From the NCBI GenBank assembly GCA_025060635.1, contig JANXBN010000001.1, positions 565,284-629,283 of the forward strand: a stretch of 64,000 nucleotides of DNA, read 5' to 3'. Shown in pieces: positions 1 through 64,000 of this stretch; within the stretch, counting starts at the first letter, position 1, and each line of letters opens with the position of its first letter. This stretch comes from Candidatus Kryptonium sp. (GTDB lineage: Bacteria > Bacteroidota > Ignavibacteria > Kryptoniales > Kryptoniaceae). The notes beneath the pieces were generated by a model. That model was not told where the DNA came from, did no database searches, and saw nothing but the letters and a program-made list of their open reading frames with translations. Position numbers and translations under genes: made by a program.

Positions 1-129
1 TTTGTGATGAAAGCAGGAAAAATCGTTGAGTCAGGTATAATTGAAAAGATTTTTTACGAGCCAGACAATGAATATACCAAAAGATTGTTAAGTTCAGTTT
101 TAAGTATAAAAACTCAAAAGAAATTGTAA
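1..129 (+). CDS. C-terminal fragment of oligopeptide/dipeptide ABC transporter ATP-binding protein (5' truncated by window edge)
   Basis: Frame 1 reads FVMKAGKIVESGIIEKIFYEPDNEYTKRLLSSV...KL*, resembling the VM..G.IVE.G....IF..P...YT..LL tail of OppF/DppF ATPases. Confidence 0.7.
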   Translation, partial: FVMKAGKIVESGIIEKIFYEPDNEYTKRLLSSVLSIKTQKKL

Positions 130-130
130 A

Positions 131-1702
131 ATGAAATTATCCTCGGTTAACCCAGCAACGCTTGAAGTTATAGCTGAAATTGAAACAACTCCAATTGAAG
201 AAGTTTACAGGATTTCAAGAATTGCACAAGAAGCATTTAAAAAGTGGGCAAGCACAAGAATTGATGAAAGATTAACTCTTTTGAAAAACGCAAGGGAAAT
301 TATTTATAAAAATCGCGATGAAATTGCAAAGCTTATAACGCTTGAAAACGGCAAACCGATAGTTGAATCGTATTCTATGGAAATTTTTCCGACGCTTGAT
401 CTTTTTGATTATTACATCAAGAACGCTAAAAGAATTTTAAAACCAAGAAAGGTTCGCTCACAAATTCCGTTGTTTTGGGTAAAAAGAAATTACATTCATT
501 TTGAACCACTTGGGGTTGTTGCAGTGATTTCGCCATGGAATTATCCCTTGCTTCTTCCAATTGCACCGATTATATCAGCTCTTGTTGCGGGCAATTGTGT
601 TATATTTAAACCTTCGGAGTATACAAGCTTAATTGGTTTAAAAATTTATGAAGTTTTTAAGGAAGCTGGTTTTCCTGAAGGTGTCTTTAACATTGTTATT
701 GGTTATGGGGATGTTGGCGAAGCTCTTGTTAATTCTGAAGTTGATAAAATTTCGTTCACAGGTAGCACGAAAACGGGACGAATCATAATGCAAAACGCTT
801 CCAAAAAGCCTATTCCTGTGTCGCTTGAACTTGGTGGTAAAGATCCGATGATAGTTTTTGATGATGTGGATATTGATCTCGTTTCAAGTGCAGCTGTATG
901 GGGTGCGTTTGCGAATGCGGGGCAAACTTGTGTTTCTGTTGAGGTTTGTTATGTTCATGAGAAAATTTTTGATGTCTTCATTGAAAAAGTTGTTGAGAAA
1001 ACAAGAAAATTAAAAGTTGGCAATGGACTTGATCCAGATGTTGAGATCGGACCAATTAACAACGAGAAACAGTTTAGAATAATTGAAAACCAAGTTCAAG
1101 ATGCTGTTTTAAAAGGTGCAAGGATTTTAACAGGTGGAAAAAGAATTACTCCGAAAGACAAAAATGGAAATGAATTAAAAGGTTATTTCTTTGAACCAAC
1201 TGTTATAATTGATGTGGATAATTCAATGCTTTTGATGAAGGAGGAGACATTTGGACCGATTTTGCCAGTTGTAAAATTCAGTGATGAAGAAGAGGTTATC
1301 TGTATGGTGAATTCAAGTGAATATGGGCTTTCCGCAAGTGTGTGGACAAAGGATAGAAAAAGAGCAAAGAGGATTGTTGAAAAGATAAGATCTGGCTCTG
1401 TTCTTGTTAATGAGTGCGTAGTTCACTACGGCGATGCGAAAGCGCCATGCGGTGGTGTTAAGTCAAGTGGGTTTGGAAGAGTGCATTCTGAATTTGGGAT
1501 CTATGATATGGTCAATGTGAAGTTTGAAAGTTACGATTTTATTTCTCCCTATCGTTTGTGGTGGTTCGGTTATGATGTTAAGATTTTAAACACAATTAAA
1601 AAATCTATTGATTTTTTATACTCGCCATCGCTCGTTCAAAAGATAAAATCAGCACCATTTCTACTTTTAAACTTGTTTAGGGACGAGCAAAGCAAAGTGT
1701 AG
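131..1702 (+). CDS. NAD(P)-dependent aldehyde dehydrogenase
   Basis: ISPWNYP, FKPSE, FTGST, LELGGKD, catalytic AGQTC, EETFGP motifs; C-terminal WWF extension. Confidence 0.93.
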   Translation: MKLSSVNPATLEVIAEIETTPIEEVYRISRIAQEAFKKWASTRIDERLTLLKNAREIIYKNRDEIAKLITLENGKPIVESYSMEIFPTLDLFDYYIKNAKRILKPRKVRSQIPLFWVKRNYIHFEPLGVVAVISPWNYPLLLPIAPIISALVAGNCVIFKPSEYTSLIGLKIYEVFKEAGFPEGVFNIVIGYGDVGEALVNSEVDKISFTGSTKTGRIIMQNASKKPIPVSLELGGKDPMIVFDDVDIDLVSSAAVWGAFANAGQTCVSVEVCYVHEKIFDVFIEKVVEKTRKLKVGNGLDPDVEIGPINNEKQFRIIENQVQDAVLKGARILTGGKRITPKDKNGNELKGYFFEPTVIIDVDNSMLLMKEETFGPILPVVKFSDEEEVICMVNSSEYGLSASVWTKDRKRAKRIVEKIRSGSVLVNECVVHYGDAKAPCGGVKSSGFGRVHSEFGIYDMVNVKFESYDFISPYRLWWFGYDVKILNTIKKSIDFLYSPSLVQKIKSAPFLLLNLFRDEQSKV

Positions 1703-1829
1703 ATTTTTGAAGTAAACAAATAATAGAGAGATGGTTGCTTCATTCCCCGAAGGGAAGTTTTAAGCGATCCAACTTTAATTTGGCTTATTTGAATAATTTT
1801 GATATTTTTTCAAACAAAAACCGACCCCG

Positions 1830-2711
1830 TTGAAAATGAAGAAGTGCTTGATAGGTATACTTCTGTTTTACTTGATATTTATTTTTGAAGTTCTATCTCA
1901 AGTAGAGGTTTCTGATGATCTGGGAAGAAAATTAAGGTTTGATGAACCACCAAGCCGGATCGTATCCCTCGCTCCAAGCATTACAGAAACTCTTTATTTT
2001 CTCTCGCTCGGGGATAAAGTTGTTGGCGTCACAAGATATTGTAATTTCCCACCAGAAGCTCAAAAGAAAACAATAATCGGAGGTGTGATAGACCCAAATT
2101 ATGAAATTATAGCTTCGCTTAAACCTGACTTGATAATAATGACGGTTGAGGGCAATACTCGTGAAAGCTTTAACAAATTATCTGAACTCGGGTTTAAAAT
2201 TTTTGTGACTAATCCGAGAAATTTTAACGGGATTTTCAAAACGATACTTGATTTTGGAAAGATATTTGGAATTGAATCAAAAGCAAAGCATCTCGTTGAT
2301 AGTTTAAGAGCAGAACTTGATAAAGTAAGAAAGCTTAACATCGTTGAAAAGAAGCCTAAAATTTTTGTGGTTCTCTCACTGAATCCGTTGATGACGGCTG
2401 GGAAAAATACATTCATAAATGAAATAATTGAAAGAGCAGGCGGGTTAAACATCGCTGGAACTTTGAAGCAAAATTATCCGATACTCAATCGTGAGGAAAT
2501 TTTGAAAGTTAATCCCGATATAATAATTTTAACTGAATCAAATGTAGAAAGAGACGAACTTTTAAGGCAATTTCCAGAGTGGAAACATATAAATGCGATA
2601 AGAGAAAACAAAGTTTTTAAAGTTGATCCCGACATTTTATTTCGTCCATCGCCAAGAGTTATTCTCGCTACAAAGATAATTGCTCAGATGATAAACAAAT
2701 CTTCAAAATAA
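1830..2711 (+). CDS. btuF: Cobalamin/Fe-siderophore ABC transporter periplasmic binding protein (BtuF-like)
   Basis: Signal peptide; RIVSLAPSITE, E.I..LKPDL, RPSPR motifs. Confidence 0.8.
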   Translation: MKMKKCLIGILLFYLIFIFEVLSQVEVSDDLGRKLRFDEPPSRIVSLAPSITETLYFLSLGDKVVGVTRYCNFPPEAQKKTIIGGVIDPNYEIIASLKPDLIIMTVEGNTRESFNKLSELGFKIFVTNPRNFNGIFKTILDFGKIFGIESKAKHLVDSLRAELDKVRKLNIVEKKPKIFVVLSLNPLMTAGKNTFINEIIERAGGLNIAGTLKQNYPILNREEILKVNPDIIILTESNVERDELLRQFPEWKHINAIRENKVFKVDPDILFRPSPRVILATKIIAQMINKSSK

Positions 2712-2724
2712 AAGTGAAATCTGA

Positions 2725-3384
2725 ATGAAAAAAGAAAAGGTATTTGTTGCTGTTGCTGGAAATATCGGATCTGGAAAGTCATCGCTCACAAAACTTTTGA
2801 GCGAACACTTTGGATGGAAAGCTTATTATGAATCAGTTGATGATAATCCGTATCTTGATGATTTTTACAAAGATATGAAGCGTTGGTCTTTTAATTTGCA
2901 GATCTATTTTCTGTCTAAGAGATTCAAAGATCATATGGAGATTGTGAATTCGCCTTATTCAATAATTCAGGACAGATCAATTTATGAGGATGCGGAGATA
3001 TTTGCTAAGAATCTTTACGAGATGGGCAACATGGATGAGCGCGACTACAGAAATTATGTTGAACTATTCAAAATTATGACGAGTTTTCTTAAACCCCCAG
3101 ACCTTATAATTTACCTTCGTGCAAATGTTGATACTCTTATTAAACAAATTAAACTTCGCGGGAGATCTTTTGAGCAAAACATCCCTCGTGAATATCTTGA
3201 GCGACTCAACAAACATTATGAAGATTGGGTAGCAAGATATAATTTAGGGAGAATGTTAATACTTGAAACAGACGATATTGATTTTGTGAATGACAAGACT
3301 GACTTTCAAAAGGTTATAGAAATCGTTAGAGAGGAGCTTAAAAATCTCGGTTTTGAAATTAAAAATAAAACATTGCAAGAGTAA
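2725..3384 (+). CDS. Deoxynucleoside kinase (dGK/dAK family)
   Basis: GNIGSGKS P-loop, DRSIYED, LIIYL, RGR lid, YLERLNKHYE. Confidence 0.92.
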   Translation: MKKEKVFVAVAGNIGSGKSSLTKLLSEHFGWKAYYESVDDNPYLDDFYKDMKRWSFNLQIYFLSKRFKDHMEIVNSPYSIIQDRSIYEDAEIFAKNLYEMGNMDERDYRNYVELFKIMTSFLKPPDLIIYLRANVDTLIKQIKLRGRSFEQNIPREYLERLNKHYEDWVARYNLGRMLILETDDIDFVNDKTDFQKVIEIVREELKNLGFEIKNKTLQE

Positions 3385-3987
3385 ATGAAATATCTCGTGA
3401 TTGATGTTGAGTCAACAGGTCTTGAACCGGGTTATCATGAGATAATTCAACTTGGAGCCTGTTTGTTTGATGAAAATTGGAATCAGCTTGGGACTTTTTT
3501 GACGAATGTTTATCCACTTCATGAGGATAGATTTTCAATTACAGCGATGGGTGTTCATCAACTTTCGCTTCATGATCTTAAGGATGCGCCGATGATTTAT
3601 GATGTGATCCCTAAATTTGAGGCGTGGATATTAAGGACACTTAAAAAACCTGATACCGCAAGGTCCGCTTTAAAAGATCTGGTGCTTTGTGGGCAAAGCG
3701 TGACTTTTGATATAAATTTTCTTCATTTCGCATATAGAGAAGCGAAGTTTGATTGGCCGTTTTCAAGCAAAGTTCTTGATCTGCATATTCTCGCTTTCTA
3801 TTACTTTACAATTTTAAAAAATAACAACTTGCCAACCCCGAGATCATTAAGTTTAGATTCAATCGCTGAATATTTTGGTCTCAGGAGAAAATCTGAAGGT
3901 CACAACGCACTTGAAGATGCCCTTATAACAGCAAAATGTATCGCTATAATAATGAATGAATCAAAAAAATTTAAGATTCAACCTTGA
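3385..3987 (+). CDS. DEDDh 3'-5' exonuclease (DnaQ-like)
   Basis: ExoI IDVESTG, ExoII FDINF, ExoIII HNALEDA all intact. Confidence 0.88.
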   Translation: MKYLVIDVESTGLEPGYHEIIQLGACLFDENWNQLGTFLTNVYPLHEDRFSITAMGVHQLSLHDLKDAPMIYDVIPKFEAWILRTLKKPDTARSALKDLVLCGQSVTFDINFLHFAYREAKFDWPFSSKVLDLHILAFYYFTILKNNNLPTPRSLSLDSIAEYFGLRRKSEGHNALEDALITAKCIAIIMNESKKFKIQP

Positions 3988-4607
3988 TAAGGGTTCATGA
4001 CATAACTTTAAAAGGCGAGAAAACACTTCTTCGTCCTTTTACACAGGATGATCTTGAAATGGCATTTGAGTGGAATAACGATCCTCTTGTTCTTGAAGCT
4101 GAAGGAGAGCCAGAACATACTTGGGATGAAGTTGTTGAAGTTTATGAATATCTCTCAAATAATGGGTTTCTTTTCATAATTGAAGCAACCGACCTTGCGA
4201 AGCCAGAGCCAATTGGTGAAATTTGTCTTCTTTATGACGATGACTATGAACGACTTGGTGTTAAGGATAGAAATGAAATTATCTATTGTATACCGATACT
4301 TATTGGTAAACCGCAATACTGGGGCAAGGGATATGGGAAGGATGCGATAAAAACGATTTTAAAATTCGCTTTTGAAGTCATGAAAGCGGATAGAGTTTTT
4401 GCAACCGATATCTTCTCGTTCAGCGAAAGATCAATTCGGCTTTTTAACTCTCTTGGATTTGATGAGGTTAGGAGAGATAAAAATAGAATTTATTATAGGG
4501 GCAAATATTATGACGTAGTTGATTTCTGTATCACGAAGGAAAAGTATTTTCGCTTGAATAGAAGCGCGGTTGGTAATCAAAATTTTCCGGACAAAGAAGT
4601 CAGATGA
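3984..4607 (+). CDS. GNAT family N-acetyltransferase (RimJ/RimL-like)
   Basis: LRPFTQDD, YWGKGYGKDA acetyl-CoA motif, SIRLFNSLGF. Confidence 0.85.
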   Translation: MIRVHDITLKGEKTLLRPFTQDDLEMAFEWNNDPLVLEAEGEPEHTWDEVVEVYEYLSNNGFLFIIEATDLAKPEPIGEICLLYDDDYERLGVKDRNEIIYCIPILIGKPQYWGKGYGKDAIKTILKFAFEVMKADRVFATDIFSFSERSIRLFNSLGFDEVRRDKNRIYYRGKYYDVVDFCITKEKYFRLNRSAVGNQNFPDKEVR

Positions 4608-7033
4608 AGATCGCTTTTTTATTTGAATCTGAACCTACCTCTGAACAAATTCAGGCATATAAATGGGTCAGGGCGAGAACTGGTTGTGCCTTTAAAGTTG
4701 AAGTTGAAAAAATTTTTGAAACGAACTTAAATGATTTTAATATAATTTGGTGGCACTACGACAAAAATTTTACACTTCCAGATTTTGCAAGGGACGAGAA
4801 TTTTAAATCGGTTATAACTGATTTTCTAAATCATGGGGGTAATTTGCTTTTAACTTTGTCCGCGATGAAGCTCTTAAATGAAATCGAGATTGAACCGATA
4901 GAACCTGATTTTGAAAGTTTTGAACTTAAATCTGAAATTCCGATTGGATTTGTTTCTTTTTTCGGTCATCCTGTTTTTAGGAAATTAAAAAATGGTGTTG
5001 ATGTATTTCTCGCAAAGCGAGTTGATAAATTCTTAACTATTGCTTATGTGAAGCGAGCGCCAGAAAAGTTAAGGATAGTTGCCGTTGAAAAATTAGGTAG
5101 AAAGATAAATTACGATAAGAAAATTTTGTTTGAATATGAAAACGGAGGCAGAGTAATAGCAATAGGTGGAAATGTTTATTTTTCTGCACTTGATAATCCG
5201 TTCTTTCACAATCTTGATCGGCTTGTTCTGAACTCGCTTCTTTATTTAAACAATCCAAAAAAGTTTCCCGAACCGAGAACATATTGGATTTTTAGTGGTA
5301 AAATTGAAAAAGTTGATCTCGCAATTGAACAAAAAGCGTTGAGAACTGCACATAAAAAAATAGGTGATAAGCACACTGGTCTTTCATTTGAAGATGGTCA
5401 AGATTTTCTTGTGCAAGGCGATAAAATTTATGCAAAGGTTTCAGGTATTGAAATAGAGCAAATATCAATCCCACCGTTTCAGTTGATTGACAGATTCAAA
5501 ATTTATGTCAAAAGCGAAGAAAAATTCATATCGCCGGAAAGTGCACAAATTAGATTCAAACCAGAATCACTTTTGATGGAATTTGAAATTGATAATGTGA
5601 AATTTAAAGAGACGATATTTGCGCATCCGAAAAAGCCAGCTTTGATTTTAAATTTTCTCATAACCTCGGAAAGAGATTTTGAAATTTGTCTTGAGATTAA
5701 AATCTCGCCGAAAATTTTGAATCTATCAACTATACCACTTAAAGACTTTTTCTATGGATGCGAAGAAAAACTGAAATGTGTTTATGTGTTAAATGATAAA
5801 CTTTTTGCTTTGTTTCTGGGTAGTCCAAAGAGGTTTGAGTTATTTGATTTCAGAGTTGAGGATGATTTAAGGGTTAAAATCTATTACCGAATTTCTTCTG
5901 GCGTTGAAAAAGCATTTAATTTTGCAATTGTTGGCGATGTGAAACATCCATCTTCAAATGAAGATATCGCAAAAAGCGCAAAAGAAATCTATAAATACGC
6001 ACTCGTTTTTGCCCATAAGGTATTTAAAGAAAATTTAAAATCTGTAAAAGATGGATTCAGGAAGCGACTTTTAATTTTAACACCTGATGAGGAATTTAAC
6101 AGAAATTTCAAGATTGCTTTATCTTGTTTCCCAAAGTTTGTGAAAAATGTTAAGGGTCTCGGCAATTTCCTTGTTGATGATTTGAACGATGAAATTGTGG
6201 ATTATGGAAAAGTTTTGCAGATTCTTCCTTTGATGTTAAAAATTGGTGAATATGAAATTGTAAGAGACACGCTTGAATTTGGTGGAAGATGTATGAGTTT
6301 AAATGGGGAGATACCATCGGTGTTATCGCTATCGGGGACTTTTGAGTATGAAAGAGATTTGAGAACAGAATATATCAAAGTTTGTGCTGAATATCTCCGC
6401 TCTTCAAAAGATAAACTTTTTGCGAAGTTCACTTGGCAAAGGTTGAAAAAAATGATTGAGAACTGTAAAGTTGCCGATCTCGGGAAAGATGTGGTTGACT
6501 CACTTCTTTTATTTGCAAAAGTTTTGAAGGATGAAGCGTGGATTAAAAAATTGAGCGATCTGGAAGTAGAAGAAAAACATCATAGAAATTTTAATAAGGA
6601 AAGTTTTGAAGATGTTCTTGATGTTAACTCAGCAATTTCGCTCGGAATGTTCATTGGCAATGTTTTGAGGAGGTATTGTATTTTTGATGTTGATTCATTT
6701 GAGAAAAAAATTTATTTTTCACCGCTAATTACGGAAAGTTGGGAATTTTGGGAGATCAGAAACTTGAGAATACAAAATATGAGGTTGAATGTCTCGTTGA
6801 AAAGAGAAGGAAACTTCATGCGATTTTGGTTTAGAAAAAAGGATCTGCCCGAGGTCAAAATTATTTTTGAGCCAAGATTTGAAGAAAAAATTTGGATTGA
6901 AAAAGTTTTAATTGAGGATAAATTAGTTGAAAATTTAAAAGTTGACGAAAGCGGGGCTTGGTTAGAGTTTTCTTTTAGATTTGAGAAGGAAGTAAAAATT
7001 TTTTTCAAGAGAATCTCGCTTGAAAAATCTTGA
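4604..7033 (+). CDS. Large hypothetical protein; N-terminal amidotransferase-like/DUF4960-like region plus divergent glycogen-debranching-like C-terminal region
   Basis: 809-aa ORF overlapping the upstream gene (ATGA); WWH..., GGNLLLT motif; glycosidase assignment is weak. Confidence 0.45.
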   Translation: MKIAFLFESEPTSEQIQAYKWVRARTGCAFKVEVEKIFETNLNDFNIIWWHYDKNFTLPDFARDENFKSVITDFLNHGGNLLLTLSAMKLLNEIEIEPIEPDFESFELKSEIPIGFVSFFGHPVFRKLKNGVDVFLAKRVDKFLTIAYVKRAPEKLRIVAVEKLGRKINYDKKILFEYENGGRVIAIGGNVYFSALDNPFFHNLDRLVLNSLLYLNNPKKFPEPRTYWIFSGKIEKVDLAIEQKALRTAHKKIGDKHTGLSFEDGQDFLVQGDKIYAKVSGIEIEQISIPPFQLIDRFKIYVKSEEKFISPESAQIRFKPESLLMEFEIDNVKFKETIFAHPKKPALILNFLITSERDFEICLEIKISPKILNLSTIPLKDFFYGCEEKLKCVYVLNDKLFALFLGSPKRFELFDFRVEDDLRVKIYYRISSGVEKAFNFAIVGDVKHPSSNEDIAKSAKEIYKYALVFAHKVFKENLKSVKDGFRKRLLILTPDEEFNRNFKIALSCFPKFVKNVKGLGNFLVDDLNDEIVDYGKVLQILPLMLKIGEYEIVRDTLEFGGRCMSLNGEIPSVLSLSGTFEYERDLRTEYIKVCAEYLRSSKDKLFAKFTWQRLKKMIENCKVADLGKDVVDSLLLFAKVLKDEAWIKKLSDLEVEEKHHRNFNKESFEDVLDVNSAISLGMFIGNVLRRYCIFDVDSFEKKIYFSPLITESWEFWEIRNLRIQNMRLNVSLKREGNFMRFWFRKKDLPEVKIIFEPRFEEKIWIEKVLIEDKLVENLKVDESGAWLEFSFRFEKEVKIFFKRISLEKS

Positions 7034-7627
7034 TGGAAGCATAAAAGGGTTTTTATGGAGAGAAAGCCCAAAATTTTGTCCCAATCTATTTGCGACTATG
7101 TCCCTCTCGTCTCTGGTGAGATTTAATCCAATTTTTTCACCTTCTTCAATAAGTAATCCTATTTTATCTGCGGTTCTTCTGCCAGCATTTTTGTAGGCAA
7201 TATAAGCGGAAAAGAAGAAGTGTTGGAGCTTATCTTTATCGTCAATGGTATCGGAGAAAATTTTTGAGGGTAGATTTTTGATCCTTTTTTCGTAATTTTC
7301 TTCGCTTTCTGAAGTTAATAGTAGTGGAATTTTAATACCTACAAGCGGGATCTTAAAATTAATTTTTCTATGGCTTAGGGTTGCAAAACCACAAACAAGG
7401 AGGGCGCTTTCAATGTCGTAATCGCACAGGACGAGAGATTTTTTGTATATCAGGTCAATGGAGTAGACATCGCCAAGTTTTACTTTAAGATTTTTGAATT
7501 CTTCACTTCGTATGAAGTTGCGCAGTTTATGAACAATTGAAATTTTATTGTCAATGATGGGTTGAGAATTTGCGTATGAAATCAGGGTTAAAATGATTAG
7601 AAATTTAAGTCTGTATAACACCGACAT
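6962..7627 (-). CDS. Secreted hypothetical protein (likely start at 7627, MSVLYRLKFLII)
   Basis: Last gene of a long minus-strand run; N-terminal hydrophobic signal; DKLQHF and D..AN..G motifs. Confidence 0.55.
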   Translation of the reverse strand: MSVLYRLKFLIILTLISYANSQPIIDNKISIVHKLRNFIRSEEFKNLKVKLGDVYSIDLIYKKSLVLCDYDIESALLVCGFATLSHRKINFKIPLVGIKIPLLLTSESEENYEKRIKNLPSKIFSDTIDDKDKLQHFFFSAYIAYKNAGRRTADKIGLLIEEGEKIGLNLTRDERDIVANRLGQNFGLSLHKNPFMLPSRFFKRDSLEKNFYFLLKSKRKL

Positions 7628-9263
7628 TAAATTTTGGGATATATGGATTGTTATTTGCGATCTCAATTCCTCTGGATATAATTTTTCTTGTTTCAAGTGG
7701 GTCAATTATTCCGTCAACCCAAAGTCGTGCGGCTGCGAAAAGCGGTTCCATTTCTTTCTCGTATTTATCTTGAATTTCTTTGAGAAGTTTTTCTTGTTCT
7801 TCTTTTGTTATTACCTTTCCCTCCTTTTCCATTTGTGAGAGTTTAATGCTTAATAATGTTTCGCTTGCTTGTTTTCCGCCCATGACTGCGATTTGTGCGG
7901 TTGGCCATGCGAAAATAAATCTCGGGTCATAAGCTTTTCCGCACATTGCGTAGTTGCCAGCACCAAAGCTATTGCCAATTATGAATGTAAATTTTGGAAC
8001 AGTGCTATTGGCGACAGCGTTTACCATCTTTGCTCCGTCTTTTATTATTCCGCCCCATTCGGCTTTTTTCCCGACCATGAAACCAGTGACATCTTGAAAG
8101 AAGACGAGAGGGATTTTCTTTTGATTGCAATTCATAATAAACCTTGCAGCTTTATCAGCGCTATCGGAGTAGATTACTCCGCCGACTTGCATTTCTCCAA
8201 GTTTAGTTTTAACTACGGATCTTTGATTTGCAACTATTCCGACAGACCAACCATCAATTCTCGCATATGCACAAATTATAGTTTTTCCATATCCTGCTTT
8301 ATATTCGTCAATTTCACTATCGTCAACTATTCTCGCAAGGACTTCATACATATCATAGGGTCTTGAGATATCCTTTGGAATTATTCCGTAAATTTCTTCG
8401 GGATCATATTTGGGTGGTCTGGGTTCAACGCGGTTAAATCCAGCTTTTGGGGTTTCGCCGAGCTTTGAAATTATGCTTCTTATGGTTTCAAGCGCTTCTT
8501 CATCGTTTTTACATTTGTAATCCGTCACTCCGCTTATTTCACTATGAACGACTGCGCCACCAAGGGTTTCAATATCAATTTCTTCACCTATTGCAGCTTT
8601 TACGAGATGTGGTCCTGCAAGAAATACACTTCCAGTTCCCTCAACTATCAAGGCCTCATCACTCATTATAGGAAGATAAGCACCGCCAGCAACGCAAGGA
8701 CCCATAATTGCAGCGATTTGAGGAATCCCCATTGAAGACATTATTGCATTATTTCTGAAGATCCTTCCGAAATGTTCTTTATCTGGGAAGATTTCGCTTT
8801 GAAGTGGTAAGAAGACGCCAGCGGAGTCAACAAGGTAAACTATCGGAATTCTATTTTCCATTGCGATTTCCTGTGCTCTGAGATTCTTCTTGCAAGTTAT
8901 GGGGAACCAAGCTCCAGCTTTAACTGTCGCATCATTTGCGACAATTACAACATCTCGTCCGTGGATTTTTCCAATTCCGACGACGACACCGCCAGATGGT
9001 GCTCCTCCGTATTCTTCATACATTCCGTAACCAGCGAACAGACCGATCTCAATAAATTCTGAATTCGGATCAATTAATTTCTGAATTCTTTCCCTTGCTG
9101 TTAACTTTCCCCTTTTGTGGTGTTTTTCAATTGCTTCTTTACCACCACCAAGTTTTATCTGTTCAGCTTTTGCATTTAAAATTCTTAACAGATTTTTAAG
9201 ATTGTCTTCGTTTTCGTAAAAATTCTGATCCTTTTTTATCTGGCTTCCGATTGCTTTTGGCAT
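7605..9263 (-). CDS. Acyl-CoA carboxylase carboxyltransferase subunit (methylcrotonyl-CoA carboxylase beta-like)
   Basis: GKLTARERI, ANDATVKAG, LVDSAG, GPCVAGGAY, FGAGNYAMCG, AARLWVDGII. Confidence 0.9.
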   Translation of the reverse strand: MPKAIGSQIKKDQNFYENEDNLKNLLRILNAKAEQIKLGGGKEAIEKHHKRGKLTARERIQKLIDPNSEFIEIGLFAGYGMYEEYGGAPSGGVVVGIGKIHGRDVVIVANDATVKAGAWFPITCKKNLRAQEIAMENRIPIVYLVDSAGVFLPLQSEIFPDKEHFGRIFRNNAIMSSMGIPQIAAIMGPCVAGGAYLPIMSDEALIVEGTGSVFLAGPHLVKAAIGEEIDIETLGGAVVHSEISGVTDYKCKNDEEALETIRSIISKLGETPKAGFNRVEPRPPKYDPEEIYGIIPKDISRPYDMYEVLARIVDDSEIDEYKAGYGKTIICAYARIDGWSVGIVANQRSVVKTKLGEMQVGGVIYSDSADKAARFIMNCNQKKIPLVFFQDVTGFMVGKKAEWGGIIKDGAKMVNAVANSTVPKFTFIIGNSFGAGNYAMCGKAYDPRFIFAWPTAQIAVMGGKQASETLLSIKLSQMEKEGKVITKEEQEKLLKEIQDKYEKEMEPLFAAARLWVDGIIDPLETRKIISRGIEIANNNPYIPKFNVGVIQT

Positions 9264-9273
9264 TTTATGATAT

Positions 9274-9933
9274 TTACTTTTGCTTTAGATATTTTTTCTC
9301 AATTTCGGTGATTTTGTTCAATCTCTGGAGATGTCTTCCACCTCCGAAGTTGGTCTCAAGGAAAACCTTTATTATTTCCTTTGCAAGTTCGCTCCCGATC
9401 ACTCTAGCGCCAAGTGTTAAGACATTTGCGTCGTTGTGTTCTCTACTTATCTTTGCAGTAAATTCATTATGACAACATGCTGCTCTTATTCCGGGAACTT
9501 TGTTAGCGACAATTGATGATGCAACACCGGTGCCATCAATCATTATCCCACGCCAAGCTTTTCCAGAGATAATAGAATACGCAACTGCATAGGCAAAATC
9601 AGGGTAATCAACCGATGATTCAGAATTTGTCCCAAGATCAAGGACTGAATAGCCAAGATCAGAAATAAATTTTTTTAGTTCCTCTTTGAGTTTAAAACCG
9701 GCGTGATCGCTGGCGATTGCAACTATCTTTTTACCATCTGCTTTTGGTTCTGGTTTTAATGGATAATCAAATTTTTGAGGAGTATCGCTTTTTTCAATAA
9801 ATTTGATTCTCAATTGAAGTGCTTTATCTCTTGCGGATGGCGTAACAATTGTATTTTTGTCAATTTCAATTTCCGTTTTTCCTTGGTTGAAAAAATCAAC
9901 TACTGTTTTTTCTGTTATAAGTTTTTTGGGCAT
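9274..9933 (-). CDS. rpiB: Ribose-5-phosphate isomerase B with ~65-aa N-terminal extension
   Basis: ASDHAG, DYPD, REHNDANVL, GGRHLQR; catalytic region reads IDGTG. Confidence 0.88.
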   Translation of the reverse strand: MPKKLITEKTVVDFFNQGKTEIEIDKNTIVTPSARDKALQLRIKFIEKSDTPQKFDYPLKPEPKADGKKIVAIASDHAGFKLKEELKKFISDLGYSVLDLGTNSESSVDYPDFAYAVAYSIISGKAWRGIMIDGTGVASSIVANKVPGIRAACCHNEFTAKISREHNDANVLTLGARVIGSELAKEIIKVFLETNFGGGRHLQRLNKITEIEKKYLKQK

Positions 9934-9959
9934 TCACGGAGATGGTTTAATTTTTAAGA

Positions 9960-9978
9960 GGGGGAGGGAAGCTCCCCC
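9960..9978. other. GC-rich hairpin between sucC and rpiB (no U-tract on the transcribed strand; possible stabiliser or processing site)
   Basis: GGGGGAG-ggaag-CTCCCCC, 7-bp stem. Confidence 0.5.
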
Positions 9979-9987
9979 GTCGTGGTA

Positions 9988-11169
9988 TTAGTTTATTCCG
10001 AGTTCTTTGAGGACATTTACAACCTTTTCAGCTGCATCTTTAAAGCCATTTGCAACGATGAAATTTAGTCCTGATTCTTTAAGAATCCTTGCACCTTCTT
10101 CAGCATTCGTTCCTTCAAGTCGTATAACAACAGGGACATTTACTCCGACCTTTTTTGCAGCTTCAACTACTCCTTGCGCGACACGATCGCATCGGACGAT
10201 CCCACCGAATATATTGATAAGTATTGCTTTTACATTTGGATCGGAAAGAATTATCCTGAAGCCTTGTTCAACCGTTTCAGTTTTTGCGCCACCACCGACA
10301 TCAAGAAAGTTTGCTGGTTCACCACCAGCAAGTTTAATTAAATCCATAGTAGCCATCGCAAGTCCTGCGCCATTAACCATGCAACCAACATTCCCATTGA
10401 GACGGATGTAGTTAAGATTATATTTTGACGCTTCAACTTCAAGTGGATCTTCCTCGTCAATATCGCGCATTTCAAGTATTTCGGGATGTCTGAAGAGTGC
10501 GTTGTCATCAAAGTTCATCTTTGCGTCAAGAGCTAGAACTTGTCCATCGGTGGTTAAAACAAGTGGATTGATTTCAGCAAGGGACGCGTCGGTTTCTTCG
10601 TAAGCTTTATAAAGAGCGAGCAAAAACTTAACAGCGTTTTTAAATGCTTCTCCTTCAAGTCCAAGTCCAAATGCAAGTCGTCTTGCTTGATATGGCATTA
10701 GACCAATTTTGGGATCAATATATTCTTTCAAAATCTTCTCGGGGCTTTCGGCGGCAACTTGTTCAATTTCTACTCCTCCTTCGCTTGAAACCATCACAAC
10801 ATTTCTAAAAGTGCTTCTGTCAAGAGTTATTCCCACATACAACTCCTTTTGAATCTTTAATCCTTGTTCAACGAGGACTTTTTTGACAATTTTACCTTCT
10901 GGACCTGTTTGATATGTTACAAGTTTTGAACCAAGCATATTTTTCGCATGTTCATAAACTTCCTCGTAGCTTTTTGCAAGTTTTATTCCACCAGCTTTAC
11001 CTCTTCCACCTGCGTGAATTTGAGCTTTTACGACCCATAGTTCGCCACCGATTTCTTTAGCTACCTCAACTGCTTCTTCAGGTGTAAAAGCAACGCGACC
11101 TTTTGGAACAGCGACACCAAATTTTTTCAAAATTTCTTTCGCCTGGTATTCATGTATTTTCATTTGCAA
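9988..11169 (-). CDS. sucC: Succinyl-CoA ligase beta subunit
   Basis: [59 protein letters not shown]; sucD not adjacent. Confidence 0.96.
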
Positions 11170-11184
11170 TCCTTCGTTTATTTT

Positions 11185-11910
11185 TTAATTAATTCCAGCC
11201 CATTTCTTGACAATTTCTGCAACAATAGGATTCATAAGCGTTAAAACTATGATGACGAGAATTATCAGGAAGTTTAATTTTAAGTTCAACCTGTCTATTT
11301 CGGATTTGAGTTCTGTCTTTACTGTTTGCAGTTCAGCTCTAACGTTTTCAATTTTTGCATCAAGTTCAGCTCTTACGGTTTGCAGTTCGGCTCTAACGCT
11401 TTCAATTTTTGTATCAAGTTCAGCTCTCGTAGATTGCAATTCGGACCTTACACTTTCAATTTGCCTTTCAAGCTCGTTTTTGGTGGTTTTCAATTCAGCT
11501 CTAACGCTTTCAATTTTTGCATCAAGTTCAGCTCTTGCGGTTTGCAGTTCAGCTCTAACACTTTCAATTTTTGCATCAAGTTCAGCTCTCGTAGATTGCA
11601 ATTCAGATCTTACATTTTCAATTTGTCTTTCAAGATCTATTCTCGTGTTTTGTAGTTCAACTCTTACATTTTCAATTCTACTTTCAAGTTCGGTTCGCAC
11701 TAACACGACATCTGCTTTGCTTGCGAGCTCTTTTGTTAACTCATCTTTGAGTTCAAATTTTTTCTCAATTCCGATAGTTTCAGCTCTATGTTTCATCTCA
11801 TTGATGAAATCCTCAATCATCTTGGTTATTTCAACCGCTTCATCTCTTCCGAACTTCTTCTCAAGTTTTTCATACAAGCTAAAAGGAACGCTCATTAATA
11901 TCCTCCCCAA
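11185..11910 (-). CDS. DUF1640/CCDC90-like membrane-anchored coiled-coil protein
   Basis: Short helical head, LASKADV neck motif, long coiled-coil stalk, C-terminal TM helix. Confidence 0.75.
   Translation of the reverse strand: MGRILMSVPFSLYEKLEKKFGRDEAVEITKMIEDFINEMKHRAETIGIEKKFELKDELTKELASKADVVLVRTELESRIENVRVELQNTRIDLERQIENVRSELQSTRAELDAKIESVRAELQTARAELDAKIESVRAELKTTKNELERQIESVRSELQSTRAELDTKIESVRAELQTVRAELDAKIENVRAELQTVKTELKSEIDRLNLKLNFLIILVIIVLTLMNPIVAEIVKKWAGIN
11299..11676 (-). repeat. Seven tandem 54-bp (18-aa) repeats, consensus IESVRAELQT.RAELDAK
   Basis: Residues 79-204 of the 11185..11910 protein; near-identical DNA units visible (e.g. ttcaatttttgcatcaagttcagctct). Confidence 0.92.
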
Positions 11911-11912
11911 AA

Positions 11913-13466
11913 TTATTTAATTTTTTCCGAGATCGCTTTTCCTTGCAAGAACAATAGCAAGTAGTCAGGACCGCCAGCTTTTGAATCAGTTCCGCTCATA
12001 TTAAATCCGCCAAATGGATGCACACCAACTATTGCGCCTGTGCATTTTCGGTTTATGTAAAGATTTCCGACATGGAAAAGTTTTTTTGCTTTTTCAATCT
12101 TTTTTCTGTTTTTTGTATAAACGGAGCCAGTCAAACCGTATTCAGTATCGTTTGCAATTTCAAGCGCATGATCAAAATCTCTCGCTTTTATAACTGCAAG
12201 AACAGGACCAAAAATTTCTTCTTGAGCTATCCTTGCTTTAGGATCAACATCTGCGAAAATTGTCGGTTTTATATAATATCCTTCATCTTGGCGAACTGCT
12301 TCACCACCTGTTAATAATTTTCCTTCTGATTTCCCAATTTCAATATATGAAAGAATTTTCTGTTGAGCTCCAGCGTTTATTACAGGTCCAACTGGATAGT
12401 TATCTTTCGCTGGTCCGATTTCAAGTTTTTCTGTTTCTGCAACAAGTTTTTCAATAAATTTATCATAAATGCTTTCAACAACAATTGCTCTTGAACAAGC
12501 GGAGCACTTTTGACCTTGATAACCAAAGGCGGAAACCACAACACCTTTAACAGCTGAATCAAGATCTGCCTCATCGTCAACGATAATTGCGTCTTTACCG
12601 CCCATTTCTGCAATCACTCGCTTAAGCCATATTTGTCCTGGTTGAACCTTTGAAGCAAGCTCGTAGATATGAATCCCAACTTCTTTTGAACCAGTGAAGG
12701 CAACAAATCTCGTCTTCGGATGCGCAACAAGTGTATCTCCAACGCTTGAGCCTGGACCAGTTATAAAGTTTAGAACACCATCTGGGAGTCCTGCCTCTTT
12801 CATTAGTTCATAAAACTTCGCTCCAATAACTGGTGAGTCACTTGATGGTTTCAGAACAACTGTGTTTCCAGTTACAAGTGCACCAACAGTCATACCGAGC
12901 AAAATCGCAAGCGGGAAATTCCATGGTGGAATTACTGCGCCAGCTCCGAGAGGAATATATACCATTTCGTTTTTCTCGCCTGGATATTTAACTACAGGAG
13001 CTCCTTTTGCATAATGAAGAGCCCATCTGCTGTAATATTCAAGATAATCAATTGCTTCTGCGACATCAGCATCGGCTTCCGCCCAATTTTTCCCTACCTC
13101 AAAAACCTGCCAAGATGCAAATTCAAATTTTCTCTTTCTCAATATCTGTGCAGCTTTTAGCATAATTTTAACTCTATATTCTGGCTTTGTCATGCTCCAT
13201 TCTTTAAAAGCTTCGTTCGCCACTTCAATTGCCTTGTTCGCAAGATCCGCAGTTCCCTTTTGGAGAATACCTACAACCTGATCTTTCTTTGATGGATTAT
13301 AGGAATAAAATTTCTCGCTTGTTTTGATTCGTTCTCCGCCGATTATGATATCATATTCTTTTCCAAGTTCGCTCTCAACCTTTGCGAGAGCTTTTTCCAT
13401 CTTTTTACGATTTTCTGGTTTTGAGAAATCGGTAAATGGTTCGTTTTTGAAGCGAGGTAGCTTCAT
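11913..13466 (-). CDS. pruA: L-glutamate gamma-semialdehyde (P5C) dehydrogenase, RocA/PruA type
   Basis: FKNEPFTDF, IPPWNFP, AEMGGKD, GQKCSACS, EEIFGPV, KAGGPDYL. Confidence 0.93.
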   Translation of the reverse strand: MKLPRFKNEPFTDFSKPENRKKMEKALAKVESELGKEYDIIIGGERIKTSEKFYSYNPSKKDQVVGILQKGTADLANKAIEVANEAFKEWSMTKPEYRVKIMLKAAQILRKRKFEFASWQVFEVGKNWAEADADVAEAIDYLEYYSRWALHYAKGAPVVKYPGEKNEMVYIPLGAGAVIPPWNFPLAILLGMTVGALVTGNTVVLKPSSDSPVIGAKFYELMKEAGLPDGVLNFITGPGSSVGDTLVAHPKTRFVAFTGSKEVGIHIYELASKVQPGQIWLKRVIAEMGGKDAIIVDDEADLDSAVKGVVVSAFGYQGQKCSACSRAIVVESIYDKFIEKLVAETEKLEIGPAKDNYPVGPVINAGAQQKILSYIEIGKSEGKLLTGGEAVRQDEGYYIKPTIFADVDPKARIAQEEIFGPVLAVIKARDFDHALEIANDTEYGLTGSVYTKNRKKIEKAKKLFHVGNLYINRKCTGAIVGVHPFGGFNMSGTDSKAGGPDYLLLFLQGKAISEKIK

Positions 13467-13480
13467 TTTTTCCTCCTGTT

Positions 13481-13915
13481 TTATTTTTTGCCTGTTAATT
13501 TATTAATTATTTCTTTGGCCTTCTCAAAACCACTTTTGATCACTGCCTCATCTGCACCATGTCTATAATACCCCAAAATATGCAGGTTTTCATAAACCGT
13601 GTTGAAAGCGTCAATCAATTTTCCATTTTTGGGCAAGCTTCTTAAAAATTTTCTGTATTCAATTACATTTTCTGGGAATTCATCAGGAGAAAGCCCCCTT
13701 CTTAACATTTCGCCCTCTATTGCTCTCAACACTGCAATATATGCAGTTCCACACGCCTCTGAAACCTTTTTTATGTTTCTATATCTACCATTTTCTACAG
13801 GGGACTCCGAAAGCGTTTTCAGCGCGTTTCGGTACAATTCATTCGCAAATTCAAAAGCTTCTACAAAAGTTTCCTGCGGCTTAAGGAGTTTTTTTATTTT
13901 GTTCCTTTTTCGCAT
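13481..13915 (-). CDS. DUF5618-like (HEPN/PaREP1-like) small helical protein
   Basis: A..LY.NA...L...P.E.G.Y...K.V..A.GTAY.AVL.A and YENLHILGYY pattern recalled for DUF5618. Confidence 0.6.
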   Translation of the reverse strand: MRKRNKIKKLLKPQETFVEAFEFANELYRNALKTLSESPVENGRYRNIKKVSEACGTAYIAVLRAIEGEMLRRGLSPDEFPENVIEYRKFLRSLPKNGKLIDAFNTVYENLHILGYYRHGADEAVIKSGFEKAKEIINKLTGKK

Positions 13916-13974
13916 TTGAACAAGTGGTAAAAATTTTGCTTTTTATAAAATTTAAAAATTTTTATCGTCAAAAC

Positions 13975-15465
13975 TCAACTTCTGCGCCCATTAAACTTAT
14001 CAACTAATGCCTGAACCAAATTTCCTACGATTATTGTTGTTCCAGCGCCAATGAATGTATGCCAAGTCCAGGCTATTTTCGTGTTTAAAATTACATAAAC
14101 CATCATCAAAACTCCGGATATAAATGCAATCAATGCGCTGTTTTCGTTAACATTTTTAGATAAAACCCCGAGGAGAAATGTCCCAAGTAGTCCGCCATAT
14201 GTAAATGAAGCAATGCTTAAAGCAAGTTCAACTACTGTTCTTTCTGTCCTCATGAAAAACATCGCTGATCCAACAAGAAGAATTGCCCATATCGCAGTTA
14301 TTATTCTTGAAACAATTAATTCTTTCTTCTCATCTATATTTTTTCCGAAGTATGGTTTATAGATATCAATCATAGCCGATGAAGCAAGGGAACTCATTGA
14401 GCCAGCAAGAGTTGACATAGCAGCTGCAAAAAGTCCAGCTATTATCAAACCGGAGATTCCAGATGGCATATATTTCACGATGAAATCAGCGAAAACCTCA
14501 TTTGGATTCATATTTGCACCATTGTAAAAGGTATAAAGCATTAAACCGAGAAACAGAAACATGAAAAATTGAAGTGCAACGATGAAACCAGTTGTAATTA
14601 ACGCTTTTTGACTGTTCTTCAAAGAATCGGTTGTAAGAAGTCGCTGGACAATAAGTTGGTCAGCTCCGTGTGAAGCCATTGAAAGGAAGGCACCGCCAAT
14701 TAAACTTGCAAGCAATGTATATGGTTGGGAGAAGAAATCTTTTAAAGGTTTATCAAAACCCCAATTTATAATTTTGAATTTTTCCGCTGAAAAACTTAAC
14801 ACTTGTGAAATCCCACCATCAATTTTGCTTCCAAGCACTATGATCGCTGCAATAGCTCCACCTATGTAGATAAACATTTGAACGACATCCATCCATATAA
14901 CTGCTCTAACGCCACCAATAAATGTGTAAAGAAAGGTCACAAACGAAACGACGGCAATTGAGGTTATGTAAATTTGAGCATCTGACCAATTGACGAATTG
15001 TCCTGAATTTTTCAAAATTATCGCAAGAGGTATTGCAGTTGTAAAAAGGCGCACACCATCCGCAGCAAGTCGTGTTACCATGAAAACAATTGAGGCAAAA
15101 TTTCTTACTTTTCGTCCGAATCTTATTCCAAGGAACTGATACGCTGTTGCAAGTTCCCCACGATAGTAAGCTGGAAGGAAAATGAAACTTACAGCAATTC
15201 TTCCGAGAATATATCCAAACGCAAGCTGCAGGAAATTTAAGTTTGTTGCATATGCAACCCCTGGTATGCTTAAAAATGTCAACGCGCTCGTCTCTGTTGC
15301 AACGACAGCGAAGCAAACCGCAAGCCATGGAATTCGTCTCGCTCCAAGGAAATAATCCGCTGTGTTTTTTTGCTTTCCGCCAGAAATTATTCCAAAGATT
15401 AAAACCCCGAGAAGATAGGCAACAACGATTAACCAATCAATTAAACCGAAATTCATAAAGTTCAT
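13975..15465 (-). CDS. Sodium:solute symporter (SSS family)
   Basis: DYFLG, VATETSALTF, GGVRAVIWMD, DQLIVQRLL, AAAMSTL; many TM helices. Confidence 0.92.
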   Translation of the reverse strand: MNFMNFGLIDWLIVVAYLLGVLIFGIISGGKQKNTADYFLGARRIPWLAVCFAVVATETSALTFLSIPGVAYATNLNFLQLAFGYILGRIAVSFIFLPAYYRGELATAYQFLGIRFGRKVRNFASIVFMVTRLAADGVRLFTTAIPLAIILKNSGQFVNWSDAQIYITSIAVVSFVTFLYTFIGGVRAVIWMDVVQMFIYIGGAIAAIIVLGSKIDGGISQVLSFSAEKFKIINWGFDKPLKDFFSQPYTLLASLIGGAFLSMASHGADQLIVQRLLTTDSLKNSQKALITTGFIVALQFFMFLFLGLMLYTFYNGANMNPNEVFADFIVKYMPSGISGLIIAGLFAAAMSTLAGSMSSLASSAMIDIYKPYFGKNIDEKKELIVSRIITAIWAILLVGSAMFFMRTERTVVELALSIASFTYGGLLGTFLLGVLSKNVNENSALIAFISGVLMMVYVILNTKIAWTWHTFIGAGTTIIVGNLVQALVDKFNGRRS

Positions 15466-15809
15466 TTTTTTGTTTTTAAAGAAAGAGCATCTTCAACAGT
15501 AGGTAAGACTTGGAAAAGTGAATCAAGTTTCGTTATTTTTAACAAGTTCAAAATCCTATCGCCCACCCCAGTGAGAATTACAACTCCCTTGTTTTCGCGC
15601 ATCCTTCTTTCACAAAATAAAAGCGAGCTTAGACCAGAGCTATCGCAATATTCAACTTGAGATAAATCAATTATTAATTTCTTCATTCCACTTTGACATA
15701 AAGCCAAAAATTCTGCTTTCAATTCAGGCGCTATGATCGCATCAAGTTTTTTCTCGTTCAACTTGAAAACTAATGTATCTTTGACCGGCTTTAATAGTTC
15801 AAAGTTCAT
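15462..15809 (-). CDS. STAS-domain anti-sigma factor antagonist (RsbV/SpoIIAA-like)
   Basis: IDLSQVEYCDSSGLSSL with phosphorylatable Ser; LKITKLD. Confidence 0.9.
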   Translation of the reverse strand: MNFELLKPVKDTLVFKLNEKKLDAIIAPELKAEFLALCQSGMKKLIIDLSQVEYCDSSGLSSLLFCERRMRENKGVVILTGVGDRILNLLKITKLDSLFQVLPTVEDALSLKTKK

Positions 15810-15825
15810 AAAATTGCGATTTTTA

Positions 15826-16353
15826 TTAGAATATGCTCAAAGATCCTATCATTCCTGAATAAGCTGACTTTAAATCTGTGTTCTTGCCTATTGCAAGTTG
15901 AAAATTATAAAACAGATCCGCGTTGTCCCTTTTGAAACCAATTTTAATCCCAGAGTTGAGGTCTTGACAAAGCCATGCATTGAAAATATCAAAGTCAAAG
16001 CTCATATCTATTACAATGTCGTATCTAAAGAGAGCAAGTTTTTTAAGAAAATTACTTTTGGGCAAACCAAAAACTGAAACGTTATCCTCGGTTACCTCAA
16101 TGAAACGATATCTTTTCGTAGTGAAATATTCCTTGAACTTAGAGAGCGCTATGACGGTTATGTTATATTTCCCAGGAATATCTTTGAGCATTTCATATGC
16201 AGTTAAAAACTGCTTCTCTTCCCTTGGCATTATTATAGCAATATATCTTGCCCTTTGAAATGCCTGCGTGAAGTTGACAATTTTTCTACCCCTAACTCCG
16301 CTTTTTAACTTTGCGAAAGCTATTATTAACTTTTGAAGTAAAGTTTTCATCAC
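15826..16353 (-). CDS. Hypothetical protein (glycosyltransferase family 9 N-terminal-like)
   Basis: YDIVIDMS, KIGF motif; operonic position. Confidence 0.5.
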   Translation of the reverse strand: MMKTLLQKLIIAFAKLKSGVRGRKIVNFTQAFQRARYIAIIMPREEKQFLTAYEMLKDIPGKYNITVIALSKFKEYFTTKRYRFIEVTEDNVSVFGLPKSNFLKKLALFRYDIVIDMSFDFDIFNAWLCQDLNSGIKIGFKRDNADLFYNFQLAIGKNTDLKSAYSGMIGSLSIF

Positions 16354-16360
16354 GGATCTA

Positions 16361-16972
16361 TCACTTTGATCTTCTTCCTTTTATAAACGCTTGGCGTATG
16401 TATTCTTTGTCATAGAAGTAATAAGAAAGTCCAAGTTTCAAGGCAATGAAGCCGTCTTTATCTTTTGTCGTTGGATCTCCATCAAGATCGCCCTTTGTTG
16501 TGAGATTATACGAGGCAGAAAAATCAACTGACAAGAAATGTTTCACATACATATTCAATCCAAGCCCAAATCCAGCAGTTGCTGTGTTCCGACCCATATA
16601 ATTGCTTATGTTCGGTTGATAATGAATTATCCCGCCAGAAATGAAGAAATAGACATCTGACTTGCTTCTTGGAACAATGTGAAATTCACTTTGCAATTCA
16701 CCAGATATTATCGTAGTCCAATTCTTTAAGTTTGTATTTTTATCTTTAAATCCAACCCATCCTCCTGAAAATTTGCCAACGATTGAGAGAAAATCAAAAA
16801 CTCCTAATCTTACTTTCGCATTTCCGATTGATTGAATATCTGGTTTTGATTGACCTTGAAAAATTGAAATTCCAGCATCAGCGCCAAAGCCAAATTTACC
16901 AGGTAAAGTTTGAGGCAGCAAGGAGTTAGTAACGATAATTAGCAAGATTATAAGCGAAAAGGCTTTTCGCAT
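16361..16972 (-). CDS. Outer-membrane beta-barrel protein
   Basis: Signal peptide, alternating beta strands, aromatic-rich last strand (LGLSYYF). Confidence 0.7.
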   Translation of the reverse strand: MRKAFSLIILLIIVTNSLLPQTLPGKFGFGADAGISIFQGQSKPDIQSIGNAKVRLGVFDFLSIVGKFSGGWVGFKDKNTNLKNWTTIISGELQSEFHIVPRSKSDVYFFISGGIIHYQPNISNYMGRNTATAGFGLGLNMYVKHFLSVDFSASYNLTTKGDLDGDPTTKDKDGFIALKLGLSYYFYDKEYIRQAFIKGRRSK

Positions 16973-16985
16973 TTTTCCCTCCAGT

Positions 16986-19773
<2,788 letters not shown>

Positions 19774-19925
19774 TTTTTTCCTTTTTAGTTTTCAGAAAAT
19801 AATCTAACAAAATTAATCTTTTTAATCAAAATATGCCTTGGGAAAGCACAATGCAGGGTAGCGATTTATCAGAAAGAGAGAATTTAGGAGCTCGTCAAGA
19901 TTGGAAGTTTAAAAATGATAAATTG

Positions 19926-20000
19926 TGGGCGCTGCAGGATTCGAACCTGCGACCTCTACCGTGTGAAGGTAGCGCTCTGGACCAACTGAGCTAAGCGCCC
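19926..20000 (-). tRNA. tRNA-Val(CAC)
   Basis: GGGCGCT acceptor stem, CTACC-TTCACAC-GGTAG anticodon arm, GCAGG-TTCGAAT-CCTGC T arm; CCA not encoded. Confidence 0.96.
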
Positions 20001-20046
20001 CAATGGTTTATATTAATTTAAAAACGAAAAACAATAAACGCAAAAT

Positions 20047-21576
20047 CTAAACTCGGGAGGCGAGATGATTATGAGCGAGCGACTTTATTCTTGATTTTAC
20101 AGCTTCGTCTGCTGGATTGCGCTCAAGAAGTACTTCATAACACTGAAGGGCTTTGTGAATATCACCTGCGCCTATGTAAGATAAAGCAAGAACTTTAATA
20201 GCATCATTAAAAAATGGAGATTCTTTGAGGTTCAAAAATTCTTTCAAAACATCAATTGCCTCGTTGAATTTTCTTAAACCAACAAGGCAAGTTCCGAGGT
20301 TGTATTTTATTTCGTCATCGTCCTTAAATTCAAGAGCGAATTTCAAAGTTTTAACTGCATTTTCAAGATCACCCTCAATTTGTTGAATTCCAGCAAGTAT
20401 CTTAAAAACATCAAATGATGGTTTAACCTCCGCAATATATTTTATGATCTGCACAGCGTTTTTGTTTAGCGATTTGTATTCAGCGACAAGGAAATCAAGT
20501 GCCAATTTATAAAATTTTTCACTTGTCAATATCCGCAAAATATACTTTTTTGAGTTTTGAAAGTTCCCGAGTTTAAAGTAGCATATCATCAAGTTAAACA
20601 TTATAAGTTCGGGTTCAATGAAATTTTCAAGTGCTGTTTCAAGAGGTTTGCCTTTGGATAAAGCGTATAAATTTTTGAGCGCTTTTTCAAGGAAGTTTTT
20701 TGCAAATATGAAGTTTGATTGTTTCATATGCGCAAGTCCAGCGGAAAAATAAGCTCCTACTTGATGTGGCGCAATTTTTATTGATTTGACAAAATAGTTG
20801 AGCCCCTGCGATATATTACCTTTTTGAATTTCATATTCGCCGAGAGTGTGGTAAATGACAGCTCCAAGAGAATCACTTAAGTTGGAAATTTCCCGTGGAA
20901 TCTGAATTGATCTTTTTAGATATTCAATCCCTTCATCTTTTTCTCCTTTTAAGATCTTCGTGATACCAATATGATAACATGTGTAAGCATTGTTTGGATT
21001 TTGTTTAAATTGGTCAAGCAAAATTTGCAAGTTCCTTTCATATTTTTTGTTCATTATTTCATCGCTTTGACCATAGCCAAGATGAGTAATTGTTATATCT
21101 GTCTTTGCTAGTTTCCCGCCACTTCTTAAAATTGATGGTGATATCTGTTCATGTATTTTGCCCTCAAATTTGAATTCATCTTTCCTTCTAAATAATCTCG
21201 GATACTCATTTATTACGGAGGGTTTGCCTTCTTTGTCAAGATTTATAACTCGGACATAGAGGCCATCAAAATTTAAATTGATATATTTCTTTATCTTTTT
21301 TTCCTGTCCTTGATTTAATCGTTCATCTGCGTCAAGGACTAAAATCCAATCACCAGTTGCGTGTTTTATTGATTCATTTCTTGCAGATGCGAAGTCGTTT
21401 TCCCATTTAAAAGAAAAAACCTTAGCATTGTAAGAACGAGCGATATCAATCGTTCTATCGGTTGAACCTGTGTCAACTATGATTATCTCATCAACTATAT
21501 TTTTCACGCTTTCTAAACATTCTGGGAGAAATTTTTCCTCATTTTTAACAATCATGCAAAGTGAAATTTTGGGCAT
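20047..21576 (-). CDS. GT2 glycosyltransferase with TPR repeats (probable flagellin glycosyltransferase)
   Basis: ISLCMIVKNEE, DTGSTD, DFASARN, LDADE, GKIHEQ; TPR C-terminus; divergent from fliC. Confidence 0.88.
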   Translation of the reverse strand: MPKISLCMIVKNEEKFLPECLESVKNIVDEIIIVDTGSTDRTIDIARSYNAKVFSFKWENDFASARNESIKHATGDWILVLDADERLNQGQEKKIKKYINLNFDGLYVRVINLDKEGKPSVINEYPRLFRRKDEFKFEGKIHEQISPSILRSGGKLAKTDITITHLGYGQSDEIMNKKYERNLQILLDQFKQNPNNAYTCYHIGITKILKGEKDEGIEYLKRSIQIPREISNLSDSLGAVIYHTLGEYEIQKGNISQGLNYFVKSIKIAPHQVGAYFSAGLAHMKQSNFIFAKNFLEKALKNLYALSKGKPLETALENFIEPELIMFNLMICYFKLGNFQNSKKYILRILTSEKFYKLALDFLVAEYKSLNKNAVQIIKYIAEVKPSFDVFKILAGIQQIEGDLENAVKTLKFALEFKDDDEIKYNLGTCLVGLRKFNEAIDVLKEFLNLKESPFFNDAIKVLALSYIGAGDIHKALQCYEVLLERNPADEAVKSRIKSLAHNHLASRV

Positions 21577-21610
21577 TTGTGAGGTTCAAGTTTTCTTTTC
21601 TTAATAAGAT

Positions 21611-21637
21611 TTATCGGAATAATTTGGAGACTCTTTA
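21611..21637 (-). promoter_or_regulatory. sigma-28 promoter for the GT2-TPR gene
   Basis: Minus strand TAAA(21637-21634)-N15-TCCGATAA(21618-21611). Confidence 0.75.
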
Positions 21638-21674
21638 GGGGAGCGTGTGTTTCTCTGCTTTTATGTTTTAAGAT

Positions 21675-21702
21675 TAAAGTAACTCGGGATTGAATCCGAT
21701 AA
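21675..21702 (+). promoter_or_regulatory. sigma-28 promoter for fliC
   Basis: TAAA(21675-21678)-N16-TCCGATAA(21695-21702). Confidence 0.8.
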
Positions 21703-21715
21703 ATAAAAGTGAAAT

Positions 21716-21768
21716 GTCAGGGCAAGGAAGCCCTGACGAATGTAAAACAAACAAAAAACAAGGAGGTT
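21716..21768 (+). promoter_or_regulatory. CsrA/RsmA-type sites in the fliC leader
   Basis: 8-bp hairpin GTCAGGGC-AAGGAA-GCCCTGAC with GGA in the loop, plus CAAGGAGG overlapping the SD. Confidence 0.7.
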
Positions 21769-21775
21769 ATAAGCC

Positions 21776-22618
21776 ATGGCATTCTCACAGGGAACCCGCA
21801 TCAACACAAACATCGCAGCGATGAACGCCTACAACGCTCTCAACGATATCAATCGTGAATTGGGCGTTCATCAACTCCGTCTCGCAACGGGGAAGAAGAT
21901 CAACTCCGTCGCCGATGATCCCTCTGGTTACACGATTGCAAAAAAATTGCAAGCAAGAAGCCGTGGGCTTGCACAGGCAATAAACAATGTCGGCGACGCG
22001 AAAAATGTTCTTTCAATTGCTGAAGGCGGTTTGCAGAAAATTAATGACTTGCTTGTTTCAATTAAGGAGCAGGTAACAAGAGCTGTAAACGGTGGCTTGA
22101 GCGAAGATGAACTTCAGGCGATTGCTACACAAATCAATGATTACCTTGCTGAAGTTGATGATATCGTGAAACAAACAAAGTTCAACGGAATGCAATTGCT
22201 CAGAGGAGCTGGTGGTGGTGACTGGGTTGCAGGTAGAGATTTCCAAGTCGGAAGCGATAATGGCGACACTCTCACAGTTAAATTTGACATAACCGTTGAT
22301 AGCACACTTGTAAAATCAGGCGCTGTCGCCACATCTGACTTGGTGACCTCGTTTATCACCACAGTTGATAACGCAATAAAGACAGTTACACAGCAACTTC
22401 AATATGTTGGTTCTTTAATTAATCGTCTTGATGTTAAAGAGGCAAACTTGATAGTGTCAATGACCAACACTGATGCAGCTGCAAGCAGAATTTTTGACGC
22501 CGACATCGCTAAAGAGCAGGTTGAAGTTGCGAAACTTATGATACTCCAGCAAACAGCCACAGCTCAACTTGCTCAAGCAAACGCTGCTCCGCAAGGAGTG
22601 CTTGCATTGTTTAGATAA
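21776..22618 (+). CDS. fliC: Flagellin (short, 280 aa)
   Basis: RINTNIAAMNA, RLATGKKINSVADD, KFNG..LL, SRIFDAD.A.E, AQAN..PQ.VL.L. Confidence 0.96.
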   Translation: MAFSQGTRINTNIAAMNAYNALNDINRELGVHQLRLATGKKINSVADDPSGYTIAKKLQARSRGLAQAINNVGDAKNVLSIAEGGLQKINDLLVSIKEQVTRAVNGGLSEDELQAIATQINDYLAEVDDIVKQTKFNGMQLLRGAGGGDWVAGRDFQVGSDNGDTLTVKFDITVDSTLVKSGAVATSDLVTSFITTVDNAIKTVTQQLQYVGSLINRLDVKEANLIVSMTNTDAAASRIFDADIAKEQVEVAKLMILQQTATAQLAQANAAPQGVLALFR

Positions 22619-22652
22619 TCTTTGGAGACGCTGAACGATAGATAAATGAATC

Positions 22653-22679
22653 TGGGGGTTGCCTTCAGCGCAACCCCCA
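22653..22679 (+). terminator. 10-bp hairpin after fliC with weak U-tract (leaky terminator or mRNA stabiliser)
   Basis: TGGGGGTTGC-cttcagc-GCAACCCCCA followed by ttgcgttt. Confidence 0.65.
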
Positions 22680-22708
22680 TTGCGTTTAAAAATAGAAAAA
22701 GTTTAACA

Positions 22709-23008
22709 ATGCCAGAAAAAAATAGCTACATAGAAAACGAAATTCTCAACCTTTCACCAGTTGAACTGATCTTAAAAATCTATGATGTTGCGATCGTTAG
22801 CTGTAAAAGAAAAGACGCAGAGAGAGCAAACAAAGCTATTACTGAACTTATCGCTTCGTTGAACTTTGATTATAAAGAAATTTCTTTGAGTTTATTTAAA
22901 CTTTACCACTATTGCCAATACGAGATAAGGCAAGGTAATTTTGATAACGCTGTTAAGGTTTTAAAAGAACTTCGCGATGCGTGGGCGAAAGCTTTCAATT
23001 TAAAATAG
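22709..23008 (+). CDS. fliS: Flagellin chaperone FliS (start moved to ATG 22709)
   Basis: SPVELILKIYD, ITEL.ASLNF, LF.LYHY, ELRDAW; the track's upstream start lies within the hairpin region. Confidence 0.88.
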   Translation: MPEKNSYIENEILNLSPVELILKIYDVAIVSCKRKDAERANKAITELIASLNFDYKEISLSLFKLYHYCQYEIRQGNFDNAVKVLKELRDAWAKAFNLK

Positions 23009-23018
23009 GAGTTGCAAA

Positions 23019-24452
23019 ATGTCGTTTTATTTCAATACAAATAACAACATTAACCCTATAGATAACTTACTGCAAATATTCAAACGAGCCGAAAGCAATA
23101 AACTCATCAAGCCAGTTGAAACACAAAAAGATCTAACCCAAGCTAAAAACTCGGTATTTCTGGAACTAAAAACAAAATTAAATTCACTTCTTTCAATAGT
23201 TAAAGATCTGTCAACAAGAGGGGTAAATTCAAGATTTCAAGTTAAAACAGCTGAAGTCTCAGATCAAACTGTTTTATCAGTAAATGTTGAGCCGGTTGCG
23301 ACACCTGCAAACCATACGATTTTAATTCAACAACTTGCGAAAGAGGATTTAATTCTTTCCTCAAAATTTTCAAATGACGGAATGGAAATTTCAACAGCAG
23401 AGGGAACAGGAATAAAAACGATAAGAATCACGGTAAATGGGGTTTCAACTGATGTAAATATCACAATAGGAAACGAAGATACAAATAAAGTGATTTTAAA
23501 TAAAATTGCATCTGCAATAAATTCTGCTGATTTTGATGTTAAAGCAAGCGTTATATCTGATACTGCATCAACTTCGCGACTTGTTATAAAAAGCAAACAT
23601 ACGGGAAGTCAATACGCAATTTCTCTTGCTGATATTCAAGGAAACTTGCTTGCAAACATTGGGCTTGATTCAAATGTTATTAGCGGTCGCATCACTGCAG
23701 GCGATACAACAGGTGGATATCTTTACAATGATATCAATTCGCTTGATGCAAAACTTATCGTTGACGGTATAAATATAATTCGTGGATCAAATAAAATAAA
23801 CGATGTAATTCCTGGCGTCACAATTGAACTAAAGAAATCTCAAAATCCAAACGATAACCCAGTAACTGTCGCAATTAAAACTGGTACTGCCAGAATTAAA
23901 GAGACAATTGATTCGTTTGTGCAAATCTACAATGATTTGATAAAGTTCATAAATGATAAAACGAAAACCACATCGGATGGAACTCGTTCTATTTTAAGTG
24001 GTGATTATGTTCTATTAAAGTTGAAAGCAGACCTGCGGCTTATAGTAAGCAGTCCTGTTTCATCAGGAACTTTAAAATTTTTAAGTGATATCGGAATCAA
24101 GATTAATCCTGACGGAACGCTTAAGATTTCTGATAACTCAAAACTTGATAAGTTGATCTCTACAAATGTTTCACAGGTAGAGGAACTTTTTAACTCTTCA
24201 GACGGGATAGCGATTAAATTAAAGGAATTTATAAATCCTTTTGTCCAAATCGGTGGGGTAATTGAGCAAAGAATTAACTTTGGAAAGGAACAGATAAAAC
24301 GGTTTGACGAGAGGATAAAATCTTTGAACAAAATCATTGAACAAAGAGCCGAAGATTTGAGAAAGCAATTTGCCCAACTTCAATCTCTTTACACTGCTTT
24401 TGCAAGGCAACAAGCAATAGCTCAACAATTAATGCAGATGTTCCTGTCATGA
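23019..24452 (+). CDS. fliD: Flagellar filament cap protein
   Basis: I.QLA, S..TG, DAKLIVDG....R.SN.I.DVIPGVTIEL, FV..YNDL, L.DIGI, QFAQL. Confidence 0.92.
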   Translation: MSFYFNTNNNINPIDNLLQIFKRAESNKLIKPVETQKDLTQAKNSVFLELKTKLNSLLSIVKDLSTRGVNSRFQVKTAEVSDQTVLSVNVEPVATPANHTILIQQLAKEDLILSSKFSNDGMEISTAEGTGIKTIRITVNGVSTDVNITIGNEDTNKVILNKIASAINSADFDVKASVISDTASTSRLVIKSKHTGSQYAISLADIQGNLLANIGLDSNVISGRITAGDTTGGYLYNDINSLDAKLIVDGINIIRGSNKINDVIPGVTIELKKSQNPNDNPVTVAIKTGTARIKETIDSFVQIYNDLIKFINDKTKTTSDGTRSILSGDYVLLKLKADLRLIVSSPVSSGTLKFLSDIGIKINPDGTLKISDNSKLDKLISTNVSQVEELFNSSDGIAIKLKEFINPFVQIGGVIEQRINFGKEQIKRFDERIKSLNKIIEQRAEDLRKQFAQLQSLYTAFARQQAIAQQLMQMFLS

Positions 24453-24793
24453 TCCAAGAAGTAAAAAACATAGCGACAGTACAAACAATTCACCAAAACA
24501 AGCACGATCTGAACGATGCGAGAGTTATACAAAATGAAGATGAAGTTACGCAAAACGAGCGTAAAATCTCAATGGAGGAAGTAGAGAAAATAATAAAAGA
24601 ATTAAATCAGTTTATTCAAATTTTTAACACCAAGATCACTTTTGAAATTGACAAGGAAGCGAGGAAAACCGTTTTGAAGATCGTTGATGTGGAAACAAAC
24701 GAGATAATTCGCCAAATCCCACCAAAGGAACTTTTGATAATTTCAAAGCGAATTAGTGAATTACTTGGATTGATAATCAATGAGAAAGTATAA
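24449..24793 (+). CDS. flaG: FlaG family protein
   Basis: FEID......V.KIVD.ET.EIIRQIPP.E. Confidence 0.9.
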   Translation: MIQEVKNIATVQTIHQNKHDLNDARVIQNEDEVTQNERKISMEEVEKIIKELNQFIQIFNTKITFEIDKEARKTVLKIVDVETNEIIRQIPPKELLIISKRISELLGLIINEKV

Positions 24794-25145
24794 CTCAAAT
24801 ACAAAGTTAATTCAATTGATTTTTGATGAACTTCGCGAGACATTAAAGATTACGCTTTTGATTCGGGAGATGATCTCCAGAGGTGAATTCACGAAGTTAT
24901 CCGAACACCTATTGAAGCGAGAGCAAAAGCTTAAAGAAATGTTCAATCTCTTGGAAAACTTTGAAAAAGTGAAAAATGAAATCCCAGATTTCCAACAAAT
25001 CAAGTTTGAGGTTAAATCAATTCTTAATGAGATACTAAAGATTGATAGGGAAAGTGCCGATAATATAAAGGAGAAAATGAGAGAAATTTCGGAAGAGCTA
25101 TCAAAGTTGATTGAACGCAGAAAAATTTTAAATTATTTGAGGTAA
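24780..25145 (+). CDS. Probable flagellar chaperone (FliT/FlgN-like)
   Basis: Helical; LL.RE..L and IL.ID.E motifs; lies between flaG and flgM. Confidence 0.55.
   Translation: MRKYNSNTKLIQLIFDELRETLKITLLIREMISRGEFTKLSEHLLKREQKLKEMFNLLENFEKVKNEIPDFQQIKFEVKSILNEILKIDRESADNIKEKMREISEELSKLIERRKILNYLR
25036..25063 (+). promoter_or_regulatory. Internal sigma-28 promoter for flgM (inside the fliT-like gene)
   Basis: TAAA(25036-25039)-N16-GCCGATAA(25056-25063), exact consensus -10. Confidence 0.8.
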
Positions 25146-25147
25146 AA

Positions 25148-25396
25148 ATGAGGATAAATGAAATAAGCGGAAAAATACCGCTGCCTGAAGAGAACAGCGG
25201 GCGGAAAACGCAAAAAACGGAGGAGAAGAAAGATAAAATTGAGATTTCAAGTGAAGCAAGGGAAATCTATAGATTGAAAAGAGCGGAAAGAATTGAAGAA
25301 GTTAAAAAGAAGATTGAAACGGGCTTTTATAACTCTGATGATGTGATTGATAAAGTCGCAGAGAAAGTATACAGTCTATTTAAAATAGGCAAGTAG
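25148..25396 (+). CDS. flgM: Anti-sigma-28 factor FlgM
   Basis: DKIEISSEA, RAERIEEVKKKIETGFY...D..VAEK. Confidence 0.88.
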   Translation: MRINEISGKIPLPEENSGRKTQKTEEKKDKIEISSEAREIYRLKRAERIEEVKKKIETGFYNSDDVIDKVAEKVYSLFKIGK

Positions 25397-25446
25397 ATCC
25401 CGTGATCTATCAACCATAGCACCTCCCCCCGCCGTAGTTCAGTGGT

Positions 25447-25479
25447 AAAAAAACCCGAACTGTGTGTTCGGGTTTTTTT
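25447..25479. terminator. Bidirectional intrinsic terminator after flgM
   Basis: AAAAAAACCCGAAC-tgtgt-GTTCGGGTTTTTTT. Confidence 0.9.
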
Positions 25480-25556
25480 GTTTTGTTTGAAATTTTAAAT
25501 TATTCCATCTATATTTTTACTGGTTTAGCAAAACGCAACAAATTTTTGATCTTAAA

Positions 25557-26051
25557 TTGCGCGTATACCTTTCGGGCGGAATGGAATATGCAAATGAAAA
25601 GATCTTCGTATGGAGATTTGAAATTGAAAGATGGTTGAGGGAAAATTTAAATCATTTCGTTTTTAACCCCGTGATAGAGACGCAAAAGTTTCTTGAGGAG
25701 AACTATCCTGATATTTTAAACTTCAGAGAGTTAAAGGTGACCTCGCCAGAAAAGTTTACGGAAATAATTAGACGAATTGTTGAAAAAGATATTGAGGCGG
25801 TAAAACAATGCGATTATATCATCTGTTTTTGGGATGAGAGCGCTGAAAAGGGAGCTGGAACCCAAGGTGAAATTACGCTTGCAAAGTTTCTTAACAAGCC
25901 TGTTTTCCTTGTATCAAAATTTGAGTTTTCAAAAATTCCGTCATGGATCATAGGTTGTGTGGATAAAATTTTTTACGACTTTGAGCAATTGAAAGATTTC
26001 CTTTACAAAAAATTTAAACCTTCCAATGAGAGCAACGAGAGCGGAGATTGA
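25557..26051 (+). CDS. Nucleoside 2-deoxyribosyltransferase-like protein
   Basis: VYLSGGM, VFNP, D...V..CD.II, GT..EI..A..L.KPV. Confidence 0.7.
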   Translation: MRVYLSGGMEYANEKIFVWRFEIERWLRENLNHFVFNPVIETQKFLEENYPDILNFRELKVTSPEKFTEIIRRIVEKDIEAVKQCDYIICFWDESAEKGAGTQGEITLAKFLNKPVFLVSKFEFSKIPSWIIGCVDKIFYDFEQLKDFLYKKFKPSNESNESGD

Positions 26052-27135
26052 CCTTTCTGCTTTTGAGTTTAATTTTAAACAAGTAAGAAAACTGGTGGGT
26101 GGGGGCATTAAAATAATGGCCGTTGTGAAAGCAAATGCCTACGGTCATGGTGCAATTGAAATATCAAAATTAGCTATATCGCTTGGTGCTGATTACCTCG
26201 CTGTTGCAATTCCTGAGGAGGGAATTGAATTAAGAGAAAATGGAATTGATATACCAATTCTTGTTTTCACCCCAGCGTTTGAATATCAAATGGAACTTTT
26301 CTTTAAATATGACTTAACAGCGACAATAACTTCGCTTGAAAGCGCACAGAAATTTAATGTGCTCAGCGACAAATTTGGGAAAAAGGCAAAATGTCACATT
26401 AAGGTTGATACAGGGATGGGAAGAATTGGAATAGATTATAAAAACGCATACGAATTTGTTAAGAAGATTTATTACGACTTTAAAAATCTTTACATTGAAG
26501 GGATTTACACTCACTTTGCAACATCCGATGAAAGAGACAAATCCTTTGCATATCTTCAATTTGAAAGATTTATTAGCATCATAAGAGAGATCAATATGTC
26601 TGGGATTGATATACCACTAAAACATTGTGCAAATTCTGGGGCTATACTTGATATGCCGGAGACATATCTTGATATGGTTAGACCAGGGATCATGCTATAC
26701 GGTTATCATCCATCGCTTGAGGTCAAAAACAGGATTGAACTAAAACCAGTTATGACATTAAAATCAAAAGTCGCATTTGTTAAAGAGGTTGAGCCTGGGA
26801 CAAGCATTAGCTACGGACGAAGGTTCATAGCGAAAGAAAAAACTAAAATAGCAACGATACCTATCGGATATGCAGATGGCTTTAGACGCTCACTTACAAA
26901 TCTTGGGAAAGTTGAAATAAATGGCGTAATTTTCCCAGTCGTTGGAACCGTAACAATGGATCAGATCATGGTTGATGTGGGCTTAAGCACAGATATAAAA
27001 GTTGGGGATGATGTAATTTTATTCGGTAATGGAAATATAACAGCGTGGGATGTAGCGAGTTTGCTTGGGACAATACCTTATGAAATCTGTTGCGGTATTT
27101 CTTCAAGGGTTCCAAGAATTTATGTGAGAAATTAA
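26026..27135 (+). CDS. alr: Alanine racemase
   Basis: AVVKANAYGHG PLP site, HIKVDTGMGR, RPGIMLYG, GYADG. Confidence 0.97.
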   Translation: MRATRAEIDLSAFEFNFKQVRKLVGGGIKIMAVVKANAYGHGAIEISKLAISLGADYLAVAIPEEGIELRENGIDIPILVFTPAFEYQMELFFKYDLTATITSLESAQKFNVLSDKFGKKAKCHIKVDTGMGRIGIDYKNAYEFVKKIYYDFKNLYIEGIYTHFATSDERDKSFAYLQFERFISIIREINMSGIDIPLKHCANSGAILDMPETYLDMVRPGIMLYGYHPSLEVKNRIELKPVMTLKSKVAFVKEVEPGTSISYGRRFIAKEKTKIATIPIGYADGFRRSLTNLGKVEINGVIFPVVGTVTMDQIMVDVGLSTDIKVGDDVILFGNGNITAWDVASLLGTIPYEICCGISSRVPRIYVRN

Positions 27136-27154
27136 AAACAAAAAGGGTTAAATC

Positions 27155-28246
27155 ATGTCAAAAGCATTTGCGGTGATAATGGCAGGTGGCGTCGGCTCAA
27201 GATTCTGGCCCAAAAGTAGATCAAGAAAACCGAAACAATTTTTAAACATTCTATCTTCAAAATCTTTAATTGAGCAGACAATAGAACGAATAAATCCACT
27301 TATCCCAGAGGAGGACATACTTATTGTTTCAAACAAAAATCAAACAGCCGAACTTGTTCAGGTGTTACCAAAATTTCCAATTCAAAACATAATCCTTGAA
27401 CCGCTTTCCAAAAACACAGCACCTTGCATAGGGCTCGCAGCTTTGTTTATAAGAAGACGTCAACCTGATGCAGTGATGGTCGTTCTACCATCAGATCATC
27501 TCATAAAAAATGAGGAAAAGTTTCTCAACACATTAAAAATAGGGATTGAAACAGCGTATAAAACAAATGGTTTAATAACGATAGGAATTCAACCATCATA
27601 CCCATCAACTGGCTATGGTTATATTCAATTCATTGAGGATGATGAGAGCGAACTTTCAGAAAAGGGAGTTTATAAAGTAAAAACATTCGCTGAAAAGCCT
27701 GATTTAGAAACAGCTAAAAAATTTATAGAAAGCGGAGATTTTCTTTGGAACAGCGGTATGTTCATATGGAGAGTTGATGTGATACTTGACGAAATTCAAA
27801 CACATTTGCCAGATATATATGAAGAATTAATGACAATTGACAAAACAATTGGAACTGATGAATTCAAAACTGTCCTTGAACAAGCGTATGGAAGAATGAA
27901 ATCAATCTCCATTGATTATGGAGTTATGGAGAAGACAAACAGAGCCTATGTGATAAAAGCAAATTTTGAATGGAGCGATGTTGGAAGTTGGGAAGAAGTT
28001 TATAACCTTGCACCAAAAGATAAAGATGGAAATTATATCTCTTCAAATCCAGAAAATGTAGTTTTAATTGATGTCAAAAATTCACTAATTGAAGGGAACA
28101 AAACCTTAATTGCAATGATTGGGGTTGAAGATTTAATAGTTGTCAGCAGCGAGGATGCAATTTTGATTTGTAAGCGTGATAGAGCGCAAGATGTAAGAAA
28201 CATAGTCAATTACCTTAAACGAAAAAATATGGAAAAGTATCTATGA
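27155..28246 (+). CDS. manC: Mannose-1-phosphate guanylyltransferase (no PMI domain)
   Basis: [48 protein letters not shown]. Confidence 0.93.
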
Positions 28247-28653
28247 GGATCTTGAAAACTTCAATCTTCATTTTGATATTTGCCTTTAACTCCTGCACGA
28301 GCGCTGTCCGTTATTCAACTCAAGAAACATTCAGAATCTCTGAAAAAGTTCAAATCGGTGTTGCTTCATATTATGGATTAGAATTTCACGGTAGACCAAC
28401 GACAAGTGGTGAGATATACGATATGAATTCCCTTACAGCAGCTCATCCAACTTTGCCACTTGGGACAATTGTTAAAGTCACGAACCTTGCCAACGATAAA
28501 AGTGTCATCGTTAGAATAAACGATAGAGGACCTTTTAAAAAGAATAGAATTATTGATGTTTCGTATGAAGCAGCTAAACAACTTGGTTTTTTAAATGACG
28601 GAACAGCACTTGTGAAGATTGAAGTCATAAAACTTCCCGAAGATGAAAAATAA
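28243..28653 (+). CDS. rlpA: Septal ring lytic transglycosylase RlpA (lipoprotein)
   Basis: Lipobox FNSC; [30 protein letters not shown]. Confidence 0.92.
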
Positions 28654-28661
28654 AATCGGAT

Positions 28662-29615
28662 TTGATCGTGAAAAATAGAAAAAGAATAAAGCCACCAGCA
28701 TTGAAAAAGGGGGATGTAATTGGAATCGTCTCCCCTGCAAGCTCCCCAGATGATTTTTCAAGAATTGACAAAGGAGTTGCTTACCTTGAAAGTTTGGGAT
28801 ATAGGGTTAAGCTAGGTAAACATATCTACAGACGAAATGGGTATCTTTCTGCGAATGATGATGAAAGAGCTGAGGATTTAAATGAAATGTTTTCGGATCC
28901 GCAAGTCCGTGCGATAATTTGTGTAAGAGGTGGATATGGCACGCCGAGAATTCTTGATAAAATCAATTACAGCGCGATCCGAAAAAATCCAAAGATTTTC
29001 GTTGGCTATAGCGATATAACTGCGCTTCAACTTGCGATTTTCAAAAAAACTGGGCTGATAACTTTCTCAGGTCCGATGCTTGCGGTTGATATTTATTCCG
29101 ATTTTGATCCATATGCTGAGGAATTTTTTTGGAGAATTTTGACTTCAAAATCGGACAAAATTCAAATAAAAAATCCTGACGATAAAGACATCAGCGTTTT
29201 AAGTCATGGAAAATCAACGGGAATCCTGCTTGGAGGAAACTTATCTCTATTGGCTTCGGTAATTGGAACTAAATTTCAACCGGATTTCAGTAATTCGGTC
29301 CTTGTAGTTGAGGACATTGGGGAAGAGCCGTATAGAATTGATAGATATTTCTCTCAACTGAAAAACTCGGGAGTACTTAGCAAAATTAAGGCTTGTGTTC
29401 TCGGACAGTTTACAGATTGCGCCCCTAAGGAGCCAGAGAAAAGTTTGACCCTTGAACAAATTTTTCAAGATTATTTAGGCAATCTTAAGATTCCTGTTAT
29501 AGCAAATTTAAGTTACGGGCATATCCCAAAGAAAATCACTCTCCCGATTGGAGCCAAGATAAGAATTGATACAAAGAGAAAAATGATAGCAATAGTTGAA
29601 AGCGTTGTGTCTTAA
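28662..29615 (+). CDS. ldcA: LD-carboxypeptidase (S66 family)
   Basis: RGGYG, GYSDIT nucleophile, GGNL, LEDI-like VEDIGE, YGH. Confidence 0.92.
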   Translation: MIVKNRKRIKPPALKKGDVIGIVSPASSPDDFSRIDKGVAYLESLGYRVKLGKHIYRRNGYLSANDDERAEDLNEMFSDPQVRAIICVRGGYGTPRILDKINYSAIRKNPKIFVGYSDITALQLAIFKKTGLITFSGPMLAVDIYSDFDPYAEEFFWRILTSKSDKIQIKNPDDKDISVLSHGKSTGILLGGNLSLLASVIGTKFQPDFSNSVLVVEDIGEEPYRIDRYFSQLKNSGVLSKIKACVLGQFTDCAPKEPEKSLTLEQIFQDYLGNLKIPVIANLSYGHIPKKITLPIGAKIRIDTKRKMIAIVESVVS

Positions 29616-31434
29616 AATAGTGATCTTCATGATTTTAACCTCAACTTTGTCATCGCAAAATCTGCTTCAGTTCAAGTTTAATCGCGAATTTTCAAACTTT
29701 TATTGGAATGGTCTTTTAAATTTTCACACATCAAGAGGTTCTTTTGACATTTATATTTACGAGAAGTTTTCAGAAATGATAATAAAAACGGACAGAAAAT
29801 TTGTTCGTGACGATAACGATTTCAAGTTTAGATTTCATAAAAGCATTTCCTCTCGTTTTAAGATATCGCTTCTTTTAAACTCTGTTTCATTTGTTGATGA
29901 TAAACTTGTGGGATTCAGCAGGGCATCTTCAACTGATCTATTATCTGGTATTAAGGTGATGCCATTTTCAAATTTCGGTTTTTCTTTTTTAAGTGGATAT
30001 AAACTTGATTATCAAATGAAACAAAAAGACGATGGCTGGGTTTACAGGATTTCTTCTGATACGACGGATTTATTGATCTCTGATTATCATCTAAAGACAA
30101 ATATAGAGCACCAGGAGGATTTTATTAAGCCAAGAAAAAACATAACTTCATCGCTCAATCTAACCGTATGGCGAAAATTTACCGCTGATGTTGAAAGCAA
30201 AGCGGAAATTTTTATCAAGCGCGTTAAGCGTGACTTTTATTTCTATGCTGATTCAAATATACAAAAAACTTACGGTGTTAATTTAAACATTGAGGGAAGA
30301 GATGAGAGGGCAATAACAGGAGTTTTGCTTTTGGACTATCCATTGATCAATAACTTAACTTTAAATTTAAACTTTGCTTTAAACAGACGAAACATAGCGA
30401 AGATGGTGCGTTATAAAACGCCTTCGCTTTATGATTCAGATATTGAAGAATTTACACTTAACATGAGCACGGGTTTATCATATTCAACGGAAAAATTTAA
30501 AACAAAATTTGAAATAGGATACTCCGAGCGAAACGAAATTCACAAACCTAAAAAACATGAGTTAACAACCGAGAGCATGTTTTTGAGGATAAAACAAAGC
30601 GAAGAGCAGAAAAACAATAAAAGTTTGCGGAGGATTGTAAATGGTGAAATTTCTTTTGATCCTTTGGATTGGTTAACAGTAGGCGGGATGTTTTATGTTT
30701 CGCTTTTTAGATACGACACACCAAGTGCTTTAAATGATGATGATAGAGATGAGCTCTTACAGATTTTCCGCGTTTTTCTGAAATTAGATATCTCAAGAGA
30801 AATTCGGATGGAGATACCGCTTGACCTAAATGGACAACATCTTGTTTATATCTTTGCAACAAGAAGCGTGAATAACAATTGGAACAGAATAATTAAACTT
30901 TCCCCTTCAATTATTTTTGAAAACGAGCGCTTGAGGAACAGAGCAAGTTTTTCAGTCCTTGCGAATTACACAGTTTATGATTTTGAGACGATCACACCTA
31001 TGGTGAAAAGTTATGTTTTCAGACAATTTTATTTTAATGATTCAATTTCCTTTCCAGTGTTTAGTAGGTTGAGTTTTAGCGGAAATTTGCAAGTGATACT
31101 TTCAGAAAGCGGGAGATTGAAATGGAGAGAATTTAAAACAAAACCAGTAATTTTTATAAGCAACAGCGAATATAGTTTTAAATTAAACTACTCCTTGAAT
31201 AAAAGTGCAAGATTTTCGGTAGGTTATCGTTTCTTTAACGAGAGAAGATATAGATTCGTTGAACTTAACAGAGTTCCTGATACGAGGATAATTGCGTCAG
31301 GTCCTATATCAGAAATTGAGATAGCAAATGAAAAATTTAAATTAAACTTTGACGGTTGGATGGAGCGTTTGAGGTTGGGTGGCAAGGTAAGTGAAGTGCC
31401 AATTTTGAATTTAAATTTGACAATAAACTTATGA
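29596..31434 (+). CDS. Large uncharacterised outer-membrane beta-barrel protein
   Basis: Signal peptide; extensive amphipathic beta strands; ends LNLTINL. Confidence 0.6.
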   Translation: MKALCLKIVIFMILTSTLSSQNLLQFKFNREFSNFYWNGLLNFHTSRGSFDIYIYEKFSEMIIKTDRKFVRDDNDFKFRFHKSISSRFKISLLLNSVSFVDDKLVGFSRASSTDLLSGIKVMPFSNFGFSFLSGYKLDYQMKQKDDGWVYRISSDTTDLLISDYHLKTNIEHQEDFIKPRKNITSSLNLTVWRKFTADVESKAEIFIKRVKRDFYFYADSNIQKTYGVNLNIEGRDERAITGVLLLDYPLINNLTLNLNFALNRRNIAKMVRYKTPSLYDSDIEEFTLNMSTGLSYSTEKFKTKFEIGYSERNEIHKPKKHELTTESMFLRIKQSEEQKNNKSLRRIVNGEISFDPLDWLTVGGMFYVSLFRYDTPSALNDDDRDELLQIFRVFLKLDISREIRMEIPLDLNGQHLVYIFATRSVNNNWNRIIKLSPSIIFENERLRNRASFSVLANYTVYDFETITPMVKSYVFRQFYFNDSISFPVFSRLSFSGNLQVILSESGRLKWREFKTKPVIFISNSEYSFKLNYSLNKSARFSVGYRFFNERRYRFVELNRVPDTRIIASGPISEIEIANEKFKLNFDGWMERLRLGGKVSEVPILNLNLTINL

Positions 31435-31865
31435 AGAAATTTCGTTTCAAGTCCGATATCGCAAGCTTCCCATCCAATATTTCATCTTTGAAAAAGTTTG
31501 AAAAATTTCTTGAGAGATTGAAGAAAAAACATAAAATTTCTGATGAAGATTTTTATAGAATTTCTCTCGCTTCAAGTGAGGCTTTTATAAATGCAATTGT
31601 CCACGGTAATAAGCTTGATTCTTCCAAAAAGGTAACCGTTAAGTTCAGAGCTTTTAAAAAAAGTTTTGAAATTGAAATTCAAGATGAGGGCGAGGGATTT
31701 AAAACTACCATTTTTTTAGATCCAACATCAGCGGAGAATTTGCTTAAAGAGTCCGGCCGTGGAATTTATATCATGAAATCTTTTTCTGATGCTGTAAAAT
31801 TTTACAAAACTAAAAAGGGTTTCAAAGTAAAAATAAAAATAAAAAAGCGATCGGGCGTCCCTTGA
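31431..31865 (+). CDS. rsbW: Anti-sigma factor / Ser kinase (RsbW/SpoIIAB-like)
   Basis: SEAFINAIVHGN, IQDEGEGF, ESGRGIYIM. Confidence 0.85.
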   Translation: MKKFRFKSDIASFPSNISSLKKFEKFLERLKKKHKISDEDFYRISLASSEAFINAIVHGNKLDSSKKVTVKFRAFKKSFEIEIQDEGEGFKTTIFLDPTSAENLLKESGRGIYIMKSFSDAVKFYKTKKGFKVKIKIKKRSGVP

Positions 31866-31882
31866 GGGATCGCCCAATCGCC
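31841..31882 (-). terminator. Strong intrinsic terminator (16-bp stem, one bulge, U6)
   Basis: GGCGATTGGGCG-A-TCCC-TCAA-GGGA-CGCCCGATCGC-TTTTTT on the minus strand. Confidence 0.85.
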
Positions 31883-31971
31883 AACGGAGGTGCTACGGCG
31901 GGGTATCAATCTAAAGAACGACATTTCATAAAAGTGCTTGTCAAAGTGCTTATTCAGGTGCATCTCTCAAT
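31841..31971 (-). ncRNA. Candidate sigma-54-dependent small RNA (~130 nt)
   Basis: Promoter and terminator bracket a region with no plausible ORF; four GCACYT repeats; C-rich segment just before the terminator. Confidence 0.6.
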
Positions 31972-31981
31972 TAAAAACTTA

Positions 31982-31998
31982 TGCAAATACTATGCCAA
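31982..31998 (-). promoter_or_regulatory. sigma-54 (-24/-12) promoter
   Basis: Minus strand TTGGCATAGTATTTGCA = GG-N10-GC, matching TGGCAC-N5-TTGCA. Confidence 0.75.
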
Positions 31999-32096
31999 AT
32001 CAAATTTGCCGTGTTTGTTAAAATTTCAATAAATTTTTAGCGAATTTTTATAAGTTAAAAGTCATAATTTTGGACAAAAAGTGACAAATTTGACCA

Positions 32097-33734
32097 ATGA
32101 TCACAAACTATCATACTTTAAAAAACCTGGTTAAGGAAATAAAGTCAAGAATTGAAGGCACAACCATAAATGAATCCTTTACTCAAGAAAAAGATACACT
32201 TCACATAAATCTTGAGGGGGAGAATGCTTTTACACTTGAATTAAATGCGACGGGGCAAGGGTATATGTTTTTGCGTCCGAAGCTAGAAAGGGCAAGAAAA
32301 AATTCGCTTGATATCTTTCCGGAAATCCAAGGGGATAAAATAGTTAAAATTGAAATTCATAAAGCGGATAGAATTATTGAAGTCCTTCTTTCATCAAAGC
32401 ATAAACTTCTTTTCCAGTTTTTCACTGGCAAAGTTAATTTCTTTCTTACAACGATTGAAAACGAGATCATAGCTTCATTTAAAAATCCGAAGGAAAACAT
32501 CGGGAGAAAATTTGAATTTGAAAAGGTTGAAACAAACTATGATGTAATGATAAATAATTTTGAGGTATTTAAAAGTTTTTGGGAGAGTTCAAATGTTGAC
32601 GAGCCGATATCACGACTTATTAAAATTGTTGATACTATTGATATGTTAATTGCTCGGGAAGTTGTTCACAGATCCGGTGATGCAAATGTTGAAAAAATTT
32701 GGCTTTGTTTGAAAGAAATTGATAAAGAGCTTAACAATCCAAAGCCACGAATTTATTACGATGGTGTTTTCCCGAGACATTTCTCAATTATTGAACTTAC
32801 ACATCTGAACTTTAAGAAAGTTGAGTTTGCCGAAATAAATGAGGCTATAAGAAGATTTGTAATTGAGACGAGAATAAACAGGGATTTCTACAACGAGAAA
32901 AAATCAATTTTGGAAAAACTTAAACACTTGCTTGATAAAACTATTAGAACCATTGAGAAAGTTGAAAAGGAAATCAACGAAAATCAAAGAGCTCGGATGT
33001 ATGAGATTTACGGCTCAATTTTGATGGCTAATTTAAATGCATTACACAAAGGTATGAGTGAAGTTGAACTTTTGAATGTGTTTTCGGAAAAAAATGAAAA
33101 AGTAAGGATTAAACTTGATCCATCGCTTTCACCTGTTGAAAATGCCGAGAGATATTTTGAAAAGGCAAAGAAAACAAAGGCATCATTGAAAATTGCGGAG
33201 GAGCGATTGGAAAGATTGAAAGTTAACAAGGAGAAACTAAACAGTTTGATTCAGAAAGTTGATAAGTGTGAAAATCATAATGATTTGAAAAAATTTAAGG
33301 ATGAAAACTTTCAAGATTTGAAAGCATTTGGAATCATAAAAGACAAGGTTGCTGAAAAAATCGGAAGCAAATTTAGAAGATTTGTCGTTGATGGCGGGTT
33401 TGAGGTTTGGGTTGGGAAAGATGCTAAAAGTAATGATTTGCTAACTTTGAAATTTTCTGATAAAGAAGATTTATGGTTTCACGCTCGTGGTGTTCGTGGG
33501 GCACATGTGGTCTTGAAAACGGGAAGAAGACAACCTAGTAAAAAGGCAATTGAACAGGCTGGGGGTATCGCAGCATATTTTAGCGAAGCGAAGACATCCT
33601 CGCTTGTCCCTGTTATCGTGACAAAGCGAAAATATGTGAGAAAGCCGAGAGGAGCACCTGAGGGAAGTGTGATAGTTGAGCGTGAGGAAGTCATAATGGT
33701 TGAACCAAAATTACCATCGGAAGAAATTGAATGA
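32097..33734 (+). CDS. rqcH: Ribosome quality control protein RqcH (NFACT/FbpA)
   Basis: I.LDP.LSP.ENAERYF.KAKK, WVGKDAKSND.LT, WFHARGVRGAHV, RKYVRKP. Confidence 0.88.
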   Translation: MITNYHTLKNLVKEIKSRIEGTTINESFTQEKDTLHINLEGENAFTLELNATGQGYMFLRPKLERARKNSLDIFPEIQGDKIVKIEIHKADRIIEVLLSSKHKLLFQFFTGKVNFFLTTIENEIIASFKNPKENIGRKFEFEKVETNYDVMINNFEVFKSFWESSNVDEPISRLIKIVDTIDMLIAREVVHRSGDANVEKIWLCLKEIDKELNNPKPRIYYDGVFPRHFSIIELTHLNFKKVEFAEINEAIRRFVIETRINRDFYNEKKSILEKLKHLLDKTIRTIEKVEKEINENQRARMYEIYGSILMANLNALHKGMSEVELLNVFSEKNEKVRIKLDPSLSPVENAERYFEKAKKTKASLKIAEERLERLKVNKEKLNSLIQKVDKCENHNDLKKFKDENFQDLKAFGIIKDKVAEKIGSKFRRFVVDGGFEVWVGKDAKSNDLLTLKFSDKEDLWFHARGVRGAHVVLKTGRRQPSKKAIEQAGGIAAYFSEAKTSSLVPVIVTKRKYVRKPRGAPEGSVIVEREEVIMVEPKLPSEEIE

Positions 33735-34318
33735 AGCACATTAAAAATAAACTTATTAACACAATGAAAAAAGAAATACCGCTTGAGAAAGCAAATCGGA
33801 TTTTAAACATTGGCGGAGTCGTTCTCGTAACAGCTAAATATGAAGAGAAGGACAATATCACGCCGATCGCTTGGAATACTCCTGTGAGTAAAGAACCGCC
33901 CCTCGTTGCTGTTGCGATTGGACCAGAGCGATTTATTTATAAGCTGATCCAGAAAAGCAAAGAATTTGCGGTTAACCTTCCAACGCTTGAAATTTTGGAA
34001 GAGGTTTATTTCTGTGGGAAAAATTCTGGAAGAGATGTGAACAAATTTGAAAAGACAGGATTAACAAGAGAAAAAGCAAAATTTATTTCAGCACCGTTGA
34101 TAAAAGAATGTATCGCAAACCTTGAATGTAAAGTTGATGGAATCTATCCAACAGGAGATCACCACTTAATAATCGGCAGAGTTTTAAGAGCGATCGTTGA
34201 AGAGGAAGTATTTGATGAATATCTGAAAGTAGATCTTAAAACAGCGAAGACGATACATCATCTCGGCGGGAGTATGTTTACGATTCCAGAGAGAATAATT
34301 GATGTGAAGAATCGCTAA
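33731..34318 (+). CDS. Flavin reductase family protein
   Basis: N.TPIAW, EFAVN.P, G..SGRDVNKF, APLIKEC.ANLEC, GDH.LIIG. Confidence 0.88.
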   Translation: MKHIKNKLINTMKKEIPLEKANRILNIGGVVLVTAKYEEKDNITPIAWNTPVSKEPPLVAVAIGPERFIYKLIQKSKEFAVNLPTLEILEEVYFCGKNSGRDVNKFEKTGLTREKAKFISAPLIKECIANLECKVDGIYPTGDHHLIIGRVLRAIVEEEVFDEYLKVDLKTAKTIHHLGGSMFTIPERIIDVKNR

Positions 34319-35241
34319 AATTTAACGGTTAAACCGATCTGGTGTAGAGAGCCAATTTTACCGAGCGATGTTAATGAGTAATCAAATTTATATTTTTGAA
34401 TTTTTATCCCGATGCCGAGCGAGAAACCAGTTAAATCAAGTGTCGGTGCTATCTTCATTTCTTGTCTTCTTTCGTTGTTATATCCAAACCTGAAATCAAA
34501 ATTTTCCGATATGTTGAATTCCCCACCGATTGTGAAGTTTTTAATTCTGTCGTAGACTTTAGGTGTTTCTTCATTTATTTTATTCAAACCGATATTCAAG
34601 CGGAGTGGAAGATGTTCAAGTTTTTTTGAAATTGCAAATTTTATCTCAAATGGAAGGTTTTCTTTAAGTGAGATATAGCTGTTTATCTGGGTCCCGATAT
34701 TGTTTAGCGTAAGCGCTATGTTAAGGTCTTGTTCTTCAATTACATACATTCCGCCGATGTCAAAAGCGATGGCAATTGAGCGAGCACCAGCGATTGATGA
34801 ATAAATTAGTTTTGAATTAATGCCATATTTAATTTTTTCATATTCTTTTGAAAATCCTGCAACAATTGCGAGTTCACCAGCTGAAAAAGAGCCTAGTTGA
34901 TTTCCGTACCGATCAGTTTGATTAAAGTTGCCGTAATTTATATAGATTAAGCCAAAACCGATGTTTCCAAAGTTTTCAAGTTTTGTTGTGTAAGCAGAGT
35001 AACCGAGGTTTATATCAAGTAAATGTTTAAAGAAGCCAATGCTTGCGTAGGTATTTTTGAGTGTTGATAAGCCAGCTGGGTTGTAGAAAAGTAAGTTTGG
35101 GTCATCAAGCATAGCGATGAAATTTCCGCCGATCGCAGAAGCCCTCGGGCTTATGTCAAGTCGTAAAAATTCATATGTGGAGTTTCCACCAGCGATTGAA
35201 AACGAAGACAAAAAGATTATAAGCAGAAAGACGCGTTTCAT
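34315..35241 (-). CDS. PorV/PorQ-family outer-membrane protein (type IX secretion-associated; likely start 35241)
   Basis: EFLRLDISPRASAIGG, LFYNPAGL, IAFDIG, GFSLG.G, DYSL...GKIG..HQI.L..KF. Confidence 0.75.
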   Translation of the reverse strand: MKRVFLLIIFLSSFSIAGGNSTYEFLRLDISPRASAIGGNFIAMLDDPNLLFYNPAGLSTLKNTYASIGFFKHLLDINLGYSAYTTKLENFGNIGFGLIYINYGNFNQTDRYGNQLGSFSAGELAIVAGFSKEYEKIKYGINSKLIYSSIAGARSIAIAFDIGGMYVIEEQDLNIALTLNNIGTQINSYISLKENLPFEIKFAISKKLEHLPLRLNIGLNKINEETPKVYDRIKNFTIGGEFNISENFDFRFGYNNERRQEMKIAPTLDLTGFSLGIGIKIQKYKFDYSLTSLGKIGSLHQIGLTVKF

Positions 35242-35382
35242 TTTATCATTTTTCTTTTTTCTTTCTGTGTTCAAAAATAGCAAAAATTTAGAAAAGAGCA
35301 AATTATTTTGGGCTTGTGCATTTGTATTTGAAAAATTTGTTTCAATTTATTAAATTAATAACGCCATTCGTGAAGCTCTTTT

Positions 35383-35454
35383 TGGGGCGTCGCCAAGCGG
35401 TAAGGCAGCGGTCTTTGGAGCCGCCATTCGGAGGTTCGAATCCTCCCGCCCCAG
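35383..35454 (+). tRNA. tRNA-Gln(TTG)
   Basis: TGGGGCG acceptor stem, GCGGT-CTTTGGA-GCCGC anticodon arm, GGAGG-TTCGAAT-CCTCC T arm. Confidence 0.96.
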
Positions 35455-35549
35455 CAAAAACTTTTTTGTTTATGTTTGGTTAATTTGTAAGTTTTTTTTA
35501 TCTTTGCTCTTGACTTGATGAAGCGATGGAAAAGTAATAAATAGAATGA

Positions 35550-36488
35550 ATGAGTCAGCTTAAGATTTTCTCTGGTAGGTCAAGTAGAGAGCTTGCTGAA
35601 AAAATAGCAAGTGAGATAGGAGAACCGCTTGGAAGCTGTGAGATAAGGAATTTCAGTGATGGTGAAATTTGGGTTAAGTATCTTGAAAATATCCGTGGAA
35701 ATGATGTATTTATTATCCAATCAACTTTCCCGCCATCGGATAATCTGATGGAGCTTTTAATAATGATTGACGCTGCAAAGAGGGCGTCAGCACGGAGAAT
35801 TACAGCAGTTATACCTTATTTTGGTTATGCAAGGCAAGATAGGAAAGATCAACCAAGGGTTCCGATAACATCAAAATTAGTCGCGAATTTGATAACAGTT
35901 GCAGGCGCAGATAGGATTTTAACAATGGATTTACATGCTCCGCAAATCCAAGGTTTCTTTGATATACCGTTTGATCATCTTTACTCTGCGGTTGTTTTCG
36001 TTCCAGCAATAAAAGAGATAGTCGGTGAGGAAGAATTTGTTGTGGTTTCGCCTGATATAGGTGGTGTTAAGTTTGCTCGTGGCTATGCTAAAAGATTGAA
36101 TGCGGAGCTAGTGTTAATTGATAAAAGAAGATTGCGTGCAAATGAGTCTGAAGTTGTCAATGTAGTTGGAGATGTTAAAGGGAAAACAATAGTAATAGTT
36201 GATGACATAATTGACACTGCTGGGACATTTGTTAACGCAGTTAATGCTTTGGTTGATAGGGGAGCGAAGAGAGTTTTTGGCGCGTGCACTCATCCGATTC
36301 TGTCAGGCAATGCGATTGAGAAAATTGAAAGCGCTCCAGTTGAGAAAATACTTGTAACCGATACAATTCCACTCAAAAGACAGTCACCAAAAATTGAGGT
36401 TCATTCAGTTGCACGAATTTTTGCCGAAGCTATAAAGAGAATTCATTGCAATGAATCAGTGAGTGTTTTGTTTGAAATTGAAAACTAA
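35550..36488 (+). CDS. prs: Ribose-phosphate pyrophosphokinase
   Basis: FSDGE, PYFGYARQDR, DLHAPQIQGFF, SPDIGG, VDDIIDTAGT. Confidence 0.97.
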   Translation: MSQLKIFSGRSSRELAEKIASEIGEPLGSCEIRNFSDGEIWVKYLENIRGNDVFIIQSTFPPSDNLMELLIMIDAAKRASARRITAVIPYFGYARQDRKDQPRVPITSKLVANLITVAGADRILTMDLHAPQIQGFFDIPFDHLYSAVVFVPAIKEIVGEEEFVVVSPDIGGVKFARGYAKRLNAELVLIDKRRLRANESEVVNVVGDVKGKTIVIVDDIIDTAGTFVNAVNALVDRGAKRVFGACTHPILSGNAIEKIESAPVEKILVTDTIPLKRQSPKIEVHSVARIFAEAIKRIHCNESVSVLFEIEN

Positions 36489-36506
36489 AAATTCAAAATT
36501 TAAAGC

Positions 36507-37124
36507 ATGACAGAGATAACTTTAAATGCAGAGATAAGGAAACCAGGAAAAAGTATCTCAAATCAACTTAGACGTGCTGGGAAAATACCTGGAATTTATT
36601 ATGCCCCGGGCGATGAACCATTGCCAATTGCTGTGAAAGAAACAGAACTCAAAAAGTTAATTTATACAACAGAGACACATATAATAAAACTGAAATTGGA
36701 TACCGGGAAGGAAGTTCAGTGTATTTTGAAAGATGTTGAGTTTGATCCTGTGACGGATAAGCCGATTCATTTTGACCTTTATGGGTTGAAGGCAGGTGCA
36801 AAAATAACGCTTGAGGTGCCAATTGTTTTAGTTGGTAAAGCCCCCGGGGTTGAAAAAGGTGGAATTATTGAACATCTTCTTCATACTGTTGAAATTGAGT
36901 GCTTAAGCGATGCTATCCCAGAGCATATTGAGGTTGATATAAGTAATCTTGATATCGGTGATTCAATTCATGTCCGTGATTTAAATATCCCTGGTGTTAG
37001 GATCCTTGAAAGTGAGCTCTCAGTTATTGTTGCTGTTGTTCCACCGAGAGGTGCTGAAATAGCAACTGAAGCTAAGCCAGAGGAAGCTCAACAAGTATCT
37101 CAACCTGAAAAGAAATCCGAGTAA
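36507..37124 (+). CDS. rplY: 50S ribosomal protein L25/Ctc
   Basis: LRRAGKIPGIYY, PIHFDLY, IPEHIEVDIS.L.IGDSIHV.DL. Confidence 0.95.
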   Translation: MTEITLNAEIRKPGKSISNQLRRAGKIPGIYYAPGDEPLPIAVKETELKKLIYTTETHIIKLKLDTGKEVQCILKDVEFDPVTDKPIHFDLYGLKAGAKITLEVPIVLVGKAPGVEKGGIIEHLLHTVEIECLSDAIPEHIEVDISNLDIGDSIHVRDLNIPGVRILESELSVIVAVVPPRGAEIATEAKPEEAQQVSQPEKKSE

Positions 37125-37141
37125 AAATAGTTCTTTTAAAA

Positions 37142-37729
37142 ATGATCGCCATCTTTGGGCTTGGAAATCCTGGTTTTGAATATGAGATGACAAGACATAA
37201 TGTTGGGTTCATGGTAGTTGATGAGATCGCAAAAAGACTTGATGTGAATTTTAAGCCCGGTAAGGGAGAATATCTTATAAGTTCAGGTAAATACAAAGGA
37301 AACGAATTTTTGCTCGTTAAGCCGTTAACATATATGAACAACAGCGGATTAGCTGTTAAAGATGTCGTGGAGAGATTTGGTGTTGATCTGAAAGATGTTT
37401 TCGTTATATGTGATGATTTAAACTTACCTCTTGGAGTTATAAGGATACGGCAAAAGGGTAGCGACGGTGGACATAATGGACTTTATTCAATAATTTATCA
37501 CCTGAAGACGATGGAATTTCCAAGGTTAAGATGTGGAATAGGAAATCCTGAAAAGATGAAAAACATGGTTGATTTTGTCCTTTCAAAGTTTGATGAAGAT
37601 GAGATTGAGAAGCTAAACGAGATGATTAAGCAAGCGGTTGAAGCAACATTTTGTTTTATCTCTGATGGAATTTTGACTGCGATGAACAAGTTCAATAAGA
37701 AGGTGAAATTAAAAGATAAAACTCCATGA
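37142..37729 (+). CDS. pth: Peptidyl-tRNA hydrolase
   Basis: GLGNPG..Y..TRHNVGF, KPLTYMNNSG, GGHNGL, RLRCGIG. Confidence 0.97.
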   Translation: MIAIFGLGNPGFEYEMTRHNVGFMVVDEIAKRLDVNFKPGKGEYLISSGKYKGNEFLLVKPLTYMNNSGLAVKDVVERFGVDLKDVFVICDDLNLPLGVIRIRQKGSDGGHNGLYSIIYHLKTMEFPRLRCGIGNPEKMKNMVDFVLSKFDEDEIEKLNEMIKQAVEATFCFISDGILTAMNKFNKKVKLKDKTP

Positions 37730-37794
37730 TCCAGGCGTTGTTCCTGGGTCCGAAAAATTTTTAAAAACAAAAAGACCAAATGGAGGTTAATTTA

Positions 37795-38244
37795 ATGGCG
37801 AGAAAAATCCCAAAGAATATGATGTCAAGGAGATGGTATGAGACAACATTTTTGATCAATGCCTCGCTTGATGATCCAATAATTGAACAAATTATTAAGA
37901 AGTACGAGAACTTTATAAAAGAGCACGGTGGAGAGATAATTTTGATGGAAAGATGGGGCAGAAGAAGGCTTGCTTATCCGATAAACAAGAAGAACAGTGC
38001 CTTTTATGTTTATTTTGAATACTTTGCCCCACCGACGATAGTAAGCGAGCTTGAAAGGGCGTTTCAGCTTGATGAAAACATAATGCGATATCTTACTGTT
38101 GTCGTTACGAAGAAAGCTCTAAAAGCCAAGGAACAGGAGAAAAGGCGAGGAAGAATCACGATTGAGCATCTTGGGCTTGGAGGCGTTGAATCAGTAGCAC
38201 AAATGGAAGAAGAGGAAACATTTGAAGAAGGTGAAGAAGAATAG
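37795..38244 (+). CDS. rpsF: 30S ribosomal protein S6 (start after GGAGG at 37782-37786)
   Basis: YETTF, WGRRRLAYPI, IMRYL; acidic tail. Confidence 0.95.
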   Translation: MARKIPKNMMSRRWYETTFLINASLDDPIIEQIIKKYENFIKEHGGEIILMERWGRRRLAYPINKKNSAFYVYFEYFAPPTIVSELERAFQLDENIMRYLTVVVTKKALKAKEQEKRRGRITIEHLGLGGVESVAQMEEEETFEEGEEE

Positions 38245-38300
38245 AGTTTCCTTATTTGTAAAAAATTATGTTAAAACTTAAATGGTGGAGGGAACGATCT

Positions 38301-38747
38301 ATGGCAAAAGAACTCAAAATGCCCGAGCTGAACAGCGTTGTTATAGTTGGTAATTTAACTAAAGATCCGGTGTTTCGTCAAACGACCAAAGGGACACCGG
38401 TTGTTAACTTTACGATTGCTTCAAATCGCAGATTCCGAGATAGCAAGAGGCAGTGGAAGGAAGATGTCTGTTTTGTAGGCGTTGTTGCGTGGAACAAGCT
38501 TGCTGAATCTTGCAGAGGTAGATTGAAAAAATCAAGCGCCGTTCTTGTTGAAGGTGAATTACAAAGCAGAAATTTGAAAACTGCTGATGGTAGAACCAGG
38601 ACAGTCGTTGAGATCAAGGCAAGAAGAATTCAATTTCTTGATAGGAGAGGAATGGTTTCGGGCAACAATGAAGGTCAATCCTCTTCTTCCCAGAGTCAAT
38701 CAAATAATTTGAACAAGTATCTCTCAAACGAGGGACCGAAAATTTAA
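38301..38747 (+). CDS. ssb: Single-stranded DNA-binding protein, without an acidic C-terminal tip
   Basis: N.V.IVGNLTKDP, F.IASNR, VAWNKLAE, VEGELQSR; between rpsF and rpsR. Confidence 0.88.
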   Translation: MAKELKMPELNSVVIVGNLTKDPVFRQTTKGTPVVNFTIASNRRFRDSKRQWKEDVCFVGVVAWNKLAESCRGRLKKSSAVLVEGELQSRNLKTADGRTRTVVEIKARRIQFLDRRGMVSGNNEGQSSSSQSQSNNLNKYLSNEGPKI

Positions 38748-38760
38748 CAAAAAATAAATT

Positions 38761-39021
38761 TTGAATCAGAGCATGATGGAAAATGATGAAAAAGTACTGC
38801 GTTTAAGGAAGAAAAAAATATGCCGATTTTGCGAAGCTGGAGAGATCTACATTGATTATAAAGACGAGAAGAAACTTGGGAAATTTCTAACGGAACAAGG
38901 CAAGATAATCCCACGCAGGGTTAGTGGAAATTGTGCGATGCATCAGCGTCAATTGACAAGGGCTATTAAACGAGCTAGACATCTTGCTTTGCTTCCGTTC
39001 GTTGCTGAAGCAGTGAAATAA
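38761..39021 (+). CDS. rpsR: 30S ribosomal protein S18
   Basis: CRFC, IDYKD, GKIIPRR.SG.C..HQR.L..AIKRAR.LALLPF. Confidence 0.97.
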
Positions 39022-39048
39022 GAACAAAATTTAACGGAGAAGGCAAAG

Positions 39049-39519
39049 ATGAAAGTTATATTGCGTCAGGATTTTGAAAATCTTGGAAAATTTGGTGATA
39101 TTGTTGATGTAAAAGATGGTTATGCGAGAAATTTTTTGATACCGCGAAAAATAGCTCTACCTGCTACACCCGGAAATATAAAAATGATAGAAACAGAGAA
39201 AAAGCAAAAAGCGTTTAAACTTGAGAGAGAAAGAGTAACAGCTCAACAACTTGCTGAAAAGCTCGCAGGAGTTGAAATTACAATTGCTATGAGAGCTGGA
39301 GAAAATGAACGCTTATTTGGTTCCGTAACAGCGCAAGTGATTGCCAATGAACTTGAAAAACTTGGTTTTGAAATTGACAGAAGAAAAATTTTACTGGATG
39401 AGCCGATAAAGATGCTTGGCAAGTATGAGGTGCCAATAAAACTTCATCCTGATATTAGCGCTAAAGTGATGGTTAATGTTGTTAAGTTAGAGGAGGAAGA
39501 AAAAAGTAGCGAAAGTTAA
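39049..39519 (+). CDS. rplI: 50S ribosomal protein L9
   Basis: MKVIL, V.VKDGYARNFLIP, LFGSVT, PIK.LG.Y.V.IKLH. Confidence 0.97.
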   Translation: MKVILRQDFENLGKFGDIVDVKDGYARNFLIPRKIALPATPGNIKMIETEKKQKAFKLERERVTAQQLAEKLAGVEITIAMRAGENERLFGSVTAQVIANELEKLGFEIDRRKILLDEPIKMLGKYEVPIKLHPDISAKVMVNVVKLEEEEKSSES

Positions 39520-39529
39520 TTTTTAATGT

Positions 39530-39555
39530 CCCCGACTAAAGGTCGGGGTTTTTTT
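39530..39555 (+). terminator. Intrinsic terminator after rplI
   Basis: CCCCGAC-taaag-GTCGGGG-TTTTTTT. Confidence 0.88.
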
Positions 39556-39582
39556 ATCAAATTTAATGATAGAGAAAGTAAA

Positions 39583-40317
39583 ATGGAAAGCGTTGGATTT
39601 TTAACGGCGTTTTTGTTTGGTATCTTGTCATTTCTTTCGCCTTGTGTACTCCCACTTGTTCCTGGCTATATTTCTTTCATATCGGGGCTTTCATTTGAAG
39701 AATTAAGGGAACAAGGTGGCTCAAAGAAATTTTTAAGCAAAACTTTTTTAAGTTCTGTTTTTTTTGTAATTGGTTTTTCAATTGTTTTTATTGCCCTCGG
39801 GGCTTCGGCGACAGCGATTGGCAAGTTTTTATCTGATAATATGAATATAATTTCTAAAGTTGCTGGTGTTATAATTATCCTTTTTGGTCTGCATATGGTT
39901 GGGATTTTCAAGATAGGATTTTTGAACTATGAAGCAAAACTTAAAGTGCGAGGAAAACCTTTGGGGTTGCTTGGAGCTTTTCTAATTGGTTTTGCTTTTG
40001 GTTTCGGGTGGACTCCTTGCATCGGTCCGGTGCTTGCAACTATCCTTGTCCTTGCGTCACAGCAAGAGACGATCAAGCAGGGAATTATGCTTCTTACTGT
40101 GTATTCCCTTGGTCTTGGGATACCATTTATCATAACAAGCTTGAGTGTTAATTTCTTTTTCAAATGGTTTTCAAAGGTAAGGAAATATTTGAATGTCGTT
40201 GAAATAATAAGTGGGGTGATTTTGATTATACTTGGCGTTTTGATTTTCACGAATTCGCTCGGGGTGATTTCATCCTATATTATGAAAGTTTTCCCATTTT
40301 TGAGTAAATTTTCTTAA
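39583..40317 (+). CDS. ccdA: Cytochrome c biogenesis protein CcdA (start moved to 39583)
   Basis: SFLSPCVLPLVP, GWTPCIGP, YSLGLGIPF. Confidence 0.92.
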   Translation: MESVGFLTAFLFGILSFLSPCVLPLVPGYISFISGLSFEELREQGGSKKFLSKTFLSSVFFVIGFSIVFIALGASATAIGKFLSDNMNIISKVAGVIIILFGLHMVGIFKIGFLNYEAKLKVRGKPLGLLGAFLIGFAFGFGWTPCIGPVLATILVLASQQETIKQGIMLLTVYSLGLGIPFIITSLSVNFFFKWFSKVRKYLNVVEIISGVILIILGVLIFTNSLGVISSYIMKVFPFLSKFS

Positions 40318-40338
40318 AAACAAAAACCTTTTGAAAAG

Positions 40339-42090
40339 ATGTCGGTTAATGGAAAACTAAACGATATAGTTGTAAGGATTGGTGGGGAAGGTGGAGAAGG
40401 TGTGATGAGCGCAGGAGAGATACTGACATATTCTGCAGCGAGATCTTCATACCGTGTTTTTACATTTAGAACTTTCCCTGCCGAAATCAAAGGTGGGCTT
40501 GCAATGTATCAATTTCGCGTAAGCCCACACGATATTTATTCAATGGGTGATAAGCTTCATATTTTAATGGCTTTTAATCAAGAGGCATTTGATAATTATG
40601 CTTCTTTGCTCGCTGATGATGGAGTATTGTTTTACGATCCAGCAGAGTGCAAACCGCCCGAAAGCTTTACAAAGAAGAAATATGAAGTTCCGCTTAAAGA
40701 ACTTGCAATGTCTGCTGGGACTCATCTTGCAAAAAATATGGTTGCAACTGGGTTTTTAACCGCTGTGCTTGGGATTCCCGTAGAAAAATCAGAATATCAA
40801 ATTATTGATAAGTTTAAACGCAAGGGTGAAAAAATTCTTGAGCAGAACCTTACAGCTTTTAGAAGCGGAATTGAATATGCGAATAGATATCTTGATGAAT
40901 TAAGTAGATTTAAACTTGGAGAACCAGAGGGCAAGGATAAAAGGATAATTCTTTCAGGAAATCAAGCAATTGGTTTTGGAGCAATAGCAGCTGGTTGTAA
41001 AGTAGCCGTTGGTTATCCGATCACACCTGCATCTCCAGTGCTTGAGTTTTTAGCGCGATATCTTCCGAGGTTTGGAGGTAAAGTTATTCAAAATGAAGAT
41101 GAGATCTCAGCTCTTGCAACTTGTATTGGTGCGTCATATGCTGGTGTAAAAGTTATAACTCCAACTTCAGGTCCAGGGCTTGCTCTAATGACAGAACTTA
41201 TAACATACGCTTCAATGGCAGAATTACCGGTCATTATAGTTGATGTTCAACGAGCAGGACCTTCTACGGGGATGCCAAGCAAAACGGAGCAAACAGATCT
41301 TTATCACGCTGTCTTTGGTGGGCCTGGTGAAGCTCCAAGGATAGTCGTTGCCCCTGCTAATGTTAGTGAATGTTTCTATGAGACGGTAAGAGCTTTTAAT
41401 CTTGCCGAAGAATATCAAATGCCTGTGATTATACTCTCGGATCAGATTCTTGCTTATCAAACTGAGGCAATCCCAAAGCCAGATATTGATTCATTGGAAG
41501 TGGTAAATAGAATTGAACCAGATTACGATAATTATAATTCAGAATATCTCCGCTATAAGATCACGGAAACAGGTCTTAATCCAATAGCGACGCCAGGGCA
41601 TCCAGGCTTTGAATACATAGCACCAGGACTTGAACATAATGAGCGTGGAAATCCAAATTATACTCCTAAAGTTCACACAGAGATGCAAAAGAAGAGGTTT
41701 AGAAAGCTTGAAACGCTTGCCCAAAAGCTTGAAAATGAAGATAATGACTATTACAGAGTTGATGGTGCGGAGATATTGTTGATTTCTTGGGGTTCAACTT
41801 ATGGAGCTATAAGGGAAGCAATAGCAAGAGCGGAAATGGAGGGCGTTAAAGTAAGTCATTATCATCCGAGAATTTTGAATCCATTGCCAAAGCGAAAGGT
41901 CAAAGGGATTATTCAAAGTTATAAAAAAGTTATCGTTGTTGAACAGAATTATCACGGTCAGTTTGCAAACATATTGAGAACATTTGTGGATTACAATCCA
42001 ATTAAACTTAACAATTACGGTGGAATTCCTTTCACATCTGAAGAAATTTACAACAAAATAATAGAGGTCGCAAATGAGCGAAGTAATTGA
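40339..42090 (+). CDS. korA: 2-oxoacid:ferredoxin oxidoreductase alpha subunit (gamma-alpha fusion)
   Basis: IGGEGGEG, AEIKGG, GYPITPAS, EDEISA, TSGPG, QRAGPSTG.P. Confidence 0.92.
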   Translation: MSVNGKLNDIVVRIGGEGGEGVMSAGEILTYSAARSSYRVFTFRTFPAEIKGGLAMYQFRVSPHDIYSMGDKLHILMAFNQEAFDNYASLLADDGVLFYDPAECKPPESFTKKKYEVPLKELAMSAGTHLAKNMVATGFLTAVLGIPVEKSEYQIIDKFKRKGEKILEQNLTAFRSGIEYANRYLDELSRFKLGEPEGKDKRIILSGNQAIGFGAIAAGCKVAVGYPITPASPVLEFLARYLPRFGGKVIQNEDEISALATCIGASYAGVKVITPTSGPGLALMTELITYASMAELPVIIVDVQRAGPSTGMPSKTEQTDLYHAVFGGPGEAPRIVVAPANVSECFYETVRAFNLAEEYQMPVIILSDQILAYQTEAIPKPDIDSLEVVNRIEPDYDNYNSEYLRYKITETGLNPIATPGHPGFEYIAPGLEHNERGNPNYTPKVHTEMQKKRFRKLETLAQKLENEDNDYYRVDGAEILLISWGSTYGAIREAIARAEMEGVKVSHYHPRILNPLPKRKVKGIIQSYKKVIVVEQNYHGQFANILRTFVDYNPIKLNNYGGIPFTSEEIYNKIIEVANERSN

Positions 42091-42955
42091 GAAAATAAAG
42101 CAGGCAAAGGTTGAATATAAAAGTGATGTTAAACCAACTTGGTGTCCGGGTTGCGGTGATTATGGAGTGCTTGCAGCTTTTATAAGAGCATTAGGAGAGA
42201 TGAAAATACCGACACATAAAATAAGCATTGTTTCAGGGATCGGTTGCTCCAGTAGGTTTCCGCATTTTGTAAAAGGATATAATCTTCACACTGTGCATGG
42301 TAGAGCCTTACCAGTTGCTCTTGGTGTGAAGGTAGCAAACCCTGATCTTGAAGTTTTTGTTGTCGGTGGAGATGGCGATGGATTCGCAATAGGTGGAGGG
42401 CATATTCCGCATGTTGCAAGAAGAAATCCTGATATGGTTTATATAGTTCTTGATAACGCAATTTATGGTTTGACGAAGGGGCAAGTTTCACCGACTTCAA
42501 CCTTAACGATGATGACGACAACAACTCCATATGGAGCAATTGAACCGCCAATAAATCCTGTTATGCTTTTCCTTGCTTATGGAGCTACTTTCGTGGCGCG
42601 TGGATTTTCGTCAAACACGAAACAAATGACACAACTTATAATTGAAGCGACCAAGCATAAGGGCTTCGCTGCTATACATGTGATATCTCCATGTCCGACC
42701 TTTAATATGGAAATAACTTTTGACTTTGTCCGAGAGAGAGTTGTTGATATTCCGCCTGATCACGATCCGACGAATAAGCTCAAAGCATTTGAGCTTGCGA
42801 TGGCTCAGGATAAAATTTACACTGGGATATTTTATCGCGAGGAGAGACCAACCTTTGAGGAAAATCTTGAAAGAATTGTGTCAAAATTTGATGGCACAGC
42901 TGATGAGTTGTTAAGAAAAGAACGATTGGAAAAACTCTTTGATCAATTTGCTTAA
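42074..42955 (+). CDS. korB: 2-oxoacid:ferredoxin oxidoreductase beta subunit
   Basis: WCPGCG, SGIGCS, HGRA, GGDGD TPP motif, YGLTKGQ.SPT, SPCPTF. Confidence 0.93.
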   Translation: MSEVIEKIKQAKVEYKSDVKPTWCPGCGDYGVLAAFIRALGEMKIPTHKISIVSGIGCSSRFPHFVKGYNLHTVHGRALPVALGVKVANPDLEVFVVGGDGDGFAIGGGHIPHVARRNPDMVYIVLDNAIYGLTKGQVSPTSTLTMMTTTTPYGAIEPPINPVMLFLAYGATFVARGFSSNTKQMTQLIIEATKHKGFAAIHVISPCPTFNMEITFDFVRERVVDIPPDHDPTNKLKAFELAMAQDKIYTGIFYREERPTFEENLERIVSKFDGTADELLRKERLEKLFDQFA

Positions 42956-43003
42956 TTAGTTCAACTTGTCCTCACATTTAGCAAGTATTTGAAGACATTT
43001 CCT

Positions 43004-43033
43004 TCCCCCTCTTGACCCAAGAGGGGGATTTTT
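43004..43033 (+). terminator. Intrinsic terminator after korB
   Basis: TCCCCCTCTT-gaccc-AAGAGGGGGA-TTTTT. Confidence 0.85.
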
Positions 43034-43210
43034 GTTTTATTGGGGGTGAAATTTAAAGTTGCGATTCTGGATTTTTACCTTTCTGATTCGCACAAAGATT
43101 CAAATCTTTGAGCTTTTCATAAGGGATTCGCCTCTTTCGGGCAAAATTATTTATGGAGATTTTGAAAAATTTTTTATATTTAAATCAAAACTCACAAATT
43201 CAAAAACCTG

Positions 43211-44749
43211 ATGCGCCCCAGCGAATTTATTCTCATACTTGATTTCGGTTCACAATACACACAATTAATAGCAAGAAGAATAAGAGAGATAGGAGTTTAT
43301 TCCGAAATTCAACCTTTTAATTTCCCTATCGCTGAGATTGAAAGATTAAAGCCCAAAGGGATAATCCTTTCTGGTGGTCCTGCAAGCGTTTATGCAAATG
43401 GTTCGCCACAAGTTGATGTTAAATTGTTTGAACTCGGAATCCCTATCCTTGGAATTTGTTATGGACTCCAACTTATTGCATATAAACTTGGTGGAGAAGT
43501 TGATAGGTTTGCGAAAAGAGAATATGGCAAAGCGATTTTAAAAATTGAAAAAGATGACGATCTTTTCTATGGTTTAAATTCAAACACTATTGTTTGGATG
43601 AGCCATGGGGATGCGCTTTTGAAAGCACCTGATGGTTTTGATGTCATCGCTCAAACCGAAAATTCTCCTATTTGTGCTATACGAAATAAAGAGAAAAAAA
43701 TCTACGGCGTCCAATTTCATCCAGAGGTTGCCCATACAGAGAAAGGTAGTGAGATATTGAAAAATTTCGTATACAGAATTTGCGGATGCCAAGGTGGTTG
43801 GAACGCTGAATCTTTCATTGAAAACTCAATTAGAGAAATCAAGGAAATCGTCGGGGATAAAAAAGTTATATGTGGAGTAAGTGGAGGAGTTGATTCAACG
43901 GTTCTTGCTGTATTGCTTACTAAGGCAATTGATAAAAATTTAATCGCGATTTACATTGACAGCGGATTAATGCGAAAAAATGAAAGTAAAGAAATAGTTG
44001 AGATGTTCAATAAGCTCGGTGTCAACCTTCACTATGTTGATGCAGGTGAAATTTTTCTTGATAGATTACGCGGTGTGGTGGATCCCGAAATTAAAAGAAA
44101 AATCATAGGACACACTTTTATTGAAATTTTTGAGCAAGAAGCAGAAAAATTTCAAGATGTTGAGTTTCTTGCACAAGGGACTTTATATCCAGATGTGATT
44201 GAGTCAGTATCCTACAAAGGGCCTTCTTCTAAAATAAAAACTCATCACAATGTCGGTGGGCTCCCAGAAAAAATGAAGTTTAAGTTAATAGAGCCATTCA
44301 AGGAACTCTTCAAAGATGAGGTAAGAAACATTGGGAAAGCACTTGGCCTTGATGATGAGATATTAAATCGTCATCCGTTTCCTGGTCCTGGACTTGCTGT
44401 TAGAATTGTTGGTGAGATTACATATGAAAAACTTGAAATTTTAAGAAATGCTGACGAGATTTTTATAGAAGAAATAAAAAAAGCGAATCTTTATGATAAA
44501 ATTTGGCAGGCATTTGCTGTGCTTTTGCCTGTTAAATCTGTTGGTGTCATGGGCGATGAAAGAAGCTATGAATATGTGGTTGCTTTAAGAGCCGTGACAA
44601 GTCAGGATGGCATGACTGCCGATTGGGTAAAATTACCATATGATGTGCTTGAGAGAGTTTCATCAAGGATCGTAAATGAAGTTAAAGGAGTTAACAGAGT
44701 TGTCTACGATATAACGACAAAACCACCGGCAACAATTGAATGGGAATGA
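43211..44749 (+). CDS. guaA: GMP synthase (glutamine-hydrolysing)
   Basis: [43 protein letters not shown]. Confidence 0.98.
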
Positions 44750-44752
44750 TAT

Positions 44753-45622
44753 ATGGCGATTACAAGTATAAAAAAATCGCTTGAGAAGGCAAGACGATAT
44801 TTTGAGTCAGGAAAATTTTTGCATTCAATCCAGATTTATCACAAACTTATAAACGAATTCCCAAATTTTGTTGATGTCTACACGGAACTTGCATTTGTTT
44901 ATACTAAACTTGGCAAAGAATCTTTCGCTGAAAAATTATTGAGACGAGCTTATGAAATTGAGCCAGGGAACGAAGAAGTTTTATTCATGCTTGGAAATAT
45001 TTGTCTAAAGACAAAAAAATTTGATGAAGCAATAAAATTTTTCACTCCGCTTGCAAAGATTGACTATCCAATTGTTCATTATAACCTTGGCTTAGCTTTT
45101 TATTACAAAGGAAATCATCTTGAAGCAGAAGCAGAGTTTAAAAAAGTTTTAAAACTTGATCCTAACTTTCCTAAAGTTTTTGAATCCCTTGGAGAAGTGC
45201 TTATAAAGCGCGGGAGCTATGAAGAAGCAGTGGAATACCTTCAACGAGGTATTAAAAAAGAACCGTTTAATCATTTGCTTTATTATCTTCTTGCAATTTC
45301 ACATTGGAACCTCGGGAATCTATCAGAAGCCAGAAAAGCAATTGAAACAGCAATTGATTTAGAGCCTGAAAAGGCAATCCTCTGGCAAACATGCGGTGAG
45401 ATATTGCTTGAACTCGGAGAAGTTGATGAAGCGGAAAGATATTTTAATCGCGCTATACGACTTGATAAAAACCTTGTTGATTCGTTTATAAACCTTGGCT
45501 TGATCTACACATATCGCGGTAGAAAAGAAGAAGCAGATAAGTTTTTCAGCGAAGCTTTGAGAATTGATCCAGATGTTAAACCGAAAATAGAAGAAAAACT
45601 CAACCTGCTAAAAAATGGTTAA
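44753..45622 (+). CDS. TPR-repeat protein
   Basis: About eight consecutive TPR motifs. Confidence 0.85.
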   Translation: MAITSIKKSLEKARRYFESGKFLHSIQIYHKLINEFPNFVDVYTELAFVYTKLGKESFAEKLLRRAYEIEPGNEEVLFMLGNICLKTKKFDEAIKFFTPLAKIDYPIVHYNLGLAFYYKGNHLEAEAEFKKVLKLDPNFPKVFESLGEVLIKRGSYEEAVEYLQRGIKKEPFNHLLYYLLAISHWNLGNLSEARKAIETAIDLEPEKAILWQTCGEILLELGEVDEAERYFNRAIRLDKNLVDSFINLGLIYTYRGRKEEADKFFSEALRIDPDVKPKIEEKLNLLKNG

Positions 45623-47390
45623 ATTTTTTCGGGTAATCGTATTTCTCATCTTTTTCAGTGGTTATCTGTTAAGTCAGGGTGAGAGAATTTATAATCCAAT
45701 TGCTGATTCGCTCTTTAAAAATGGGGTTGAATTTTTCAAACTCGGTTTAAACGCGAGGATTCTAAGCGGGGATACAGCTGGGTTGCCTTATTTTTATAAC
45801 GCTTATTTAAACTTTGATTCGGTCGTTTCGCTTGGCTTAAACCATCGCACAACGGCAAGTTATTTAATGGTGGCAAAATCGCTTTGCTATCTTAATAGAT
45901 TTGACATCGCTGAAAAAATTTTGAAAAATTTTATCTCAGGATTTCCAGAAAGCGAATATATTGAAGATGCCTTTTATACGCTTGGTCTAATTTATGCTAA
46001 AATTGGCGACTACAAACAAAGCTTGCTATCCCTTGATAAAGCAATTGCGAAGGCAAAAGATGATAAATCAAAGTATGTTGAGGTTATTTCAGTTGTAATT
46101 GATTCAATAAGAGACGCTGATTTAGGGAATTTAGAAAAATTGGAGTTAACAGCAGACACGAGATATTTAATAGTGCGGAAGGTATCTGATAATCTTGTTT
46201 CCGCTGGAAAAATTGAGAGCGCAAAAAGATATATCTCGGAACGGTTGAGATATTTTCAGAGAACTGAGTTTTATGAAAAGCTAATTTTCCAAATCAATTA
46301 CTTTGACAGATTGCTTGTTCGTCCCAAGGTGAAAATTGGGGTTTTGCTTCCAGAAAAGCAAAGCTTAAGCGATGCGATTTTAAAAGGGATTGAAATTGCC
46401 GTTGACGAGCATAATATAAATTCAAATCCCAAAGTAGGAGTTGAGGTTAAGTATTATACAAGTCGGGATGTTGATCAAAAATTGTTAAGTTTTAGAAACT
46501 CACCTGATGTTATCGGCATAATAGGACCAATTTATAGCGAAGATGTTGAACTGTGTGCAAGATTTGGGGATCAAGTGAAGATACCAATAATTTCCCCAAC
46601 TGCGACATCTGATGGTTTAACAAAATTGAGCAATTACATTTTCCAGTTTAACTCAAATCATACAATTCGTTCAAGAGCACTTGCCCAGTTTGCGATTTTT
46701 GCTCTTGGTTTAAAAACTTTCATCATTCTTGCCCCAAATGACAGAGCGATAAAACCATTTGTTGATGCGTTCGTTGATGAAGTTACAAAGAATTCCGGTA
46801 AGATCGTCGCAGTTCAATTTTACAATCCTGATGAAACCGACCTTCGTCCTCGCTTCCGAAACTTAATTTTAAAGCTTGACTCTCTTAAAATCCCGATAAG
46901 CGAGGTTGGTTTTGAAGGCGTTGGTTTGTTTGCTCCGATTTCAAATCCAGATTTCATTGGTATAATTTCTTCGCAGGTTTATTATCATGACCTTAAAGTT
47001 AAAATTCTTGGCAATGATGTTTGGAACAACTTTGATGAACTTTATCTCAACAGAAGATATACTGATGGGGTTATATTTACAAGCGGGCAATATGTTGATT
47101 ATGAAAGTTTTTCCTTTAAAAATTTTGCGAAATTGTTTAAAGAAAAATTTGGCACCGAACCAAGTGAGTTCTCGGTTTACGGATATGACGCGGCGAAGAT
47201 AATTTTGAAAATAGCAAGCGAAGGTAAATTGACATCATCCGAGGTTTATGATAGGCTTAAAAATTGTGAGAACCTTGGCGTTGGTCGTGATGTGATCTTT
47301 GATGGAGAAAGAGTTAACAAGTCGGTTTCAATTCTTGTTTTCAAAGATAATTTAGTGAGGCGATTATCTCAATGGACGGTAAATCAATAA
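45615..47390 (+). CDS. Periplasmic TPR + type-1 periplasmic binding fold protein (LpoA/LppC-like)
   Basis: Signal peptide; FP.SEY.EDA TPR; IGVLLP, IIGPIYS, IISPTAT, GYDAA. Confidence 0.7.
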   Translation: MVKFFRVIVFLIFFSGYLLSQGERIYNPIADSLFKNGVEFFKLGLNARILSGDTAGLPYFYNAYLNFDSVVSLGLNHRTTASYLMVAKSLCYLNRFDIAEKILKNFISGFPESEYIEDAFYTLGLIYAKIGDYKQSLLSLDKAIAKAKDDKSKYVEVISVVIDSIRDADLGNLEKLELTADTRYLIVRKVSDNLVSAGKIESAKRYISERLRYFQRTEFYEKLIFQINYFDRLLVRPKVKIGVLLPEKQSLSDAILKGIEIAVDEHNINSNPKVGVEVKYYTSRDVDQKLLSFRNSPDVIGIIGPIYSEDVELCARFGDQVKIPIISPTATSDGLTKLSNYIFQFNSNHTIRSRALAQFAIFALGLKTFIILAPNDRAIKPFVDAFVDEVTKNSGKIVAVQFYNPDETDLRPRFRNLILKLDSLKIPISEVGFEGVGLFAPISNPDFIGIISSQVYYHDLKVKILGNDVWNNFDELYLNRRYTDGVIFTSGQYVDYESFSFKNFAKLFKEKFGTEPSEFSVYGYDAAKIILKIASEGKLTSSEVYDRLKNCENLGVGRDVIFDGERVNKSVSILVFKDNLVRRLSQWTVNQ

Positions 47391-48094
47391 AGTATGAAAT
47401 CAACACAGATTATAAAATCAGGATAAAAGATTTACCTCCTGAGACAAGACCGCGGGAGAAATTTATAAAGTACGGACCTCGTTTTGTTTCAAACGCTGAA
47501 CTACTTGCGATTTTGATCGGCTCTGGAACTAAAAAAATATCCGCTTTGGATCTCGCAAATAAAATACTGTCCGATGCTGGAAGTTTGCGTGAACTTGCTC
47601 GTAAGGATTTAGGAGATCTGAAAAAATACAAAGGTATAGGTTTGAAAAAAGCGGTTGTTATATCAGCGGCATTTGAACTTTCAAGAAGACTTCAATCGGA
47701 ACCAATATCAGAGCGACCTCAAATCACATCGCCTGAAGACATCGCTAAAATTTTCATCCCTCGGCTTTCGGATTTAACAAAGGAAATTTTAATAGTTGTG
47801 CTTCTTAACACTGCAAACAGGATAATAAAAGAAGTAGTGGTATCGGAGGGAAATTTGAACTCAAGTGTAATTCATCCAAGGGAAGTTTTTAAACCAGCTA
47901 TTGATGAGCTTTCAGCAAGCATCATCCTTGTTCATAATCATCCAAGCGGTAATCCAGAACCAAGCAGGATAGATATTGAAGTGACAAAACAAATTTATCA
48001 AGCGGGCGAGATTCTTGGAATAAAACTTCTTGATCATATCATAATTGCTGGCGATAAATTTAGTAGCATGGCACGACTTGGATTATTAAAATAA
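47372..48094 (+). CDS. radC: RadC/JAB domain protein
   Basis: [38 protein letters not shown]. Confidence 0.93.
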
Positions 48095-48116
48095 AAACAA
48101 AATCAGTGGTAAAACT

Positions 48117-48599
48117 ATGGAGTTAAAAATTGTAAAGATTGAGAAACCTGACAACATCAACTTTATTTTGGGTCAGGCGCATTTCATAAAAACTGTTGAA
48201 GATTTATACGAGGCAATTGTCACAACTCAGCCACATCTGAAGTTTGGCATTGCTTTTTGTGAGTCCTCTGGTCCAGCTCTTGTTAGATGGGCTGGGAATG
48301 ATGAAGCAATGATTGAACTTGCGAAGAAGAATGCATTGAATCTTTCCGCTGGGCATTCATTTATTATATTTATGGATAATGGCTATCCGATAAATATCTT
48401 GAATGCCGTTAAAATGGTGCCCGAAGTGTGCAGGATTTTCTGTGCAACTGCTAATCCAGTGGAAGTGATAATCGCAGAAACAGAACAAGGACGCGGAATT
48501 CTTGGGGTGATAGATGGAGTTAAAACAAAGGGAATTGAAACAGAAGAAGATATTCAGAAGAGGAAAGAGTTCTTGAGAAAAATTGGATATAAATTTTAA
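48117..48599 (+). CDS. Adenosine-specific kinase family protein (DUF355/PF04008-like)
   Basis: [46 protein letters not shown]. Confidence 0.85.
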
Positions 48600-48604
48600 T
48601 TTTG

Positions 48605-48679
48605 TGGGCGGTAGAGGATTCGAACCTCTGGCCTCCACCTTGTAAGGGTGGCGCTCTGAACCAACTGAGCTAACCGCCC
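48605..48679 (-). tRNA. tRNA-Val(TAC)
   Basis: GGGCGGT acceptor stem, CCACC-CTTACAA-GGTGG anticodon arm, AGAGG-TTCGAAT-CCTCT T arm. Confidence 0.96.
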
Positions 48680-48745
48680 AAAATTCAGTTTAAAAATAAT
48701 AAAAAAGTCGCTTTAAACAAAATTTAAAACTAATCCCATGCAGCA

Positions 48746-49888
48746 ATGAGAAAAACCATAACATTTGTTGTTTTCTTTTTATTCTTTTCGTTGCTTTTCT
48801 CACAAGAAAAACGATATGAGAGTTTGATCCACGAAATTTCCCAAAAGTATGCTCCAGACAAAAGGGTTGCTGTTTTTGACATTGTGGTTCACGAATTTGG
48901 AAACACTTTGATATTAAAGGGTGAAACAACTATAATGGAAGCAAAGATGGAATTGCTTTCAAAAATTAAATCAATTTCTACAAATGTAATTGACAGCGTT
49001 GTTGTTTTACCATCGCCTGAACTTGGGGATAAAATTTTTGGGGTCGTTTCAGTAAGTGTTGGAAACATGAGGGCAAAACCATCACATCAATCTGAATTGG
49101 TGAATCAAATTTTAATGGGACATAGTGTTAAGATATTAAAACGCCAAGGTTATTGGTATTTCGTTCAAACTGAAGCACCGGAAAATTATCTTGGTTGGAT
49201 TGAGGAGGGTGGCTTGAAAGTTTTTGGTTCAAACGAGTTTGAAAATTGGAATAAAGGGAAGAAACTTATCTTCATAGATTACTTTGGATTTGTATACTCT
49301 CAGAAAGATAAAGAATCAGTTCCCGTAAGTGATCTCGTTATGGGTGATGTTTTTCTGTTTAAAAAGGATGAAGGGAAGTGGATTAATGTTATTCTACCAG
49401 ATGGAAGGACAGGATATGTTAGGAAAGAACAAGTTAAGGATTTTGATAAATGGAAGAAGGAAGTAATTTTGAGTGTTGATAATTTGATTAAAACTGCGAT
49501 GAAATTCGTAGGTTTTCCTTATTTGTGGGGTGGCACAAGCATTAAGGGATTTGATTGTTCTGGTTTTACAAAGATCGTTTTTAAAATGAATGGGTTTGAA
49601 TTACCAAGGGACGCCGATCAGCAATCGCGCCTTGGTGTTGAGGTGGAGCCAGGTAAAGATTTTGAGAATTTAAAACCTGGAGATCTAGTATTTTTTGGTC
49701 AGAAAGCTGAGGAGGGGAAACCAGAGAGAATCACACATGTTGGAATTTATTTAGGAAACAAAGAATTTATTCACTCTTCTGGAAAAGTTAGCATTGATAG
49801 TTTTGATCCGAGAGCACCGAATTTCAATGAATACAGGTATAGAACATTTGTCAAGGCAAAACGATTGATAAAAAACGAAAACAAATGA
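48746..49888 (+). CDS. NlpC/P60 peptidase with SH3b domains (YkfC-like gamma-D-glutamyl peptidase)
   Basis: BON-like N-terminus, SELVNQ.LMG, PYLWGGTS.KGFDCSGF, LPRDADQQ, THVGIY, FIHS. Confidence 0.88.
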   Translation: MRKTITFVVFFLFFSLLFSQEKRYESLIHEISQKYAPDKRVAVFDIVVHEFGNTLILKGETTIMEAKMELLSKIKSISTNVIDSVVVLPSPELGDKIFGVVSVSVGNMRAKPSHQSELVNQILMGHSVKILKRQGYWYFVQTEAPENYLGWIEEGGLKVFGSNEFENWNKGKKLIFIDYFGFVYSQKDKESVPVSDLVMGDVFLFKKDEGKWINVILPDGRTGYVRKEQVKDFDKWKKEVILSVDNLIKTAMKFVGFPYLWGGTSIKGFDCSGFTKIVFKMNGFELPRDADQQSRLGVEVEPGKDFENLKPGDLVFFGQKAEEGKPERITHVGIYLGNKEFIHSSGKVSIDSFDPRAPNFNEYRYRTFVKAKRLIKNENK

Positions 49889-51060
49889 TGATTAAAAATC
49901 CAACTGAAATTTTTGTTTATCTCGTTTTATTAATTTTCGCAATATACAAAGCAAGCCAGATAAAATTTTTATCAAAGTTTTTCAGATACTTGCCACCAGT
50001 TATTTGGGTTTATTTCCTTCCGATGCTTTCATCGGCGTTAGGGTTGATCCCGCGTGAGTCTGAATTTTATACTTGGGCGAGAACTTACCTTTTACCATCT
50101 GCTCTCGTTTTGCTTTTGCTTTCTGCAAATATACCAGTTATAATGAAGCTTGGTCTCAAAGCAATAGTTATGTTTTTGACTGGTTCATTCGGTATAATCA
50201 TTGGAGGTCCGATAGTTTTGTTAATTTTTGAGCGCTGGTTACCTCCTGATGCGTGGAAGGGTTTGGGAGCTTTATCTGGGAGTTGGATGGGTGGAAGTGC
50301 AACGATGCTTGCCATAGCACAAAGCATTGGGACTCCTGAGTCATTGCTTGCTCCCTTAATAGTTGTTGATACCGTCGTTGGATATGGATGGATGGGGATT
50401 GTGATATTTTTGTCAGCATATCAAGACAAGGTGGACGAATTCAATCGCGTTGATAAAGCGATTCTAGTGGAGTTAAACAAAAGAATGCAAGAAGTAAAGG
50501 AATCAAAGCGAAGATTTTTGAGTTTTATTGATTTCGCAACAATGATTTCTATTTCGTTCGTAATTGGAATTATATCTTTAAAGATGGGTTCTATCTTACC
50601 AGAGATTGGAGTAATAATATCTCACTATACTTGGGGAATTATAATCGCAACCGCTATTGGTGTTGTTTTGTCTTTTACAAAGTTGTCGGAGCTTGAGCAT
50701 TCTGGCTCAACCCATGTTGGAAATTTCATGCTATATCTTTTGCTCGCATCGGTTGGTGCAAGAGCAAATATCTATGGAATTTTTGAAACCCCCATTTTCA
50801 TGCTTGTTGGGATCGTTTGGATAATGATCCATGCTATATGTTTGTTTGTGGTTGGAAGATTGATAAAAGCGCCAATGTTCTTAATGGCAACAAGTAGCCA
50901 AGCAAACATAGGCGGACCAGTTACAGCTCCAATTGTTGCATCAGTTTATCAAAGTGCTCTTGCACCGGTTGGACTTCTAATGGCTGTAGCTGGAAATATC
51001 ATTGGAATTTACGGCGGTCTTTTATGTTCGCAACTTTGCTACATAGTGTCAAGATTCTAA
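49885..51060 (+). CDS. DUF819 family membrane protein
   Basis: L.GSW.GG...M.A, S.ANIGGP.TAP.VA, about 11 TM helices. Confidence 0.85.
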   Translation: MMIKNPTEIFVYLVLLIFAIYKASQIKFLSKFFRYLPPVIWVYFLPMLSSALGLIPRESEFYTWARTYLLPSALVLLLLSANIPVIMKLGLKAIVMFLTGSFGIIIGGPIVLLIFERWLPPDAWKGLGALSGSWMGGSATMLAIAQSIGTPESLLAPLIVVDTVVGYGWMGIVIFLSAYQDKVDEFNRVDKAILVELNKRMQEVKESKRRFLSFIDFATMISISFVIGIISLKMGSILPEIGVIISHYTWGIIIATAIGVVLSFTKLSELEHSGSTHVGNFMLYLLLASVGARANIYGIFETPIFMLVGIVWIMIHAICLFVVGRLIKAPMFLMATSSQANIGGPVTAPIVASVYQSALAPVGLLMAVAGNIIGIYGGLLCSQLCYIVSRF

Positions 51061-51576
51061 TTCTTGTGGATCAATTTTACAAAGCAAAAACTTATGAATA
51101 TCCGCCTTTACTTGATAATCCATTGAGATAAGCATAACAATCGCCCTTGTATTGTTAATTTTTTCAATTATCCCAATAAATCCTTTTAGTGGTCCGTTTA
51201 TTACAACGACATAGTCACCTGGCCGAAGTTCTGAATCAGTTTCAGGTTTATCAGGTATATAGATGTGATTGTTCCAGTTCACTCTTTCTTTTATTTCTTC
51301 TATTATTGTTTCTTTTATTGGCTTTGGTTTTCCGTTGACTCCTAAGATTTTTCTTACCCCCCGTGTGTATATTACAAGATCAAACAAACTCGGTTTTAAT
51401 TTTGCAAATACGTAATTTGGAAATAACGGGACGATAACTTTTTTTCTTTTTTCTTTAACTATGCGAATTTCTTGAATTTTGGGATTGAAAACCTCAATGT
51501 TTGCAGAATTTAAATATAATTCAACGAGATTTTCTTGTTTTGGTTTAGTCTGCAAGACGTACCAACTTAAATCCAT
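51049..51576 (-). CDS. NusG paralogue, RfaH-like transcription antiterminator (start ATG 51576 or GTG 51597)
   Basis: WYVLQTKPKQE, PLFPNYVF, TRGVRKIL (NGN domain); GDYVVVINGPLKGF.G (KOW domain). Confidence 0.85.
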   Translation of the reverse strand: MDLSWYVLQTKPKQENLVELYLNSANIEVFNPKIQEIRIVKEKRKKVIVPLFPNYVFAKLKPSLFDLVIYTRGVRKILGVNGKPKPIKETIIEEIKERVNWNNHIYIPDKPETDSELRPGDYVVVINGPLKGFIGIIEKINNTRAIVMLISMDYQVKADIHKFLLCKIDPQELES

Positions 51577-51716
51577 CTTTTTAAGAGCACCTCCCACTCG
51601 TAATTTGTTTTTAAAAGAAAAAAGAATCCATTACTAAATTTTAAAAAATTGCCCCGCCGTAATGTTAATAGGGTTTAAGATGATTAATTCAAAAATGTAA
51701 CTCTTCTTTTTCGCCC

Positions 51717-54038
51717 TTAGCTTTTATCTCTATCAGCCCCGTAGTAATCGTAATATCTATAGTACCGATAGTATCTATAATATGTTCCATAGGTTGCGCT
51801 TGCATCAAAGTTATTTAGAAGAACACCAATTACATTTCCTCCCACGCGATGAATCATTTCTCTTGCTTTATCAACGACATCAATTTCTGTCTTTCCAGCT
51901 GATGCTACAAGCAAAACTCCATCAACCTGATTTGCAAGTATTAAAGCGTCTGTTACGGCAACAAGCGGTGGCGTATCAAAGATGATGAAATCATAGTTTA
52001 ATTTAAGGTATTCAATAAATTCTTTCATCTTCTCAGAACCAAGAAGCTCGGATGGATTCGGAGGAACAACTCCACATGGAACTAAATAAAGATTATCAAC
52101 ATCAGTTTGTTTGAAAATTGTATCAATTTCTGCTCTTCCAAATAAATAATCTGTAAGTCCTGGCTCTCTTTTTACACTAAAAACTCTATGAAGAACTGGG
52201 CGCCTTAGGTCTGTATCAAGTAGAACTGTTTTCAAATCTGCTTTAGCCATTGTAATTGCAAGATTTGAAGCTGTAGTTGATTTTCCTTCTTTTGGCGCAC
52301 TGCTTGCAACAATGATTGATTTAATTTTTCTATCAAGTTTAGCAAATTGTATCCCTGTTCTTAAAACTCTATATGCTTCAGCAACTGGTGATTTAGGGCT
52401 TAAGTGGGTTATTAGGTGAGCGGCGATATTTCTACCTTCATCTTTTTTAAGTTGCTTTCCATCAAGTTTAGTTTCAATTTCAATGATGGGTATCGCTGAA
52501 AGAACTGTAAACCCTTTCTTTTCGAGCTGTTCGGGGGTTTTTACCGATCTGTCAAAGAATTCTCTTATAAAAACAATTCCAACTCCAAGTCCAAGTCCAA
52601 TTATAACACTTAAAATTAAATTTAAATGAACTTTCGGACTTACTGGTTTTGGTTCGGGAGTTGCATAATCAATTATTTGAACATAGCCAAACTGTGACTG
52701 TTCAGCAATCATTGCCTCTTGATATTTTTCCTCAATTAAAAGATATAATTTTTCGCTACTCATCCTTGCACGCTCAAGTCGTGCGTAGTCGATCAGTTTT
52801 GAGGGTATTGTTTCAAACTTTTGGTTTAGCTGTGCGATTAATTTATCAAGTTCCTTTTTCTTTGCTTCATAGGCTGTTAATTCAATTTCCGTTAAGAGAA
52901 TTTTTTGCTTTAATTCTTTTACGAACCCAGTTGGATCATAAGTTTGGGTGCCTGGCGTTCCTGAACTTGCAAAACCCGTTTTTAAGAACTCAGATATTTT
53001 TTCTTGCAGCTTCTTTCTCAATGAGGCTAGTTGTTCATCTATTTCACGAAGACTTTTATCTAAAACTTCTTTGCTTCCAACTTTTGGATTTTGCGCAACA
53101 ATTTGGTCTCTCGTCACCTCAAGCTTTGCGATTTCCTCTTGCAAGTATTTGATATAAGGATCAAGCGCTTCTGTTGCAACTTTTACAAATTCAGGTTCAA
53201 TTTGCTTTATTTGTTCAAGATATGCATTTAATTTTTTCTGGGCTGTAGAAATTTCAACAATTGCTTCCCCGCGCTTTGATTCTAAATCAGAAAGCTGCTC
53301 TATTAATTTTCTTGATTCTTCATCAAGGGCGACAACCCCAGCGGATTTCATATATGTTTCAAGTTGACTTTCGGCTTGATCAAGTATTTTCTTCTTGTCT
53401 GCGAGTTGTTCCTCAAGAAACTTTCTCACGCTTCTTGATTCATTTCTGCTCATCAAAAGATTTCGTTCATAGTAAGCGTCCGCAAAAGTATTGGCAATTA
53501 AAGCTGCTTCTTTAGGATTTTTGCTTCTTGCTGTGATTTTTATTATATCTGCATCGCGCGGTGATTCAACTTTGACATTTTTTTCAAACCTTTCAAGTAT
53601 CGTTTCTATGCTTGCGAAGGGTTTTATTCCTTCCCTAAGATCTTTACGAGATGGAAGTATTACGAGAATCGTATCTTTTTTATTCTCTGGATCAATATAA
53701 ACTCTGTTAATTAGCTTCTTTGCAACTGCTTCAGCAAGAGAACGGCTTTTCAGTATCTCAATTTCATTTTTTATGTTTCTTTGTTCCGATAAACCCGTAA
53801 TGTCAAATGCTTCACTTAAGCCAAGTCCTTTTTTACCCTTCTCTATCAAGATAACAGCGGTTGATTCATAAATTGGATCTTGCATAAATGTAAAAATTGC
53901 TGTTGCTAATACAACAAGAATAAAAACAAGAATTATAAGCCACTTACCCCTGTAAAGAACTTGTATGACTTCATATAAATTTATTGTTTCCTCCTCAGGC
54001 TGAAAAAAAGGTTGCCCATTAGTACCTAATTTTTCCAT
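51717..54038 (-). CDS. wzc: Wzc-type polysaccharide co-polymerase / BY tyrosine kinase
   Basis: Two TM helices, periplasmic coiled coil, P.SP, EAYR.LRT, Walker A EGKST, DTDLRRP, FDTPP, Tyr-rich tail. Confidence 0.93.
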   Translation of the reverse strand: MEKLGTNGQPFFQPEEETINLYEVIQVLYRGKWLIILVFILVVLATAIFTFMQDPIYESTAVILIEKGKKGLGLSEAFDITGLSEQRNIKNEIEILKSRSLAEAVAKKLINRVYIDPENKKDTILVILPSRKDLREGIKPFASIETILERFEKNVKVESPRDADIIKITARSKNPKEAALIANTFADAYYERNLLMSRNESRSVRKFLEEQLADKKKILDQAESQLETYMKSAGVVALDEESRKLIEQLSDLESKRGEAIVEISTAQKKLNAYLEQIKQIEPEFVKVATEALDPYIKYLQEEIAKLEVTRDQIVAQNPKVGSKEVLDKSLREIDEQLASLRKKLQEKISEFLKTGFASSGTPGTQTYDPTGFVKELKQKILLTEIELTAYEAKKKELDKLIAQLNQKFETIPSKLIDYARLERARMSSEKLYLLIEEKYQEAMIAEQSQFGYVQIIDYATPEPKPVSPKVHLNLILSVIIGLGLGVGIVFIREFFDRSVKTPEQLEKKGFTVLSAIPIIEIETKLDGKQLKKDEGRNIAAHLITHLSPKSPVAEAYRVLRTGIQFAKLDRKIKSIIVASSAPKEGKSTTASNLAITMAKADLKTVLLDTDLRRPVLHRVFSVKREPGLTDYLFGRAEIDTIFKQTDVDNLYLVPCGVVPPNPSELLGSEKMKEFIEYLKLNYDFIIFDTPPLVAVTDALILANQVDGVLLVASAGKTEIDVVDKAREMIHRVGGNVIGVLLNNFDASATYGTYYRYYRYYRYYDYYGADRDKS

Positions 54039-54089
54039 GATGTTAAGAACAAAATTTGTTTTTTACCCGTGAACTAACAATTCATCTTC

Positions 54090-54118
54090 AATATAAAAAT
54101 TCAAACAATAAAAGTCAA
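54090..54118 (-). promoter_or_regulatory. sigma-70 promoter for wzc
   Basis: Minus strand TTGACT(54118-54113)-N17-TATATT(54095-54090). Confidence 0.65.
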
Positions 54119-54258
54119 GCTTTATCTGTGTGATGTGGATTACAGACTTAAAATTTATTGTATAATAATCCACACCATTTGTTTAATATTAGCCATTTGC
54201 TCTTAAAACTTGTGGCTTTAGGTAACTTAAAGATTTGAAAATTGCAAGAGCATATTAA

Positions 54259-54274
54259 TGGCACAGGGTTTGAA
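54259..54274 (+). promoter_or_regulatory. Probable sigma-54 promoter for the flhF operon (variant -12)
   Basis: TGGCAC-AGGGT-TTGAA; perfect -24 element, GA instead of GC at -12. Confidence 0.55.
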
Positions 54275-54321
54275 TATAACTAAATCTGGAAAAGTTTAAA
54301 CAAAAAGAATGCTGAAGTCTG

Positions 54322-55515
54322 ATGAAAATTAAAAAGTTTGTAGCACCAACATTGAAAGAAGCTACTGAGATGATGAAGAAAGAATTCGGGGATGACGCCA
54401 TAATTCTCGGAACGAGAAGAATTAAGCAACCTGGAATTTGGGGTTTTTTGAAACCGGAGTTAATTGAAATTGTTGGGGCAATAGAAGAGAATAGATTTCA
54501 AGAATCAAGAGTTGCTTCATACGAAGCTCCGAAAAATACGGTTGATTTGCTGCGAAGAATGACCGAAGAAATTGAAACAAAACAAAGGAGATTAGATGAA
54601 GACGAAAAAAATGAGGTTTTTGAAAAATATAACTATAGCATAATTAAAAGCGATCTTGAGGAGGTAAAGCAAGCACTAAATCAAATAACAGAACATCTAA
54701 AATATAGAAATTCAATTCAATATCCCCCTCTTTTGAAAAAAGCCTTTGTGAACCTCTTGGAAAAAGAGGTTGATGAAGATTTAGCTAATAAGATTGTGCG
54801 CACTGTTCTTACAAAATTAAGCGGAGAGGAATTAAAGAGCGAGAAAATAATTGAAAATGAGATAATAAATGTGATAGCTGACATTATTAAGTTTTCAAAA
54901 CCTGTAAAGCCGATCCGAAGGAAAAGCTTTGTGCTTGCCTTTGTTGGACCAACAGGGGTTGGGAAAACAACAACGGTTGCAAAGTTAGCTGCTATCTATA
55001 AATTGTTTGAAAATGCCAAAGTTGCATTGATATCAGCAGATACCTACCGAATAGCAGCAATTGAGCAGCTTCAAACCTTTGCCAACATCGCTAATATTCC
55101 AATGGATGTCGCTTATACACCAGAAGATATTGCAAGAATCATCCGAAAACATCAGGATAAAGACATAATTCTTATTGATACCGTTGGAAGAAATCAGAGA
55201 CAAACTGAGCATATCTCTGAACTTGCAAAATTTATAAAGAGCGCTGATCCAGATGAAGTTCACTTGGTTTTAAGTGCAACATCAAGTTACAAAAATATGA
55301 TAGATGTTTATAATAGATTTAAAGCCTTGGTGCCGAACCGATTGATATTTTCTAAAGTTGACGAGGCTGTTAGTTTAGGTTACATTCTTAATATCGCCTA
55401 TAAAACTAAACTACCCCTTTCATATATCACGACGGGACAAAATGTTCCAGATGATATAGCTGTTGCTGAACCTAAAGTAGTAGCAAACTTAATTTATAAG
55501 GAAGTTTTGCTATGA
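54322..55515 (+). CDS. flhF: Flagellar biosynthesis GTPase FlhF
   Basis: MKIKKF.A....EA...MK.EFG.DAII, GPTGVGKTTT.AKLAA, DTYRIAA.EQL, DTVG, KVDE, TGQNVPDDI. Confidence 0.96.
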   Translation: MKIKKFVAPTLKEATEMMKKEFGDDAIILGTRRIKQPGIWGFLKPELIEIVGAIEENRFQESRVASYEAPKNTVDLLRRMTEEIETKQRRLDEDEKNEVFEKYNYSIIKSDLEEVKQALNQITEHLKYRNSIQYPPLLKKAFVNLLEKEVDEDLANKIVRTVLTKLSGEELKSEKIIENEIINVIADIIKFSKPVKPIRRKSFVLAFVGPTGVGKTTTVAKLAAIYKLFENAKVALISADTYRIAAIEQLQTFANIANIPMDVAYTPEDIARIIRKHQDKDIILIDTVGRNQRQTEHISELAKFIKSADPDEVHLVLSATSSYKNMIDVYNRFKALVPNRLIFSKVDEAVSLGYILNIAYKTKLPLSYITTGQNVPDDIAVAEPKVVANLIYKEVLL

Positions 55516-56372
55516 TAGCTGATCAAGCGGAAAAGTTAAGAAGTGTCGTTCGGGAAAAGATAGAAAAGCGAAGTGGCTTAGCTCATGTGATCGCCGTAGG
55601 AAGTGGGAAGGGAGGAAGTGGAAAAACGAATATAACTTTAAATCTTGGATTAATTCTGAGCAAAAATGGGAAAAAAGTTCTACTTTATGATGCGGATCTA
55701 AACCTCGCAAATATTGATATTTTGCTTGGAATTACACCTAAATTTAGATTCCTTGACTTTATTAACGGAGATGTTCAGATAAGAGACATCTTAATTGAGG
55801 TCAGAGAAAACCTGGTTCTTATACCTGCAAATTCTGGGGTTGTGAATTTCCCAAAGATCCCGGGCGAAAGGTTAATTCAAGTGCTTGATGAAATTTTAAC
55901 ACTTGAACGAAATTTTGATTTCATTCTCATAGATACTCCAGCTGGAATATCTGATGAAGTTATAAAACTTCTCGGTTATTCGGACGATTACATACTTGTC
56001 GTCACGCCCGAGCCAACCTCAATAATGGATGCATATGCAGTGATAAAACTTGTCTATTACCAAACTGGGAAAGCAAATGTTAAGTTAATTGTTAACAATG
56101 TTAATAACTCTATAAATCCAATTGAAATTGCAAATAGACTATCTCTCGTCGCAGAAAAATTCTTGGGTGTGAAAATAAATTACATCGGTTCAATTCCAAG
56201 TGATCCATTCATCCCAAAATCAGTAATGATGCAGAAACCATTTGTTGAAGCATTCCCGAGATCTGGGGCTTCAATTGCTCTGAATAAAATTGCAATGAAT
56301 CTTTTATCCCTTGATAAAGTTAAAAAACAAAAATCATTTTGGGAGAGGTTTATAGAACTATGCGGGCTTTGA
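55512..56372 (+). CDS. flhG: MinD-like ATPase FlhG/FleN
   Basis: DQAEKLR N-terminus, SGKGGSGKT, DADL.LANID, DTPAG, TPEPTSIMDAY. Confidence 0.93.
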   Translation: MIADQAEKLRSVVREKIEKRSGLAHVIAVGSGKGGSGKTNITLNLGLILSKNGKKVLLYDADLNLANIDILLGITPKFRFLDFINGDVQIRDILIEVRENLVLIPANSGVVNFPKIPGERLIQVLDEILTLERNFDFILIDTPAGISDEVIKLLGYSDDYILVVTPEPTSIMDAYAVIKLVYYQTGKANVKLIVNNVNNSINPIEIANRLSLVAEKFLGVKINYIGSIPSDPFIPKSVMMQKPFVEAFPRSGASIALNKIAMNLLSLDKVKKQKSFWERFIELCGL

Positions 56373-56578
56373 TTCTACAAATTGGACTTCTTTTGTTTTT
56401 CGTTTCAATAATAACTCTCTGGTTGCAAGGGATAGATATAATAATTGCTGTTGCGAGATCGTTCGTTCTATTTGTCGCTGTAACTGGGCTCTTGTCTTTA
56501 GTTATGTATTTATTTGTCTTTCTGAAAAAGAGCGAGAAAAAAGAAGAAATTTCAACTCAAGAAGCATCAAAGAATTAA
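56360..56578 (+). CDS. Small two-TM membrane protein between flhG and fliA (start ATG 56360)
   Basis: MRALILQIGLLLFFVSII...; two hydrophobic helices and a charged tail; fills the operon gap. Confidence 0.6.
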   Translation: MRALILQIGLLLFFVSIITLWLQGIDIIIAVARSFVLFVAVTGLLSLVMYLFVFLKKSEKKEEISTQEASKN

Positions 56579-56608
56579 GAGCTTTAAAACTTTTACGGAG
56601 GGCTTAAT

Positions 56609-57385
56609 ATGTCCGTGAACTTTGCTAAAAGAGAACAAAATGAAACGGTTGAAAACCTTTTCGCAATATACAAAAAGACGCGTGATCCAGAAGTTAAGAA
56701 GAAGTTGATCACTCTTTATATTGATTTCGTTCGGGGCATTGTCAGAAAAATGGGCTTGAATTATTCTGGTGCATTGCTTGGTGAAGAAGATCTCGTTGAT
56801 ATCGGGATAATAGGTTTGAGCGATGCAATTGACAAGTTTGATCCAAAAATTGGTGTTAAGTTTGAAACATATGCTTATACGCGAATTAGGGGAAGCATAA
56901 TTGATGAGATAAGAAAAATAGACAATCTTCCGAGATCGGTTAGAAATAAACTTGATCAAATAGACAAGGCAAGGATAAAAATTGAGAACAAAGTTGGAGA
57001 TAGAGCAGGAGATTGGCTTGTTGCTGACGAAGCTGGGTTAACCATTGAGGAGTATAATCAAATCACAACGCTTGAGCATTCTTCTAAAAATGTATCTTTC
57101 AATTTAATGATAGGTGAGAACACGGAGCTCGGGGAAATGATAGAAAGCGATGATAAAAATCCAGAAGAAATTTTAATTGAAAATGAAATTAAACAGGCGA
57201 TAGCGGATGAGTTGAAAAAGCTTTCGGAGAAAGAGCGTCTTGTCATGGTGCTTTACTATTATGAGGAATTGACATTTAGAGAAATTGCCGATGTTTTAAA
57301 GTTAAGTGAATCAAGAGTATCACAATTACATACGAGCGCATTGAGGAAAATTCGTGAATCTCTGAAAAGTAAATTTTCATTTTAA
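56609..57385 (+). CDS. fliA: Flagellar sigma factor sigma-28
   Basis: DL...G.IGL.DAI.KFDP, FETYA..RIRG.I.DE.R, LYYYEELT..EIA.VL.LSESRVSQLH. Confidence 0.95.
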   Translation: MSVNFAKREQNETVENLFAIYKKTRDPEVKKKLITLYIDFVRGIVRKMGLNYSGALLGEEDLVDIGIIGLSDAIDKFDPKIGVKFETYAYTRIRGSIIDEIRKIDNLPRSVRNKLDQIDKARIKIENKVGDRAGDWLVADEAGLTIEEYNQITTLEHSSKNVSFNLMIGENTELGEMIESDDKNPEEILIENEIKQAIADELKKLSEKERLVMVLYYYEELTFREIADVLKLSESRVSQLHTSALRKIRESLKSKFSF

Positions 57386-57388
57386 ACT

Positions 57389-58264
57389 ATGCCGAAGATA
57401 AAGCAAAAAATTCAAAACATACTTCAACTTGTTCCGTTTCCAGCGGTAGCGATGGAAGTCATTCGGCTTGTGGATAACCCCAAGACGAGCGCATCTAAGC
57501 TTGGTGAGGTAATATCGCAAGATCAGGCGCTTGCGGCAAAAGTTTTAAGAGTCGCAAACTCTCCATTTTATGGTTTCCCGAAGCAGATCTCAACAATTAA
57601 TTTTGCGATAGTTGTTCTCGGATTTGAAACATTGAAGGAAATTGTTTTAAGTGTTTCGCTTACGAGCTCTCTTGCGAGTAAACTTGATGGTAGTTTTGAA
57701 CTTGAAAAATTCTGGCGTCATTCGCTTCTCGTCGGGATAACAACAAAACATCTTGCCAAAGATTTCGGCTACAGGGTTTCTGGTGAAGCTTTTACAGCGG
57801 GGCTTTTGCACGATATCGGAATCCTTGTAATAGCACAGTATTTTAACAAGGAATTTCAACAAATAGCTCAACTTGGCAAGAGGAGAGAATTTCCCTTTGA
57901 TCAAATTGAGAGAAGATTTTTGGATAATTCAACTCACTATGAGATCGGTTCGTGGCTTGCAGAGAGGTGGAATTTCCCAGATCAACTTGTTGAAGCAATA
58001 GCGTTCCATCACCAGCCACATTTAGCTCCAAAAAATCCAATTCTCCCAGCTCTAATTTATCTTGCTGAATATATATGTTTTAGATCAGGGATTTTAAACA
58101 TTGAGTATGGTGACCACGATGAATCTTTCAATGAAAATCTTAATCCCGTACTTGAAATTTTAAAACTTGATATTAATTTCCTTAACGATGGCTTCTTTGA
58201 ATTGTATAAATCTAAAGTTCAAACTGACTTTATCAAGAACCAAATTTTTTCCAATGAACTGTGA
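57389..58264 (+). CDS. HDOD domain signal-transduction protein
   Basis: DQ.LAAKVLRVANS.FYG, FW.HS, AFTAGLLHDIG, H..IG.WLA..W.FP..L..AI..HH. Confidence 0.92.
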   Translation: MPKIKQKIQNILQLVPFPAVAMEVIRLVDNPKTSASKLGEVISQDQALAAKVLRVANSPFYGFPKQISTINFAIVVLGFETLKEIVLSVSLTSSLASKLDGSFELEKFWRHSLLVGITTKHLAKDFGYRVSGEAFTAGLLHDIGILVIAQYFNKEFQQIAQLGKRREFPFDQIERRFLDNSTHYEIGSWLAERWNFPDQLVEAIAFHHQPHLAPKNPILPALIYLAEYICFRSGILNIEYGDHDESFNENLNPVLEILKLDINFLNDGFFELYKSKVQTDFIKNQIFSNEL

Positions 58265-59634
58265 TGCAAAAGAGAAATTTCGTGAAGTTAAATCCGGACA
58301 TAATAGAAGAACTTATTCCACAAATTGAAAAGTTCATTGAATCACGGGAAGTATATATCAAAGCACTTGAAAAAACGATTGATCTTTTGAAAAGAGAAAT
58401 TGACTTGAAGACGAGAACAAATACCGACTTCAAAGATTCAATTGATGAAATTCTCTTAATTCAGCGACTTTCAACAAAGATAAGCACCGCGCTAAACTAC
58501 GAAGATATAATAACAGAATTGATAGAACTTACAAGACAGATAATACCTGTGATAGATTGCAATGTCTATGTATATGATGACGAAGCAAAAAATTTTAAAA
58601 AGCTCTCTGAACGAGGGGCAAACTATCTTGATGCGATAATGGAAACTTATGTTGAAGATGGGATAATTGACTATGTTTTGAGAGAAAAAAGAAGCATTGT
58701 CTTGCCGGATATAAACACGACGCTTGATGAATTTGATGAAAAAAATTTCGTTATAGTTCCTCTTGTATTGAGAAATGAGGGAATCGGCGTTTACTTGATC
58801 CATACCGATAAAAAACAAAAAGATTTCACAAACCAAATTTTGCTTCTGCTTTCAATTCTTGCGAATCAAACCGCTGTAGCTGTTGAAAACTCAAGAAACT
58901 ACAATGCTCTTTTAAAAGCAAATGAAGAATTGAAGATAACGCAATCACAAATGATTCAAGCAGCTAAGCTCGCAGCGGTTGGCGAGCTTGCAGGCGGAAT
59001 TGCACATGAGATTAATAATCCACTTCAGATCTTGCTTGGACATGTTCAACTTATGCAGCTTGGACGAGATCTGCCGAAGAGAATTGAAATTATAAAGGAA
59101 CAAATTGAAAAGATATCCCAAATTACACGACGACTTTTGAACTTTTCAAGGAAAGTCCCCGAGGATTTTAAGTTTGAACTTGTTAATGTCAATTTCGCAA
59201 TTCAGGAGATGCTCACGCTTGTTAGTTATCAGTTTAAATACAATGACATTGAATTGATCTTGAAACTTGATCCAGCTTTGCCTTTGATCTATGGTAATAA
59301 AGTTTATTTACAGCAGGTCTTTTTAAATTTGATGATAAATGCTAAGGATGCAATGCCTAATGGTGGGAAACTTATAATAGAAACTCTTTCTGAATGTGAC
59401 AGGATAGTTATAAAGTTTACTGATACGGGCGTTGGGATACCACCAGAGATAAAAGAAAAGATATTTGAAGCATTTTTCACAACAAAAGGAAGCAAGGGAA
59501 CTGGGCTTGGTCTCTCAATAAGTAGATGGATCATAAAAAAGCATAATGGCGAAATAAAAGTTGAAAGCGAGGTCGGGAAAGGTTCAACATTTACGATAAC
59601 TTTGCCGTTAAATCCAGAGCAAGGTTTAAAATAA
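58261..59634 (+). CDS. Cytoplasmic GAF-domain histidine kinase (NtrB/FlgS-like)
   Basis: GIAHEINNPL H-box, QVFLNL..NA.DAM, DTG.GI, FFTTK, GTGLGL, GKGSTF; no TM segments. Confidence 0.92.
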   Translation: MMQKRNFVKLNPDIIEELIPQIEKFIESREVYIKALEKTIDLLKREIDLKTRTNTDFKDSIDEILLIQRLSTKISTALNYEDIITELIELTRQIIPVIDCNVYVYDDEAKNFKKLSERGANYLDAIMETYVEDGIIDYVLREKRSIVLPDINTTLDEFDEKNFVIVPLVLRNEGIGVYLIHTDKKQKDFTNQILLLLSILANQTAVAVENSRNYNALLKANEELKITQSQMIQAAKLAAVGELAGGIAHEINNPLQILLGHVQLMQLGRDLPKRIEIIKEQIEKISQITRRLLNFSRKVPEDFKFELVNVNFAIQEMLTLVSYQFKYNDIELILKLDPALPLIYGNKVYLQQVFLNLMINAKDAMPNGGKLIIETLSECDRIVIKFTDTGVGIPPEIKEKIFEAFFTTKGSKGTGLGLSISRWIIKKHNGEIKVESEVGKGSTFTITLPLNPEQGLK

Positions 59635-59677
59635 GTTTTAAATACACAACGAATTTGAAAATATAACTTGGATTGAA

Positions 59678-60208
59678 ATGATGGAAAAACTGGATGTTTA
59701 CTATCCGCTAATTTTAATCATAACTTTGACAACTACTTTTGTAGTTTTAGGTTTGTGGTTCATTTTTAAGTTTCTCAAAAAAATTGATGGTTCTCCAAGA
59801 TTGGTTAAAGAAAAAGAAATTCCTACCGATAAAAAATTTGTGGATTATCTAATTGAAGAAAGTTTGTCGGAGGATCCAAAATATATTCCTCAATTTAATG
59901 AAAAATTTGAAGTTTATCAGGAAGATGTGAAGGAAGTTAGCAATGAAAAAGATAGTTCAGGCGAAAACGAGGTTTTGAAGCTTGCAAGAAAATATAATGT
60001 CGTGCAAGGTGAAGTTGAACTGCTTTTGAATTTAAGGTCAAGAATTAAGAAGGAGAACAACTATAATAAAATCTTGGAGGAGATTGAGAAAGGAGCGGAT
60101 ATTAAAAAAGTGGCCAAAAAACACAAAGTAGGGTGTGGTGAGATCTTGGTTATTTTAAGTTTAAAAAATAAAGAACGGCGCTCGCTATGGCAAACAAAAA
60201 TGGAGTGA
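59678..60208 (+). CDS. Membrane-anchored hypothetical protein with two HTH-like DUF6115-type motifs
   Basis: N-terminal TM; LARKYNVVQGEVELLLNL and VAKKHKVGCGEILVILSL. Confidence 0.6.
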   Translation: MMEKLDVYYPLILIITLTTTFVVLGLWFIFKFLKKIDGSPRLVKEKEIPTDKKFVDYLIEESLSEDPKYIPQFNEKFEVYQEDVKEVSNEKDSSGENEVLKLARKYNVVQGEVELLLNLRSRIKKENNYNKILEEIEKGADIKKVAKKHKVGCGEILVILSLKNKERRSLWQTKME

Positions 60209-60212
60209 AAAT

Positions 60213-60956
60213 ATGATTAAAGGAATTTATGCTTCCGCAATTGGTATGATACCAAATAAATTGAAGATTGAAATCATCGCAAATAATCTTGCTAACATTG
60301 ATACAACAGGCTTTAAGAAGGATGATATCTTCATAAGAATTCTTGAAAACGCCGTTCTTGATATTAATAAAAGCGGAGGAGATGAATTAAGCGGACTTTT
60401 GATAACGAAATATACAAGTTTTGAACAAGGAAATTTGAAACAAACTGGAAATCCGTTTGATCTTGCTTTAAATGGTAAAGGCTTTTTCGTTATTCAAACG
60501 CCAAATGGTTTGAGATACACAAGAAATGGAAGCTTCACAATCGCTGAGGATGGAACAATTGTTAACTCTAATGGTCACGCCTTAATTGGATCAAACGGGG
60601 CAATAAAATTTCCAGATATTACGAAGTTGGAAAATCTTGAGATAAAGATCACAAAAAATGGTGAAATTTATGTTGGGGATAGACTAATTGATAAAATAAG
60701 AGTTGTATGGTTTGAAGATTTGTCAAGATTGAAAAAGGAGGAATCAAATTATTTCTTTGTTGACGAAAGCTCAGGCGAAGTAGAATTGGCAAAGGAATTT
60801 GAAATTTTTCAGGGGTTCCTTGAGGGATCAAATGTAAATCCAATTGAGGAGATGGTAAAAATGATTGAGGCGAGCAGAATTTATGAGGCAAATTATAAAA
60901 TGGTTCAACATCAGGATGAAACTCTTACAAAGATAAATGAAGCTGGAAAATTGTAA
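60213..60956 (+). CDS. flgF: Flagellar basal-body rod protein FlgF
   Basis: IANNLANIDTTGFK, TGNPFDLAL.G.GFF, YTRNGSF, QGFLEGSNVN. Confidence 0.9.
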   Translation: MIKGIYASAIGMIPNKLKIEIIANNLANIDTTGFKKDDIFIRILENAVLDINKSGGDELSGLLITKYTSFEQGNLKQTGNPFDLALNGKGFFVIQTPNGLRYTRNGSFTIAEDGTIVNSNGHALIGSNGAIKFPDITKLENLEIKITKNGEIYVGDRLIDKIRVVWFEDLSRLKKEESNYFFVDESSGEVELAKEFEIFQGFLEGSNVNPIEEMVKMIEASRIYEANYKMVQHQDETLTKINEAGKL

Positions 60957-60966
60957 GGGAGGAAAA

Positions 60967-61158
60967 GTGCTTTATTTAACAAGTTACAAAAATGGTGAAA
61001 AGTTTTATTGTAGCATAAGGTTTTCTGGAGATGGTTTTGAGGTTCAAAGTTTATCCAATTCCTTTTGGAAAGCGTTGTTAATTTGCTTTGTTAAAGGTTT
61101 GATCTTTGAAATGAAATTAAAACTAAAAAAGATATTCAGGATATGGAAAGAGCACTGA
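60967..61158 (+). CDS. Small hypothetical protein (63 aa) between flgF and flgG
   Basis: GGAGG 5 nt before GTG 60967; open frame fills the whole gap and overlaps the flgG start. Confidence 0.5.
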   Translation: MLYLTSYKNGEKFYCSIRFSGDGFEVQSLSNSFWKALLICFVKGLIFEMKLKLKKIFRIWKEH

Positions 61159-61937
61159 GGACAGCGGCTTCTGGTATGTTTGCGCAACAAATTAACATTG
61201 ATATTATTGCTCATAATCTCGCAAATGTTAATACGACTTCTTTTAAGCGAAGTAGGGCGGAATTTCAGGATTTGATGTATCAGATTCTTAAAGCTCCGTC
61301 TTCTTCATCGGCGCAAGATAGAGGCGTTGAAAATGTGTCAGAGATACAAGTTGGAACTGGTGTTCAAACAGTTGCAACTTTGAGAGATTTCAAGCAAGGC
61401 GATCTTCAACCAACCAATAATCCGCTTGATATTGCAATAAATGGTGAAGGTTTCTTTCAAGTGAGGAAAACAGATGGCACAATCGCTTACACACGAGATG
61501 GCTCTTTTAAACTTTCAAGAGATGGGCGACTTGTCAATTCGTCTGGATATGTGCTTGAACCTGAAATTATAATTCCAGAGACAGCAGTTGCAATAAGCAT
61601 AAGCAGAGACGGAATAGTGGAAGTATTAAACGCAGGCGAGACGGAACCAATTGAAATTGGTAGAATTGAACTTGTAAGGTTTGTTAATCCGGCAGGATTG
61701 AGAAGCATTGGAAATAACCTTTATGTTGAAACTCAGGCATCTGGGCAACCGATTTTTGGAACGCCAGGTAGCGAAAGCTTTGGGGAACTAATGCAAGGTT
61801 ATCTTGAAGCTTCAAATGTTGATATAGTTGAAGAAATGGTCAATATGATAATTGCTCAGCGTGCTTATGAAATTAACTCAAAGACGATAAAAACCGTTGA
61901 AGAAATGCTACAAATGGCAAACAATTTGAAACGATAA
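61143..61937 (+). CDS. flgG: Flagellar distal rod protein FlgG
   Basis: RAL.TAASGM.AQQ, NLANVNT..FK, LDIAI.GEGFF, QGYLEASNV.IVEEMV.MI.AQRAYE.NSK. Confidence 0.97.
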   Translation: MERALRTAASGMFAQQINIDIIAHNLANVNTTSFKRSRAEFQDLMYQILKAPSSSSAQDRGVENVSEIQVGTGVQTVATLRDFKQGDLQPTNNPLDIAINGEGFFQVRKTDGTIAYTRDGSFKLSRDGRLVNSSGYVLEPEIIIPETAVAISISRDGIVEVLNAGETEPIEIGRIELVRFVNPAGLRSIGNNLYVETQASGQPIFGTPGSESFGELMQGYLEASNVDIVEEMVNMIIAQRAYEINSKTIKTVEEMLQMANNLKR

Positions 61938-61957
61938 AAAATTAGTTTAAGTGTAAA

Positions 61958-62656
61958 GTGCTTTTGATAGTTATAAAAATCTATCTGATCATTTTGCTTC
62001 AAGCTCCAAGTTCTGGATTTAGCGAAAAGCTCAAAAACGAGATAGTGAACTATCTAACAAAAAAATTTTCAGATAGACAAGTTGAATATTTGGTTGAATT
62101 GAAAAGCAAATTTACAAATTTCGGAAATTTTGAGAATTGCGATGTTAAAGTTATTCAAGGTCCCGATGACTTCAGAGGATATCAAACATTTAAAGTCAAA
62201 GTTTCAGGCAAAGATGGTTCAAAGGAATTTTTTGTAAGTGCACTTTTGCGAACTTTTGAGAATGTCGTCGTTGCAAGAAGAGATCTAAATCGTGGTGAAG
62301 TCGTAGATTCAGGGAGAGTTTTTGATTTATTTTCGTTTGAAAGAATTGAGACAACTTTTTTGAAAGACGGTTATTTGTGCAGTGTTTCGGGAGTTTATGG
62401 TAAGAAGCTTAAAAAAGCGGTAAGAAGAGGAGAGATAGTTTTTGAAAGTTATTTTGATGTCTTACCTCTTGTGAAAGGCGGTGAAACAGTTCGTGTGATT
62501 GCGAAAGTGGGAAATGTCAAAGTTGAAACGATGGGAATTGCCAAGAGCGATGGACATTTGAATGAAATTATTATGGTTGTTAACCCGAGATCTGGAAAGT
62601 TATTCCCAGGTAAGGTCGTAAGGAAAGGTGTTGTTGCAGTTGAGATTGAAAATTAA
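61958..62656 (+). CDS. flgA: P-ring chaperone FlgA
   Basis: VVVA.RDL.RGE, PLVKGGE.V, VETMG.A..DG...E.I.V.N..SG. Confidence 0.88.
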   Translation: MLLIVIKIYLIILLQAPSSGFSEKLKNEIVNYLTKKFSDRQVEYLVELKSKFTNFGNFENCDVKVIQGPDDFRGYQTFKVKVSGKDGSKEFFVSALLRTFENVVVARRDLNRGEVVDSGRVFDLFSFERIETTFLKDGYLCSVSGVYGKKLKKAVRRGEIVFESYFDVLPLVKGGETVRVIAKVGNVKVETMGIAKSDGHLNEIIMVVNPRSGKLFPGKVVRKGVVAVEIEN

Positions 62657-62670
62657 AAGGTTATATAAAA

Positions 62671-63234
62671 ATGTTTATACTCGTTTTTCTATTGGTGGCT
62701 TTGAGTTCTGTTAATTTATTTAGTCAGGAAGTGATACAGCGTTCGCTTTTTTCTGATCAAAAGGCGTTAAAGAAAGGTGATGTAATAACAGTAATAATAA
62801 TTGAAGTTTCATCTGCCGAAAGCAAAGCTGAAAGAGATGCTTCAAGAGGTGGTTCTATAAACGGTTCTGTTTCAGGAAGCGGAGCGCTTGGATTTATACC
62901 TGAAAGTGGATTTTCAATATCAAGTGGAAATGAATTTAAAGGTCAGGGAGCAACCTCAGCAAGAGGAGCTGTTAAGGCTAAGCTTAGTGCAAGAGTTGTC
63001 GGAATTGATTCATCAGGTAATTTGATAATTGAGGGGAAAAGAAAGGTAAATGTTAATGGAGATGAACAGATAATCAAATTAAGAGGGATTGTAAGACCAA
63101 GCGATGTAAACTGGGATAATACGGTTTATTCGTATAACATCGCAGATGCAGAAATTGAGTTTACTGGAAAAGGAATGATTTACAGAAGTCAAAATCCAAG
63201 TTGGATCACGCGATTTTTGCATTGGTTGTTTTAA
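62671..63234 (+). CDS. flgH: Flagellar L-ring protein FlgH
   Basis: SLFSD.KA...GD.ITV.I.E, GNL.IEG.R...VN, G.VRP.D...NTV.S..IADA. Confidence 0.93.
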   Translation: MFILVFLLVALSSVNLFSQEVIQRSLFSDQKALKKGDVITVIIIEVSSAESKAERDASRGGSINGSVSGSGALGFIPESGFSISSGNEFKGQGATSARGAVKAKLSARVVGIDSSGNLIIEGKRKVNVNGDEQIIKLRGIVRPSDVNWDNTVYSYNIADAEIEFTGKGMIYRSQNPSWITRFLHWLF

Positions 63235-63263
63235 ATAGGTAAAAATTAAATTTTTCGGCGTAT

Positions 63264-64000
63264 ATGAGAGCGCTAATTTTAGTTTTTCTTATCTTTCAAA
63301 GTTTGAGCTTCGGAACGAGAATAAAAGATATTGCTTATATCAAAGGTTCAGGAGGTTATCAAGTTATTGGTTATGGACTCGTGGTTGGATTAAATGGGAC
63401 GGGCGATTCAAGAAGGGCGAGCTTTACAATTCAATCTGTTGTAAGTATGTTGAGAAGATTTGGTATAACTGTTACAGATGAAAATTTGAGAACCAGAAAT
63501 GTTGCAGCGGTGATGGTTACCGCGACAATACCATCTTTTGCAAAGGAAGGAACAACAGTTGATGTAATTGTTTCTTCAATTGGTGATGCAACAAGTCTGC
63601 ATGGTGGAAGTTTGCTTATGACTCCTTTGATTGGTCAAGATGGTTTGGTATATGCTGTCGCTCAAGGTCCTCTTTCAGTAGGTGGTTTTGATGTGAGAAC
63701 AGCGACTGGAACAGAATACAGAAGAAATATCACGACAACAGGGCGAATTCCGAATGGTGCGATAGTTGAAAGAGCCGTTTCCACAGGTTTCTTTAAGTCA
63801 AATTATAAAATTGAGATAGTCCTTCGCCAACCTGATTTCACAACTGCGAAAAGGATCGCTGATGCTGTGAACTCAAAATTTAACTCAAGCATAGCTTTTG
63901 CAGTTGATGCCTCCGAAGTTGTGGTTAATGTTCCAGATGAATTTAAAGCAGATGATAAAATCGTTGATTTCATTTCTCAAATTGAGAGCATAGAAATTAA
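63264..64000 (+). CDS. flgI: Flagellar P-ring protein FlgI (3' truncated by window edge; not in the ORF track)
   Basis: Translated by hand: RIKDIA..., GYGLVVGLNGTGD, NVAAVMVTA, SIGDATSL.GG.LL.TPL, GRIPNGAIVER, DFTTA. Confidence 0.93.
   Translation, partial: MRALILVFLIFQSLSFGTRIKDIAYIKGSGGYQVIGYGLVVGLNGTGDSRRASFTIQSVVSMLRRFGITVTDENLRTRNVAAVMVTATIPSFAKEGTTVDVIVSSIGDATSLHGGSLLMTPLIGQDGLVYAVAQGPLSVGGFDVRTATGTEYRRNITTTGRIPNGAIVERAVSTGFFKSNYKIEIVLRQPDFTTAKRIADAVNSKFNSSIAFAVDASEVVVNVPDEFKADDKIVDFISQIESIEI

What the first reader, a model, noticed from the sequence alone, without database searches (positions are those of the whole stretch)
25397..25479. flgM 3' UTR looks like a 3'-derived sRNA
Seen: right at the flgM stop there is a small hairpin (TAGATC-ccgt-GATCTA), then a C-rich stretch AGCACCTCCCCCCGCCGTAG sharing both boxes with the 31.9-kb RNA, then a perfect terminator. 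A sigma-28 promoter at 25036-25063 would transcribe it. Established: 3' UTR-derived sRNAs from sigma-28 genes are known (FliX from fliC). Inference: a second, sigma-28-tier RNA with the same seed.
Basis: partly seen in the sequence, partly recalled or inferred. Interest (0 to 1): 0.7.

Follow-up and report, generated by a model that had tools for sequence, protein, structure and literature searches.

The report
Conserved C-rich box in flgM 3' UTR
The short untranslated tail of the flagellar anti-sigma-factor gene flgM in this uncultured hot-spring bacterium carries a conserved C-rich box that mimics the ribosome's anti-Shine-Dalgarno sequence, so it is a plausible but unproven small-RNA-like regulator of a kind already known from other flagellar genes.

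Summary
The window comes from a member of the candidate phylum Kryptonia.

**What comparison of nine distinct flgM loci shows**
- **Conserved in all:** the sigma-28 promoter, the terminator and the core box GCACC[T/C]CC. The box is predicted to be mostly unpaired.
- **Not conserved:** the hairpin at the stop codon. The second box (CCCGCCGTAG) is present in only 3 of 9 loci and absent from the closest relative.

**The "31.9-kb RNA"**
- It is a real, strongly conserved RNA of about 130 nt on the minus strand.
- It has a sigma-54-type promoter, 3-5 GCACYU repeats, an invariant 25-nt core (CCCGCCGTAGCACCTCCGTTGGCGA) and a covarying terminator.
- It matches no Rfam family.

**Candidate shared target**
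- The leader of an UpxY/RfaH-like antiterminator gene next to wzc is the best candidate.
- Its ribosome-binding site GGAGGTGCT and an upstream ACGGCGGG are complementary to the two boxes. ACGGCGGG is conserved in four species and the ribosome-binding site in three.

No RNA-seq run could be found. Whether a separate 3' fragment exists, or the box acts within the whole flgM mRNA, in cis, or not at all, therefore stays open.

Verdict: observation confirmed and interpretation partly supported. If real, it is a new member of a known kind, of moderate interest.

The parts
25036..25063 (+). Sigma-28 (FliA)-type promoter TAAAGATTGA-N10-GCCGATAA. It lies inside the fliT-like ORF, 84 nt upstream of the flgM ATG.
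   Evidence: It is the only zero-mismatch match in the window. It is conserved in all ten Kryptonia flgM loci examined, one of them with ACCGATAA. A FliA gene is present in the window.
25148..25396 (+). flgM, the anti-sigma-28 factor (82 aa).
   Evidence: It matches Pfam FlgM at 28.7 bits, cutoff 25. A homologue is named FlgM by NCBI. It lies after fliD-flaG.
25394..25409 (+). Hairpin over the stop codon, TAGATC-ccgt-GATCTA.
   Evidence: It is present in the window. It is not conserved in any relative and is broken in L033, so it is probably incidental.
25418..25426 (+). Box A, AGCACCTCC, with conserved core GCACC[T/C]CC. It matches the anti-Shine-Dalgarno sequence CACCUCC.
   Evidence: The core is present in 9 of 9 distinct flgM 3' UTRs. 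Its mean unpaired probability is 0.6-0.98 in the isolated UTRs. It is identical to the invariant core of the sigma-54 RNA.
25427..25437 (+). C-run plus box B (CCCGCCGTAG, 25428-25437).
   Evidence: It matches 31893-31902 (-) exactly. It is conserved only in the window, L030 and L031. In L030 and L031 it forms the 3' arm of a hairpin that puts ACCUCCCC in the loop.
25444..25482 (+). Intrinsic terminator of flgM, with an A-run before the stem and a T-run after it.
   Evidence: It was found by the terminator scan. A terminator is present at this position in all orthologues, with different stem sequences. Logan contigs from four metagenomes break here.
31841..31971 (-). The "31.9-kb RNA": a predicted sRNA of about 130 nt. 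It has four GCAC[C/T]T repeats in the window, the core CCCCGCCGTAGCACCTCC at 31886-31903, and a terminator hairpin at 31847-31881 followed by a T-run.
   Evidence: It is conserved between the rsbW-like kinase gene and the NFACT gene in seven loci. A 25-nt core is invariant. Four terminator pairs show compensatory changes. It has no Rfam match. The 5' end is inferred from the promoter, not measured.
31983..31997 (-). Sigma-54-type promoter, TGGCAT-agtat-TTGC (-24/-12 elements).
   Evidence: It matches the consensus with one mismatch. TGGCAC-N5-TTG[C/A/T] is conserved at the same place in L005, L006, L043, L044, L045 and L046.
51577..51662 (-). Candidate target: the leader of the UpxY/RfaH-like NusG paralogue (CDS 51049-51576, minus strand). 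The ribosome-binding site GGGAGGTGCT (51586-51595) is complementary to box A. TTACGGCGGGG (51652-51662) is complementary to box B.
   Evidence: Matches were found. It is the only AGGTGC placed as a ribosome-binding site before an ORF of 60 aa or more in the window. ACGGCGGG is conserved in all four species compared and GGAGGTGCT in three of them. UpxY scores 95.5 bits against a cutoff of 100. Duplex z-scores are modest.

Best explanation
The 86-nt flgM 3' UTR is a conserved regulatory RNA module. It is transcribed with flgM from a sigma-28 promoter and ends at an intrinsic terminator. It exposes a single-stranded, C-rich box (GCACCYCC) that has the sequence of the ribosome's anti-Shine-Dalgarno site.

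**Proposed mechanism (inferred, not shown).** The box base-pairs in trans with unusually strong, G-rich ribosome-binding sites and blocks translation initiation. Most genes inspected in this genome have little or no Shine-Dalgarno sequence, so such a box would be selective. The best candidate target is the UpxY/RfaH-like antiterminator gene downstream of wzc. Its ribosome-binding site GGAGGUGCU is a 9-10-nt complement of the box. In some lineages its upstream ACGGCGGG also pairs with box B.

The module could act as part of the roughly 410-nt flgM mRNA or as a processed fragment of about 60-85 nt. The sequence cannot tell which.

The same box is the invariant core of a separate sRNA with a sigma-54-type promoter at 31.9 kb. 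Two sigma-factor tiers may therefore deliver the same seed.
For: - **Core box.** It is conserved in 9 of 9 flgM 3' UTRs, while the flanking UTR sequence and FlgM itself (67-92% identity) diverge.
- **Accessibility.** The box is predicted to be unpaired in the isolated UTRs.
- **Transcription signals.** The sigma-28 promoter and the terminator are conserved, and the window encodes FliA.
- **Rarity.** C-runs are rare in the window. GCACCTCC occurs in 188 kb of Kryptonia DNA almost only in the flgM UTRs, in the sigma-54 RNA and, as its complement, at the UpxY-like ribosome-binding site.
- **Shared core.** The box is identical to the invariant core of an independently conserved sRNA.
- **Candidate target.** The leader carries complements of both boxes within 80 nt, conserved across four species. 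This includes a 12-nt perfect match in Chrysopegis: UTR CCCGCCGTAGAG against leader CTCTACGGCGGG. It is the only AGGTGC ribosome-binding site in the window.
- **Duplex energies.** The UTR-leader duplex beats shuffled leaders in the window (3 of 300 reach it), Chrysopegis (6 of 300) and the S1 bin (6 of 300).
- **Precedents.** FliX and FlgO (PMC10578931), CJnc230 and CJnc170 (PMC11187230), and the C-rich seeds of RsaE and RoxS (PMC6158497, PMC8216469).
Against: - No expression data exist: no RNA run was found. Neither a stable 3' fragment nor even the transcript ends are shown.
- Box B is absent in 6 of 9 lineages, including the closest relative.
- In K. thompsonii the UTR box is GCACCCCCC. Its predicted pairing with the UpxY-like leader is no better than chance (97 of 300 shuffles reach it).
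- The sigma-54 RNA does not co-vary with the UTR.
- The in-window similarity is only p about 0.01.
- ACGGCGGG in the leader could lie upstream of that gene's own promoter and be a DNA site instead.
- No RNA chaperone or RNase is known for this phylum.
Confidence: 0.4

Rival explanations
1. The box is a cis-acting element of the flgM mRNA. It pairs with flgM's own ribosome-binding site (GAGGU or GAGGUG), or with another G-rich stretch of the same transcript, to limit translation or set mRNA stability. This is how the 3' UTR UCCCC motif of S. aureus icaR works.
For: In folds of the full sigma-28 transcript, the box pairs with flgM's own ribosome-binding site in the minimum-energy structure in 3 of 9 orthologues: L036, L037 and L031, which have GAGGUG. 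icaR provides a precedent (PMC3868564). Translational control of flgM is well known in Salmonella (my own knowledge).
Against: Complementarity is only 5-6 bp, against 9-10 bp for the UpxY-like ribosome-binding site. In the other six orthologues the box pairs elsewhere or stays open. In the Kryptonium lineage the box changed to GCACCCCCC while the flgM ribosome-binding site stayed GAGGU, which weakens the pairing rather than compensating for it.
Confidence: 0.2
2. The box is a binding site for an RNA-binding protein. The sigma-54 RNA, with 3-5 GCACCU repeats spaced 12-14 nt apart, would titrate that protein in the way CsrB/RsmZ or CrcZ do, and flgM mRNA would be one of the protein's targets.
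For: The sigma-54 RNA carries a regular array of 3-5 copies of RGCAC[C/U]U separated by A/U-rich spacers. This architecture is typical of protein-sponging RNAs. The flgM UTR carries one copy of the same motif.
Against: No candidate protein is known. The motif equals the anti-Shine-Dalgarno sequence and has conserved complements in a leader, which RNA-RNA pairing explains directly. A single site next to a terminator in a 3' UTR is an unusual place for translational control by a protein.
Confidence: 0.12
3. There is no regulatory role. The UTR is an ordinary terminator-containing tail, and the C-rich box is kept for a local reason such as termination efficiency or mRNA 3'-end stability. Its resemblance to the 31.9-kb RNA is coincidental, or reflects both sequences drifting towards an anti-Shine-Dalgarno-like form.
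For: The in-window similarity is only p about 0.01 after a post-hoc search. Box B and the hairpin are not conserved. In L036 and L037 the box lies 3-4 nt from the terminator stem. No transcript data exist.
Against: An 8-nt core is kept in nine lineages within otherwise unalignable A/T-rich sequence. Other terminators in the window have no such box. The distance from the box to the terminator varies from 3 to about 25 nt, which argues against a fixed role in termination.
Confidence: 0.2

Closest known systems
FliX (fliC 3' UTR) and FlgO (flgL 3' UTR), sigma-28-dependent 3' UTR-derived sRNAs of E. coli (PMC10578931)
   Same: It lies in the 3' UTR of a late flagellar gene, is driven by a sigma-28 promoter, and shares the parent mRNA's terminator.
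   Different: There is no sequence relationship. FliX and FlgO are Hfq-bound, processed species seen on Northern blots, whereas nothing is measured here. FliX pairs inside coding sequences rather than at ribosome-binding sites. The parent gene here is flgM, in a different phylum (Kryptonia).
CJnc230/FlmE (RpoN-dependent, processed from the flgE mRNA) and CJnc170/FlmR (FliA-dependent) of Campylobacter jejuni (PMC11187230)
   Same: A pair of RNAs, one in the sigma-54 tier and one in the sigma-28 tier, is linked to the flagellar hierarchy, and one of them derives from the 3' end of a flagellar mRNA.
   Different: In C. jejuni the two sRNAs have different sequences and opposing effects, and flgM is a target. 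Here the two RNAs share a box, flgM is the host gene, and the predicted target is an UpxY/RfaH-like antiterminator. A link between the sigma-54 RNA and flagella is only hinted at by a sigma-54-like site upstream of flhF.
C-rich, anti-Shine-Dalgarno-like seeds of Firmicute sRNAs (RsaE/RoxS, PMC6158497, PMC8216469; the UCCC motif of S. aureus sRNAs, my own knowledge)
   Same: Unpaired C-rich motifs, often in several copies, pair with G-rich ribosome-binding sites. The sigma-54 RNA has 3-5 copies and the flgM UTR has one.
   Different: There is no homology: Rfam gives no match. The motif here is GCACCU(CC), not UCCC. The phylum differs, and no experimental target is known.
icaR 3' UTR UCCCC motif pairing with its own Shine-Dalgarno sequence (PMC3868564)
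   Same: A C-rich anti-SD-like motif sits in a bacterial 3' UTR.
   Different: icaR acts in cis on its own ribosome-binding site through a long 3' UTR. Here self-complementarity is only 5-6 bp and appears in 3 of 9 predicted folds.

Membership tests
3' UTR-derived sRNA (processed type, e.g. FliX, FlgO, CpxQ, CJnc230) | It lies in the 3' UTR and shares the parent mRNA's intrinsic terminator. | tested here: met
   The terminator at 25444-25482 follows the flgM stop codon by 48 nt. A terminator is present at the same position in all orthologues.
3' UTR-derived sRNA (processed type, e.g. FliX, FlgO, CpxQ, CJnc230) | A discrete, stable short RNA accumulates separately from the mRNA. | not testable with these tools
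   Three queries found no RNA run. Only metagenome contigs are available.
3' UTR-derived sRNA (processed type, e.g. FliX, FlgO, CpxQ, CJnc230) | It has a defined 5' end, made by endonucleolytic processing or by an internal promoter. | not testable with these tools
   The only sites inside flgM are weak sigma-70-like matches, 9 of 12, at 25314-25342 and 25347-25375. Their conservation was not examined. No 5'-end data exist.
3' UTR-derived sRNA (processed type, e.g. FliX, FlgO, CpxQ, CJnc230) | It has a conserved, accessible seed. | tested here: met
   GCACC[T/C]CC is present in 9 of 9 orthologues, with mean unpaired probability 0.6-0.98.
3' UTR-derived sRNA (processed type, e.g. FliX, FlgO, CpxQ, CJnc230) | It has a trans target with conserved complementarity. 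| tested here: inconclusive
   The UpxY-like leader carries complements of both boxes; ACGGCGGG is conserved in all four species compared and the ribosome-binding-site complement GGAGGTGCT in three. Duplex energies are only modestly better than shuffles, and not better in K. thompsonii.
Sigma-28 (FliA) regulon | A TAAA-N15-GCCGATAA promoter lies upstream. | tested here: met
   The match at 25036-25063 has zero mismatches. It is conserved in ten loci. fliC has a similar site at 21675-21702. The fliA gene lies at 56609-57385.
Sigma-28 (FliA) regulon | Transcription depends on FliA. | not testable with these tools
   The organism is uncultured and no expression data exist.
Same RNA family as the 31.9-kb sigma-54 sRNA | The two are alignable as homologues beyond a short motif. 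| tested here: not met
   Only CC[A/G]TAGCACCTCC (13 nt) is shared, plus the displaced box B. The terminators, the repeats and the promoter type all differ.
Same RNA family as the 31.9-kb sigma-54 sRNA | The two share a seed that co-varies across species. | tested here: not met
   The sRNA core is invariant in six aligned species. The flgM UTR varies: GCACCCCCC in Kryptonium, and box B lost in 6 of 9.
RsaE/RoxS family | It matches the Rfam covariance model. | tested here: not met
   No such match appears even at E up to 10.
icaR-type 5'/3' UTR self-pairing | The 3' UTR motif is complementary to the mRNA's own ribosome-binding site, and the pairing is conserved. | tested here: inconclusive
   Complementarity is 5-6 bp. 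The pairing is in the minimum-energy fold in 3 of 9 orthologues. There is no compensating change in the Kryptonium lineage.

The most novel reading that the evidence does not exclude
flgM mRNA is bifunctional: it encodes the anti-sigma factor and also acts as a riboregulator. Together with an sRNA carrying a sigma-54-type promoter, it forms a two-tier RNA circuit that uses one anti-Shine-Dalgarno-like box to silence an UpxY/RfaH-type antiterminator beside the wzc polysaccharide gene. This would be an RNA-level switch between motility and capsule or exopolysaccharide in an uncultured FCB phylum where most genes inspected lack strong ribosome-binding sites.
Probability: 0.15. Interest if true: 0.65.

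Novelty: new member of a known kind. Interest (0 to 1): 0.45.

Why it matters
If the box works as proposed, it would extend RNA control of the flagellar hierarchy by 3' UTRs from Proteobacteria and Campylobacterota to a candidate phylum of the FCB group. It would make flgM the host of a regulator rather than only a target. It would also link late flagellar gene expression to an UpxY/RfaH-type antiterminator of a polysaccharide locus.

The comparison also turned up a well-conserved sRNA family with a sigma-54-type promoter that has not been described before. It comes with a concrete predicted target that can be tested in a heterologous reporter without culturing the organism.

Tried and rejected
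- **Known RNA families.** The Rfam gathering scan of the window and the permissive scans of both loci gave only sub-threshold hits driven by the terminator.
- **tRNA remnant.** GCCGTAGTTCAGTGGTA (25431-25447) resembles a tRNA D-arm, but ARAGORN and the tRNA model call nothing there. The resemblance is confined to the window and L033.
- **Small ORF on the minus strand.** GGAGGTGCTATG reads as a ribosome-binding site plus a start codon. I rejected this. An ATG follows in only four of nine lineages, the peptides are short and unrelated, the two-way terminator blocks entry from downstream, and the neighbouring gene is on the + strand (reading).
- **Stop-codon hairpin as a functional element.** It is not conserved.
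- **Plus-strand reading of the 31.9-kb locus.** This would be a 3' UTR of the rsbW-like gene, complementary to the flgM UTR. I rejected it as the primary reading because the T-run and the conserved sigma-54 promoter are on the minus strand. Read-through plus-strand RNA would still be complementary to both RNAs; this was not tested.
- **C-rich box as a general feature of terminators.** Other terminators lack it.
- **RNA-seq evidence.** Three searches found no RNA run.
- **Metagenome scan with a FlgM alignment.** It returned mainly distant loci, about 47% identical to FlgM (I take them to be Ignavibacteria-like, not checked), that lack the motif.
- **Genome scan with the kinase alignment.** It added no new species.
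- **Co-variation between the flgM UTR and the sRNA within one species (K. thompsonii).** None was found.

Full report
**Context.** The window comes from a member of the candidate phylum Kryptonia. These are uncultured hot-spring bacteria of the FCB group, with about 35% G+C. FliD, FlgM, the RsbW-like kinase and the NFACT protein find their closest relatives in Ca. Kryptonium, Ca. Chrysopegis and Ca. Thermokryptus assemblies. The only sequencing runs that hold the stretch are hot-spring metagenomes.

The finding lies at the end of a late flagellar operon:
- fliC, 21776-22618
- fliS, 22646-23008
- fliD, 23019-24452
- flaG, 24449-24793
- a weak FliT-like ORF, 24780-25145
- flgM, 25148-25396

The window also encodes FlhF, a MinD/FlhG-like ATPase and a FliA/WhiG sigma-28 factor at 54322-57385.

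**Checking the observation.**
- the palindromic hairpin over the stop codon (25394-25409)
- AGCACCTCC (25418-25426) and CCCGCCGTAG (25428-25437)
- a strong terminator at 25444-25482
- a perfect TAAAG-N15-GCCGATAA site at 25036-25063, the only zero-mismatch match in the window

Both boxes recur exactly at 31886-31902, but on the minus strand and in the opposite order.

Taken alone, this similarity is only modestly unlikely. A single shared 11-mer is expected by chance: 822 of 3000 shuffles reach it. The clustering of both words at one locus is reached by 23 of 2000 dinucleotide shuffles.

**Comparative evidence for the flgM 3' UTR.** I recovered nine distinct orthologous flgM 3' UTRs, with FlgM 67-92% identical to the window's.

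| Feature | Result across orthologues |
|---|---|
| Sigma-28 promoter | TAAAGATTGA-N10-[G/A]CCGATAA, 84-86 nt before the ATG, in all loci examined. Conserved even at synonymous positions of the ORF it lies in. |
| Terminator | Present at the same place in all, with different stem sequences. |
| Core box | GCACC[T/C]CC, 15-27 nt after the stop codon, in all nine. Embedded in otherwise poorly alignable A/T-rich sequence. |
| Accessibility of the box | Mean unpaired probability 0.6-0.98 in the isolated UTRs. |
| Stop-codon hairpin | Already broken in the closest relative, L033. |
| Box B | Present only in the window, L030 and L031. L033 has CCAACCATAG. The Kryptonium lineage has GCACCCCCCACTAT. 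|

In L030 and L031, box B is the 3' arm of a hairpin (CAUGGC / GCCGUG) that places ACCUCCCC in the loop. Box B may therefore be partly structural.

Runs of C are rare in this genome: five in 64 kb, the others being a tRNA end, a terminator stem and three sites I did not classify. Other terminators do not carry such a box.

**The 31.9-kb RNA.** The partner locus is a minus-strand gene between an RsbW-like HATPase_c_2 kinase (31431-31865) and an NFACT gene (32097-33734). The same arrangement holds in seven loci, with the kinase down to 59% identity. Each locus shows the following features:
- a TGGCAC-N5-TTG[C/A/T] element, which is the sigma-54 -24/-12 consensus
- 3-5 copies of RGCAC[C/U]U spaced 12-14 nt apart
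- an invariant 25-nt block, CCCGCCGTAGCACCTCCGTTGGCGA
- a hairpin followed by a T-run

RNAalifold finds four terminator pairs with compensatory changes. It also finds a small invariant hairpin that puts ACCUCC in a loop. No Rfam family matches.

This is a well-supported new sRNA of about 130 nt. Its ends are inferred, not measured. It is not homologous to the flgM UTR beyond CC[A/G]TAGCACCTCC. Its core does not co-vary with the UTR: K. thompsonii keeps GCACCTCC in the sRNA but has GCACCCCCC after flgM.

**What the box might do.** CACCUCC is the sequence of the 3' end of 16S rRNA, by general knowledge; no rRNA gene is in the window. The box is therefore complementary to a strong Shine-Dalgarno sequence, GGAGGUG.

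Among 13 start regions inspected, most have no such sequence. Only one AGGTGC in the window sits as a ribosome-binding site before an ORF of 60 aa or more. That ORF is a NusG paralogue at 51049-51576 (-). Its best match is the UpxY antiterminator family at 95.5 bits, just under the cutoff of 100, followed by RfaH. It lies directly downstream of a Wzc-like gene.

The leader of this gene reads GGGAGGUGCU, a 10-nt complement of the UTR box. About 60 nt upstream it carries UUACGGCGGGG, which is complementary to box B. The state in four species is as follows:

| Species | Upstream element | Ribosome-binding site |
|---|---|---|
| Window | UUACGGCGGGG | GGGAGGUGCU |
| K. thompsonii | ACGGCGGG conserved | GGAGGTGCT |
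| Metagenome bin "S1" | ACGGCGGG conserved | GGAGGTGCT |
| Chrysopegis | CTCTACGGCGGG, a perfect 12-nt complement of its own flgM UTR (CCCGCCGTAGAG) | GAGGTGAT |

Duplex energies against shuffled leaders give moderate support:

| Pairing | Shuffles reaching the observed energy (of 300) |
|---|---|
| UTR-leader, window | 3 |
| UTR-leader, Chrysopegis | 6 |
| UTR-leader, S1 bin | 6 |
| UTR-leader, K. thompsonii | 97 |
| sRNA core-leader, four species | 5 to 38 |

The leader also contains other conserved blocks that look like a promoter downstream of ACGGCGGG. That element may therefore not be in the monocistronic mRNA.

**Rival explanations.**
- **Cis pairing of the box with flgM's own ribosome-binding site, as in icaR (PMC3868564).** It appears in the minimum-energy fold of the full transcript in only 3 of 9 orthologues, and spans just 5-6 bp. 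It is not excluded.
- **A protein-binding reading.** The regular repeat array of the sigma-54 RNA suggests it, but no protein is known. Conserved complementary sites favour RNA-RNA pairing.
- **A null reading, with the box kept for local, non-regulatory reasons.** It cannot be dismissed without transcript data. It fits poorly with the variable distance between box and terminator, and with nine-fold conservation in unalignable sequence.

**Comparison with known systems.**
- The nearest known systems are the E. coli sigma-28-dependent 3' UTR sRNAs FliX and FlgO (PMC10578931).
- A second close parallel is the C. jejuni pair CJnc230/FlmE (RpoN-dependent, from the flgE 3' end) and CJnc170/FlmR (FliA-dependent) (PMC11187230).
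- In mechanism the box resembles the C-rich anti-SD-like seeds of RsaE and RoxS (PMC6158497, PMC8216469).
- There is no sequence homology to any of these.

The defining experimental features of a 3' UTR-derived sRNA are a discrete stable species and a defined 5' end. Neither could be tested, because no RNA run holding these organisms was found. Logan contigs from four metagenomes show no variants in 25397-25451 and break at the terminator hairpin.

**Verdict.**
- There is a conserved, sigma-28-transcribed 3' UTR with an accessible anti-SD-like box.
- That box is shared with a conserved sRNA carrying a sigma-54-type promoter, and there is a plausible common target.
- "Both boxes" and the hairpin do not generalise across lineages.
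- Whether a separate sRNA is produced is unknown.

If real, it is a new member of a known kind. I rate interest as moderate (0.45).

Noticed in passing
window 31841-31997 (-); L005, L006, L043-L046: A predicted sRNA of about 130 nt with a conserved sigma-54-type promoter (TGGCAC-N5-TTGC), 3-5 GCACCU repeats, an invariant 25-nt core and a covarying terminator. It always lies between an rsbW-like kinase gene and an NFACT gene, its terminator overlaps the last codons of the kinase ORF, and it has no Rfam match.
   Followed up: yes
window 51577-51716 (-); L047-L049: The leader of an UpxY/RfaH-like NusG paralogue downstream of a wzc-like gene carries ACGGCGGG, conserved in all four species compared, and the ribosome-binding site GGAGGTGCT, conserved in three of them. 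Both are complementary to the sRNA core. Other conserved blocks (TGGA...TTTAAAAATAAA) may be its promoter.
   Followed up: partly
window 54259-54273 (+): A sigma-54-like site, TGGCACAGGGTTTGA, lies 48 nt upstream of the flhF ATG, ahead of flhF, flhG-like and fliA (54322-57385). This hints at a cascade from sigma-54 to fliA to sigma-28. Its conservation was not checked.
   Followed up: no
window 25431-25447 (+): GCCGTAGTTCAGTGGTA resembles the D-arm of a tRNA. L033 has TAGTTCAACGGTA at the same place. Neither ARAGORN nor Rfam calls a tRNA there.
   Followed up: partly
window 25487-25515 (+): A sigma-70-like promoter, TTGAAA-17-TATATT, lies just after the flgM terminator. The surrounding block GAAAATTTAAATTGTTCCATCTATATTTTTAC is conserved in L028, L029, L032 and L033, so the downstream gene appears to be transcribed separately.
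   Followed up: partly
window 25451-25466: Logan contigs from four hot-spring metagenomes all break inside the terminator hairpin. They carry a variant stem (CCCCGAAC rather than CCCGAAC), which points to strain-level variation or an assembly break at the inverted repeat.
   Followed up: no
window 22646-22679 (+): A G+C-rich hairpin (TGGGGGTTGC...GCAACCCCCA, 22653-22679) lies inside the first codons of the predicted fliS ORF, just after fliC. The Pfam FliS match starts only at residue 54, so the fliS start may be mis-called and the hairpin may end or attenuate the fliC transcript.
   Followed up: no
L021-L027 (distant flgM loci, about 47% FlgM identity; probably Ignavibacteria-like, not checked): In these loci a hairpin overlaps the flgM stop codon. 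It is followed by a GCCGAT(A)-like box resembling a sigma-28 -10 element and by a C/U-rich stretch (CCCGCCTC, TTCCTTCCTC). This is a different architecture from Kryptonia.
   Followed up: no
window, 13 start regions (21776-32097): Most genes inspected have no recognisable Shine-Dalgarno sequence. Strong ones are confined to a few genes: fliC AAGGAGGT, fliD AGGAG, flgM GAGGT and the UpxY-like gene GGGAGGTGCT.
   Followed up: partly
window 15462-15809 (-) and 31431-31865 (+): A STAS-domain protein (anti-anti-sigma type) and an RsbW-like HATPase_c_2 kinase are encoded 16 kb apart. These may be pieces of a partner-switching module, and the kinase's 3' end is overlapped in antisense by the sigma-54 sRNA.
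   Followed up: no

What the first reader, a model, noticed from the sequence alone, without database searches (positions are those of the whole stretch)
31841..31998. Unannotated sigma-54-dependent small RNA divergent from rqcH
Seen: a near-consensus -24/-12 promoter (TTGGCATAGTATTTGCA, minus strand) predicts a start near 31971. About 90 nt later comes a 16-bp terminator with a U6 tract. The only ATG-initiated frame (31963) runs past the terminator, so the unit looks non-coding. Its last ~25 nt are antisense to the rsbW 3' end. Established: sigma-54-driven sRNAs (Qrr, GlmY, CrcZ) are major regulators. Inference: this is a trans-acting sRNA, possibly in the same sigma-54 regulon as the flhF operon. 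I do not recognise it as a known Rfam family.
Basis: partly seen in the sequence, partly recalled or inferred. Interest (0 to 1): 0.85.

Follow-up and report, generated by a model that had tools for sequence, protein, structure and literature searches.

The report
Conserved small RNA gene in Kryptonium
Between two protein genes of an uncultivated hot-spring bacterium (Candidatus Kryptonium) lies a conserved gene for a roughly 130-base non-coding RNA with a sigma-54-type promoter, several copies of the short motif GCACCU and a strong terminator; it matches no described RNA family and probably regulates other genes.

Summary
On the minus strand, TGGCATAGTATTTGCA (31997-31982) is an exact -24/-12 match. 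It is followed about 87 nt after the predicted start (~31971) by a 15-pair hairpin and U6 (31882-31841).

The unit is present in every syntenic Kryptonium-like locus I could fetch: 12 distinct sequences, with flanking proteins 50-89% identical. TGGCAC-N4-TTTG is kept at fixed spacing. The terminator has compensatory changes in 5 pairs. No ORF is conserved, and Rfam has no match.

New findings:
- The unstructured body carries 2-4 tandem copies (12-14 nt period) of (A)GCACCU.
- One more copy sits in a 26-nt core, identical in every homologue found, that contains the anti-Shine-Dalgarno heptamer CACCUCC.
- The same promoter pattern occurs at only one other place in the DNA examined: upstream of flhF, where it is invariant in 5 lineages.
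- A NusG-paralogue leader carries 10-nt and 9-nt perfect complements to the core; the 9-nt one is its ribosome-binding site.

Not shown: rpoN or an activator in the genome, the transcribed strand, the 5' end, or any target. Metatranscriptome contigs cover the locus but extend 16-25 nt upstream of the predicted start.

Verdict: a real new sRNA family, sigma-54 dependence likely, mechanism inferred.

The parts
32021..32038 (-). Conserved upstream block AAAAATTTATTGAAATTT, 24-41 nt upstream of the -24 element. Its role is unknown. It could be an activator or IHF-type site, or belong to the divergent rqcH promoter.
   Evidence: TTGAAA is invariant or nearly so in 12 lineages while the neighbouring columns vary.
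31982..31997 (-). Sigma-54-type -24/-12 promoter TGGCAT-AGTAT-TTGCA.
   Evidence: Exact consensus match. T-GG-A and TTTG are invariant at fixed spacing in 12 distinct homologues. The same pattern occurs elsewhere only upstream of flhF.
31841..31971 (-). Predicted non-coding RNA of about 131 nt. The 5' end is predicted from promoter geometry only; the 3' end is the U tract.
   Evidence: Covariance model R1 finds exactly one copy in each syntenic Kryptonium-like locus (112-140 bits) and nothing else. There is no conserved ORF and no Rfam family.
31932..31961 (-). Three tandem motif copies with a 12-nt period: GCACCU (31961-31956), GCACUU (31949-31944) and GCACUU (31937-31932). They lie in a region predicted to be single-stranded.
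   Evidence: This is the only cluster of 3 or more GCACYT within 100 nt in the window (P about 7e-5 after correcting for the number of 95-nt windows). Motifs are conserved while spacers vary, and the tandem copy number is 2-4 in relatives. RNAalifold predicts no helix of more than two pairs in this region.
31910..31920 (-). Conserved U-rich segment CGUUCUUUAGA. CGUUCUUU is nearly invariant (a 1-nt U-run length difference in three sequences). It resembles a boxA or an Hfq-type U-rich site, but that resemblance rests on my own recall.
31878..31903 (-). Core CCCCGCCGUAGCACCUCCGUUGGCGA, identical in every homologue found. It holds the last GCACCU copy (31893-31888) and the anti-Shine-Dalgarno heptamer CACCUCC (31892-31886).
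   Evidence: It is identical in all 12 distinct sequences. Of these, 21 nt are invariant by construction for the loci found by the DNA scan. The core is also intact in the 5 loci found through the protein.
31841..31882 (-). Intrinsic terminator: a 15-pair hairpin with one bulged A (31882-31847) and U6 (31846-31841). There is no U tract on the plus strand.
   Evidence: All 165 cells are paired, 5 pairs show compensatory changes, 0 of 500 shuffles reach the observed score, and slid controls pair at 31-47%.
54259..54274 (+). Second promoter of the same type, TGGCACAGGGTTTGAA, 48 nt upstream of the flhF start codon. It heads the flhF-flhG-fliA operon and may belong to the same regulon.
   Evidence: TATGGCAC-N4-TTTGAA is invariant in 5 lineages within a variable intergenic region.
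51586..51595 (-). Candidate target site 1: GGGAGGUGCU, the Shine-Dalgarno region of the NusG-paralogue mRNA (CDS 51576-51049), 9 nt before its AUG. Nine of its nucleotides, GGAGGUGCU, are a perfect complement of AGCACCUCC in the core.
   Evidence: GGAGGUGC is kept in 4 of 5 lineages.
51652..51661 (-). Candidate target site 2: UACGGCGGGG in the same leader, a 10-nt perfect complement of CCCCGCCGUA in the core.
   Evidence: ACGGCGGG is kept in 4 of 5 lineages in an AT-rich leader.
25418..25437 (+). Related element AGCACCUCCCCCCGCCGUAG in the 3' UTR of a flgM-like ORF (25148-25396), just before its terminator (25447-25479).
   Evidence: Both 9-mers, AGCACCTCC and CCCGCCGTA, occur exactly three times in the window and always together. 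AGCACC(U/C)CCCC is kept in L026 and L022.

Best explanation
This is the gene of a small non-coding regulatory RNA, about 131 nt here and about 120-155 nt in relatives. It is found only in Candidatus Kryptonium-like bacteria (Kryptoniota, FCB group).

Proposed working:
- It is transcribed on the minus strand from a sigma-54-type -24/-12 promoter (31997-31982) and ends at a strong intrinsic terminator (31882-31841). Both are inferred from sequence and conservation.
- Apart from the terminator the RNA is single-stranded.
- It displays 2-4 tandem copies of (A)GCACCU and one further copy inside a 26-nt core, identical in every homologue found, that contains CACCUCC, the anti-Shine-Dalgarno sequence.
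- I propose that it acts in trans by pairing these C/U-rich motifs with G-rich ribosome-binding regions of the form (GG)AGGUGC(U), which would block translation initiation. This step is inferred.
- In this window the best candidate target is the leader of a specialised NusG paralogue (CDS 51576-51049).
- Because the flhF-flhG-fliA operon has the only other promoter of this type, the RNA is probably switched on together with the flagellar programme. This step is also inferred.

My sub-confidences:
- Real, selected non-coding RNA gene: about 0.9.
- Sigma-54-type promoter: about 0.7.
- Base-pairing to SD-like sites as the mode of action: about 0.4.
For: - Organism: the RqcH protein is 100% identical to one named Candidatus Kryptonium sp.. 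L001 is 89% identical.
- Conservation: 12 distinct homologues sit in the same gene order (LD-carboxypeptidase, a 612-aa protein, RsbW-like, the RNA, RqcH). RqcH is 60-89% identical and RsbW-like 50-89% identical at the protein level.
- Unbiased sample: all 5 loci reached through the protein rather than through the RNA sequence carry the RNA.
- Promoter: T-GG-A and TTTG are invariant with no indel between them, whereas flanking columns vary and carry indels. The pattern TGG[CT]A[CT]-N4-TTTG[ACT] hits only this promoter and the flhF promoter in all the Kryptonium DNA held. The flhF copy is invariant in 5 lineages.
- Terminator: 100% pairing, 5 compensatory pairs, 0 of 500 shuffles.
- Non-coding: no conserved start or frame, and indels of 12-14 nt.
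- Motif: the cluster is unique in the window (P about 7e-5), has a 12-14 nt period, and varies in copy number. The region is predicted unpaired.
- Target lead: the 9-mers AGCACCTCC and CCCGCCGTA each occur exactly 3 times in 64 kb and always co-occur. In the NusG-paralogue leader their complements are the SD and a block about 57 nt upstream of the SD. Each is kept in 4 of 5 lineages.
- Shine-Dalgarno use is sparse in this window. Strong SDs are found mainly on flagellar genes and a few others, so an anti-SD-like RNA could be selective.
- Expression: two hot-spring metatranscriptomes have contigs over the homologous locus. One has depth 54, against 8-25 for the upstream gene and about 0-2 for rqcH.
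Against: - No rpoN gene and no sigma-54 activator were found in the window, in 10 kb beyond it, or in any fetched locus. The rest of the genome could not be searched.
- The -12 C of the consensus is kept in fewer than half of the lineages; the rest have A or T.
- No upstream activator site was identified.
- The metatranscriptome contigs have no strand. They extend to 5397 (ending in an Illumina adapter) and to 5406 in L023. That is 16-25 nt upstream of the predicted start, inside the proposed promoter. A sigma-54 start alone does not explain this.
- In the K. thompsonii lineage the same DNA also reads as a sigma-70-type promoter, TTGGCA-18-TATAAT, with 11 of 12 matches.
- Target evidence is thin. 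There is one candidate among 63 genes. A conserved SD can be explained by translation alone. One lineage has GAGGUGAUC instead, and one has lost the upstream block although its RNA is unchanged.
- In the RNA, the order of the two complementary blocks is the reverse of what a continuous duplex with that leader would need.
Confidence: 0.55

Rival explanations
1. The RNA is a protein sponge rather than a base-pairing regulator. The tandem, evenly spaced, single-stranded AGCACCU motifs would bind several copies or subunits of an RNA-binding protein and titrate it, as CrcZ does for Hfq/Crc, CsrB for CsrA and GlmY for RapZ. Because the motif resembles the 3' tail of 16S rRNA (AUCACCUCC), the partner could be a protein that recognises that tail.
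For: - The motif has a 12-14 nt period, its copy number varies between lineages (2-4 plus 1), the motif is conserved while spacers vary, and there is no secondary structure. This is the anatomy of known sponge RNAs, and it explains why 6-7 nt are repeated rather than one long seed.
- Only one mRNA candidate was found in the window.
- Sequestration of the anti-SD by bS21, bS18 and bS6 is documented in Bacteroidia (PMC7797042, PMC9976891).
Against: - No candidate protein was identified.
- The genome's CsrA binds GGA motifs (my own knowledge), and these repeats contain none.
- The perfect 9- and 10-nt complements in the NusG-paralogue leader are not explained by this reading.
Confidence: 0.25
2. 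The RNA gene is real, but its promoter is not sigma-54 dependent. TTGGCA would act as a -35 box for the housekeeping sigma factor with a -10 box 17-18 nt downstream, or a promoter further upstream (TTGAAA-N16-TAAATT) would start transcription at about the TGGCAC.
For: - There is an 11-of-12 sigma-70-type match, TTGGCA-18-TATAAT, in L023.
- Metatranscriptome contigs reach 5397 and 5406 in L023, upstream of the sigma-54 start.
- TTGAAA upstream is conserved.
- A classical TTGACT-17-TATATT promoter is conserved in front of the Wzz-like gene, so this organism uses -35/-10 promoters.
- rpoN was not demonstrated.
Against: - The -10 candidates lack the key A2 or T6 in most lineages, and the scanner finds no such promoter in the window, L022 or L016.
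- Five lineages have CTGGCA.
- An invariant TTTG in a sigma-70 spacer has no explanation, whereas it is the -12 element of sigma-54.
- The flhF copy keeps TGGCAC-N4-TTTGAA but has no conserved -10 box.
Confidence: 0.15
3. The conserved sequence serves the plus strand. It would be the long 3' UTR of the RsbW-like operon. Alternatively the two convergent units form an antisense pair in which read-through of either one controls the other, for example read-through of the RNA's terminator into rsbW, possibly helped by the NusG paralogue.
For: - The RsbW-like gene has no terminator of its own on the plus strand, because no U tract follows the hairpin.
- The association with this gene is kept in every lineage.
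- The X10 contig runs continuously from inside rsbW to the promoter edge.
- GCCGUAGC in the core resembles the ops element GGCGGUAGC of RfaH-dependent operons. That comparison is from my own recall and was not tested.
Against: - The U tract, the promoter and the motif orientation all fit the minus strand.
- Motif conservation with variable spacers and varying copy number is not what a passive 3' UTR shows.
- The 15-pair hairpin with U6 should terminate efficiently.
Confidence: 0.1

Closest known systems
Qrr1-5 of Vibrio (Rfam Qrr)
   Same: About 100-nt trans-acting sRNAs with a sigma-54 -24/-12 promoter, a long invariant single-stranded seed region and an intrinsic terminator. They act by pairing at ribosome-binding regions.
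   Different: There is no sequence or structure match. Qrr RNAs have several stem-loops and occur as paralogues, whereas this RNA is single-copy, unstructured and carries a tandem motif. The activator (LuxO for Qrr) is unknown here.
CrcZ/CrcY of Pseudomonas
   Same: Sigma-54-dependent sRNAs whose function rests on several repeated single-stranded motifs. Copy number matters, and they act as sponges.
   Different: CrcZ is about 400 nt, and its motifs are A-rich (AAnAAnAA) and bind Hfq/Crc. Here the motif is GCACCU and the partner is unknown. There is no Rfam match.
RsaE/RoxS of Firmicutes
   Same: These sRNAs have two or three unpaired C-rich motifs that pair with G-rich Shine-Dalgarno regions of several mRNAs. 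Redundant seeds are the closest analogy to the proposed mechanism (PMC6158497 for RsaE).
   Different: The sequence is different (CCCC motifs presented in loops), the promoter is not sigma-54 dependent, and the phylum is different. There is no Rfam match.
GlmY of Enterobacteria
   Same: A sigma-54-dependent sRNA. In E. coli, overlapping sigma-54 and sigma-70 promoters drive it (my own knowledge), which is a precedent for the dual reading seen in L023.
   Different: GlmY is a structured decoy for RapZ with no tandem motif. There is no Rfam match.
CsrB/RsmZ family
   Same: Multi-motif sponge RNAs. This genome does encode CsrA with FliW.
   Different: The defining GGA motifs are absent from these repeats.

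Membership tests
Sigma-54-dependent sRNA genes (functional class) | -24 GG and -12 GC elements with the canonical spacing (TGGCAC-N5-TTGCW), correctly placed before the transcript | tested here: met
   The match in the window is exact. The -24 element and TTTG are invariant at fixed spacing in 12 lineages. Caveat: the -12 C is A or T in more than half of the lineages.
Sigma-54-dependent sRNA genes (functional class) | rpoN present in the genome | not testable with these tools
   No rpoN was found in the 64-kb window, in 10 kb beyond it, or in about 445 kb of fetched loci. A second conserved promoter of the same type at flhF is indirect support.
Sigma-54-dependent sRNA genes (functional class) | An enhancer-binding activator and its upstream binding site | tested here: inconclusive
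   No Sigma54_activat protein was found nearby. A conserved block lies at 32021-32038 and an inverted repeat, TGTGAT-N4-ATTACA, lies upstream of the flhF promoter. No site shared by the two promoters was recognised.
Sigma-54-dependent sRNA genes (functional class) | A transcript that starts 11-13 nt after the -12 element | tested here: inconclusive
   Metatranscriptome contigs cover the homologous locus but have no strand, and they reach 16-25 nt upstream of the predicted start.
Qrr, GlmY/GlmZ, CrcZ, CsrB/RsmZ, RsaE and all other Rfam 15 families | Match to the family covariance model | tested here: not met
   Nothing reaches a gathering score. At E-values up to 10 there are only chance microRNA-type hits of 13-18 bits, lying in or next to the finding's coordinates.
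Rho-independent terminator | A G+C-rich hairpin followed directly by a U tract, maintained by compensatory change | tested here: met
   15 pairs and U6, 100% of 165 cells paired, 5 compensatory pairs.
Small protein gene | A conserved start codon and reading frame | tested here: not met
   The longest ORFs differ in start, frame and sequence between lineages.

The most novel reading that the evidence does not exclude
The RNA would be an anti-Shine-Dalgarno mimic in a lineage that, like Bacteroidia, hardly uses Shine-Dalgarno sequences. By displaying 3-5 copies of (A)GCACCU(CC) it would do one of two things. It could mask the few strong SD sites, which sit on flagellar and a handful of other genes including a specialised NusG. 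Or it could titrate proteins that hold the 16S rRNA 3' tail, such as bS21-type sequestration or Era. Either way, a sigma-54 signal would switch a whole class of SD-dependent mRNAs on or off. The similar element in the flgM 3' UTR would belong to the same circuit.
Probability: 0.15. Interest if true: 0.8.

Novelty: new member of a known kind. Interest (0 to 1): 0.5.

Why it matters
To my knowledge, no regulatory RNA has been described for Kryptoniota, an uncultivated hot-spring phylum known only from metagenomes. My literature searches turned up none, though they were not aimed at that question. This RNA is the clearest candidate in the window.

It comes with a testable regulon link: the same rare promoter type heads the flhF-flhG-fliA flagellar operon.

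Its design is also unusual. Tandem anti-SD-like motifs sit in an organism with sparse SD use. If the motif works by mimicking the anti-SD sequence, the RNA would connect sigma-54 signalling with selective translation of SD-bearing mRNAs. That question is currently being studied in Bacteroidia ribosomes (PMC7797042, PMC9976891, PMC13000453).

If it is simply one more base-pairing sRNA, it is a solid but ordinary addition to the catalogue.

Tried and rejected
- Rfam, at gathering scores and at E-values up to 10, found nothing relevant. ARAGORN found only three ordinary tRNAs elsewhere.
- Small-protein reading: rejected, because no start or frame is conserved.
- Extra copies or paralogues: model R1 finds one copy per locus and none elsewhere.
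- The second exact sigma-54 match, at 9520, lies inside an rpiB-like gene and is taken as chance.
- Outgroup: RqcH relatives at about 40% identity have a different gene order and no such RNA upstream.
- rpoN or activator:
  - Pfam scan of about 59 window ORFs.
  - 10 kb beyond the window end.
  - Regex for GAFTGA and the RpoN box over all loci.
  - The Kryptonia paper and its supplements.
  - Nothing usable came of any of these.
- RNA-seq:
  - No RNA run holds the window's own strain.
  - The L029 lineage is absent from the runs found.
- RNAduplex over whole leaders gave long, unrealistic duplexes and was discarded. An exact-complement scan replaced it.
  - Its top hit is an 11-nt complement in the leader of the STAS gene at 15462-15809. 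It pairs with a spacer that is not conserved, so it was not pursued.
- A GAGCACCTCCCGC match in L001 lies inside a coding region and was dropped.
- A Bacteroidetes-type -33/-7 promoter reading of either TTTG block was considered and set aside, for three reasons:
  - The required TA and the spacing are not conserved.
  - Five lineages have CTGG in place of TTGG at the first block.
  - The organism shows a classical -35/-10 promoter elsewhere.
- An alternative pairing of GCCCG with the terminator's left arm (an anti-terminator) is not supported by covariation. This is my reading.
Full report
**Where the window comes from.** The RqcH-like protein next to the finding is 100% identical to a protein named 'Candidatus Kryptonium sp.'. 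The nearest genome loci are Kryptonium MAGs. DNA runs that hold the stretch are hot-spring metagenomes. NCBI places the genus in Candidatus Kryptoniota, FCB group. The window has 36% G+C.

**Check of the observation.**
- The minus strand reads TTGGCATAGTATTTGCAT at 31998-31981.
- TGGCATAGTATTTGCA is an exact match to TGGCAY-N5-TTGCW. It is one of two exact matches in the window. The other lies inside an rpiB-like gene.
- Twelve nt after the -12 C gives a start near 31971.
- From 31882 to 31847 the RNA forms a 15-pair hairpin with one bulged A, followed by U6 at 31846-31841. The plus strand has no U tract after the hairpin.
- The ATG frame from 31963 runs through the terminator.
- The RsbW-like ORF (HATPase_c_2, 31431-31865) overlaps the last 25 nt in antisense.
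- All points of the observation hold.
- A single promoter match is not statistically compelling on its own: the relaxed pattern has 2 hits against 0.59 expected.

**Relatives.**
- A scan of metagenome contigs with 21 nt of the core gave 13 Kryptonium-like loci and one chance hit, L028.
- Loci reached independently through the RqcH protein also carry the element: L001, L002, L030, L041 and L042.
- Together they give 12 distinct sequences.
- The gene order is always LD-carboxypeptidase, a 612-aa protein without Pfam domains, the RsbW-like gene, then the RNA convergent to it, then RqcH divergent from the RNA.
- Protein identities are 60-89% for RqcH and 50-89% for the RsbW-like protein.
- The next RqcH relatives (about 40% identity) have another gene order and no such element.
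- A covariance model built from the alignment finds exactly one copy per syntenic locus (112-140 bits) and nothing else.

**What is conserved.**
1. T-GG-A and TTTG of the promoter are invariant, with no indel between them. The AT-rich flanks vary and carry indels.
2. The motif (A)GCACCU is present as 2-4 tandem copies with a 12-14 nt period, and the spacers between copies vary.
3. CGUUCUUU is conserved.
4. The core CCCGCCGUAGCACCUCCGUUGGCGA contains a further GCACCU and the heptamer CACCUCC, which is the anti-Shine-Dalgarno sequence of 16S rRNA (established knowledge). Twenty-one of its nucleotides are invariant by construction in the scan-derived loci, but the core is equally intact in the five protein-derived loci.
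5. The terminator is conserved.

RNAalifold finds essentially no structure except the terminator; the only other pairing is a 2-bp mini-hairpin in the core. In the terminator all 165 cells pair and 5 pairs show compensatory change. No shuffle out of 500 reaches the observed score, and slid controls pair at 31-47%.

No start codon or frame is conserved. Rfam has no match at any threshold. The motif cluster is the only one of its kind in the window (P about 7e-5).

**The promoter question.**
- The pattern TGG[CT]A[CT]-N4-TTTG[ACT] occurs in all the Kryptonium DNA I hold only at this RNA and 48 nt upstream of the flhF start codon.
- At flhF, TATGGCAC-N4-TTTGAA is invariant in five lineages although the surrounding intergenic DNA varies.
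- flhF, flhG and fliA follow it.
- Two independent, conserved, correctly oriented instances of a -24/-12 arrangement are best explained by sigma-54. Flagellar operons are classical sigma-54 targets (established knowledge).

Against this:
- I could not find rpoN or an enhancer-binding protein in the window, in 10 kb beyond its end, or in any locus, and I could not search whole genomes.
- The -12 C is replaced by A or T in more than half of the lineages.
- In the K. thompsonii lineage the same DNA also scores 11 of 12 as a sigma-70-type promoter, TTGGCA-18-TATAAT. That reading fails in the window, L022 and L016. It also fails at flhF, which has no conserved -10 box.

**Expression.**
- No RNA run holds the window's strain.
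- For the K. thompsonii-like locus L023, two hot-spring metatranscriptomes hold the RNA.
- In run X10 a contig of depth 54 spans 4915-5397. The upstream gene has depth 8-25, and the rqcH 5' part has 0-2. That contrast argues for RNA rather than DNA carry-over.
- Run X13 has a contig at 5220-5406.
- Contigs carry no strand and drop minor variants.
- Both contigs reach 16-25 nt beyond the predicted start (about 5381), and the X10 contig ends in an Illumina adapter at 5397. Read-through from the RsbW-like gene could explain this, because that gene has no terminator of its own. A lineage-specific upstream promoter could also explain it. It remains unexplained.

**Mechanism.**
- The body is a single-stranded array of C/U-rich motifs.
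- Shine-Dalgarno use in this window is sparse. Most genes have A-rich leaders. Strong SDs sit on flagellin, fliD, fliA, an outer-membrane protein, an aldehyde dehydrogenase and a NusG paralogue.
- The 9-mers AGCACCTCC and CCCGCCGTA each occur exactly three times in the window and always together. The three places are:
  - the RNA itself;
  - the 3' UTR of a flgM-like ORF just before its terminator (sense orientation);
  - the leader of the NusG paralogue (complementary orientation).
- In that leader, GGGAGGUGCU is the ribosome-binding site 9 nt before the AUG at 51576, and UACGGCGGGG lies about 57 nt upstream of the SD.
- Both blocks are kept in 4 of 5 lineages in an otherwise poorly conserved leader.
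- In the flgM 3' UTR, AGCACC(U/C)CCCC is kept in three lineages.
- I therefore favour pairing of the RNA with GGUGC-containing ribosome-binding regions.

Weak points of this reading:
- There is one candidate in 63 genes.
- SD conservation has a trivial explanation.
- One lineage has the 16S-type GAGGUGAUC instead, and one has lost the upstream block.
- The order of the two blocks does not allow one continuous duplex.

The tandem, evenly spaced repeats with variable copy number fit a protein sponge equally well. The genome's CsrA-FliW pair is not the obvious partner, because the repeats lack GGA.

**Comparison with known systems.**
- The RNA works like the sigma-54-dependent sRNAs in its promoter (Qrr, GlmY, CrcZ).
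- In its body it works like either RsaE/RoxS (redundant C-rich seeds against SD regions) or CrcZ/CsrB (motif arrays that titrate a protein).
- It is a member of none of these families, since no Rfam model matches.
- It is a new family, so far confined to Kryptonium-like bacteria.

**Verdict.** This is a real, selected non-coding RNA gene (about 0.9). It has a sigma-54-type promoter that it shares with the flhF operon (about 0.7). It probably acts in trans through its anti-SD-like motifs, with pairing at about 0.4 and a sponge at about 0.25. It is a new member of a known kind and of moderate interest. Interest would be higher if the anti-SD-mimic reading proves right.

Noticed in passing
window 54259-54274 (+); L035-L038: A sigma-54-type promoter, TATGGCAC-N4-TTTGAA, lies 48 nt upstream of flhF (the flhF-flhG-fliA operon). 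It is invariant in 5 Kryptonium lineages and is the only other instance of the pattern in the DNA examined.
   Followed up: yes
window 54129-54144 (+) and 54168-54195 (+): A conserved inverted repeat, TGTGAT-N4-ATTACA, and a conserved block, ATCCACACCATTTGTT(T/C)AATATTAGCCA, lie 65-130 nt upstream of the flhF promoter. They are candidate activator binding sites. No counterpart was recognised upstream of the RNA.
   Followed up: partly
window 25148-25396 (+), 25418-25437, 25447-25479: An 82-aa ORF after flaG looks like the anti-sigma-28 factor FlgM (my reading of the sequence; not scanned). Its 3' UTR carries AGCACCUCCCCCCGCCGUAG just before a strong bidirectional terminator. AGCACC(U/C)CCCC is conserved in L026 and L022. 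This may be a 3'-UTR-derived regulator with the same motif.
   Followed up: partly
window 51049-51661 (-): This is a specialised NusG paralogue (sources call relatives RfaH or NusG) downstream of a Wzz/tyrosine-kinase gene. Its true start is probably the ATG at 51576 (175 aa, identical to P0121), not the GTG at 51597. Its leader has a conserved ACGGCGGG block and a strong SD.
   Followed up: partly
window, all gene starts: Shine-Dalgarno sequences are rare and most leaders are A-rich, as in Bacteroidia. Strong SDs are concentrated on flagellar genes (flagellin at 21776, fliD at 23019, fliA at 56609) and a few others.
   Followed up: partly
window 21700-21775 (+); L039 16701-17354: The flagellin leader has a hairpin presenting AAGGAAG plus an AAGGAGG SD, which is the two-site layout of CsrA-controlled flagellin mRNAs. 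fliW and csrA lie after motAB just beyond the window's end.
   Followed up: no
window 54089-54119 (-): A classical promoter, TTGACT-17-TATATT, is conserved in front of the Wzz-like gene. This organism therefore uses -35/-10 promoters rather than (or as well as) the Bacteroidetes -33/-7 type.
   Followed up: no
window 29596-31434 (+): A 612-aa protein without any Pfam domain is translationally coupled (ATGA overlap) to the RsbW-like kinase. It is always found with that kinase and the RNA (59-87% identical in relatives). A STAS-domain partner candidate lies far away, at 15462-15809.
   Followed up: no
window 31910-31920 (-): The conserved CGUUCUUUAGA in the RNA resembles the boxA element of rRNA antitermination sites, and GCCGUAGC in the core resembles the ops element of RfaH-dependent operons. 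Both resemblances are from my own recall and were not tested.
   Followed up: no
L023 5397 and 5406: Metatranscriptome contigs end inside the proposed promoter, one of them with an Illumina read-1 adapter. The homopolymer just upstream differs in length between strains (L018 versus L025), which may break assemblies there.
   Followed up: partly

Follow-up and report, generated by a model that had tools for sequence, protein, structure and literature searches.

Within the 64 kb stretch of Candidatus Kryptonium DNA analysed in this work (the window), the conserved features of one intergenic region indicate a genuine small-RNA (sRNA) gene that has a promoter and an intrinsic terminator of its own and contains no ORF. 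The invariant 3′ segment of this RNA contains a 17-base stretch complementary to two sites before a NusG-type antiterminator gene, and the complementarity to this putative target's ribosome-binding site is conserved across species, with the Shine-Dalgarno (SD) box kept in 9/10 distinct leaders and the upstream box exact in 7/10. From these sequence facts, their conservation, and the promoter and terminator signatures, we infer that the RNA accumulates and pairs in vivo, and propose with moderate confidence that this ~130-nt sRNA binds the two leader boxes and represses the antiterminator. An sRNA that occludes a ribosome-binding site is of a known kind, and the unusual aspect is the target, a NusG paralogue. 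Capsules, toxins and antibiotics are under the master control of specialised NusG paralogues such as RfaH, UpxY and LoaP, and Kryptonia are uncultivated hot-spring thermophiles. No paper was retrieved by a full-text search on small RNA in Kryptonia, and literature searches on specialised NusG paralogues brought up no report of sRNA control.

The complementarity was first apparent as two short boxes, each present as three exact copies in the window, all intergenic (3/3) and found together at every site:

25427-25436 (+), 31894-31903 (-) and 51652-51661 (+): the Y box, CCCCGCCGTA
25418-25426 (+), 31886-31894 (-) and 51586-51594 (+): the X box, AGCACCTCC

The sites are the leader of the NusG paralogue (a), the flgM 3′ UTR (b), and the sRNA gene (c), where the two boxes share one base (CCCCGCCGT-A-GCACCTCC). 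At (b) and (c) the boxes lie on the transcribed strand before a terminator; at (a) the minus-strand mRNA carries their complements. These coordinates, counts and strands agree with those of the first-pass annotation, as does the excess over chance: shuffles predicted 0.03 copies of CCCCGCCGTA and 0.21 of AGCACCTCC, and in neither case did any of 100 shuffles reach three. With one mismatch permitted, AGCACCTCC was not enriched (7 copies against 5.3 expected), hence it is the exact matches, and their occurrence at the same sites as the other box, that carry the signal. Nor is the box an abundant repeat within the ~327 kb of Kryptonia sequence searched (the window and ~263 kb of loci, from genomes of roughly 2.5 Mb), where its 8-mer core was seen at these types of site and in two other places (L087:13174 and L187:4284).

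Relative to the local genes, the boxes are found on either strand, and neither their order nor their spacing is constant from site to site, as might be expected were they double-stranded DNA sites for one regulator, or small repeat remnants, for which strand is irrelevant. Yet one DNA-binding protein would hardly tolerate layouts that are variously adjacent, permuted and 57-bp-separated, and 2/3 sites immediately precede terminators, where transcription units end. Furthermore, site (c) falls inside the conserved transcribed body of the sRNA, the Y box of site (b) is missing in sister species, and the core is scarce beyond the site types. This explanation is scarcely credible in our view.

The small-RNA gene

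The gene at site (c) comprises the following features:

31841..31971 (-): small-RNA gene, ~130 nt, with conserved promoter, body and terminator, and the 5′ end placed from the promoter position
31983..31997 (-): sigma-54-type promoter TGGCAT-N5-TTGC, an exact match to TGGCAY-N5-TTGC
31932..31961 (-): upstream repeats, with GCACCU at 31956-31961, and GCACUU at 31944-31949 and 31932-31937
31886..31903 (-): seed CCCCGCCGUAGCACCUCC, within the invariant 25 nt CCCGCCGUAGCACCUCCGUUGGCGA, with the Y box at 31894-31903 and the X box at 31886-31894
31847..31882 (-): terminator hairpin, then a U tract, predicted by RNAalifold

The identification of this site as a small RNA with a sigma-54-type promoter withstood comparison between species, as promoter, body and a covarying terminator are kept in 11 Kryptonia lineages (the window, L120, L164, L149, L125, L162, L177, L109, L178, L204 and L205). 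The promoter in relatives reads TGGCAC-N4-TTTG(C/A/T), in the same place across the 11 lineages, with the -12 GC not universal. It has a form like that of the flhF promoter, and this common promoter type is the one feature that would link the sRNA to the flagellar regulon; no shared inverted repeat that might mark an activator (bEBP) site was recognised between the regions upstream of the sRNA promoter and of flhF. At the other end of the gene, RNAalifold predicted 15 stem pairs in the terminator, four of them with compensatory changes, and the hairpin's single-sequence fold z-score was -3.25.

Between these signals, all columns of the 25-nt segment CCCGCCGTAGCACCTCCGTTGGCGA are invariant in nine aligned species. 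The segment was also unchanged in two loci fetched by protein anchor; these two of the 11 were reached via a neighbouring NFACT protein, so that a search with the 17-mer cannot have produced the invariance. The seed showed no variant across four metagenome strains. A fourth C (CCCCGCCG) is particular to the window/DT_Bin_37 clade. The consensus fold leaves the segment largely unpaired, with only two predicted pairs, and in relatives the unstructured 5′ region of the RNA contains (R)GCACCU two to five times. No conserved ORF was found in the sRNA, and indels between species break any reading frame. An Rfam scan of the window returned only three tRNAs at gathering scores, with weak, sub-threshold and mostly terminator-driven hits at the three sites, such that the sRNA matches no Rfam family. 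Searches of sequencing runs turned up DNA metagenomes and no RNA run for this organism.

The NusG paralogue and its leader

The candidate target lies on the minus strand, beyond a gene for a polysaccharide co-polymerase:

51717..54038 (-): Wzc-like polysaccharide co-polymerase/tyrosine autokinase (Pfam Wzz, GNVR and P-loop domains)
51577..51716 (-): site (a), the leader of the paralogue, separating it from the Wzc-like gene and of conserved architecture
51679..51687 (-): TAATCA box, upstream of the Y complement and present in all 10 leaders
51652..51661 (-): mRNA box UACGGCGGGG, complement of the Y box
51586..51594 (-): mRNA box GGAGGUGCU, the SD with a GCU extension, complement of the X box
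51049..51576 (-): specialised NusG paralogue, UpxY/RfaH-like, 175 aa (Pfam NusG NGN 4e-19, KOW 1.2e-8)

The description of this protein as RfaH-like stands as regards its NGN and KOW domains and its best matches, UpxY and RfaH, but not as a family assignment, because every NCBIfam score falls below its curated cut-off (UpxY 95.5/100, RfaH 89.3/144.5, LoaP 56.8/125 and NusG 55.4/135.7 bits). The most apt description is a specialised NusG paralogue that is unclassified and nearest UpxY. It shares with UpxY, RfaH and LoaP both its domains and an adjacent polysaccharide-export gene (PMC7819879), although those proteins head long operons whereas the Kryptonia paralogue follows the Wzc-like gene. 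The latter scored 214 bits, above the cut-off, for the NCBIfam tyrosine autokinase domain TIGR01007. It is directly upstream of the paralogue and probably co-transcribed with it, and it is this position that suggests a tie between the paralogue and EPS or capsule. Divergent flhF and wzc-nusG units, as judged by ORFs of the same size and order (not domain-annotated there), also occur in L002 and L004. A polysaccharide operon 3′ of the paralogue in Chrysopegis was considered and rejected, as the genes there (ATP-grasp, GNAT and radical-SAM) are not clearly polysaccharide genes. A ManC-like protein used as a synteny anchor returned only distant Ignavibacteria and other phyla.

The leaders have a common layout of TAATCA, 17-22 nt, ACGGCGGG, 51-63 nt, GGUG, 6-12 nt and the start codon, with the boxes kept within AT-rich and otherwise poorly conserved sequence. 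The ACGGCGGG core is present in 7/10 distinct leaders, at 74-85 nt upstream of the start codon, and is replaced by ACGGCAGG in 2/10 and missing from 1/10. GAGGUG is found in nine of the ten, the exception (L003) having AAGGUG, and a GC(U/A) extension follows GGAGGUG in six. A fourth G (…GGGG / …AGGG-C) is seen in leaders of the window/DT_Bin_37 clade and no other. The start codon of the paralogue is the ATG at 51576, rather than the mechanically listed GTG at 51597, because the homologues all begin MDL(S/N)WYV; GGAGGUG is therefore 11 nt upstream of the AUG. Translation in Bacteroidota mostly starts without SD pairing, and SDs are rare in the window, seen at flagellin, fliA, flgM, fliD and the NusG paralogue, among others. 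GGAGGUG is one of the few strong examples.

Scans found no terminator-like site between 50900 and 54400, and no sigma-70-like site inside the leader, hence the upstream box is plausibly transcribed as part of a wzc-nusG mRNA. If a promoter were present downstream of this box, some transcripts would be without it. Four other readings of the leader and its boxes were rejected. Firstly, AAAATAAA is not a Bacteroidota-type -7 promoter box, but part of the usual ribosome-binding region, since many genes internal to operons are preceded by the same A-rich element. Secondly, an upstream ORF beginning at a mid-leader (A/G)TGGA motif is present in only some leaders. Thirdly, a conserved SD-sequestering hairpin is not upheld by the fold z-score of -1.1, and the CUUAAA/UUUAAG complement is missing from the L002 leader. 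Fourthly, the Y box is not a sigma-28 -10 element, as sigma-28 promoters in Kryptonia read TAAAGT-N15-CCGATAA, and the sites have no -35 partner.

Proposed pairing between the small RNA and the leader

The predicted duplexes of the sRNA with the upstream box (-22.4 kcal/mol) and the SD box (-18.4 kcal/mol) sum to -40.8 kcal/mol, which places the leader first among the window's 5′ regions, ahead of a runner-up at -28.1 to -30.6 kcal/mol, depending on the ORF set, although a top rank is to be expected of a site identified through complementarity. The ranking employed short-seed, two-box scoring, as the background energies from long-sequence RNAduplex were too high to inform. The leader was thus the best two-box match, as the first-pass annotation had anticipated, and it also ranked first for two-box energy in L001, L002 and L004. 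The putative repression of the antiterminator by pairing of (c) with (a) is supported by conservation, in that the complement of the invariant sRNA segment is kept in the leader of most Kryptonia lineages.

Under the proposed mechanism, a trans-acting sRNA, transcribed from a sigma-54-type promoter and confined to the class Kryptonia, would present a single-stranded pairing segment, CCC(C)GCCGUA-GCACCUCC, just upstream of its terminator. An anchor contact would form with the leader box ACGGCGGG(G), ~80 nt upstream of the start codon, and a second with the unusually strong SD GGAGGUG(CU); covering the SD would block 30S binding, such that less antiterminator would be made. The upstream GCACCU repeats may offer further contacts with AGGUGC-type sequences. 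Because the order of the boxes in the sRNA (Y-X) is permuted relative to the leader, one molecule could bind both only if the linker spans the combined helix, which seems sterically feasible with 56 nt. An anti-SD seed would be selective, given that strong SDs are rare in the genome, and the GC(U/A) extension matches the sRNA rather than rRNA, since the usual 16S 3′ tail would presumably favour GAUC there. Pairing of the sRNA with the ribosome-binding site of fliA (UACGGAGGG in the window) was rejected as a further interaction, the match not being conserved in L002 or L004. In the genome whose leader has no box, only weak, bulged matches were found among the flhF and fliA regions (L003 and L006).

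The evidence on compensatory change points in both directions. In the window/DT_Bin_37 clade, the fourth C of the sRNA and the fourth G of the leader together make a longer helix, and in strain X6 a C-to-U change in the leader box of the mRNA keeps a G-U pair, while the sRNA and flgM boxes are invariant in the same strains though their flanks vary. Conversely, leaders L001 and L201 independently carry ACGGCAGG, placing an A opposite C, and these two G-to-A changes are uncompensated where the sRNA is known, which is in DT_Bin_37 (L120). For L201 the leader reads ACGGCAGGC, and a compensating sRNA box would read CCUGCCGU. In binchicken_co30_42 the sRNA box is kept (L109), but the leader complement is missing (L003). 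Given this mismatch and the disruptive G-to-A leaders, something more than this one target must keep the sRNA box invariant. As the sRNA segment itself never varies, seed-target covariation is unscorable.

These exceptions would be explained if the ACGGCGGG box, TAATCA and an A/T palindrome instead formed a cis-acting protein-recognition element, either for loading of the NusG paralogue or as a transcription-factor site, with the sRNA having its targets mainly elsewhere and the complementarity being secondary or coincidental. Such an element would fit with the same G-to-A having arisen twice, with the loss of the box from L003 while its sRNA keeps the complement, and with the tight spacing from TAATCA to the box (17-22 nt in the nine leaders carrying it), in an orientation fixed in all lineages. 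On the non-template strand, RfaH recognises an ops element that contains GGCGG, and this pentamer is common to the box and the E. coli ops sequence. UpxY proteins also act in the leader upstream of upxY (PMC7819879). However, this alternative, which we consider unlikely, leaves unexplained why an invariant sRNA segment complements this box as well as the SD next to it in one leader, and a simple count puts a chance match of a conserved 8-mer to the single-stranded part of the sRNA at ~1e-3. There are no same-strand genes after the paralogue, in the window or K. thompsonii, to be antiterminated, and no terminator was found in the leader. The change in strain X6 also preserves a G-U pair.

The flgM 3′ UTR and comparable systems

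The remaining site follows the last gene of a flagellar operon:

21675..21702 (+): TAAAGT-N15-CCGATAA, a canonical sigma-28 promoter preceding the flagellin gene and kept in 6 related loci
25148..25396 (+): flgM, last of the fliC-fliS-fliD-flaG-orf121-flgM operon (Pfam FlgM 28.7 bits, cut-off 25)
25418..25437 (+): flgM 3′ UTR boxes AGCACCUCC-CCCCGCCGUAG, site (b)
25444..25482 (+): intrinsic terminator that ends this operon, from a terminator scan

As the sigma-28 promoter precedes the flagellin gene, site (b) represents the 3′ end of a sigma-28 transcript. Among four strains both boxes are invariant and their flanks variable, and in several strains the changes at 25453 (A to C) and 25473 (T to G) are linked, which fits a compensatory change in the terminator stem. 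Between species, the two boxes differ in their conservation. In every relative (L185-L195) the X part, AGCACC(U)CCCC, is retained, 20-30 nt past the flgM stop and ahead of the terminator, whereas the Y part is found only in the window's species (L194), being replaced in L192/L193, L185, L188, L190 and L195. The CCCCGCCGTA box is missing even in a relative with a 92% identical FlgM. The three sites are accordingly not equivalent, with only the AGCACCUCC(CC) box being conserved at (b), and both a symmetric three-site system and a motility-versus-EPS switch are putative. The 3′ UTR of the sigma-28 fliC-flgM operon carries the same anti-SD box (AGCACCUCCCC) as the sRNA in all Kryptonia examined, and in the window's species alone it has gained a second box, which in the proposed mechanism would permit collinear pairing with the same leader.

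That the flgM 3′ UTR keeps only its anti-SD box across species raises another explanation, that the sRNA is a multi-copy anti-SD mimic or sponge, acting broadly on the few SD mRNAs or titrating an RNA-binding protein, with the NusG-paralogue leader one client among many. The 3-5 GCACCU(CC) units of the sRNA resemble CACCUCC in the usual 16S rRNA 3′ tail, and the repeat array is conserved in the 11 lineages. The rarity of SDs, and their presence at flagellar genes as well as the paralogue, would suit such a role, as would the invariance of the sRNA box where the leader complement has been lost (L003/L109). Nevertheless, the non-SD box CCCGCCGU is equally invariant, and its complement is conserved in one leader type only; AGGUGC at a ribosome-binding site was found only in the NusG-paralogue leader within the ~327 kb, and the match to the fliA SD is not conserved. 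A CsrB/RsmZ-type sponge was rejected, as the repeats are GCACCU and the sRNA strand has no GGA array. We regard a general sponge as rather improbable.

A still more doubtful extension is that the few strong-SD mRNAs form a separate class gated by decoy anti-SD RNAs, namely the sRNA and the flgM 3′ UTR, with CCCGCCGU giving the NusG-paralogue leader priority, and flagellar state thereby coupled to antitermination-controlled surface polysaccharide. Were it true, an RNA mimic of the ribosome's recognition sequence would tie flagellar state to the surface-polysaccharide programme. The concept of motility versus polysaccharide is not itself new, as the theme is already familiar. Returning to direct repression of the antiterminator by the sRNA, the locus constitutes a well-defined, phylogenetically supported sRNA family with a specific, testable candidate target. 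If the pairing is real, it would add a regulatory layer to specialised NusG paralogues, and exemplify SD-poor bacteria using rare strong SDs as regulatory handles.

Vibrio Qrr RNAs are sigma-54-dependent, ~100 nt in length, and control master regulators by base pairing through a long invariant segment; they are multi-copy, and need Hfq and LuxO. The Kryptonia sRNA resembles them in its sigma-54-type promoter and invariant segment, without homology. A closer parallel in flagellar regulation is Campylobacter jejuni, in which FlmE (CJnc230, RpoN-dependent) and FlmR (CJnc170, FliA-dependent) are flagellar sRNAs, with FlmE directly repressing the translation of target mRNAs (PMC11187230). As proposed for Kryptonia, one RNA of the pair is tied to a sigma-54 promoter and the other to a sigma-28 transcript. 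However, FlmE arises by processing of the flgE mRNA, in contrast to the Kryptonia RNA with a promoter and terminator of its own, and there is no sequence relationship. The RNAs of C. jejuni act on flgM and on a flagella-interaction regulator, rather than on a NusG paralogue, and oppose each other, whereas both Kryptonia RNAs would hit the same leader. In E. coli, UhpU, MotR, FliX and FlgO are sigma-28-dependent, UTR-derived sRNAs (PMC10578931). The proposal for site (b) is similar in invoking an RNA from flagellar operon UTRs, but those of E. coli act on flagellar and ribosomal-protein mRNAs, and the flgM 3′ UTR as a separate RNA is putative.

As regards the motif itself, RsaE/RoxS have C-rich motifs, and UCCCC in the Staphylococcus aureus icaR 3′ UTR pairs with its own SD. 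Both are akin to the Kryptonia RNA in having repeated C-rich, anti-SD-like motifs that occlude G-rich ribosome-binding sites, and the icaR element resembles AGCACCUCCCC after flgM. These belong to another phylum and differ in sequence, and the Kryptonia sRNA adds a non-SD anchor box ~55 nt upstream of the SD.

Box copies and the small-RNA gene

The Y box, CCCCGCCGTA, has three exact copies in the window (25427-25436(+), 31894-31903(-) and 51652-51661(+)), against 0.03 expected from shuffles, and the anti-SD-like X box, AGCACCTCC, also has three (at 25418(+), 31886(-) and 51586(+)), against 0.21; none of 100 shuffles reached three in either case. All lie in intergenic sites: (a) a NusG-paralogue leader, (b) the flgM 3' UTR and (c) a small-RNA gene. 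Hence the first-pass annotation, made by eye, correctly placed the boxes and judged three intergenic copies unlikely to be accidental, and chance is excluded as their origin. Permitting one mismatch, the X box was not enriched in the window, so the signal comes from exact matches and from their pairing with the Y box. It is unlikely that the boxes are a strand-blind DNA site or repeat. Across approximately 327 kb of Kryptonia sequence, the mRNA-sense form of the Y box precedes a gene only at the paralogue leader.

Site (c) is flanked by an RsbW-like gene and an NFACT gene; the NFACT gene has its own signal:

32065-32072: Bacteroidota-type -7 box TAATTTTG at the NFACT gene

The candidate sigma-54 sRNA of the first-pass annotation is, by its conservation across Kryptonia, a real small-RNA gene (31841-31971(-)). 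A search for the 17-mer CCCGCCGTAGCACCTCC in one genome per species gave 83 matches, eight of them Kryptonia genomes; the other low-GC matches, to which inspection of the flanks was confined, lacked sRNA-like surroundings. In all eight Kryptonia genomes and the window, the 17-mer has the same setting: a sigma-54-type promoter (TGGCAC-N4-TTTG(C/A/T)), an unstructured body with two to five copies of GCACCU, and a 3' part that runs from a conserved CGUUCUUU(U)AGA through the 25 nt CCCGCCGUAGCACCUCCGUUGGCGA, which never vary, to a long terminator. In RNAalifold analysis the terminator has compensatory changes in four pairs, and the 17-nt segment is mostly unpaired in the consensus. Guarding against circularity, two extra loci were retrieved through NFACT homologues (73% and 70% identity), and both have the same promoter and invariant segment; in a 40%-identity outgroup the neighbourhood differs and the RNA is absent. 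No Rfam family matched the sRNA, which we regard as a new family of a known mechanistic kind. Among the closest known systems we would count the Qrr sRNAs, as well as RsaE and the icaR 3' UTR with their C-rich anti-SD seeds, none of which we take to be homologous. Equally close, and likewise not homologous, are the RpoN- and FliA-dependent pair FlmE/FlmR of C. jejuni (PMC11187230) and the sigma-28 UTR-derived sRNAs of E. coli (PMC10578931).

Besides its likeness to the anti-SD-like CACCUCC, the sRNA segment CCGCCGUAGCACC (31886-31903(-)) loosely resembles, at 9 of 13 positions, the conserved 16S decoding-region strand CGCCCGUCACACC, which is probably coincidence.

The NusG-paralogue leader as a candidate target

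51717-54038, minus strand: Wzc-like tyrosine autokinase gene
51679-51687, minus strand: conserved TAATCA box, in 10 of 10 lineages
51049-51576, minus strand: NusG paralogue, 175 aa

The 140-nt spacer separating the Wzc-like and NusG-paralogue genes is site (a). Scored against NCBIfam, the paralogue does best with UpxY, at 95.5 bits for a cut-off of 100, and RfaH, at 89.3 bits for a cut-off of 144.5. Its true start is the ATG at 51576, placing GGAGGUG 11 nt upstream of the start codon. Such strong SDs are rare in the window (others precede, for example, flagellin, fliA, an aldehyde dehydrogenase and orf 16361-16972), which belongs to a Candidatus Kryptonium species of 36% G+C, and in which most genes have no SD and leaders are A-rich (AAAAUAAA). 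A scan of the wzc-nusG region found no terminator-like site, and no sigma-70-like site within the leader, so the upstream box is probably transcribed within the wzc-nusG mRNA.

Leaders from six species genomes and seven metagenome contigs gave ten distinct sequences. The mRNA-sense ACGGCGGG is exact in seven, within an AT-rich, poorly alignable spacer; ACGGCAGG replaces it in two (L001, L201), and it is absent from one (L003, of binchicken_co30_42). Where present, the box keeps its spacing: 74-85 nt to the start codon and 51-63 nt to the SD's GGUG, both downstream of it, and 17-22 nt to TAATCA on its upstream side. Nine leaders have GAGGUG and L003 has AAGGUG; in six the motif is extended to GGAGGUGC(U/A), which matches the sRNA and presumably mismatches the rRNA, judged by the usual 16S 3' tail.

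By summed duplex energy of the two seed halves, the paralogue leader ranked first among window 5' regions (-40.8 kcal/mol; runner-up -28.1 among 64 genes or -30.6 among 78 ORFs). This was expected, because the site was found through complementarity, but the leader's first rank in three other Kryptonia loci (L001, L002, L004), each with its own genome's sRNA, was not. Only in the clade of the window and DT_Bin_37 does the sRNA have a fourth C and the leader a fourth G, lengthening the helix, and in metagenome strain X6 a C-to-U change in the leader box of the mRNA retains a G-U pair. Across the same metagenome strains, neither the sRNA seed nor either flgM box varies, although up to eight differences occur in their flanks. 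Complementarity between (c) and (a) is thus kept in most leaders, but with two exceptions: the ACGGCAGG leaders put an A opposite C, uncompensated in the DT_Bin_37 sRNA (L120), and binchicken_co30_42 keeps the sRNA box (L109) with no complement in its leader. The sRNA box must therefore be constrained beyond this single target. One rival possibility is that the sRNA works generally, as an anti-SD mimic or sponge. Another is that the leader box is recognised by a protein, for example as a UpxY-type loading site, as UpxY proteins act in the leader preceding their own gene (PMC7819879). Repression of the NusG paralogue by an sRNA occluding its SD is the most economical reading of these sequences. 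The TAATCA box, and an A/T palindrome (51634-51651(-)) directly after ACGGCGGG in several lineages, are not explained by the sRNA model.

In this model, the sRNA would cover the SD and repress translation, with the upstream box serving as its specificity anchor. As the sRNA's box order is permuted, the 56-nt linker would need to reach across the combined 19-bp helix, which looks feasible by length. In the flgM 3' UTR the boxes are collinear with those of the leader, and pairing would leave the 56 nt as a bulge. The NusG paralogue would be an unusual but plausible sRNA target, and our literature search found nothing on Kryptonia sRNAs or on UpxY-type proteins under sRNA control.

The flgM 3' UTR and a possible motility link

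21675-21702: canonical sigma-28 promoter TAAAGT-N15-CCGATAA upstream of the flagellin gene, conserved in six relatives
54259-54273, plus strand: sigma-54-type promoter TGGCAC-N4-TTTGA upstream of flhF-flhG-fliA, conserved in five species (the window, L002, L003, L004 and L006 compared)

Site (b) follows flgM, the final gene of the fliC-fliS-fliD-flaG-orf121-flgM operon. FlgM homologues and their contigs were gathered for comparison, and every 3' UTR has AGCACC(U)CCCC between stop codon and terminator. There, CCCCGCCGTA is confined to the window's own species (L194, FlgM 98% identical); in a relative whose FlgM is 92% identical CCCCAACCATAG stands in its place, and more distant relatives have unrelated sequence. 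Therefore the three-site symmetry is species-specific, and the general feature at (b) is an anti-SD element. Hence the proposal that flagellar RNAs at (b) and (c) repress the antiterminator is partly supported: the conserved sRNA with its leader complementarity stands, whereas the three-site system holds only within this species. Just past the flgM terminator, AATTATTCCATCTATATTTTTAC (25498-25520(+)), which may be a promoter, is conserved in several species, even with a different downstream gene.

Kryptonium and Chrysopegis share an arrangement in which ORFs sized and ordered like flhF-flhG-fliA diverge from wzc-nusG, and flhF and the sRNA have promoters of one sigma-54 type; this fits a motility link without demonstrating it. 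Approximately 100 bp upstream of the flhF promoter, the inverted repeat GTGGATTA (54135) ... TAATCCAC (54166) could be an activator site.

Other motifs in the window

The flagellin 5' UTR has a conserved hairpin, GUCAGGGC-AAGGAAG-CCCUGAC, with GGA in its loop (21716-21737), and a second AAGGAGG overlapping the SD (21760-21770), an arrangement shared by six related loci. CsrA represses flagellin through a two-site layout in Bacillus and Campylobacter, which this sequence matches. On the minus strand, CCGATAAA (21603-21624) may be another sigma-28 -10 element, divergent from the first; it faces a glycosyltransferase-TPR gene (20047-21576) that might glycosylate flagellin.

Six copies of AGAGCTGAACT(TG) at 11330-11590, inside a 241-aa coiled-coil-like ORF (11185-11910(-)), indicate a repetitive protein. 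There are four copies of the 11- to 12-mer GAAGCAAGGGA(A), at 544(-), 14381(+), 25253(+) and 59489(+). By position at least three are inside ORFs, including one in flgM, and the recurrence may reflect chance or a shared peptide motif.
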